Assembly (NCBI RefSeq): GCF_042660085.1
Contig: NZ_JBHSTI010000008.1
Span: 2,025,604 to 2,057,603 of the forward strand
DNA from: Longivirga aurantiaca
GTDB taxonomy: Bacteria > Actinomycetota > Actinomycetes > S36-B12 > CAIYMF01
DNA length: 32,000 bases
Direction: 5' to 3'
Shown here: in pieces, positions 1 through 32,000 of the stretch
Layout: every line of letters begins with the position of its first letter
How positions within the stretch are numbered: the first letter of the stretch is position 1
The notes under the pieces: model-generated
The model's input: the letters and a program-made list of their open reading frames with translations, nothing else
Told to the model about the DNA's origin: nothing
Databases searched by the model: none
Translations under genes and position numbers: made by a program

Positions 1-6839: not shown

Positions 6840-8012
6840 CTACGGGGTCCAGCCGGACACGAGGCCCTCGAGGTGGCTCGACTCGGCGAACGACCGCATC
6901 GAGGCGTTGCCGTCGGCGTACCACGTGAGCGTGGTGATCGAGGCGGGTGCGAGCTCCATGCGGTTCATCGACTGCAGGGGCGCACCGAGGGCCCGCGCGG
7001 TGAGCGCGCGGATCGACCCGACGTGCGCCGCCGCCACGATGCGCGCGCCGCGGTACTCCTCGAGCACGCCCGCGAGCGCCGCACCCACGCGGTCGTAGAC
7101 CTGCTGCAGGGACTCTCCCCCGGGCGGCGCGACCTGCGGCGACTCGAGCCATGCCGTCATCTCCGACGGCCACCGCGCCATCACCTCGGCGAAGGTGAGG
7201 CCGTCCCACTCGCCGAAGCGCGCCTCCTCGAGACCGGGTACGGCGACGGCCTCGGCACCGATGCGCCGGCCGATCACCGCCGCGGTCTGCCGGGTGCGCT
7301 GCATCGGCGAGCACAGCAGCACATCGGCGCCGCCGCGACGCTCGACCTCGAGGGCGGCAGCCTCGGCCTGCGCCACGCCCTGGTCGACCAGCGCCGGGTC
7401 GAACGGGCCGCCGCTGCCGGAGAAGCGGCGCTCGACCGAGTGCTGGGTGACGCCGTGCCGCACGATCAGCGTGACGGTCGGGGCACCGATGTCCGGTCCC
7501 CAGCCGACGATCGCGGGGCGCGGACCCGGCGGCACCGGATCGGCCTCGGCCTCGGTCTCGTACGCGTCCGCGACCAGGCGTCGGATCGTGCCGCTGCGCC
7601 CGCGCTCGACGGCGTCCATGGACTCGTTCGCGAGGGCGTCCGCGGCCTTGTTCTTCTCGCGCGGGACCCAGGTGAAGGTGACGCGGTCGCGCGGCATGAC
7701 ATCGCGCGCCTCGAGGGCGATGCGGCGCAGGGTCTCGTTCTTGATCGCCCAGCGGCCGCTCATCTGCTCGACGACGAGCTTGGAGTCCAGGCGCGCCTCG
7801 ACGTGCGCCTCCGGGTCGACCTCCATCGCCGCGCGCAGGCCCTCGAGCAGCCCGGTGTACTCCGCGACGTTGTTGGTGGTGTGCCCGAGGTGGTCGGCCA
7901 GCTCGACCAGCACCTCGCCCGTGGCCGCCTCGCGCACCACGGCGCCGTACGCCGCGGGCCCGGGGTTGCCGCGCGACCCGCCGTCGGCCTCGACGACGAG
8001 ACGGCGGTTCAC
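6840..8012 (-). CDS. Bifunctional RNase H / histidine (acid) phosphatase (Rv2228c-like)
   Basis: N-terminal RNase HI motifs (VVEADGGSRGNPGPAAYGAVV, TNNVAEYTGLLEGL). C-terminal histidine-phosphatase motif (LIVRHGVT...). The GTG start at 8012 overlaps the upstream stop (GTGA). Confidence 0.85.
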   Translation of the reverse strand: MNRRLVVEADGGSRGNPGPAAYGAVVREAATGEVLVELADHLGHTTNNVAEYTGLLEGLRAAMEVDPEAHVEARLDSKLVVEQMSGRWAIKNETLRRIALEARDVMPRDRVTFTWVPREKNKAADALANESMDAVERGRSGTIRRLVADAYETEAEADPVPPGPRPAIVGWGPDIGAPTVTLIVRHGVTQHSVERRFSGSGGPFDPALVDQGVAQAEAAALEVERRGGADVLLCSPMQRTRQTAAVIGRRIGAEAVAVPGLEEARFGEWDGLTFAEVMARWPSEMTAWLESPQVAPPGGESLQQVYDRVGAALAGVLEEYRGARIVAAAHVGSIRALTARALGAPLQSMNRMELAPASITTLTWYADGNASMRSFAESSHLEGLVSGWTP

Positions 8013-8752
8013 AGACCGGACTCCGGCGTGCGCACGAGGATCCGGCGGCACTCCTCGCAGCGCAGCACCTCGTCGGGCGCCGCCTCGCGGATGCGGCCGA
8101 TGTCGGTCGGCGTGAGCTCCATCCGGCAGCCCTCGCACCGGCGCTGGTGCAGCGCAGCAGCACCGACGCCGTTGTGGTCGGCGCGCAGCTTGTCGTAGAG
8201 GGCCAGCAGGTCGGCGGGGATATCGAGCAGCACCTTCGTGCGCTCGGAGCCGACCCACTCCTTGTCCCGGTCGCCCTCGGCCCACGCGGCGTCGCGCTCG
8301 GCCTTCAGCCGGTCGATCTCGGCCGTGATGCCGTCCCGCTCGGCGGTGACGGTGGCGAGGGCCGAACGGGCGTCCTCGAGCTTCTCCATCACCTCGAGCT
8401 CGGCGTCCTCGAGGTCGGACTGCCGACGGGAGAGCGACTCGACCTCGCGCTGAAGGTTCTCGAGCTCCTTCGCCGACCCCACGCGGCCCGAGAGCAGCAG
8501 CTCCTGGTCCTTGGCGGCGCGCTGGCGCACCTGCTCGACATCGGTCTCGGCCTTGGCCATCGCGCGCTCGAGGTCGCTGACCTCGGTCTCGCCCGCGACC
8601 ACGCGGTCGCGGACACCGGCGTACCGCGCCTCGAGCTCCGCGATCCGGGCGAGCTGCGGGAGCGTGCGGCGACGGTGCTCGATCTGGTCCAGACGGGCGT
8701 CGAGCGCCTGCAGGTCGAGCAGGCGGAGCTGGACGGCGGGCTCGGCGTTCAC
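8009..8752 (-). CDS. Coiled-coil protein with C-terminal C4 zinc ribbon (COG1579/Rv2229c-like)
   Basis: Long heptad-like N-terminal part, ending CEGCRMEL...LRCEECRRILV. Positioned between Nif3 and RNase H as in mycobacteria. Confidence 0.8.
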   Translation of the reverse strand: MNAEPAVQLRLLDLQALDARLDQIEHRRRTLPQLARIAELEARYAGVRDRVVAGETEVSDLERAMAKAETDVEQVRQRAAKDQELLLSGRVGSAKELENLQREVESLSRRQSDLEDAELEVMEKLEDARSALATVTAERDGITAEIDRLKAERDAAWAEGDRDKEWVGSERTKVLLDIPADLLALYDKLRADHNGVGAAALHQRRCEGCRMELTPTDIGRIREAAPDEVLRCEECRRILVRTPESGL

Positions 8753-8807
8753 CGGTCTCCTCGATGTTCTGGTGTCAGTGGTGCGGTCGCGCTGAAGCGG
8801 TGCGGTC

Positions 8808-9623
8808 CTACAGGCGTGCGGTCCACGGGTCGGTGACGATCTCCGACACGTGGGTGTCCACCGTAACGCCGACGGCCGCGAGGTCCGACACGAGCAGGGC
8901 GGCAGCGCGCGCCAGCCAGGGCCACTCCGAGGCCCAGTGGGCGACGTCGAGCAGCGCCGGACCTCCCGCGGCCAGGTGGTCGAGCGCCACGTGGTGCTTG
9001 AGGTCGGCGGTCAGGTACACATCGACGCCGGCTGCGGCGGCCGCCGCGAGGGCGTCGGAGCCCGAGCCGCCGCAGACGGCGACGCGGTGGACCGGCTGCG
9101 CCGGGTCTCCCGCCACACGGACGCCGTGCACGGTCGAGGGCAGCGCACCGAGCACGGTCGAGGCGAGACCGCCCAGCGTGGTGCCGCCGGGCACCGCGCC
9201 GATGCGGCCGAGCCCCGTCCGGCCGTCGGCCGCTGGCACCAGCGGCACGAGGTCGACGAGCCCGATGGTCACGGCGAGGGCGTCCGAGACGCCGTCGAGC
9301 GCGACGTCGGCGTTGGTGTGCGCCGCCAGGAGGGCGCAGCCCCCGCTGATCAGCCGGTGGACGACGCGGCCGGCGGGGTCGGTCGCCGCGACCGACGACA
9401 CGGGGCGCAGCAGGAGCGGGTGGTGCGTGACGAGCAGGTCGGCGCCCGCAGCGAGTGCCTCGTGCACGACCGCCTCGGTGGGGTCCACCGCGAAGTGGAC
9501 GCGACGCACGGGCGCTGCCGGGTCGCCGCACACGAGCCCGACCGCGTCCCACGCCTCGGCGCCGGCCGGGTCGTACCGCCGGTGCACGGCTGCGACGACG
9601 TCGGCGACGGTTGCGTGGTCCAT
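8808..9623 (-). CDS. Nif3-like dinuclear metal centre protein
   Basis: ATG 9623. Motifs WDAVGLVCGDP, VTHHPLL and LLAAHTNADV, plus a C-terminal DHxxxE-type tail, all typical of the NIF3/YbgI family. Confidence 0.9.
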   Translation of the reverse strand: MDHATVADVVAAVHRRYDPAGAEAWDAVGLVCGDPAAPVRRVHFAVDPTEAVVHEALAAGADLLVTHHPLLLRPVSSVAATDPAGRVVHRLISGGCALLAAHTNADVALDGVSDALAVTIGLVDLVPLVPAADGRTGLGRIGAVPGGTTLGGLASTVLGALPSTVHGVRVAGDPAQPVHRVAVCGGSGSDALAAAAAAGVDVYLTADLKHHVALDHLAAGGPALLDVAHWASEWPWLARAAALLVSDLAAVGVTVDTHVSEIVTDPWTARL

Positions 9624-9761
9624 GCCCGGAGCCTACGAGGCGCCGGAGCCTCGTGACGCGACCCACGTGCCTCCCAGGATCCGGCGTGGGAATGCGGACG
9701 CCGGGTGCTCGCGTTCTGGCAGGTGCGGCACCACCGCCGACACGGACCGAGGAGCAGTGCA

Positions 9762-10139
9762 GTGGCATCGATCGAGCTGACGGGTGAGGTCTTCGACGAC
9801 ACCGTCACGGGCAACGACATCGTGTTCGTCGACTTCTGGGCCGAGTGGTGCGGCCCGTGCCGCAACTTCGCCCCGGTCTTCGAGAAGGCCTCCGAGGCCC
9901 ACCCCGACATCGTGTTCGGCAAGGTCGACACCGAGGCCGAGCAGGCGCTCGCAGGCGCCGCCGGCATCTCCTCGATCCCCACGCTCATGGCCTTCCGCGA
10001 GGGCGTGATGCTCTACTCGCAGCCCGGCGCCCTGCGCGACGAGCAGCTCGAGCAGCTGATCAGCGCCGTCAAGAACGTGGACATGACCGAGGTGCACGCG
10101 CAGATCGCAGCGCAGAAGGCCGCCGCCACCGAGGCCTGA
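9762..10139 (+). CDS. Thioredoxin
   Basis: FWAEWCGPCR active site. GTG 9762 is preceded by GGAG at 7 nt. The track's upstream extension lacks coding character. Confidence 0.85.
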   Translation: MASIELTGEVFDDTVTGNDIVFVDFWAEWCGPCRNFAPVFEKASEAHPDIVFGKVDTEAEQALAGAAGISSIPTLMAFREGVMLYSQPGALRDEQLEQLISAVKNVDMTEVHAQIAAQKAAATEA

Positions 10140-10149
10140 GCAGCACGAC

Positions 10150-10187
10150 GAAGGCCCCGGACGTCCTCGCGGACGTCCGGGGCCTTC
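10150..10187. terminator. Bidirectional 17-bp stem hairpin (GAAGGCCCCGGACGTCC / GGACGTCCGGGGCCTTC)
   Basis: Perfect inverted repeat with a 4-nt loop, between convergent thioredoxin and helicase genes. Confidence 0.8.
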
Positions 10188-10199
10188 GTGCTGATCAGG

Positions 10200-11768
10200 T
10201 CAGCGGCTGCGACGACCGGCGCCGGCCGAGAACTCCGAGACCGAGCGGCGGGGAGCCGCGCCGGCCGAGGAGCCGCCGCGCGAGCTGCGCTGGCCGCCCT
10301 GCCCCGACGACGACTTCGGCGCCGACGACGACCGCTGGCTGCGCTGCCCGCCGCCGTTGCCGCCGCCGTTGCGCGAGCGACCGCCCCCGCCGGTGCCGCC
10401 GCCGCTGCGCGAGCGGCCGCCGGACGACGGCTCCTCACGACGGGCGACGGGCTGGACGAACGCGGCACGCGGGCCGGTCAGCTCGAGCAGCTCGGGCGAG
10501 CCGGGCTGCACCGAGGACAGGTTCGGCCGGATGCCCGCCTTGCGCGTCATCTGCGTGACGTCGCCGCGCTGCGCCGAGGTCTGCAGGGTGACGACGACGC
10601 CGGAGGCGCCCGCGCGGGCGGTGCGGCCCGAGCGGTGGAGGTACGCCTTGTGCTCGGTCGGCGGGTCGACGTGCACCACGAGCGCGATGTCGTCGACGTG
10701 GATGCCGCGAGCGGCGACGTCGGTCGCGACGAGCACCTTGACCTCGCCGCTGCGGAACGCCTCGAGGTTCCGGGTGCGTGCGTTCTGCGCGAGGTTGCCG
10801 TGCAGGTCGACCGCAGGGACACCGGCGAGGGTGAGGTCGCGGGCGAGCTTCTTGGCGCCGTGCTTGGTGCGCATGAAGAGCACCGACCGGCTCTCGCCGG
10901 ACGCGAGCTCGTGCACGACCGCGGGCTTGTCCCCGGCGGTCACGGTGAGCACGTGGTGCTCCATGTCGGGCTCGGTGCGCGCGTCGTCGTCGACCGAGTG
11001 CGTGACCGGGTTCGACAGGTAGCGGCGCACCAGCACGTCGACGCCGTTGTCGAGCGTGGCGGAGAACAGCAGCCGCTGGCCGTCGGACGGCGTGGTGTCC
11101 ATGATCCGGCGTACGCCGGGGAGGAAGCCGAGGTCGGCCATGTGGTCGGCCTCGTCGAGCACGGTGACCGAGACGTCGTCGAGGGTGACGTGGCCCTGAC
11201 GCATGAGGTCCTCGAGCCGGCCGGGGCACGCGACGACGATGTCGGCGCCGCGCTGCAGCGCCTTCACCTGGCCGCCCTGGCCCACGCCGCCGTAGATGGT
11301 CATGGTCGAGAGCCCAGCCGCCTCGGCCAGGGGCACGAGCGTGTCGTGGACCTGCGTGGCGAGCTCGCGGGTGGGGAGCAGGACGAGGGCGCGCGGGCGC
11401 CCACGGGTGGCGCGGCGACGCTCGGTCACGAGGCGCGCCACGAGCGGCAGCGCGAACGCGATGGTCTTGCCGCTGCCCGTACGGCCGCGGCCGAGGACGT
11501 CGCGGCCCGACAGCGAGTCGGGCAGCGTCGCGGACTGGATCGGGAACGCCGACTCGATGCCCTGCTTGGCGAGGACGTCGACGAGGTTCTGCGGCACGCC
11601 GAGCACGGCGAAGTCGGTGCTGGCGGCCGCGTGGGCGGCGGTCGGCTCGACGACGGGCGCTGCCTTGTTGGGCAGGCCGGTGCTCGGGTTGGTGCCCTTG
11701 GTGCCGTTGGTGCGGCGGCGCGGCCTGTCGCGGCGCGCGTCGTCGCGGGTGTTCGTGGTGATGGTCAT
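10200..11768 (-). CDS. DEAD-box ATP-dependent RNA helicase with RGG/Ser-rich basic C-terminal tail
   Basis: Motifs AFPIQ, GRGRTGSGKT, PTRELA, LDEADHM, SAT and HRSGRTARAG. ATG 11768 after GGAAGG. Confidence 0.9.
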   Translation of the reverse strand: MTITTNTRDDARRDRPRRRTNGTKGTNPSTGLPNKAAPVVEPTAAHAAASTDFAVLGVPQNLVDVLAKQGIESAFPIQSATLPDSLSGRDVLGRGRTGSGKTIAFALPLVARLVTERRRATRGRPRALVLLPTRELATQVHDTLVPLAEAAGLSTMTIYGGVGQGGQVKALQRGADIVVACPGRLEDLMRQGHVTLDDVSVTVLDEADHMADLGFLPGVRRIMDTTPSDGQRLLFSATLDNGVDVLVRRYLSNPVTHSVDDDARTEPDMEHHVLTVTAGDKPAVVHELASGESRSVLFMRTKHGAKKLARDLTLAGVPAVDLHGNLAQNARTRNLEAFRSGEVKVLVATDVAARGIHVDDIALVVHVDPPTEHKAYLHRSGRTARAGASGVVVTLQTSAQRGDVTQMTRKAGIRPNLSSVQPGSPELLELTGPRAAFVQPVARREEPSSGGRSRSGGGTGGGGRSRNGGGNGGGQRSQRSSSAPKSSSGQGGQRSSRGGSSAGAAPRRSVSEFSAGAGRRSR

Positions 11769-12113
11769 GGGACCTTCCGGATCGTGGTGGTCACCCGCAA
11801 GACAGCGCGCAGCACGCTCGGGAGGAGCGAGGGCGCAAAGGGTTGCGTCGTCGGTGACCGTGGTGCGTTCCCGTGCGGGTGCACCGCAACCGGTCACTGG
11901 GCCGGAGGCTCGGGGCGCTGCGCTGTTGGAGCGCGTCCCCGTCGTGAGAAGGAATTCGCCGCGGGGTCAGTGCCACCCGGAGCTCGGCGAGATGTGACCA
12001 GGGTACCGGAGTTCCGAGGCGACCCCGACCACCGACGCGCGGCGAGGGTGACGTGATCGTCATGACCGCCCCATGACGGCACGGAGGGTTCATGATGTCC
12101 GCGGGGGACGAGG

Positions 12114-12965
12114 ATGGGTGTGCCGATGAGGCCCAACCGGCCGACGCGGGCCGCCCTGCGGCTCGCCGCGGGCTACTTCGCGGTGTCCGTGGCGTGGATC
12201 CTGCTCTCCGACCGCTTCGCGCGCAGGCTCGCGTTCGGCAACGAGGACGCCGAGCGCTACCTGCAGTCGCTCAAGGGCCTCGGCTTCGTCGCGATCACGT
12301 CGATCGGGCTGTTCCTCGTCGCGCTCCGCTACCTGCGCCGGGTCGAGGACTCGACCGATCGCCTGCGATCGGCGTACGACGAGACCCTCGCCGGCTGGGC
12401 GTCCGCGCTCGACATCCGCGACCGCTCGACGGCGCAGCACACCGAGCGCGTCACGCGCCGCACGGTGGCGCTGGCACGGCAGTTCGGGTTCGAGGGCAGG
12501 GCGCTCGACGACGTGCGTCGAGGAGCGACGCTGCACGACATCGGGAAGATGGGCGTGCCCGACGACGTCCTCGGCAAGAAGGGCCCGCTCACCGACGACG
12601 AGTGGGTGCAGATGCGACGGCATCCCGAGCTCGCCGTCCAGATGCTCCAGGGCATCGAGTACCTCCGCCCTGCGCTGACGATCCCCCTGTGCCATCACGA
12701 GAAGTGGGACGGCAGCGGATACCCGGCGGGCCTCGTGCGCGAGCAGATCCCGCTCGAGGCGCGGCTGTTCGCCGTGGTCGACGTGTACGACGCCATCACC
12801 TCGGTGCGGCCGTACCGCCAGCCGATGCAGGCCGACGAGGCGCGGGCCACCATCGAGGCCGGCTCGGGCACCCACTTCGATCCGGACGTGGTCGTGGCCT
12901 TGCTCGCACTCGTCGACGCCGAGAACCGCGCGGAGGCAGGGCGAGGGCCCGCCACCCCCCAGTAG
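12114..12965 (+). CDS. Membrane-anchored HD-GYP domain protein (putative cyclic-di-GMP phosphodiesterase)
   Basis: Two N-terminal hydrophobic helices, then the HD domain (HTERV...LHDIGK...) and HHEKWDGSGYP. Confidence 0.85.
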   Translation: MGVPMRPNRPTRAALRLAAGYFAVSVAWILLSDRFARRLAFGNEDAERYLQSLKGLGFVAITSIGLFLVALRYLRRVEDSTDRLRSAYDETLAGWASALDIRDRSTAQHTERVTRRTVALARQFGFEGRALDDVRRGATLHDIGKMGVPDDVLGKKGPLTDDEWVQMRRHPELAVQMLQGIEYLRPALTIPLCHHEKWDGSGYPAGLVREQIPLEARLFAVVDVYDAITSVRPYRQPMQADEARATIEAGSGTHFDPDVVVALLALVDAENRAEAGRGPATPQ

Positions 12966-13268
12966 GTGACGGGCCCTCGAGCGGGTGACGAGCACCGCTC
13001 CGAGGAGCAGTCCGGCTCGCAGGTCACCCGAGCCTTGACCCGGCCTGCGATCGGCCGGGCAGAAGAACCATCTCCCGGCGATGTGAACAGTCCGTTTCGT
13101 CCCTGATGCGTCGAGGTCAACCTTTTCCGCCCCTGCGCGAAGGAGGGCGGACGAACCACGACGAGGTGGGCGCACAGGTCCCTGCTGCGCATCGCAGGCT
13201 CGTCCAGCCGAGCCAGCCCTGCGCTCAGATGCGCACCGGGGGCCCACAGCCCGTCTGCGCCAGACGTG

Positions 13269-13299
13269 CGTGGCCCGGACCCTGCGGGCCCGGGCCACG
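13269..13299 (-). terminator. 10-bp GC stem hairpin directly downstream of tRNA-Val
   Basis: CGTGGCCCGG / CCGGGCCACG with an 11-nt loop, 8 nt after the tRNA 3' end on the minus strand. Confidence 0.5.
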
Positions 13300-13306
13300 A
13301 TCGACG

Positions 13307-13380
13307 TGGGCGCAAAGGGACTCGAACCCCTGACCCCCTCCTTGTAAGGGAGGTGCTCTAACCAGCTGAGCTATGCGCCC
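13307..13380 (-). tRNA. tRNA-Val (anticodon UAC), no encoded CCA
   Basis: The minus strand GGGCGCATAGCTCAGCTGGTTAGAGCACCTCCCTTACAAGGAGGGGGTCAGGGGTTCGAGTCCCTTTGCGCCCA folds as a cloverleaf: 7-bp acceptor, GCTC/GAGC D stem, CCTCC/GGAGG anticodon stem with loop CTTACAA, and a GTTCGAGTC T loop. Confidence 0.95.
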
Positions 13381-13564
13381 GGATGCCGGCGACGTGCGCC
13401 GATCCGACGGGCGAGGGTACCGAAACGGGCGGTCGGCCACGAAACCTGCGCACCTGGTCCGGACGTGGGACAACCGCGTCGGGGGGTTCTCGGGCCACCT
13501 CCGACGCGGCTGCCGGGACGATCCTGCGACCGATCGGGCCGACCCGCATCTCGAGCCCTCAGGC

Positions 13565-13653
13565 CTTGCCTCGCCGATGGGGGAGACGGACTTTCGTGCG
13601 GTTTCGGGCTGTTGGCCATACCGTGCTGGCTGCGCTGGGCGCGCGCGGTCCTG
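13565..13653 (+). repeat. 89-bp inverted-repeat element, left copy
   Basis: Matches the reverse complement of 16505-16593 at 87/89 positions by hand alignment. Confidence 0.9.
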
Positions 13654-13834
13654 CACTCGGCATCACGCTCGCGCGCCTCACCGCGTTCGAGACCGGTGCC
13701 GCGCCCCCGGCTCACGGAGATCATCAAGCTCGCCGCGAGCGGGCTGTGGTGTCCAACAAGCGGATCGGCGATTCCGGCACCGGGCAACGGTCCAGGGCCT
13801 AACCTCCCCACGGGGGCTCGTCCGGGGAGGGACC

Positions 13835-16366
13835 ATGCGCTGGACCACTGTGGTGGTGCGGGGGGCTGTCGCGGCGGTGGTTCTGGCCGCGGCCTGGCAG
13901 CCAGTCGCCGCACAGGCCGCGACGTTCACCATCAGTTGCCTGAGCAACCCGGTGCTGAGGAACATCGCGCTCATCGACGCGTTGGAGAAGGCCAACGACG
14001 AGGTGTCCTACCCCGGTGCGGACACTGTCGTGCTGCCCGCCGGCTGCCACTACCTGTTCGACCAGGATTACGGCGACTCCGGCGGCATCCTGCCGCCGAT
14101 CACCGCGGCAGTGACCATCGACGGGAACGGGTCCACGATCGAGAGGCAGGATCCGGACACCGGCACCGGTGATGGGGGCCGGTTCCTCACGATCAAGTCG
14201 ACCGGCGACCTGGTGGTCGGCGATCTGACGCTGCTCAACGGGGCAGGTAGCGACGGCGGGTTCATCGGCAACAGCGGACAGCTGATCGCCAGCGACCTTG
14301 TCCTTGAGGACTCGGCGTACGGGAACAACGACTCGGCGCTGCACAACTGGGGCACCGCCTACGTGCAGCGAACCACGTTCACCAACACCGACTTGTTCGG
14401 GATCGCCGCCCTCGGAGGCGGCGTCTACAACGAGGGTGGGGCGCACCTGACCGTCGTGGACTCCTTGTTCCAGTTCAACACCGCGGACGCCCCGACCGGC
14501 GTGCCGCAAGTGGGCGGGGCGCTGTTCAACGAGCCGCTCGGCTACGTGGAGATCTACGGCACGACGTTCGACCGCAACTACGCCGGAGGTACCGGCGGTG
14601 CGATCTACAACGCCGGGGACCTGCGCATCCACGGGAGCACGTTCACCGGGAACGGTTCCAACTTCGGCGCCGCGATCGACAACTCCGCGGATCTGACCGT
14701 CGATACCAGCTACTTCGGGCAGAACGCTGCAGGCATCCAGGGCGGTGCCATCAACAGCACCGGGCTGGGCACGCTGATGAACGTCACCAACAGCACCTTC
14801 TACCGGAACAGCGCGAACAGCGGGAACGGCAAGGGCGGCGCGATCGCGAACGGGTTCTCCTTCGTTGGCGAGGCGCTCACCTTCGACGGGAACAAGGGCG
14901 TCGGTGCGTCGGTGTGGACAGGGGAGAACGCCGTCTCGAGGCTGGAGTCCTCCATCTTGGGCGGGACCGTCACGCAGTGCGCCGGTGACGGCACGACCAA
15001 CGACTTCGGGGGGAACCTGGTCCAGAGCAGCGCCTACGGCTGCCCGGACACGTTCCTGGTCGGCGACCCTGTGCTGAGCTCGCCGGCGGCGCATGGCAGC
15101 ACCGCGCCGCTGACCGTGGCGCTGGGTGCCGGCAGCGCCGCCGTGGACCGCATCTCTAGCGGCTGCACGAGCACCGACCAGCGGGGCAAGCCACGCCCAG
15201 CCGACGCGTGCGACATCGGCGCCTACGAGAACCAGGCTCCGTCCGCGCCGGGCACGCCGCTCGTCACGCCGTCCACCAACCCGACCCGGACCGGCGCGTT
15301 CCAGCTGTCCTGGTCGGCCGCCAGCGACCCGGACGGCACGGCTCCGTGCTACAGCGTGCAGCGCAAGGACACCGACGACTCCGCCTTCACGCAGATCGCC
15401 TCGACCTGCGCGCTGTCGACCGGGTTCAGCGCCATCACCGCGCAAGCTGAGGGCCGGGTGCAGTACCGGATCAGCGCCACCGACGGCCTGACCACCGCGA
15501 CGGGGTCCACCTCCAGCGTCCTCGTCATCGACCGCACCGCGCCGTCCGACCCGACACTGACGCCCGACAGGGTTGCCGAGTACTCGCCGGCAGCCGGTGA
15601 CGCGTGGTGGGCTGACACGCTGACCGTGACCGCGGCAGGCTCGTCCGACCCGGCCCTGGCCGACGGCAGCGCCGGCACCGGCATCGCCGGTTACACCGAC
15701 CCCCAGACGCTCACCGCGACCGGCGCCACCGTGGTGTCCGGCACGGCCACCGACGGCGCCGGCAACACCAGCACCAGCCAGGCCGCGTTCCGCGTCGACG
15801 CGTCTGCGCCGGTTGTCGCCTACGGCGCGTGCCCCGCGACCCGGCTGAAGGGCCAGGCTCTGACCCTGGCGTGGTCCGCAACCGACGCCGGCGCGGGGCT
15901 CGCCACGTCGAGCACCGGCACGCAGGTCGTGGACGTCGATGTCGTCGGTGAGAAGACCTACCAGGCCAGCGCCACCGACCTGGTAGGGCACACAACCGTC
16001 GCCACCTGCACCGTCCGCGTCGTCTACGACTACAAGGGCCCGTTCTCCCCGCTGTCGGCCACCGGGTACGCCACGGTCACGGCCGGACGAGTCGTCCCGG
16101 TGCAGTTCAGCCTCGCCGGCAACCAGGGCCTCGGCGTGCTCACCGGCGGCAACGCGCAGTCCGCGCCCGTCACGTGCGGCACGACTCCAGCTCTGACCAG
16201 CGGCACGGCAACGTCTCCCACCAAGGCCGGGCTCACGTACGACACCAAGACGGGGCTGTACACGTACAGCTGGAAGACCGCCAGCGCCTGGGCCGGGAGC
16301 TGCCGCGTGCTGATCCTGCCGCTCAACGACGGCACGATGCACCGCTCCTACGTCCAGTTCAAGTGA
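13835..16366 (+). CDS. Large secreted right-handed beta-helix protein (PMP/'choice-of-anchor Q'-like repeats, Ig/FN3-like domains, C-terminal PxKF-like domain)
   Basis: ATG 13835 after GGGGAGG. Signal peptide ...AAWQPVAAQA/A. Repeated GGAIxN / FxxN beta-helix motifs ending TDQRGKPRP..CDIGAYE. DRTAP/DASAP Ig-like junctions. C-terminus AGRVVPVQFSL..GNQGLGVL...YTYSWKT..W.GSCR. Confidence 0.85.
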   Translation: MRWTTVVVRGAVAAVVLAAAWQPVAAQAATFTISCLSNPVLRNIALIDALEKANDEVSYPGADTVVLPAGCHYLFDQDYGDSGGILPPITAAVTIDGNGSTIERQDPDTGTGDGGRFLTIKSTGDLVVGDLTLLNGAGSDGGFIGNSGQLIASDLVLEDSAYGNNDSALHNWGTAYVQRTTFTNTDLFGIAALGGGVYNEGGAHLTVVDSLFQFNTADAPTGVPQVGGALFNEPLGYVEIYGTTFDRNYAGGTGGAIYNAGDLRIHGSTFTGNGSNFGAAIDNSADLTVDTSYFGQNAAGIQGGAINSTGLGTLMNVTNSTFYRNSANSGNGKGGAIANGFSFVGEALTFDGNKGVGASVWTGENAVSRLESSILGGTVTQCAGDGTTNDFGGNLVQSSAYGCPDTFLVGDPVLSSPAAHGSTAPLTVALGAGSAAVDRISSGCTSTDQRGKPRPADACDIGAYENQAPSAPGTPLVTPSTNPTRTGAFQLSWSAASDPDGTAPCYSVQRKDTDDSAFTQIASTCALSTGFSAITAQAEGRVQYRISATDGLTTATGSTSSVLVIDRTAPSDPTLTPDRVAEYSPAAGDAWWADTLTVTAAGSSDPALADGSAGTGIAGYTDPQTLTATGATVVSGTATDGAGNTSTSQAAFRVDASAPVVAYGACPATRLKGQALTLAWSATDAGAGLATSSTGTQVVDVDVVGEKTYQASATDLVGHTTVATCTVRVVYDYKGPFSPLSATGYATVTAGRVVPVQFSLAGNQGLGVLTGGNAQSAPVTCGTTPALTSGTATSPTKAGLTYDTKTGLYTYSWKTASAWAGSCRVLILPLNDGTMHRSYVQFK

Positions 16367-16504
16367 GGCGGACGGCGGGGGCAAGCGGGGACCCCTGCTG
16401 ACAGGCCGGCTGCGGCGGCTGGCTCAGCCGCGCGCTCGAGTATCGCGCGGCACCGGAATAGGCACACCCCCCTCCGCGTCGGCTGGGCGTCCGGAGGCCA
16501 GCGT

Positions 16505-16593
16505 CAGGACCGCGCGCGCCCAGCGCAGCCAGCACGGTATGGCCGACAGCCCGAAACCGCATGAAAGTCCGTCTCCCCCATCGGCGAGGCAAG
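16505..16593 (-). repeat. 89-bp inverted-repeat element, right copy
   Basis: Reverse complement of the left copy with 2 substitutions. It ends 2 nt from the stop codon of the 16596-16928 gene. Confidence 0.9.
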
Positions 16594-16595
16594 CC

Positions 16596-16928
16596 TCAGG
16601 CGGTGGGGTCCGCCCGCAGCACGCGGTCGAGGGCGGCTGCGACGTCGGCCGCGAGGGCCTCCCGGGGCGACCCCTCCCGCTCGACGTTCGCGCCGGGAGC
16701 GGCCACCGAGGCTCCGACGTGACCGCAGCCCCGGCACACGACCTCGCCGAGCCGCTTCACGAGCACGGTCGACCCGCACTGCGCGCACCGGTCGAGCCCG
16801 TCGGTCCAGCCGTCGGTCTGGCAGTCGGGGCAGACGAGCACCTGCTCGCCCACCACGACGGCACGACGCCAGGTCGACGGACCGGAGTCCGGGTCGACCT
16901 GGCGTCGACCGCACACGACGCACCCCAT
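16596..16928 (-). CDS. Small four-CxxC (double zinc-ribbon) protein
   Basis: ATG 16928. CVVCG...CPDC...CAQCG...CRGCG. High GC3. Lies 37 nt downstream of ahpE on the same strand. Confidence 0.7.
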   Translation of the reverse strand: MGCVVCGRRQVDPDSGPSTWRRAVVVGEQVLVCPDCQTDGWTDGLDRCAQCGSTVLVKRLGEVVCRGCGHVGASVAAPGANVEREGSPREALAADVAAALDRVLRADPTA

Positions 16929-16965
16929 GGCACCGATGGTGCCAGCAGGACGCCGGGATGCGGGA

Positions 16966-17430
16966 TCAGGCAGTGATCGCGAGCAGGGCGTCGCGGTAGT
17001 CCTGGGTGCGCCGGGCGTCGCCCGGGCCGTTCACGACCGACCAGCGCACGACGCCGTCCTTGTCGATGATGAACGTCGCACGGAGCGGGAAGCCGCCGGG
17101 CTCGAAGAAGACGCCGTACTCCTGGGTCACGGCGCCGTGCGGCCAGAAGTCGCTGAGGAGCTGGAACTCGTAGCCCTCCTGCTCGGCGAACACCTTGAGC
17201 GTGGCCGTCGTGTCGCACGAGATGCCGAGGACGACGGTGTCGTCGTTCTCGAACACCGACCGCTCGTCGCGGATCTCGCACAGCTCGCCGGTGCAGGTGG
17301 CCGTGAACGCCTTCGGGTAGAAGACGACCACGACCGTCTTCTCGCCGCGGAACGACGAGAGACGCACCGGGGTGCCGAACTGGTTCCTGAGCTCGAAGTC
17401 GGGGGCTTCCTGGCCCACCTCGACCGGCAT
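16966..17430 (-). CDS. ahpE: Peroxiredoxin, AhpE type
   Basis: ATG 17430 after AGGAAGG. APDFELR, VVVFYPKAFTATCTGEL and LLSDFWPHGAVTQEYGVF match the mycobacterial AhpE pattern. 154 aa. Confidence 0.9.
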   Translation of the reverse strand: MPVEVGQEAPDFELRNQFGTPVRLSSFRGEKTVVVVFYPKAFTATCTGELCEIRDERSVFENDDTVVLGISCDTTATLKVFAEQEGYEFQLLSDFWPHGAVTQEYGVFFEPGGFPLRATFIIDKDGVVRWSVVNGPGDARRTQDYRDALLAITA

Positions 17431-17489
17431 GCGCGTGCCCTTCCTGGCCCTGGGCCGCGGAAGCGTCCCCACCACGGCAGGATTCGATC

Positions 17490-18419
17490 GTGGCACAGCT
17501 TCCCTCCGTCCTCCTCCCGAGCCCTGGCGACCGCGGGCTCGCGACGACCGACCGCGACCGGCTCGCGGCGTCGGTCGACCGGGCGTGGGCGCTGTTCGCC
17601 GAGATGGTCGAGCCGCTCGACCTCGCAGCCGTCACGCGCGCCAAGGGTCTGACGGTGCGCGAGGTGGTGACGCCGCTGGGTGCCTGGCCGGACAACCGGC
17701 CGCTGGCGCAGCTGCTCGAGGAGGCGCGCAGCGGAGTGGTCGGCGACCACGACCAGGGAGCCCTCGTGGACGCCGTGCGCGCCGCGCACGCCGACGAGCC
17801 GCGCGACGCCGTGCTGGCCGCGGTCCGGGCGCAGGGCGGCCAGATGGCGGCGTGGCTTGCGTCGGAGGAGTCCGACGTCGACGGTCTGCTGCCCGTGGCG
17901 TCGATGCTCGGCACGATCCCGCTGCTCACGTTCCTGCACGCCTCGACGTACCCGCTGGCGACCTCGGCGCTGGACCTCGAGCAGGCCGGCGCCGTCGTGC
18001 CGGACGAGCTGCTCGCGCTCGGGCTCGTCGGGGTGCTCGACACCATCGGCGCCCTGGCCGCCCGGCAGGGGCTCACCGCATCGCTCGTCGCCGTGACGCC
18101 GACGCTGTGCGCCGGGGTCGCGTCGGTGCCCGGGGCATGGCGCACGGCCGACCTCGACGGGCTCGACGCCGCCGACCTCGGGCCGCGTGTGGAGGGCACC
18201 GTGCGGATGCTTCTCGACGTGACGGCGAGCCGGGCCGACGTGCCGCGGGCCATGGCAGCGAAGACCCTGGCGCTGCACGACGTCCCGGGGCTGCTCGCGC
18301 TGGCGCCGCTCGTCGATCAGGTGCCGGGGATCCCAGGCGGCGCGGCGCTGTCCGCGAGCATGCGCGCGGTGTCCGCCGTGGGGTCGCTGCTGCGCCGCCT
18401 GCCGTTCACGCGAGGCTGA
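17490..18419 (+). CDS. Conserved hypothetical protein (Ala/Leu-rich, possibly DinB/MDMPI-like N-terminus)
   Basis: 309-aa ORF with high GC3, a GTG start, divergent from ahpE. I recognised no diagnostic motif. Confidence 0.6.
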   Translation: MAQLPSVLLPSPGDRGLATTDRDRLAASVDRAWALFAEMVEPLDLAAVTRAKGLTVREVVTPLGAWPDNRPLAQLLEEARSGVVGDHDQGALVDAVRAAHADEPRDAVLAAVRAQGGQMAAWLASEESDVDGLLPVASMLGTIPLLTFLHASTYPLATSALDLEQAGAVVPDELLALGLVGVLDTIGALAARQGLTASLVAVTPTLCAGVASVPGAWRTADLDGLDAADLGPRVEGTVRMLLDVTASRADVPRAMAAKTLALHDVPGLLALAPLVDQVPGIPGGAALSASMRAVSAVGSLLRRLPFTRG

Positions 18420-18426
18420 GCCAGGG

Positions 18427-18858
18427 TCAGCGGCGGGAGGCCTTGGGGGCGACGAGGCGGGTGCCCTGCCACTCGCGGGAGGCCGACAGGGTGCTCGTGG
18501 CCTGCAGGCCCGCGGTGGGGGCGGCGTCGGCGATGTCGCTGGCCTCGACGTGGCCGTCGCGGCCGGGCTTGGGCGTGAGCAGCCAGACGACGCCCTGGTC
18601 GGCGAGGATCGCGATGGCGTCCATGAGGGCGTCGACGAGGTCGCCGTCGTCCTCGCGCCACCACAGCAGCACGACGTCCACGACGTCGTCGTAGTCCTCG
18701 TCCACGAGCTCGGCGCCCGTGGCTGCGGCGATCGCGGAGCGGAGCTCTGCGTCGACGTCGTCGTCGTAGCCGATCTCCTGCACGACCTGCCCGGAGACGA
18801 TCCCGAACCGAGCCGCCAGGCTCTTCTGGGCCTCCGCGCCGTCCGCCGTCGCGGTCAC
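18427..18858 (-). CDS. DUF3052 family protein (Rv2239c-like)
   Basis: GTG 18858 after GGAGGA. TATADGAE...LAARFGI..GQVVQEIGYDDDVD...VVLLWWREDDGDLVDAL pattern. Position next to aceE as in mycobacteria. Confidence 0.8.
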   Translation of the reverse strand: MTATADGAEAQKSLAARFGIVSGQVVQEIGYDDDVDAELRSAIAAATGAELVDEDYDDVVDVVLLWWREDDGDLVDALMDAIAILADQGVVWLLTPKPGRDGHVEASDIADAAPTAGLQATSTLSASREWQGTRLVAPKASRR

Positions 18859-19162
18859 GACGTCCTCCGCTTCCTCACGCCGACGGCACTGCGCCACCGG
18901 GTGGGGCTAGTCCACCGGACCGCGAGCCGCGCACGCAAGCACCACGGCCTCGTTGCTGCGCGCGTCGCCCCAGGTGGGAACCCTCCGAACGCACCCTGAC
19001 CCGGTTCGCGGCCGCCACGATGCGGTGACCCGCGAGTAACCGGCAGGATGGTCCCTGCGTCTCCCCGCGACCCGGGGACCCCGGCGCGGACCGGCACACG
19101 CACCAGCCTGGCAACCCGAGGGCAACGGCGCCCCCGCACGCACTTCCTTGCGACCCGAGGAG

Positions 19163-21910
<2,748 letters not shown>

Positions 21911-21925
21911 CCAATCCCGCGATTT

Positions 21926-21965
21926 GGTAGTGGAAAGTCGCGCTCTGCTGCGACTTTCCACTACC
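21926..21965. terminator. Bidirectional 16-bp stem hairpin (GGTAGTGGAAAGTCGC / GCGACTTTCCACTACC), unusually AT-rich
   Basis: Perfect inverted repeat between convergent aceE and pirin genes. Confidence 0.75.
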
Positions 21966-21972
21966 GAATCGG

Positions 21973-22752
21973 TCAGCCCAGGGTGGCATGCATCTCCCAG
22001 ACCAGGACCTCGGCGTCGCCGCCGACGGCGGTAACCCTCTGGCCCTCGGACACCGTGATGCGGGCGGCGTCGCCAGTCTCCAGAGTCCCTGCGCCCTCGA
22101 GCTCGACCGCGCCGCGCGCGACGAACAGGTGGACGAACGGCGCCGCGGGAAGCTCGACGCTGCCGCCGTCGGCAAGCCGCGCGGCGAGCAGGCCGGCGTA
22201 CTGGTTCTGGATGCGGATCGCGCGGTCGTCGGCGTGCTTGGCCATGCCGGACGCAACGGTGACGAGCCCGCCCGCCTGCAGCTCGGCGGTGATGTCGAGC
22301 TGCTCGTAGCCGGGCGCGAGGCGCTGCGTGTCGGGCACGACCCACATCTGGATGAAGTGCACCGGGTCGGTGTGGGTGTCGCCGCCGGTGAGGCGCCAGG
22401 AGTCGTTCTTCTCCGAGTGCAGGATCCCGGTGCCGGCGCTCATGCGCTGGGCGAGCCCCGGCTGGATGACGCCGCTGTGCCCCTCGGAGTCCTGGTGGAC
22501 GAGGCCGCCGTCGAGCACCCAGGTGACGATCTCCATGTCGCGGTGCGGGTGCGTCTCGAAGCCGGTGCCGGGCGCGACGACGTCGTCGTTGGAGACCAGC
22601 AGCAGGCCGAAGTGGGTGTTGGCCGGGTCGCGGTGGTGCCCGAACGAGAACGAGTGCGAGCTGTCGAGCCAGCCGAGGTCGGTCGCGAACCGGTCGGCGG
22701 AGCGGCGCAGGTCGACCGAGGGCGTGAGCGAGGCGGTCGATGAGGTGGTCAC
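21973..22752 (-). CDS. Pirin family protein
   Basis: HSFSFGHH...GFETHPHRDMEIVTWVLDG.L.HQDS.GH...GTGILHSE motifs. GTG 22752 after GGAGGA (alternative GTG at 22788). Confidence 0.85.
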   Translation of the reverse strand: MTTSSTASLTPSVDLRRSADRFATDLGWLDSSHSFSFGHHRDPANTHFGLLLVSNDDVVAPGTGFETHPHRDMEIVTWVLDGGLVHQDSEGHSGVIQPGLAQRMSAGTGILHSEKNDSWRLTGGDTHTDPVHFIQMWVVPDTQRLAPGYEQLDITAELQAGGLVTVASGMAKHADDRAIRIQNQYAGLLAARLADGGSVELPAAPFVHLFVARGAVELEGAGTLETGDAARITVSEGQRVTAVGGDAEVLVWEMHATLG

Positions 22753-22855
22753 GGGTCCTCCAGCGGTTGTGGTTGATCGTTCAACCACATGACCTGTTGT
22801 CGTATTCCGACAGTCGCGGGGCCTGGCAGGCCTCGCTGAACCCTAGGCTTCGCCC

Positions 22856-24031
22856 GTGCCCACCGCGAGCGAGCGCCACCGCGCCACCACCGTGCGCCGC
22901 CTCGAGCGCGCGACCGGCAGCCTCGCCACCGCCGCCTCGGCCCGGATGGAGTCCGAGCTCCCCTGGTACGCCGCGATGTCCGCCGAGGACCGCTCCTGGG
23001 TCAACCTCGTGGCGCAGGCCGGCATCGCGGCCTTCGTCCGCTGGTTCCGCGACCCGGAGGGCGCCTCGGCCATCACCGCCGACGTCTTCGGCACCGCGCC
23101 GCAGGAGCTCGTGCGCGCGGTCTCCCTGCAGCAGACGGTCGACCTCGTCCGCACGACGATCGCCGTGGTCGAGGAGCACGTCCAGGAGCTGGCCAGCCCC
23201 GAGGACCTCCCCTGGGTGCGCGAGGGCATGCTCCTCTACTCCCGCGAGATCGCCTTCGCCGCGGCGCAGGTCTACGCGCGTGCGGCCGAGGCCCGCGGCG
23301 CGTGGGACGCCCGGCTCGAGTCGCTCGTGCTCGACGCCCTGCTGCGTGACGACCTCGCCGACGACGTCGTCTCCCGCGGCGCCGCGCTCGGGTGGGGCGC
23401 GGTCACGGGAGTGTGCGTGGTCACAGGCCATGCGCCGGACGGCGACCCCGAGACCGTCGCCGAGGGCGTGAAGCGGGCGGCGCGCCACCACCGGTACGAC
23501 GCGCTCACCGGCGTCCAGTCCCAGCGCCTCGTCGTGGTGCTCGGCAACGTCACCGACGCCGCGACCGCGGCCCGGGCCGTCCTCGCCCACTTCGCACCCG
23601 GCCCGGTCGTGGTCGGGCCCGTCGTCCCCCGCCTCGCCGACGCCGGCCGCAGCGCCAAGGAGTCGCTCACCGCCCTCCGGGCGGCGGTGGCCTGGCCGGA
23701 CGCGCCGAGGCCCGTGCTCGCCGAGGACCTGCTGCCCGAGCGCGCCCTCGACGGCGACGACGACGCCGTCGCGCGGCTCGTGACCGAGGTGTACGACCGG
23801 CTGCTGGCGGAGGACCCGGCGCTGGTCGAGACGCTGTCGGCGTACCTCGAGCGGACGGGCAGCCTCGAGGGCACCGCGCGCGAGCTGTTCGTCCACCCCA
23901 ACACCGTGCGCTACCGTCTGCGGCGCGTCGCCGACGTCACCGGCCTCACGCCCACGATGCCCCGCGACGCCTGGTCGCTGCGGATGGCGCTGGCCCTCGG
24001 GCGCCTCGGCGAGGACCGAACCTCCACCTGA
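22856..24031 (+). CDS. PucR-family transcriptional regulator, MabR(Rv2242)/FasR(SCO2386)-like by position
   Basis: C-terminal PucR HTH (GSLEGTARELFVHPNTVRYRLRRVADVTG). Located between aceE and fabD, like the known FAS-II regulators. Confidence 0.85.
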   Translation: MPTASERHRATTVRRLERATGSLATAASARMESELPWYAAMSAEDRSWVNLVAQAGIAAFVRWFRDPEGASAITADVFGTAPQELVRAVSLQQTVDLVRTTIAVVEEHVQELASPEDLPWVREGMLLYSREIAFAAAQVYARAAEARGAWDARLESLVLDALLRDDLADDVVSRGAALGWGAVTGVCVVTGHAPDGDPETVAEGVKRAARHHRYDALTGVQSQRLVVVLGNVTDAATAARAVLAHFAPGPVVVGPVVPRLADAGRSAKESLTALRAAVAWPDAPRPVLAEDLLPERALDGDDDAVARLVTEVYDRLLAEDPALVETLSAYLERTGSLEGTARELFVHPNTVRYRLRRVADVTGLTPTMPRDAWSLRMALALGRLGEDRTST

Positions 24032-24035
24032 TACG

Positions 24036-24052
24036 TTGTAGGAAACCTACAA
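24036..24052. promoter_or_regulatory. AT-rich perfect palindrome TTGTAGG-AAA-CCTACAA upstream of fabD (candidate operator)
   Basis: Read directly. 11/17 positions are A/T in a GC-rich genome. It lies 5 nt after the regulator's stop and 68 nt before the fabD GTG. Confidence 0.45.
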
Positions 24053-24119
24053 AGTTCGCGGGTCGGGTTTGGCCGGGCCGTGATCTCCGCGTGACCTTCT
24101 CTCCCGGAAGGCTGAACCC

Positions 24120-25307
24120 GTGCTCGTCGTCGTCGCGCCCGGACAGGGCTCTCAGACCCCCGGTTTCCTCACGCCCTGGCTGGAGGTGCCCGGCTTCGCG
24201 GACCGCCTCCGCTGGCTCTCCACCGTCGCCGGGATCGACCTCGTGCAGCACGGCACCGAGAGCGACGCCGACACCATCCGCGACACCGCCGTGGCGCAGC
24301 CGCTGCTGGTGGGGGCGGGCCTGGTCACGCTGGTGAGCCTGTTCCCGCACCCGGCCGAGGCGTACGGCAAGGTCGGCGCGGGGGCCGGGCACAGCGTCGG
24401 CGAGATCACCGCCGCCGTCGGCGCCGGTGTCATGACGGCCGAGCAGGCCATGGTGTTCGTGCGCGAGCGCGGCCGCGCGATGGCCGCCGCCGCAGCCGTC
24501 ACCCCCACCGGGATGACGGCGGTGCTCGGCGGCGACCGCGACGAGGTCGTCGCCGCCGCCGAGAAGCACGGACTCACCGCCGCCAACGAGAACGGCGCCG
24601 GGCAGATCGTGGTGGCCGGCACCCTCGAGCAGCTCGAGGCGTTCGCCGCCGAGCCGCCGGCCAGGGCCCGGCTGCGCCCCCTGCAGGTGGCAGGCGCGTT
24701 CCACACCCGCCACATGGGCCCCGCCGTCGCCGAGCTCGCGGCCCTGGCCCGCAGCATCTACGTGCACGACACGCGCCTGCGCCTCATCAGCAACGCCGAC
24801 GGCCAGGTCGTGCACAGCGGCCGCGACGTCCTTACGCGTCTCGTCACCCAGGTGAGCAACCCCGTCCGCTGGGACCTCTGCATGCAGACGATGGGCGAGA
24901 TCGGCGTCACGGCGCTGCTCGAGCTCACGCCGGGCGGCACGCTCACCGGCCTCGCCAAGCGCGGGCTCCCCGGCGTCGAGGCCCTGGCCCTCAACACCCC
25001 CGACGACCTGCCGGCCGCCTGGGACCTCATCGAGCGTCACGCCACGGTCGCACCGACCTCGCAGTCGCCCACCTGGCGCCTGCTCGTCGCCCCTGCCAAG
25101 GGCACCTTCCGCCTCGGCGTCACCTCCGAGAGCGGCGACAGCCTCGTGGCCGGCGCCGCGATCGGATCGATCGTCAACCTGCGCGACGAGCAGCCCGTGC
25201 TCGCACCGCACGGCGGCACCGTCGTCGAGTGGCTCGTCGAGGACGGCGACCCCGTGAGCCCCGGCCAGCCGCTCGTGCGCCTGCACCCCGAGGCCGGTCG
25301 CGCGTGA
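24120..25307 (+). CDS. fabD: Malonyl-CoA:ACP transacylase fused to a C-terminal BCCP-like (biotinyl/lipoyl-fold) domain lacking the modifiable Lys
   Basis: FabD motifs (APGQGSQ, GHSVGE, the GAFHT region) in aa 1-~305. aa 318-395 align to the BCCP pattern (APAKGTF...G..V..G..IG.I...(no MKM)...APHGGTVVEWLVEDGDPVSPGQPLVRL). One continuous high-GC3 frame. Confidence 0.85.
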   Translation: MLVVVAPGQGSQTPGFLTPWLEVPGFADRLRWLSTVAGIDLVQHGTESDADTIRDTAVAQPLLVGAGLVTLVSLFPHPAEAYGKVGAGAGHSVGEITAAVGAGVMTAEQAMVFVRERGRAMAAAAAVTPTGMTAVLGGDRDEVVAAAEKHGLTAANENGAGQIVVAGTLEQLEAFAAEPPARARLRPLQVAGAFHTRHMGPAVAELAALARSIYVHDTRLRLISNADGQVVHSGRDVLTRLVTQVSNPVRWDLCMQTMGEIGVTALLELTPGGTLTGLAKRGLPGVEALALNTPDDLPAAWDLIERHATVAPTSQSPTWRLLVAPAKGTFRLGVTSESGDSLVAGAAIGSIVNLRDEQPVLAPHGGTVVEWLVEDGDPVSPGQPLVRLHPEAGRA

Positions 25308-26308
25308 CCGCCCGCATCGCGACGACGCCCGTCCGCGCCGGCAGTCGCATCGTCTCCACCGGCTCCTACCGGCCGGCGCGCGTGATCGACAACGCCGAGG
25401 TCTGCACGTGGATCGAGTCCTCGGACGAGTGGATCCGCGAGCGGTCGGGCATCGTCGAGCGGCGCTGGGCGGCACCGGACGAGAGCGTGACCGACATGGG
25501 CCTCGCCGCGGCCGAGAAGGCGCTGGCGGCGTCCGGGCTGTCAGCCACCGATCTGTCGATGGTGCTCGTCGCCACCGTGTCGCACCCGTACCAGACGCCC
25601 TCGGCCGCAGCCGAGATCGCCGACCGCATCGGCGCCCCGCAGGCCGCGGCGCTCGACGTCGCCGCCGCGTGCGCCGGCTTCTGCTACGCCCTCGGCCTCG
25701 CCGACAACCTCATCCGGTCCGGCCAGTCCGAGCACATCCTCGTGATCGGCGTCGAGAAGCTCTCGGACTTCGTGCGCCAGGACGACCGCGGCTCGTCGTT
25801 CATCTTCGCCGACGGCGCGGGCGCGGTCGTGGTGAGCCCGAGCGACCACGCCGGCATCGGACCGACCGTCTGGGGCGCCGACGGCGCGCAGAAGGACGCC
25901 ATCACGATGACGCAGTCGTGGACCGAGTTCCGCGACGACCCGAGCCACGGCTTCCCGGCGCTCGTCATGCAGGGCCAGCAGGTGTTCCGCTGGGCCGTGG
26001 GCGAGATGGCCAAGGTCTCGCAGGAGGCCCTCGCTGCCGCCGGCGTCACCGTGGACGACCTCGCCGCGTTCGTGCCGCACCAGGCGAACAACCGGATCAC
26101 CGACGCCATCGTGCGCCAGCTCGCCCTGCCCGACCACGTGGTCGTCGCCCGCGACATCATCACCACGGGCAACACCTCGGCCGCCTCGGTGCCGCTCGCG
26201 CTCGACCGCATGCTCGAGAGCGGCGAGGTGGGCCACGGCGGCCTCGCCCTGCTCGTCGGGTTCGGCGCGGGCCTCGCCTACGCCGCCCAGGTGGTGGAGA
26301 TCCCCTAG
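25304..26308 (+). CDS. fabH: 3-oxoacyl-ACP synthase III
   Basis: The GTG start overlaps the fabD stop (GTGA). SDEWIRERSGI, AACAGF (active Cys), HQAN and GNTSAAS motifs. Confidence 0.9.
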   Translation: MTARIATTPVRAGSRIVSTGSYRPARVIDNAEVCTWIESSDEWIRERSGIVERRWAAPDESVTDMGLAAAEKALAASGLSATDLSMVLVATVSHPYQTPSAAAEIADRIGAPQAAALDVAAACAGFCYALGLADNLIRSGQSEHILVIGVEKLSDFVRQDDRGSSFIFADGAGAVVVSPSDHAGIGPTVWGADGAQKDAITMTQSWTEFRDDPSHGFPALVMQGQQVFRWAVGEMAKVSQEALAAAGVTVDDLAAFVPHQANNRITDAIVRQLALPDHVVVARDIITTGNTSAASVPLALDRMLESGEVGHGGLALLVGFGAGLAYAAQVVEIP

Positions 26309-26409
26309 TCCCCCGCTGCCCTCGGCACCGGGAGCACGACCCGCACGACCGCTCGTCGCACCACCAGGAAGCACCACACCGTCCAGCACCGATCTGCAGG
26401 AGAAGCAAC

Positions 26410-26646
26410 GTGTCTCAGACCCTCGAGGGCCTCGCCGCCATCGTCAACGAGGTCGCCGGTACCCCCATCGCCGACATCACCCCCGAGAAGTCCTTCGTGG
26501 ACGACCTGGACATCGACTCGCTGTCGATGGTCGAGGTCGTCATGGCCTGCGAGGACAAGTTCGGCGTCAGCATCCCCGACGGCGAGGTCAAGAACCTCAA
26601 GACCGTCGGCGACGCCGTCGCCTTCATCGACGCCAACGCCGGCTGA
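26410..26646 (+). CDS. acpP: Acyl carrier protein
   Basis: GTG 26410 after AGGAGA. DLDIDSLSMVE phosphopantetheine-attachment motif. 78 aa. Confidence 0.9.
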   Translation: MSQTLEGLAAIVNEVAGTPIADITPEKSFVDDLDIDSLSMVEVVMACEDKFGVSIPDGEVKNLKTVGDAVAFIDANAG

Positions 26647-26742
26647 CCAAGCCGCACCGCCGTCGTCGCGGCGGCGCCCCCACCGGGGCGCCGCCCGCAC
26701 GACCTCTCGTCCCTCCCCGCTACGAGCCCAGGAGCTTCGTCC

Positions 26743-27984
26743 ATGACCACGGAACCCCGCCGCGTCGTCGTCACCGGTCTCGGTGCCACGACTCCCGTCG
26801 GCGGCGACGTCCCCTCCACCTGGGAGGGCCTGCTCGCCGGCCGCTCGGGCGTCCGCACCCTCGAGGACGACCGGTTCGCCGACCTCCCGGTGCGCTTCGC
26901 GGGGCAGGTCGCCGTCGATCCCAGCGAGGTCATGGAGCGCCCCGAGGCGCGCAAGCTCGACCGTTCGCAGCAGCTCGCCCTCATCGCCTCGCGCGAGGCC
27001 TGGAAGGACGCCGGCTCCCCGGAGATCGACCCGCTGCGCCTCGGCGTCGCGGTCGCCACGGGCATCGGCGGCATCGTGAGCCTGCTCGACAACTACGACA
27101 TCCTCAACACCCGCGGCTGGACGCGCGTCTCGCCGATGTCGGTGCCGCAGCTGATGCCGAACGGCTCGGCCGCCTGGATCGGCCTCGACCTCGGCGCGCA
27201 GGCCGGCATCCACACCCCGGTCTCCGCCTGCGCGTCCGGCGCCGAGGCTGTCGGCACGGGGCTGGAGATGATCCGCAGCGGCCGTGCCGACATCGTGATG
27301 ACGGGCGGCACCGAGGCGTGCATCCACCCGATCACGATCGCCGCGTTCGCCGCGATGCGTGCGCTGTCGACCCGCAACGACGACCCCGCCGGTGCGAGCC
27401 GGCCGTACGACCTCAACCGCGACGGCTTCGTCATGGGCGAGGGCGCCGGCATGCTCGTGCTCGAGGACTACGACCACGCGGTCGCGCGCGGCGCCACCAT
27501 CTACGCCGAGGTCGCGGGCGTGGGCCTGTCGGCCGACGGCCACCACATCGCGCAGCCCGAGCCCGAGGGCCGCGGGGCAACCCGCGCGATCCGCTCGGCG
27601 CTCGAGGCGTCCGGGCTCGCGGCGTCGGACATCATCCACGTGAACGCGCACGCCACCTCGACCCCGCAGGGCGACGGCGCCGAGGCGCTCGCCATCCGGG
27701 CTGCGCTCGGCAGCGCGGCCGACGGCATCGCCGTCAGCGGCACCAAGTCGATGACGGGCCACCTGCTCGGCGGCGCCGGCGCGGTCGAGTCGGTCGCCGC
27801 GATCCTCGCGCTGCGCAACCGCGTCGCCCCGGTCACCGCCAACCTCGAGGACCGCGACGACTCGATCGACCTCGACGTCGTCTTCGGCAGCCCGCGCGCC
27901 CTGCGCGCAGGGGACGCCGCGGTGCTCAACAACTCGTTCGGGTTCGGCGGCCACAACGTCGCCCTCATCTTCCGGAGCATCTGA
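26743..27984 (+). CDS. fabF: 3-oxoacyl-ACP synthase II (KAS II)
   Basis: VVVTGLG, the SACASG active-site Cys, NAHATSTP, GHLLGGAG and NSFGFGGHN motifs. Confidence 0.9.
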   Translation: MTTEPRRVVVTGLGATTPVGGDVPSTWEGLLAGRSGVRTLEDDRFADLPVRFAGQVAVDPSEVMERPEARKLDRSQQLALIASREAWKDAGSPEIDPLRLGVAVATGIGGIVSLLDNYDILNTRGWTRVSPMSVPQLMPNGSAAWIGLDLGAQAGIHTPVSACASGAEAVGTGLEMIRSGRADIVMTGGTEACIHPITIAAFAAMRALSTRNDDPAGASRPYDLNRDGFVMGEGAGMLVLEDYDHAVARGATIYAEVAGVGLSADGHHIAQPEPEGRGATRAIRSALEASGLAASDIIHVNAHATSTPQGDGAEALAIRAALGSAADGIAVSGTKSMTGHLLGGAGAVESVAAILALRNRVAPVTANLEDRDDSIDLDVVFGSPRALRAGDAAVLNNSFGFGGHNVALIFRSI

Positions 27985-29411
27985 TGACCGCAGTGGCCGG
28001 CTCCGACATCCAGGTCACCGACCTCGACCCGCGGCACCCCCTGGTGCGCCTCGATGCGTTCCTCGACGACGGCACGATGGAGCTCATCTCCGCCGTCGAC
28101 GACTGCGGCGTCATCGCCGCCACCGGCGTCGCGCACGGCACCCCTGTCGTCGTCTTCTGCACAGACCCCACGGTGCAGGGCGGCGCGATGGGCATCGGCG
28201 GCTGCAAGGTCATCGTCGAGGCGTACGAGCGCGCGAGCGCGGACGGCGTCCCGATCGTGGGCCTGTGGCACTCCGGCGGCGCACGCCTGCGCGAGGGCGT
28301 CGAGAGCCTGCAGGCCGTCGGCCTCGTCTTCGCGATCATGACGCGGGTCTCCGGCCGCATCCCGCAGATCTCGGTCGTGCTCGGCCCGGCTGCCGGCGGT
28401 GCGGCGTACGGCCCGGCGCTGACCGACGTCGTCGTGCTCGGCCCCGAGGGCCGCGTGTTCGTCACCGGCCCCGACGTCGTCCGCTCGGTCACCGGCGAGG
28501 ACGTCGACATGCTGCGCCTCGGCGGCCCCGAGCCGCACGGCCGCCGGTCCGGTGTCGTGCACGTGGTGTCGGCGACCGAGCGCCAGGCGCTCGACGACGG
28601 CGCCCGCCTCGCCTCGCTGCTCGGCACCCACGGCACGCTCAACGTCACCGCCGTGGCCGACGTCGACCTCGCCGCGCTCATGCCCGAGAACATCAAGCGC
28701 GCGTACGACGTCCACCCCGTCGTCGATGCTCTGCTCGACGAGGGAAGCTCGCTCGAGCTCCACCCCCGCTGGGCGCCGAACATCGTGACGACGCTCGGCC
28801 GCATGGGCGGTCGCGCCGTCGGCGTCATCGCCAACAACCCGCTGCGCCTCGGCGGCTGCCTCGACGCCACCAGCGCCGAGAAGGCCGCGCGGTTCGTGCG
28901 CATGTGCGACGCGTTCGGCCTGCCGCTCGTCGTCGTCGTCGACGTGCCCGGCTACCTCCCCGGCGTCGGGCAGGAGTGGGACGGCGTCGTGCGCCGCGGC
29001 GCGAAGCTGCTGCACGCGTTCGCGGAGGCCGAGGTGCCGCGCGTGACCGTCGTGACGCGCAAGGCCTTCGGCGGCGCCTACATCGCGATGAACGCCCGTG
29101 CCCTCGGTGCCACCAAGGTGTTCGCGTGGCCCGACGCGCAGGTGGCCGTCATGGGCGCCGTCGCAGCCGTGCGGATCCTGCACCGCCGCAAGCTGGCCGA
29201 GGTGCCCGCCGACGCCCGCACCCAGGTCGAGAACGAGCTGGCCGAGGAGCACACCCGCATCGCGGGCGGCGTCGAGAAGGCCGTGGCGATCGGCGTCGTC
29301 GACGAGGTCGTCACGCCGCAGACCACGCGCAGCGCCCTCGCCCGCGCGCTGGCCGACGCGCTCGCCGCCGATCCGGACATCCGCGGGCACCACGGCAACA
29401 TCCCGCTGTAG
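27984..29411 (+). CDS. accD6: Acyl-CoA carboxylase carboxyltransferase beta subunit (AccD6-like, 475 aa)
   Basis: The ATG overlaps the fabF stop (TGATG). Carboxyltransferase-domain motifs (GGAMG..G, SGGARL.EG, GPAAGGAAY, PGYLPG..QE..G, AFGGAY). Size and position after the KAS gene match Mtb AccD6. Confidence 0.85.
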   Translation: MTAVAGSDIQVTDLDPRHPLVRLDAFLDDGTMELISAVDDCGVIAATGVAHGTPVVVFCTDPTVQGGAMGIGGCKVIVEAYERASADGVPIVGLWHSGGARLREGVESLQAVGLVFAIMTRVSGRIPQISVVLGPAAGGAAYGPALTDVVVLGPEGRVFVTGPDVVRSVTGEDVDMLRLGGPEPHGRRSGVVHVVSATERQALDDGARLASLLGTHGTLNVTAVADVDLAALMPENIKRAYDVHPVVDALLDEGSSLELHPRWAPNIVTTLGRMGGRAVGVIANNPLRLGGCLDATSAEKAARFVRMCDAFGLPLVVVVDVPGYLPGVGQEWDGVVRRGAKLLHAFAEAEVPRVTVVTRKAFGGAYIAMNARALGATKVFAWPDAQVAVMGAVAAVRILHRRKLAEVPADARTQVENELAEEHTRIAGGVEKAVAIGVVDEVVTPQTTRSALARALADALAADPDIRGHHGNIPL

Positions 29412-29427
29412 CCCCGCAGCCCCGGCT

Positions 29428-29469
29428 CCGGGGGCGCGACGCTTCGGTGCTGGACCGTCGCGCCCCCGG
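29428..29469 (+). terminator. 13-bp GC stem hairpin (CCGGGGGCGCGAC / GTCGCGCCCCCGG) after accD6
   Basis: Read directly. 16-nt loop. Confidence 0.6.
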
Positions 29470-29480
29470 CCAGCACGGCA

Positions 29481-29513
29481 GAGACCCCCCGACCGCGAGG
29501 TCCGGGGGGTCTC
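29481..29513. terminator. Hairpin GAGACCCCCCGACC / GGTCCGGGGGGTCTC between convergent genes
   Basis: Read directly. One bulged base. Confidence 0.6.
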
Positions 29514-29550
29514 CGCTTCTTCCCTCAGGGAGGAGGGATGTCGGGGGCGG

Positions 29551-30093
29551 TCACACCACCTGGTGCAGCCAGCGGACGGGCGTGCCCTCCCCGGCGGTGC
29601 GGAAGGGCTCGAGCTCGGTGTCCCACGGACCGCCGAGCAGGATCTCGATCTCGTCCTGCACCGGCTCGCCGATCTCGAGGGCGCGCGCGATGGCGGCGCG
29701 GACGCGATTCTCGCTCAGCATCACGTCGCCCGTCGGGCCGATGGCCGAGCGGTGGACGCCGAGCACAGGGGTTCCGGAGTACCGCTCGCCCTCGGAGGTC
29801 GCGGTCGGCTCCTCGGTGACCTCGAAGCGCAGCTTGCGCCAGCCCTGCAGCACCGATGCGATACGGGCGGCCGTGCCCACGGGACCGGTCCAGCTGATGT
29901 CGGCGCGGACGGTGCCCGCCTGCACGGGCTGCGCCGACCAGTCGAGGTCGACCCGGGATCCCAGGATGTCCGCGAGGGCCCACTCGACATGGGTCGCCAC
30001 GGCGCGGGGGCAGGAATGCACGAAGACGACGCCACGGGTGACCCGTGCGCCGCGGGGCTCGCGGGAGCCCGAGGTGCCACTGCGTTCGGTCAT
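29551..30093 (-). CDS. DUF3145 family protein
   Basis: TRGVVFVHSCP.AVATHVEWALA..LG..V.LDW..QP...G..RA..SW.G..GTAARIAS.L.GW..LRFEVTEEP...EGERYS...LEPFR.AGEG.PVRWLHQVV matches my recollection of this actinobacterial family. ATG 30093. Confidence 0.8.
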   Translation of the reverse strand: MTERSGTSGSREPRGARVTRGVVFVHSCPRAVATHVEWALADILGSRVDLDWSAQPVQAGTVRADISWTGPVGTAARIASVLQGWRKLRFEVTEEPTATSEGERYSGTPVLGVHRSAIGPTGDVMLSENRVRAAIARALEIGEPVQDEIEILLGGPWDTELEPFRTAGEGTPVRWLHQVV

Positions 30094-30421
30094 CGCCAGC
30101 TCTCTCTCGTGTCAGGGACGCCTTCCCCAGCGGCCTCACGAGAACCACGAGCACGATCACGAACGCAGGATCACGATAGCCGCTCGCGCCACGCCCGCAC
30201 CACCCGCATCGCCGGTACTTCGCAGAACGTGACCGAGCGGGTACATTCGGTGAAGACCGGGTGACCCCCGAACGGGTGTCACCCGTATGGCGCAACTCGG
30301 CACGACGGCTTGAGTCCACCTCCCTGCCGTGCCGAGACCATGAATGGACGGCACCGCTCCCGCGGGGCCGCGGGAGAGTGCCGGCGCACGCCGGGACCGT
30401 GCACGAGGGGAGGACGTCGTC

Positions 30422-30850
30422 ATGTCGGAGGACAGCGAGATCTTCATGACCGAGATGTACGACGAGGGCGTCGTCACCGAGGTGATCCGCCCGGCCGCGA
30501 TCGTGCCCGAGGAGTCGGCGCGGGCCATCCTCGTGGAGCTCGCGCTCCAGGACGTGCAGTACGGCGGCCTCTGGCTGTCGGACCCGTCGCGCTGGGCGCT
30601 CTACGACACCCCCTGGGCTGCGGCCGGCCAGCCCGGCGCCTCGCAGCTCATCGGGTCGATCCAGGTCGCCTACGGCACCCCGACCCGGTACGAGATCACC
30701 ATCTACCGGGCCACGGTCACGCGCCGCGGCACCGAGCTGGGCTGGTCGGTCTCCTCGCTCTGCGACAAGGCCCTCGGCTACGGCTCGCTCGACCTCGCCA
30801 CCTGCCCCCGGGCCTCGCTCACCGCTCCCCCGAAGCCGTTCCACTTCTAG
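30422..30850 (+). CDS. Hypothetical protein, 142 aa
   Basis: ATG 30422 after GGGGAGGA at 7 nt. High GC3. No recognisable motif. Confidence 0.65.
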   Translation: MSEDSEIFMTEMYDEGVVTEVIRPAAIVPEESARAILVELALQDVQYGGLWLSDPSRWALYDTPWAAAGQPGASQLIGSIQVAYGTPTRYEITIYRATVTRRGTELGWSVSSLCDKALGYGSLDLATCPRASLTAPPKPFHF

Positions 30851-30853
30851 GCG

Positions 30854-30955
30854 TCAGAACCAGGTCGCCCCGAGGAAGACGGCACCGAGCATCGAGCCGA
30901 CGACCAGCACGGACACGCCCACGACGACCCACCGGGCTCCCACGCGACTGATCAC
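30854..30955 (-). CDS. Possible 33-aa hydrophobic peptide (VISRVGARWVVVGVSVLVVGSMLGAVFLGATWF)
   Basis: Found by hand; it is below the ORF-track size cutoff. Single predicted TM helix, high GC3, weak RBS. Confidence 0.25.
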   Translation of the reverse strand: MISRVGARWVVVGVSVLVVGSMLGAVFLGATWF

Positions 30956-31084
30956 GCCACGACCCTAGGCGACCGGTCGGCCCGCGCCACCCGGGGCACC
31001 CTGCGGGCCCTTCGCCGCCCCTCATACGCGCGGCAGCGGGCGGCTCACACGTTCTTCACAGGATCGGGCACGAGAGTTCCTGTC

Positions 31085-32000
31085 ATGAGCAGCGCCACGG
31101 TCTCCCGCCCGAAGGCCCCGGCACCCCAGCCCGGGGCGCGCCGGACCCGCCGCACCCGCCGCGCCGGCGACGTCTTCGTCGCCCTCGCGGGCGTCGGCCT
31201 CGGGCTCGTGGTCGGCATCCAGGTCGCGACCAGCACCGGCGTGGGCGGCCCCGGCGGCCTGCTCATCGAGCTCTCCCGCTGGGCCGGCCTCGTCGGCACC
31301 TACCTCGCCCTGCTCGTCATCTTCCTCGTCGCCCGCGTGCCCGTCGTCGAGCGGGCCGTGGGCCTCGACCGGATGATCTCCTGGCACCGCAAGCTGGGGC
31401 CGCTGTCGCTGGTGCTGATCGCCGCTCACGTCGTGCTCGTCACCGCGGGCTACGGCGCCTCCGCCGCGACGTCGTACCTCGGGCAGACCTGGATCTTCCT
31501 GTCGGAGTACCCGTGGGTGCTCCCGGCCCTCGCCGGCTTCGTGCTCATGCTCGTCGCCGGCATCACCTCGTGGCGCGTGGCGCGTCGTCGGATGAAGTAC
31601 GAGACCTGGTGGGTCACCCATCTGTACTTCTACCTCGCGATCGCGCTCGCCTACCTGCACCAGATCACCCTCGGCCAGCCGTTCGCCACGCACACCTGGG
31701 CGCGGTGGGCCTGGATCGCCCTCTACCTGGTCACGTTCGTGCCGCTCGTGGTCTTCCGCGTCGCGCTGCCCGTCTGGAGCTCGCTGCGGCACAACCTGAA
31801 GGTGCACGCGGTCGTCCGCGAGAGCGCCGACACGATCAGCGTCTGGGTGAGCGGCCGCAACCTCGCGGCGCTGGACGTGAAGGGCGGCCAGTTCTTCGGC
31901 TGGCGCTTCCTCACCCGCGACCGCTGGTGGCAGTCGCACCCCTACTCGATCTCGATCGGTCCCGACGCCCGCTACCTGCGCATCACGGTGAAGGACCTCG
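31085..32000 (+). CDS. Ferric-reductase-like transmembrane (bis-heme His pairs) + FAD-binding oxidoreductase, 3'-truncated by the window end
   Basis: The open frame from ATG 31085 runs off the window, so it is absent from the ORF track. Multiple TM helices carry WHRKLG..(13)..AAH and THLYFY..(12)..YLH His pairs, followed by the HPYSIS FAD motif. GC3 is near 100%. Confidence 0.8.
   Translation, partial: MSSATVSRPKAPAPQPGARRTRRTRRAGDVFVALAGVGLGLVVGIQVATSTGVGGPGGLLIELSRWAGLVGTYLALLVIFLVARVPVVERAVGLDRMISWHRKLGPLSLVLIAAHVVLVTAGYGASAATSYLGQTWIFLSEYPWVLPALAGFVLMLVAGITSWRVARRRMKYETWWVTHLYFYLAIALAYLHQITLGQPFATHTWARWAWIALYLVTFVPLVVFRVALPVWSSLRHNLKVHAVVRESADTISVWVSGRNLAALDVKGGQFFGWRFLTRDRWWQSHPYSISIGPDARYLRITVKDL

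Follow-up and report, generated by a model that had tools for sequence, protein, structure and literature searches.

The classic mobile insertion cassette (MIC) is MIC231 of the Bacillus cereus group, which is mobilised in trans by the transposase of IS231A. Canonical elements of the IS256 family are approximately 1.3-1.5 kb long and contain a single ORF. Both mobile insertion cassettes and transporter insertion sequences are categories defined by ISfinder/ISsaga (PMC3129680). Prokaryotic Mutator-like elements (p-MULT) encode a transposase with a DDE triad in which D2 is followed by a C/D(2)H motif and separated from E by a long alpha-helical stretch (99-138 aa), and present terminal repeats of 18-39 bp with a terminal C, flanked by direct repeats of 8 or 9 bp (PMC3942029).

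In the 32,000-nucleotide stretch of Longivirga aurantiaca DNA analysed here (the window), positions 13565-16593 correspond to a 3029-bp insertion carrying a single gene (Table 1). This segment is very probably a non-autonomous transposable cassette, namely, a mobile insertion cassette that stems from a 'transporter' (cargo-carrying) member of a rare group of IS256/IS1249-like insertion sequences (IS). Elements of this kind are already known; the IS group from which this one comes is not annotated in databases. As in a MIC, terminal repeats of an IS family bracket a passenger gene without a transposase, the target duplication is of the length typical of that family, the cognate transposase gene is found elsewhere in the genome, and the autonomous relatives are cargo-carrying transporter IS. 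The cassette differs from MIC231, however, in coming from an IS256/IS1249-like clade rather than from IS231 (IS4 family), in being single-copy, in having two arms that are both 89-nt copies of the same (right) end, in carrying one large secreted beta-helix protein as cargo, and in that mobilisation in trans is here putative. The segment also resembles MITEs, being non-autonomous, having IS-derived terminal repeats and a target duplication, and needing a transposase in trans, but whereas MITEs are shorter than ~300 bp, non-coding and usually multi-copy, the cassette is 3 kb long, coding and single-copy.

Table 1. Features of the cassette and its surroundings, in window coordinates.
Feature	Position	Strand	Remarks
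tRNA-Val, anticodon TAC	13306..13380	-	left neighbour; outside the element
Left target-site duplication copy	13557..13564	.	8 bp, CCTCAGGC; identical to 16594-16601; abuts the left arm
Left 89-nt terminal inverted repeat	13565..13653	+	assigned to the right-end type; 87/89 identity to the right arm
Unique 181-nt region upstream of the cargo gene	13654..13834	+	ribosome-binding site GGGGAGG at 13824-13830
Cargo gene, 843-aa secreted protein	13835..16366	+	assigned by translation and profile matches
Unique 138-nt spacer, cargo stop codon to right arm	16367..16504	+	
Right 89-nt terminal inverted repeat	16505..16593	-	likewise assigned to the right-end type
Right target-site duplication copy	16594..16601	.	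8 bp, CCTCAGGC
110-aa zinc-ribbon-like ORF	16596..16928	-	right neighbour
AhpC/TSA gene	16966-17496		

Re-examination of the window reproduced the inverted repeat of the original prediction, with the two 89-nt arms being 98% complementary (87/89). It likewise upheld the view that the repeats enclose only one gene, i.e., a single coding-like ORF with a signal peptide, that the segment lies between tRNA-Val and the ahpE block, and that no transposase or integrase is found inside it. The outer 24 nt of each arm correspond to CTTGCCTCGCCGATGGGGGAGACG, the terminal inverted repeat of the rare IS family. The 181 nt that precede the cargo gene showed no match to the IS copies, and the only similarity detected between the right spacer and the left side, and a weak one, was an inner 12-mer, CCGGTGCCGCGC. 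A scan of the cassette for consensus promoters and terminators returned none, including no sigma-70 consensus, a result that is uninformative in an actinobacterium of 72% GC. An Rfam scan of positions 12000-18000 identified the tRNA alone, ruling out the arms as a known RNA family. When both strands of the arm were folded, no hairpin significant relative to shuffled sequences was obtained (z = -0.7 and +0.6).

The insertion lies 176 nt from tRNA-Val and 2 nt beyond the stop codon of the zinc-ribbon-like ORF; this codon (TGA, minus strand, 16596-16598) falls within the right copy of the direct repeat. The locus adjacent to tRNA-Val is an insertion hotspot, with G007 containing an 8.2-kb insert and G021 containing a 4.3-kb insert, each bounded by a partial tRNA-Val copy.

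The heptamer CCTCAGG had been reported at 13557-13563, one base outside the left arm, and at 16594-16600. Both positions stand, but the offset does not, as the repeat is actually a perfect 8-bp direct repeat, CCTCAGGC, that touches both arms without a spare base; the apparent gap vanishes when the repeat is taken to be direct rather than to extend the inverted arms. CCTNAGG is nearly palindromic, such that from this genome alone the 7-mer could also be read as such an extension, and the duplication reading rests on the 8/8 direct match together with the empty site in G007. Indeed, the empty site sought in relatives at the tRNA-Val/ahpE locus is present in three congeners, in which the flanks are joined, namely, G010 (L034; query 1456 to 4497), G018 (L035; 1459 to 4519) and G007 (L036; 1466 to 4494), with the G007 junction containing a single CCTCAGGC. 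The 8-bp direct repeat and the joined flanks in congeners together identify the segment as an insertion of 3029 bp that duplicated its target site, one of the two readings originally considered for the heptamer, and this genome is the only one to have it at the tRNA-Val/ahpE locus. The similarity between the arms ends exactly at the direct repeat, with the inverted similarity of the outer flanks scoring 14, as compared to 13.4 +/- 2.4 for shuffles. The length of the duplication agrees with that seen at other insertions of the IS family (8 or 9 bp).

The original prediction had also raised the question of whether the 89-bp unit recurs. The answer is only in part, with two full copies alone being found in the genome, together with two partial ends belonging to a resident IS. 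That is, a second inverted pair, at C8:594366-596613, has its terminal 24-48 nt in common with the arms and encloses a 452-codon ORF interrupted by one TGA and one TAG in frame; this resident IS lacks a target duplication. When the arms were compared with the ends of transposase-bearing elements, 90% identity over 48 nt was seen with the right end of the resident IS and, for both arms, 86% over 74 nt with the right end of the metagenomic element L063, whereas identity to the left end of L063 was confined to the core 24 nt (24/24). Judged by sequence, both arms are thus of the right-end type, the end beside which the IS family carries cargo genes, and their terminal repeats match those of a transposase-bearing IS, as in a MIC. 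Two right ends were not seen in any other element. Scanning metagenome contigs for the terminal repeat yielded eight single unpaired matches with no transposase nearby and no further cassettes, while viral contigs yielded 0 matches. In 27 congeners, every match to a 19-mer of the terminal repeat had 1-2 mismatches and none formed a convincing inverted pair; these matches probably reflect chance or coding sequence. As the cassette was found as one copy across all databases searched, its mobility as a unit rests on one insertion event.

A tblastn search revealed no transposase of the family in the cassette, nor elsewhere in the genome apart from the broken resident copy. Intact homologs, which come from metagenomes, form 19 clusters among 5.8 billion proteins, have no precomputed Pfam domain, and are labelled 'hypothetical' or lack a name in every source; the family was found in 5/401 sampled genomes of the class. 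These homologs lie between the same terminal repeats in L063 (2292 bp), L085 (3160 bp), L089/L090 (1800 bp), L064 and L072. Perfect 8- or 9-bp duplications flank five independent insertions of the family, namely, 8-bp duplications in L063 (ACACATGT), L085 (ACACATGT) and L089/L090 (ACACACGT), and 9-bp duplications in L064 (TGTTAATTC) and L072 (GGTCGCCCA). The conserved terminal repeat, for which CTTGCCTCGCCGATGGGGGAGAC can serve in annotation, is ~23-24 bp long, and its first base is C in all elements. The partner elements span 1.8-3.2 kb, with cargo ORFs regularly found between the transposase gene and the right end, and the family makes use of hybrid ends, as seen in L064.

Such hybrid ends, together with the tRNA-Val-adjacent hotspot at which the G007 and G021 inserts hold partial tRNA-Val copies, would suit a different history, in which the cassette is a decayed composite transposon, with two full IS copies having once flanked the gene, or else an islet placed at tRNA-Val by an integrase. 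This is nonetheless highly improbable, since the arm tips point outward and the arms run directly into cargo sequence, with both stopping at the same 89th nucleotide, an outcome that two independent decays would not give. As for an islet, no integrase was found, CCTCAGGC is not derived from the tRNA, and the insertion lies 176 nt from that gene. The segment thus does not fit a tRNA-targeted integrative island, which would have an integrase and a direct repeat taken from the 3' part of the tRNA.

The 452-aa transposase is a distant DDE enzyme of the IS256/IS1249 type. It was first spotted by eye from a VVADG...RCVYHW motif and then tested. Pfam searches with the cargo and with the pieces of the broken transposase gave no match, nor did searching PDB sequences with a profile of the transposase family. 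By contrast with these sequence-based searches, Foldseek comparison of a transposase model of moderate quality (pLDDT 72) with the PDB returned the ISCth4 transposase as all of the top five matches (E 5e-8 to 2e-5; TM 0.39-0.50; ~350 columns), with retroviral integrase cores ranking next. Alignment by hhalign with canonical IS256 copies of the genus (probability 91%; E 1e-6) paired D164, D245 and the RC..H...N motif, such that D164, D245 and RC..H correspond to D1, D2 and QRC..H of IS256, with the E falling outside the alignment; inspection matches E362 in GPLE to the NPLE of IS256. Both E362 and R369 (+7) are invariant in the family, and the D2-to-E insert of 117 aa is modelled as helices.

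At the level of curated profiles, weak matches were obtained with NCBIfam IS1249 (NF033544) for 16/16 members (best 9e-9; cut-off 300 bits) and with NCBIfam IS256 (NF033543) for 13/16 members (best 2.9e-8; cut-off 150 bits), as were sub-threshold matches with Pfam MULE (PF10551) for 12/16 members (best E 3.5e-4) and with PF00872 for 10/16 members (best 6.2e-4). For member 1 (P0001), the scores were 23 bits against the 150 of IS256, 21 bits against the 300 of IS1249, and below 21 for PF00872. As such, the family passes none of these curated thresholds. The partner IS nevertheless resemble IS256/p-MULT in the DDE triad, the C(2)H motif after D2, the length and helical nature of the insert, the K/R at E+7, the terminal repeats of ~24 bp starting with C, the 8-9-bp duplications and the IS256-type fold, for which ISCth4 is the best match. 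They differ in that the transposase scores far under every curated cut-off and has an N-terminal Cys/His-rich region, and in their greater length and regular cargo ORFs.

The cargo protein is predicted to comprise a signal peptide, a right-handed beta-helix region, a choice-of-anchor Q domain and a C-terminal PxKF domain, with profile matches to NCBIfam NF038114 (96 bits) and NF041518 (49 bits); homologs of ~40% identity carry PF13229 and PF02415. The gene is intact, and its reading direction is inward from one of the right-end arms, as for the cargo of the autonomous elements. It was not found in any of 27 congeners, its nearest homologs are 42% identical, and those checked for flanking repeats (L065-L068) have none; the cargo gene is hence foreign to the genus. 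Codon usage, put forward earlier as an argument for foreignness on the grounds of visibly more A/T-ending codons, gives no such signal. The GC3 of the gene is 0.919, relative to a genome mean of 0.930 (sd 0.048; 1677 long ORFs), placing it at the 28th percentile, its synonymous-codon log-likelihood is at the 26th percentile, and the lower GC content of its first half reflects amino-acid composition, as it arises at the first and second codon positions.

This gene arrangement also bears on the suggestion that the segment can be flipped, with the 89-bp repeats recombining to invert 2.85 kb, be it as a phase-variation-type switch or by RecA-mediated inversion. Near-identical inverted repeats of 89 nt are indeed long enough for occasional homologous inversion, and inversion could occur as a by-product of their presence. 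As an explanation of the locus, however, an invertible segment is less probable still, as no invertase or recombinase gene is found in or beside it, the gene, its ribosome-binding site and the 181 nt upstream all lie inside, such that flipping would have no on/off effect, the arms are IS ends with a target duplication, and relatives lack the segment altogether, with none presenting it inverted. Least probable of all is an origin in situ, whether by inverted segmental duplication, a proposal that fails since the similarity goes no further than the direct repeat and since the flanks, besides being shuffle-like, are contiguous in relatives, or by two independent insertions of REP-like repeats around a resident gene, given that the full 89-nt repeat exists only as this pair and its ends match those of a transposase-bearing element, a single 8-bp duplication encloses the unit as a whole, the arm hairpin is not significant, the outer flanks show no more inverted similarity than do shuffles, and the gene is missing both at the empty sites and in the 27 congeners searched. 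A dispersed palindromic repeat of the REP/REPIN type was ruled out on the basis of the two full copies plus resident IS ends and the lack of a stable hairpin.

A non-autonomous, transposon-like cassette, one of the options originally listed, is instead supported by the empty sites in congeners, by arms that are IS ends and by the 8-9-bp duplications of the family. The ancestor of such a cassette would have comprised a left end, the transposase gene, cargo on the opposite strand and a right end; the transposase gene and left end would subsequently have given way to the 89-nt right end, copied in inverted orientation. That both arms lose their likeness at the same nucleotide favours a single copying event over a pair of independent deletions. 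The 452-aa DDE transposase of the family would then have moved the cassette in trans, presumably binding the terminal repeats, cutting at the terminal C and inserting the element at a target site opened by cuts staggered by 8-9 nt. Here, the target was the 8-mer CCTCAGGC, which lies in the intergenic space separating tRNA-Val from the zinc-ribbon stop codon and was duplicated in the process. The cassette is probably immobile and stranded at present, because the only copy of the transposase in the assembly contains two in-frame stop codons.

It is further conceivable, if rather doubtful, that the partner elements represent an undescribed group of the IS256 superfamily with a built-in cargo slot by the right end that repeatedly holds exported protein or lipoprotein genes reading inward. 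In such a scenario, the 89-nt right end would be a self-sufficient module, combining a transposase-binding site with a cargo leader, and its inverted duplication would let any neighbouring cargo travel without a transposase gene, ferrying surface-protein genes between high-GC actinobacteria.

The locus shows the entry of a large surface-protein gene into one lineage of an uncultured-type high-GC actinobacterial genus, with no trace of phage, plasmid or integrase, and with both an empty site and a clean target duplication. At the same time, a rare family of ~450-aa 'hypothetical' proteins is exposed as IS256/IS1249-like transposases of cargo-carrying insertion sequences, and annotating this family together with its terminal repeat, CTTGCCTCGCCGATGGGGGAGAC, would let pipelines recognise such cassettes. 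Finally, an element with two right ends offers a small natural test of the end asymmetry needed by IS256-type transposases.

The junctions of the cassette were read base by base. As originally noted, its arms (13565-13653 and 16505-16593) form an 89-nt inverted repeat, being 98% complementary, and enclose a single gene, the one coding-like ORF between them spanning 13835-16366 (843 aa; the start lies at 13835, not 13836). The heptamer CCTCAGG was likewise seen on both sides, but the spare base said to separate it from the left arm was not. Rather, the repeated unit is an 8-mer, CCTCAGGC, present at 13557-13564 and 16594-16601, which as a direct repeat touches both arms with no base between. 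The positions of neighboring genes and related elements are listed in the table.

An empty site, as sought in relatives, emerged when 40 relatives were searched at the DNA level using window positions 12100-17500 as query, both flanks being contiguous in three congeners, namely, G010, G018 and G007. In the first, query position 1456 is followed two bases further on by position 4497; in the second, 31 bases lie between positions 1459 and 4519; and in the third, the matches ending at 1466 and starting at 4494 share 10 bases. Across the junction in G007 the sequence is ...CATCTCGAGG-CCTCAGGC-CGGCGGGTC..., with the 8-mer appearing only once. Judging from these joined flanks and the single 8-mer in G007, the present genome has an additional 3029 bp (13565-16593) plus a second copy of CCTCAGGC. 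Such a pattern is the hallmark of a transposition event in which the target is cut with an 8-bp stagger. Insertion took place 2 nt past the zinc-ribbon-like ORF's stop codon, which was kept intact because it falls within the duplicated 8-mer. The possibility that the repeats reflect an inverted segmental duplication was dropped, since the outer flanks are no more alike in inverted orientation than shuffled controls (score of 14 vs. 13.4 +/- 2.4).

Other inserts were noted at the tRNA-Val locus of two congeners (G007:C26:12322-20839, ~8.2 kb; G021:C3:119322-124024, ~4.3 kb). A partial tRNA-Val copy of 46-47 nt bounds each of them, and both resemble integrase-type islands. The tRNA-Val/ahpE interval is therefore an insertion hotspot in the genus.

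Coordinates and target duplications of the neighboring genes and of the partner insertion sequences
Feature	Position	Strand	Size	Target duplication	Remark
tRNA-Val (anticodon TAC)	13306-13380	minus			left neighbor of cassette
Zinc-ribbon-like ORF	16596-16928	minus	110 aa		right of cassette
AhpC/TSA gene	16966-17496	minus			right of cassette
DUF3052 gene; pyruvate dehydrogenase E1 gene					right of cassette
Resident partner insertion sequence	G000:C8:594366-596613 (L021 4367-6614)		2248 bp
L063 element			2292 bp	ACACATGT
L085 element			3160 bp	ACACATGT
L089/L090 element			1800 bp	ACACACGT
L064 element	L064 248-2409		2162 bp	TGTTAATTC
L072 element			2082 bp	GGTCGCCCA	more distant

Within the source assembly (3.67 Mb, 71 contigs; the window corresponds to C8:2025604-2057603), full copies of the 89-nt unit were confined to the two arms, and no further copy of the cassette was found in any database searched, making it single-copy. 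A further inverted pair, made up of the outer 24-48 nt of the arms, delimits the resident partner insertion sequence at C8:594366-596613. The cassette arms are 90% identical to the right end of this element over 48 nt and 86% identical to the right end of the metagenomic L063 element over 74 nt, whereas only a 24-nt core is shared with the left ends of the family. By sequence comparison, both cassette arms are right ends of the partner family. Because the likeness of the two arms ceases at the same 89th nucleotide, one arm is suggested to have arisen as a copy of the other, displacing the transposase gene and the left end. No match of the arms to known RNA families was detected, and their folding was no better than that of shuffled sequences. 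A 23-mer, CTCGCCTCGCCGATGGGGGAGAC, occurs once in each of four unrelated metagenome contigs (L079, L080, L081 and L083), with neither a partner end nor a transposase nearby; these occurrences may represent either solo ends or part of a conserved coding region.

The resident element comprises a 452-codon transposase frame broken by one TGA (L021 5149) and one TAG (L021 5485), together with a 105-aa signal peptide-bearing ORF on the opposite strand adjoining the right end. Three stretches of the frame, VVMLDAT, VVADGSDAI and FVRCVYHWRKNL, resemble the D, D and C(2)H signatures of transposases of the Mutator/IS256 type. No target duplication borders this copy (CCCAGGGC vs. ACAGGGGT at its ends). 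As no single congener contains its left and right flanks together, the element lies at the border of a synteny block or an accessory region. No intact transposase of the partner family was found in the assembly, and the cassette is probably now stranded.

Using the resident frame with stops read through as query, 5.8 billion proteins were searched for transposase homologs. Only 19 clusters were found, all full-length, uninterrupted and up to 86% identical, and all either nameless or annotated as 'hypothetical protein' (0/19 with a precomputed Pfam domain). The family is indeed rare, appearing in five of the 401 genomes sampled from the class and, among 28 genomes searched in the genus, solely in the source genome. 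The contigs encoding these homologs contain complete elements with a common terminal repeat, starting with C, each bounded by a perfect target duplication (see table), and the family therefore duplicates 8 or 9 bp. Although their transposases are only ~46-54% identical, the L063, L085 and L089/L090 elements occupy a near-common target 8-mer, ACAC(A/C)(T/C)GT, with similar neighboring bases, possibly because near-palindromic sites are preferred as targets. The target 8-mer of the cassette, CCTCAGGC, is likewise near-palindromic.

All elements with sufficient space carry cargo ORFs past the 3' end of the transposase gene, in the stretch before the right end; these ORFs are oriented opposite to the transposase gene and run inward from that end. 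Such right-end cargo is often a small protein with a signal peptide or lipobox (the resident element, L063, L064 and L072); no such signal was seen in the 107-aa L089 or 245-aa L085 cargo ORFs. No Pfam match was obtained for the cargo ORFs of L021, L063, L064, L072, L085 or L089. In L064, the element's own right end occupies 2248-2270, but the 9-bp duplication TGTTAATTC is bounded by a second end lying 116 bp farther out (2387-2409). This outer end is inverted and of the left-end type of an L085-like element, its sequence showing no difference from the left end of L085. As in L064, the partner family tolerates odd or hybrid end combinations.

Alignment of 16 homologs revealed D164, D245, R266-C267, H270, N274, E362 (within GPLE) and R369 to be invariant. 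Individually, the homologs gave sub-threshold matches to MULE (12/16), Transposase_mut (10/16), NCBIfam IS1249 (16/16; best 9e-9) and IS256 (13/16). Profile-profile alignment against three canonical IS256 transposases from the genus (91% probability) placed D164 and D245, as well as the C(2)H motif, opposite their IS256 counterparts; by inspection, GPLE...R(+7) corresponds to NPLE...K(+7) of IS256. The five best PDB matches of an AlphaFold model (pLDDT 72) were all to ISCth4, a solved IS256-family transposase (E 5e-8 to 2e-5; TM 0.39-0.50), and the 117-residue segment between the second D and E is predicted to be helical. Prokaryotic Mutator-like elements present such transposase traits, along with terminal repeats that end in C and duplications of 8-9 bp (PMC3942029), features shared by the partner family. 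On the basis of these motifs, profile and fold matches and Mutator-like traits, the family is therefore a distant IS256/IS1249 relative, not filed under either name because it falls short of the curated cut-offs.

The 843-aa cargo of the cassette contains a signal peptide, a beta-helix region (PF13229 and PF02415 in homologs), a choice-of-anchor Q domain (49 bits) and a C-terminal PxKF domain (96 bits). Its closest homologs are only 42% identical and are found in ordinary chromosomal contexts without repeats; a search of 27 other genomes of the genus did not recover the gene. The excess of A/T-ending codons previously proposed was not borne out, with GC3 being 0.919 vs. a genome mean of 0.930 +/- 0.048 (28th percentile) and synonymous-codon likelihood falling at the 26th percentile. 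CCTCCCC (13803-13809) could pair with GGGGAGG (13824-13830), the ribosome-binding site of the gene. The orientation of the gene, inward from the left arm, is exactly that of cargo with respect to the right end of autonomous elements.

The cassette appears to work like a mobile insertion cassette from a transporter insertion sequence, as both are defined in PMC3129680, agreeing with what can be tested of those definitions. It is a known kind of element; the modest added value lies in exposing an unannotated, cargo-carrying IS256-like group.

What the first reader, a model, noticed from the sequence alone, without database searches (positions are those of the whole stretch)
25071..25304. FabD carries a C-terminal BCCP-like domain without the biotinyl-lysine, in an operon ending with the AccD6 carboxyltransferase
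FabD proteins are normally about 300-315 aa. Here the same frame continues for about 90 more residues.

The extension aligns with the biotin carboxyl carrier (biotinyl/lipoyl hammerhead) fold:
- This protein: LLVAPAKGTF....G.SLVAGAAIGSIVNLRDEQPVLAPHGGTVVEWLVEDGDPVSPGQPLVRL
- E. coli BCCP: IVRSPMVGTF....G.[48 protein letters not shown]

The (A/E)MKM biotinylation site is replaced by NLRD, so the domain cannot be biotinylated.

The operon is tightly coupled (GTGA and TGATG overlaps) and ends in an AccD6-type carboxyltransferase, which normally docks a BCCP domain. A dead BCCP on FabD could tether the malonyl-CoA producer (CT) to its consumer (FabD), allowing channelling or regulation. I am not aware of this fusion being described.
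Basis: partly seen in the sequence, partly recalled or inferred. Interest (0 to 1): 0.7.

Follow-up and report, generated by a model that had tools for sequence, protein, structure and literature searches.

The report
FabD fused to dead biotin-carrier domain
In this actinobacterium and hundreds of relatives, the enzyme that loads malonate onto the fatty-acid carrier protein carries a conserved biotin-carrier-like end domain that cannot bind biotin. This form always occurs in an operon ending in the carboxyltransferase that makes malonyl-CoA, which suggests an unstudied physical link between the two steps.

Summary
ORF 24120-25307 (395 aa; 100% identical to a Longivirga aurantiaca protein) is an intact FabD acyltransferase (aa 1-307). 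A short flexible linker joins it to a roughly 75-aa domain (aa 318-391).

That domain has the BCCP biotinyl-domain fold:
- The isolated domain scores 22.6 bits against Pfam Biotin_lipoyl, where the cut-off is 22.1.
- AlphaFold gives pLDDT 84, and the best Foldseek match is E. coli BCCP87.
- Profile alignment to the 1.3S transcarboxylase subunit places Arg355 exactly on the biotinyl-lysine.

This is not a sequencing error:
- At least 463 GTDB species genomes carry the domain.
- In 80 of 80 loci examined it is fused in frame to FabD.
- Arg355 is invariant in 76 of 76 sequences.
- dN/dS is about 0.2.

Every fused FabD whose downstream context could be read lies in the operon MabR/FasR-type regulator, fabD, fabH, acpP, fabF, carboxyltransferase. 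In the window that carboxyltransferase is a clear AccD6 orthologue. This holds for 66 related loci plus 6 of 6 distant ones, including two Streptomycetaceae.

M. tuberculosis has accD6 in the operon without the fusion.

I found no publication describing the fusion. The nearest concept is the plant BADC proteins. I rate it a new variant of a known kind, of moderately high interest.

The parts
22856..24031 (+). PucR-family regulator, the positional counterpart of MabR (Rv2242) and FasR
   Evidence: Pfam GGDEF_2 plus HTH_30. It is found upstream of fabD in nearly all related loci. MabR is a PucR-type regulator of the fabD-acpM-kasA-kasB-accD6 operon (PMC11617747).
24036..24052 (.). Inverted repeat TTGTAGG-AAA-CCTACAA, a probable operator of the regulator
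   Evidence: It is the only TTGT-N9-ACAA site in the window, 84 nt upstream of the fabD start. The same site lies at -83 to -86 in 43 of 76 related loci. It matches the core of the MabR operator TTTTGT-N9-ACAAAA (PMC5541348).
24120..25307 (+). Whole ORF: FabD (malonyl-CoA:ACP transacylase) fused to a non-biotinylatable BCCP-type domain, 395 aa
   Evidence: It is 100% identical to an NCBI protein of Longivirga aurantiaca.
24120..25040 (+). FabD acyltransferase domain (aa 1-307) with catalytic motifs intact
   Evidence: Pfam Acyl_transf_1 covers aa 5-283. It scores 349 bits to S. coelicolor MCAT 1NM2 over aa 1-308. GQGSQ, GHSVGE, VRERG and GAFHT are invariant in the family.
25041..25070 (+). Short linker (aa 308-317)
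   Evidence: The full-length AlphaFold model has pLDDT below 50 only at aa 312-317 and the C-terminal tail, with pTM 0.75. This is the least conserved segment: mean column conservation of 0.51 over aa 301-316.
25071..25292 (+). Dead BCCP (biotinyl-domain fold) module, aa 318-391
   Evidence: dN/dS is 0.22. The second half (aa 358-391) shows 79% mean pairwise identity, against 71.5% for the catalytic domain.
25182..25184 (+). Arg355 codon (CGC) at the hairpin tip, in the position of the biotinyl-lysine
   Evidence: The profile alignment to 1dcz puts R on the K of AMKM. R is invariant in 76 of 76 full-length homologues and is kept in the distant, shortened versions.
25304..26308 (+). fabH (KAS III); its start overlaps the fabD stop (GTGA)
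   Evidence: Pfam ACP_syn_III and ACP_syn_III_C; sequence.
26410..26646 (+). acpP (acyl carrier protein, 78 aa)
   Evidence: Translation. It is conserved in all related loci. PP-binding is annotated on the counterpart.
26743..27984 (+). fabF / KAS II
   Evidence: Pfam ketoacyl-synt plus Ketoacyl-synt_C.
27984..29411 (+). AccD6-type carboxyltransferase (475 aa); its start overlaps the fabF stop (TGATG)
   Evidence: Pfam Carboxyl_trans, 394 bits. It scores 618 bits to M. tuberculosis AccD6 4fb8 over residues 12-475, and 391 bits to the next best match, PccB. The overlap is shown.

Best explanation
What it is (shown). The gene encodes a catalytically intact FabD. Its C-terminus carries, on a roughly 10-residue flexible linker, a folded BCCP-type biotinyl domain whose biotin-accepting lysine is replaced by an invariant arginine. 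The domain therefore cannot be biotinylated and cannot carry CO2. It is an old, strongly conserved feature of the fasII operon of many Actinomycetota.

How it most likely works (inferred). BCCP domains exist to dock onto the biotin carboxylase and carboxyltransferase active-site clefts of biotin-dependent carboxylases. The only such partner encoded with the domain, and always encoded with it, is the AccD6-type carboxyltransferase at the end of the same translationally coupled operon. I therefore propose that the dead BCCP domain is a docking module. It would place FabD on the acetyl-CoA carboxylase, most probably at a BCCP site of AccD6 and alternatively on the biotin carboxylase domain of the alpha subunit. 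Malonyl-CoA would then be made next to the enzyme that transfers it to ACP. Occupying a BCCP site may also throttle the carboxylase, coupling supply to demand.
For: Fold and origin:
- The best structural matches are BCCP domains of carboxylases.
- The family profile aligns over its full length with the 1.3S biotinyl subunit, with Arg on the biotinyl-lysine.
- The Pfam and NCBIfam hits are BCCP or lipoyl models.

Selection:
- dN/dS is 0.22 for the domain and 0.14 for its second half.
- Arg355 is invariant in 76 of 76 sequences, and the second half is more conserved than the catalytic domain.

Independent module:
- Only the linker has low pLDDT, and pTM is 0.75.

Co-occurrence with the carboxyltransferase:
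- All 66 related loci that reach the carboxyltransferase position have a carboxyltransferase directly after fabF.
- So do 6 of 6 distant fused FabDs (48-57% identity). These include Streptomyces sp. SCUT-3, Wenjunlia and Nostocoides.
- From my own knowledge, S. coelicolor has an unfused 316-aa FabD and a fab operon without a carboxyltransferase. Its FabD length is confirmed by 1NM2.

Partner identity and coupling:
- The carboxyltransferase is an AccD6 orthologue. AccD6 is the carboxyltransferase of the acetyl-CoA carboxylase that feeds FAS (PMC4949712).
- The gene overlaps imply co-translation.

Precedent:
- Plant BADC proteins are non-biotinylated BCCP homologues that associate with acetyl-CoA carboxylase (PMC12706156).
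Against: - No interaction was tested. Multimer modelling was not available.
- The mirror-tree partial correlation between the dead BCCP domain and the carboxyltransferase is only 0.10, no better than for other operon proteins.
- Mycobacteria keep accD6 in the operon with an unfused FabD, so the carboxyltransferase does not need the domain.
- The co-occurrence sample is made only of fused forms.
- An arginine side chain is far too short to reach where biotin sits in a carboxyltransferase, so its invariance is not explained by simple mimicry.
- Much of the conserved motif (GxVxEWLVEDGDPVxPGQPL) is the generic structural signature of barrel-sandwich hybrid domains. It need not be a binding surface.
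- FabD is normally very fast, so the kinetic need for channelling is unclear.
Confidence: 0.42

Rival explanations
1. BADC-like brake. The dead BCCP domain competes with the true biotinylated BCCP of the alpha subunit for the carboxyltransferase or biotin carboxylase site. Its purpose would be negative regulation of malonyl-CoA synthesis, scaling carboxylase activity inversely with FabD level or state, rather than channelling.
For: It shares the structural evidence with the best explanation and the same co-occurrence with AccD6. Plant BADCs were first characterised as negative regulators of acetyl-CoA carboxylase. A domain occupying a BCCP site must exclude the real BCCP.
Against: BADCs are free-standing and act through the biotin carboxylase subcomplex of a heteromeric enzyme with a different architecture. 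Fusing an inhibitor to an essential downstream enzyme that is co-translated in fixed stoichiometry is an odd design for a regulator. Nothing was tested.
Confidence: 0.22
2. Adaptor internal to FAS-II. The barrel-sandwich domain mediates FabD oligomerisation or binding to other FAS-II proteins (FabH, KAS, reductases, ACP) or to the FabD active site itself, with no link to the carboxylase. The link with accD6 would then reflect only shared ancestry of an old operon layout.
For: FabD is a core member of FAS-II protein complexes in mycobacteria (PMC4949712). Barrel-sandwich hybrid domains serve as general protein-protein modules; the domain also gives weak HlyD and RND-adaptor hits. The mirror-tree test shows no signal specific to the carboxyltransferase. 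Mycobacterial AccD6 works without the domain.
Against: By sequence and fold the domain is closest to carboxylase BCCP domains, not to lipoyl or adaptor domains. fabH, acpP and fabF are present whether or not FabD is fused. The carboxyltransferase appears to be the gene that tracks the fusion within Streptomycetaceae (plus my own knowledge of S. coelicolor).
Confidence: 0.2
3. Relic or artefact. The extension is either a decaying remnant of a former BCCP with no present function, or a read-through caused by a sequencing error or by the scarcity of stop codons in high-GC DNA.
For: High-GC genomes give long spurious ORFs, and many overlapping ORFs appear. The first half of the domain is variable (dN/dS 0.46) and is shortened in a distant clade.
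Against: 80 of 80 homologous loci are in frame. GC3 is 0.94 in frame, and dN/dS is 0.14-0.22. Arg355 is invariant. The fold is predicted with confidence. The domain is retained in genome-streamlined freshwater Nanopelagicales.
Confidence: 0.03

Closest known systems
[quoted passage not shown]
   Same: Both are BCCP homologues that have lost the biotinylation motif. Both are non-catalytic and are associated with the enzyme that makes malonyl-CoA for type II fatty-acid synthesis.
   Different: BADCs are free-standing proteins with long disordered regions, and they join the biotin carboxylase subcomplex of a four-subunit carboxylase. Here the dead domain is covalently fused to FabD, in bacteria whose carboxylase is of the alpha (biotin carboxylase plus BCCP) and beta (carboxyltransferase) type. 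The biotinyl-lysine position holds an invariant Arg. Nothing suggests common descent with BADCs.
Genuine BCCP / biotinyl domains (E. coli BCCP87 1a6x, P. shermanii 1.3S subunit 1dcz, C-terminal domains of actinobacterial AccA alpha subunits)
   Same: They share the fold: TM about 0.7, about 2 A rmsd over about 70 residues, and 26-30% identity. They also share the AP-x-x-G-T ... G-D-x-V-x-x-G-Q-x-L motifs in both halves and the hairpin position.
   Different: (A/E)MKM is replaced by x-[LNRST]-R-[DEGA]. The domain has no lysine to accept biotin, lacks the E. coli-type thumb, and is attached to a transacylase rather than to a biotin carboxylase or BT domain.
Canonical FabD / MCAT (S. coelicolor 1NM2, M. 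tuberculosis 2QC3, E. coli 1MLA)
   Same: The acyltransferase domain and catalytic motifs are shared, at 349 bits to 1NM2. So is the position as first gene of the fab operon behind a MabR/FasR-type regulator.
   Different: All solved FabDs end at about 303-317 aa. This one adds a linker and a 75-aa domain. It also falls below the TIGR00128 equivalog cut-off (173 against 260.9 bits), so NCBI names it only 'acyltransferase domain-containing protein'.
M. tuberculosis fasII operon mabR / fabD-acpM-kasA-kasB-accD6
   Same: Synteny matches: aceE, PucR-type regulator, fabD, ACP, KAS and accD6. An operator of the same TTGT-N9-ACAA type is present.
   Different: The mycobacterial FabD is unfused (303 aa), and the mycobacterial operon has two KAS genes and no fabH. 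Here fabH is present and FabD carries the dead BCCP domain.

Membership tests
FabD / malonyl-CoA:ACP transacylase (Pfam PF00698, TIGR00128) | Acyl_transf_1 domain detected above the curated threshold | tested here: met
   PF00698 scores 62 bits against a cut-off of 32.7, covering aa 5-283. It scores 349 bits to S. coelicolor MCAT 1NM2.
FabD / malonyl-CoA:ACP transacylase (Pfam PF00698, TIGR00128) | Catalytic motifs: GQGxQ oxyanion loop, GHSxG nucleophile serine, the malonate-binding Arg and the catalytic His | tested here: met
   PGQGSQ (aa 7-12), GHSVGE (aa 90-95), VRERG (R115/R117) and GAFHT (aa 192-196) are read directly from the sequence. All are invariant in the 37-sequence alignment. Assigning them to the E. 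coli catalytic residues rests on my knowledge of FabD.
FabD / malonyl-CoA:ACP transacylase (Pfam PF00698, TIGR00128) | NCBIfam equivalog score for fabD | tested here: not met
   TIGR00128 scores 173.3 bits against a cut-off of 260.9. TIGR03131 (mdcH) scores the same at 173.7 bits. Actinobacterial FabDs are divergent from the model, and the operon context (fabH, acpP, fabF) points to FabD.
FabD / malonyl-CoA:ACP transacylase (Pfam PF00698, TIGR00128) | Malonyl transfer from CoA to ACP | not testable with these tools
   This needs an enzyme assay.
BCCP / biotinyl domain (Pfam PF00364) | Barrel-sandwich hybrid (hammerhead) fold of biotinyl domains | tested here: met
   AlphaFold pLDDT is 83.8. 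The top Foldseek hits are BCCP domains, led by 1a6x (TM 0.70).
BCCP / biotinyl domain (Pfam PF00364) | HMM score above the gathering threshold | tested here: inconclusive
   It scores 22.6 bits against 22.1 when the domain is scanned alone, and 19.3 bits in the full protein. Some homologues carry a precomputed PF00364 hit and many do not.
BCCP / biotinyl domain (Pfam PF00364) | Biotin-accepting lysine in the (A/E)-M-K-M hairpin | tested here: not met
   The sequence is N-L-R-D. Arg355 aligns with the lysine and is invariant in 76 of 76 sequences. The protein is therefore not a functional carboxyl carrier.
Plant BADC family | BCCP homologue lacking the biotinylation motif | tested here: met
   The definition of BADC is taken from PMC12706156.
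Plant BADC family | Free-standing subunit that binds biotin carboxylase and modulates acetyl-CoA carboxylase | tested here: not met
   Here the domain is fused in frame to FabD in 80 of 80 loci. The apparent stand-alone ORFs come from assemblies with frameshift errors. Binding and modulation are not testable here.
AccD6-type carboxyltransferase (for the last operon gene) | Carboxyl_trans domain that is closest to AccD6 and sits at the end of the fasII operon | tested here: met
   PF01039 scores 394 bits. The match to 4fb8 AccD6 is 618 bits over nearly the full length, against 391 bits for PccB. The operon position is shown.
Malonate decarboxylase (Mdc/Mad) system | MdcH-type transacylase together with MdcA, the MdcC acyl carrier, the MdcD/E carboxyltransferase and accessory genes | tested here: not met
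   There are only weak MdcH, MdcD and MdcE similarities. The neighbours are fabH, acpP and fabF, and no mdcA, mdcC, mdcB or mdcG is present.
HlyD / RND membrane-fusion adaptor proteins | Barrel-sandwich domain interrupted by a coiled-coil hairpin, plus beta-barrel and membrane-proximal domains | tested here: not met
   Only half-domain hits below threshold were found: HlyD_3 at 20 bits against 22.2, and Biotin_lipoyl_2 at 26.9 bits against 29.8. The protein has no coiled coil and no further domains, and it ends at aa 395.

The most novel reading that the evidence does not exclude
In a large part of the Actinomycetota, acetyl-CoA carboxylase and type II fatty-acid synthase would be physically joined into one assembly. 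A decoy carrier domain on FabD, tipped with an arginine, would plug into a BCCP docking site of AccD6. This would both hand malonyl-CoA directly to FabD and set carboxylase activity according to FabD occupancy. It would be a bacterial, covalently fused counterpart of the plant BADC system that arose independently.
Probability: 0.3. Interest if true: 0.75.

Novelty: new variant of a known kind. Interest (0 to 1): 0.6.

Why it matters
How malonyl-CoA supply is matched to fatty-acid synthesis in bacteria is only partly understood. The AccD6/FabD step is also a drug-target area in mycobacteria.

This is a conserved decoy carrier domain on FabD, present in at least 463 species. These include abundant freshwater Nanopelagicales and soil genera such as Nocardioides and Kribbella, as well as some Streptomycetaceae. 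It gives a concrete, easily testable handle on whether the carboxylase and FAS-II form a complex.

It would also be a second, independent case of non-biotinylated BCCP homologues being recruited to fatty-acid synthesis, after the plant BADCs. Such a docking module could be useful for engineering malonyl-CoA flux in actinomycete polyketide producers.

On the practical side, the fusion causes these FabDs to be under-annotated as 'acyltransferase domain-containing protein'.

Tried and rejected
1. Stand-alone dead BCCP genes. Short hits on long contigs (P0122, P0157 and others) looked like separate genes. They either retain the FabD C-terminal helix or come from one long-read assembly in which fabH, the carboxyltransferase and aceE are also split. 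These are frameshift artefacts, not gene fission.

2. Fusions of the dead BCCP domain to FabH. Representative-search hits P0255, P0313, P0334, P0335 and P0341 are frameshifted read-throughs with out-of-frame arginine- and proline-rich stretches. Rejected.

3. Mirror-tree co-evolution across 54 operons. The partial correlation between the dead BCCP domain and the carboxyltransferase is 0.10, and the highest value for the domain is with the regulator (0.39). This is uninformative.

4. Carboxyltransferase alignment between the clades with a full-length and a shortened dead BCCP domain. The differences are N-terminal only, and nothing tracks the domain.

5. Search for a genuine AMKM biotinyl domain within 8 kb either side of the operon, in 89 loci and the window. 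None was found, so the real carrier is encoded elsewhere.

6. Literature searches for the fusion. Nothing was found. One search failed on syntax.

7. The AlphaFold-database fold library was not available.

8. Control set of unfused FabD operons. For M. tuberculosis I relied on the literature and on PDB chain lengths. For the S. coelicolor operon layout I relied on my own knowledge.

9. Malonate-decarboxylase and membrane-fusion-protein readings. Both were considered and rejected; see the membership tests.
Full report
**1. What is in the window**

The region carries a tightly packed operon on the + strand:
- a PucR-family regulator, 22856-24031
- a 395-aa ORF, 24120-25307
- fabH, 25304-26308
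- acpP, 26410-26646
- fabF, 26743-27984
- a 475-aa carboxyltransferase, 27984-29411

Upstream lie aceE (19148-21910) and a pirin gene on the minus strand. Downstream lies a DUF3145 gene on the minus strand.

The 395-aa protein is 100% identical to an NCBI protein of Longivirga aurantiaca named only 'acyltransferase domain-containing protein'.

**2.

Residues 1-307 are a normal FabD:
- Pfam Acyl_transf_1 matches.
- The domain scores 349 bits to the S. coelicolor malonyltransferase 1NM2 and 259 bits to M. tuberculosis FabD 2QC3. Both of those end where this protein's linker begins.
- The GQGSQ, GHSVGE, VRERG and GAFHT motifs are present and invariant in the family.

Residues 318-391 are a biotinyl-domain fold:
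- The isolated segment just passes the Pfam Biotin_lipoyl threshold (22.6 against 22.1 bits). It gives sub-threshold hits to Biotin_lipoyl_2 and to several NCBIfam BCCP models.
- An AlphaFold model built from 20 homologues has pLDDT 83.8.
- Its best PDB matches are E. coli apo-BCCP87, P. horikoshii BCCP, and the BCCP domains of methylcrotonyl-CoA, pyruvate and propionyl-CoA carboxylases. The match is about 2 A over about 70 residues at 26-30% identity.
- A profile of the family aligns end to end with the 1.3S biotinyl subunit of transcarboxylase and places 'tlRde' on 'aMKMe'.

Arg355 (CGC, 25182-25184) therefore sits exactly where the biotinyl-lysine should be. The domain cannot be biotinylated.

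**3. It is real coding sequence under selection, not a read-through**

- Third-position GC is 0.94 in frame, against 0.78 and 0.55 out of frame. The acyltransferase domain has 0.97.
- Against ten close relatives, dN/dS is 0.22 for the domain, 0.14 for its second half and 0.19 for the acyltransferase domain.
- Across 76 full-length homologues Arg355 is invariant.
- The second half of the domain (APHGGTVVEWLVEDGDPVSPGQPLVRLHP) is more conserved than the catalytic domain: 79% against 71.5% mean pairwise identity.
- The full-length model has low confidence only at aa 312-317 and the last four residues, with pTM 0.75. The domain looks like an independently folded module on a short flexible tether.

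**4. Distribution**

- A scan of one genome per GTDB species found at least 463 genomes encoding the domain.
- The best 80 loci come from Nanopelagicales, Nocardioides, Kribbella, Marmoricola, Actinopolymorpha, Sporichthyaceae, Jiangellaceae and Streptosporangiales.
- In 80 of 80 loci the domain is fused in frame to FabD.
- More distant fused FabDs (48-57% identity) occur in Angustibacter, Nostocoides and Dermatophilaceae, Acidothermus, 'Mycobacteriales' and Frankiales MAGs, Streptomyces sp. SCUT-3 and PTM05, and Wenjunlia.
- In one remote clade the first half of the domain is shortened but the arginine is kept, as NRSGD, NRAGD or QRSG.

Apparent stand-alone or FabH-fused versions are frameshift artefacts of error-prone assemblies.

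**5. Context**

- All 66 of the 80 loci that reach the carboxyltransferase position have the same order: regulator, fabD fusion, fabH, acpP, fabF, carboxyltransferase.
- So do 6 of 6 distant members that I looked up. In three of these the operon continues with two short-chain dehydrogenase genes.
- The window's carboxyltransferase is an AccD6 orthologue: 618 bits to M. tuberculosis AccD6, against 391 bits for PccB.
- The whole locus is syntenic with the mycobacterial aceE-mabR-fabD-acpM-kasA-kasB-accD6 region (PMC11617747).
- A perfect inverted repeat, TTGTAGG-AAA-CCTACAA, lies 84 nt upstream of fabD. It is conserved at that position in 43 of 76 loci and matches the core of the MabR operator.
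- No genuine AMKM biotinyl domain lies within 8 kb of the operon in any locus. The real carrier, presumably on an AccA-type alpha subunit, is encoded elsewhere.

**6. How it probably works**

Shown so far:
- FabD is intact.
- The BCCP-type domain is folded, tethered and non-biotinylatable.
- It is under strong purifying selection with an invariant arginine.
- It strictly co-occurs with an AccD6-type carboxyltransferase in a translationally coupled operon.

Inferred: BCCP domains are docking modules for the biotin carboxylase and carboxyltransferase clefts of biotin-dependent carboxylases. The most economical reading is that this one docks FabD onto the acetyl-CoA carboxylase, most likely on AccD6. 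Malonyl-CoA production would then be coupled to its transfer to ACP, and the domain might also limit carboxylase turnover by occupying a BCCP site.

Within Streptomycetaceae the two features seem to travel together. SCUT-3 and Wenjunlia have both. S. coelicolor has an unfused 316-aa FabD (1NM2) and, to my knowledge, no carboxyltransferase in its fab operon.

Against this reading:
- Mycobacteria have accD6 in the operon with an unfused FabD.
- The mirror-tree test gave no specific signal.
- The conserved motif is largely the generic structural signature of this fold.
- Arginine is too short to mimic biotinyl-lysine.
- No binding was tested.

I put 0.42 on docking to the carboxylase as tether or coupler. 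I put 0.22 on a purely inhibitory BADC-like role, 0.20 on a role internal to FAS-II or in self-association that is unrelated to the carboxylase, and 0.03 on relic or artefact.

**7. Comparison with what is known**

The nearest concept is the plant BADC family. These are non-biotinylated BCCP homologues that associate with plastid acetyl-CoA carboxylase (PMC12706156). However, BADCs are free-standing, act on a differently built enzyme, and are not evidently related by descent.

The domain fails the defining feature of a BCCP, the biotinyl-lysine. It is not a membrane-fusion adaptor or a malonate-decarboxylase component.

Four literature searches found no description of a fusion between FabD and a biotinyl domain. 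Automated pipelines do flag the domain on some members and name fragments 'biotin/lipoyl-binding protein' or 'biotin attachment protein'. The architecture is thus visible in databases but, as far as I can tell, uncharacterised.

**8. Verdict**

I classify it as a new variant of a known kind, with interest 0.6.

Noticed in passing
window 24036-24052: A perfect inverted repeat, TTGTAGG-AAA-CCTACAA, lies 84 nt upstream of the fabD start. It is the only TTGT-N9-ACAA site in the window and occupies the same position in 43 of 76 related loci. It matches the core of the published MabR operator TTTTGT-N9-ACAAAA, so it is probably the operator of the adjacent PucR-type regulator.
   Followed up: partly
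window 19148-30093: The locus is syntenic with the M. tuberculosis aceE-mabR-fabD-acpM-kasA-kasB-accD6 region. Relative to it, this locus has fabH inserted and a pirin gene (21973-22788, minus strand) between aceE and the regulator. A DUF3145 gene (29551-30093, minus strand) follows the carboxyltransferase and recurs there in Wenjunlia and Nostocoides (L083, L084).
   Followed up: partly
L085 13031-14540; L086 12112-13604; L087 9925-11396: In a remote clade of fused FabDs the operon continues after the carboxyltransferase with two overlapping short-chain dehydrogenase genes, probably of the fabG and inhA/fabI type. In the same clade the first half of the dead BCCP domain is shortened.
   Followed up: no
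proteins P0307 (546 aa) and P0339 (655 aa) from the representative search: These unrelated proteins have four tandem BCCP-like domains behind an N-terminal domain. In P0307 that domain looks TIR-like by eye, and one of its repeats keeps EAMKM. They may be signalling or defence proteins built on biotinyl-domain repeats.
   Followed up: no
window 24120-25307 (annotation issue): The FabD part scores equally against the NCBIfam fabD and mdcH equivalogs (173 bits each), and both scores are far below the cut-offs. That is why NCBI names these proteins 'acyltransferase domain-containing protein' rather than FabD.
   Followed up: yes
L088 and L089 (ENA sample ERZ25039488): In these long contigs fabD, fabH, aceE and the carboxyltransferase are each broken into several short ORFs. 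This is the frameshift noise typical of a long-read assembly, and it creates spurious 'stand-alone' dead BCCP proteins in protein databases.
   Followed up: yes
window 23946-25475 (minus strand) and many others: Very long antisense and out-of-frame ORFs overlap real genes throughout the window; one of 509 aa lies opposite fabD. This is the usual consequence of about 70% GC content, and they are not genes. Several large ORFs in 1-18000 gave no Pfam hit in the frame I tried, so that part of the window remains unannotated by me, apart from an RNase II-type gene on the minus strand at 3203-4678.
   Followed up: partly
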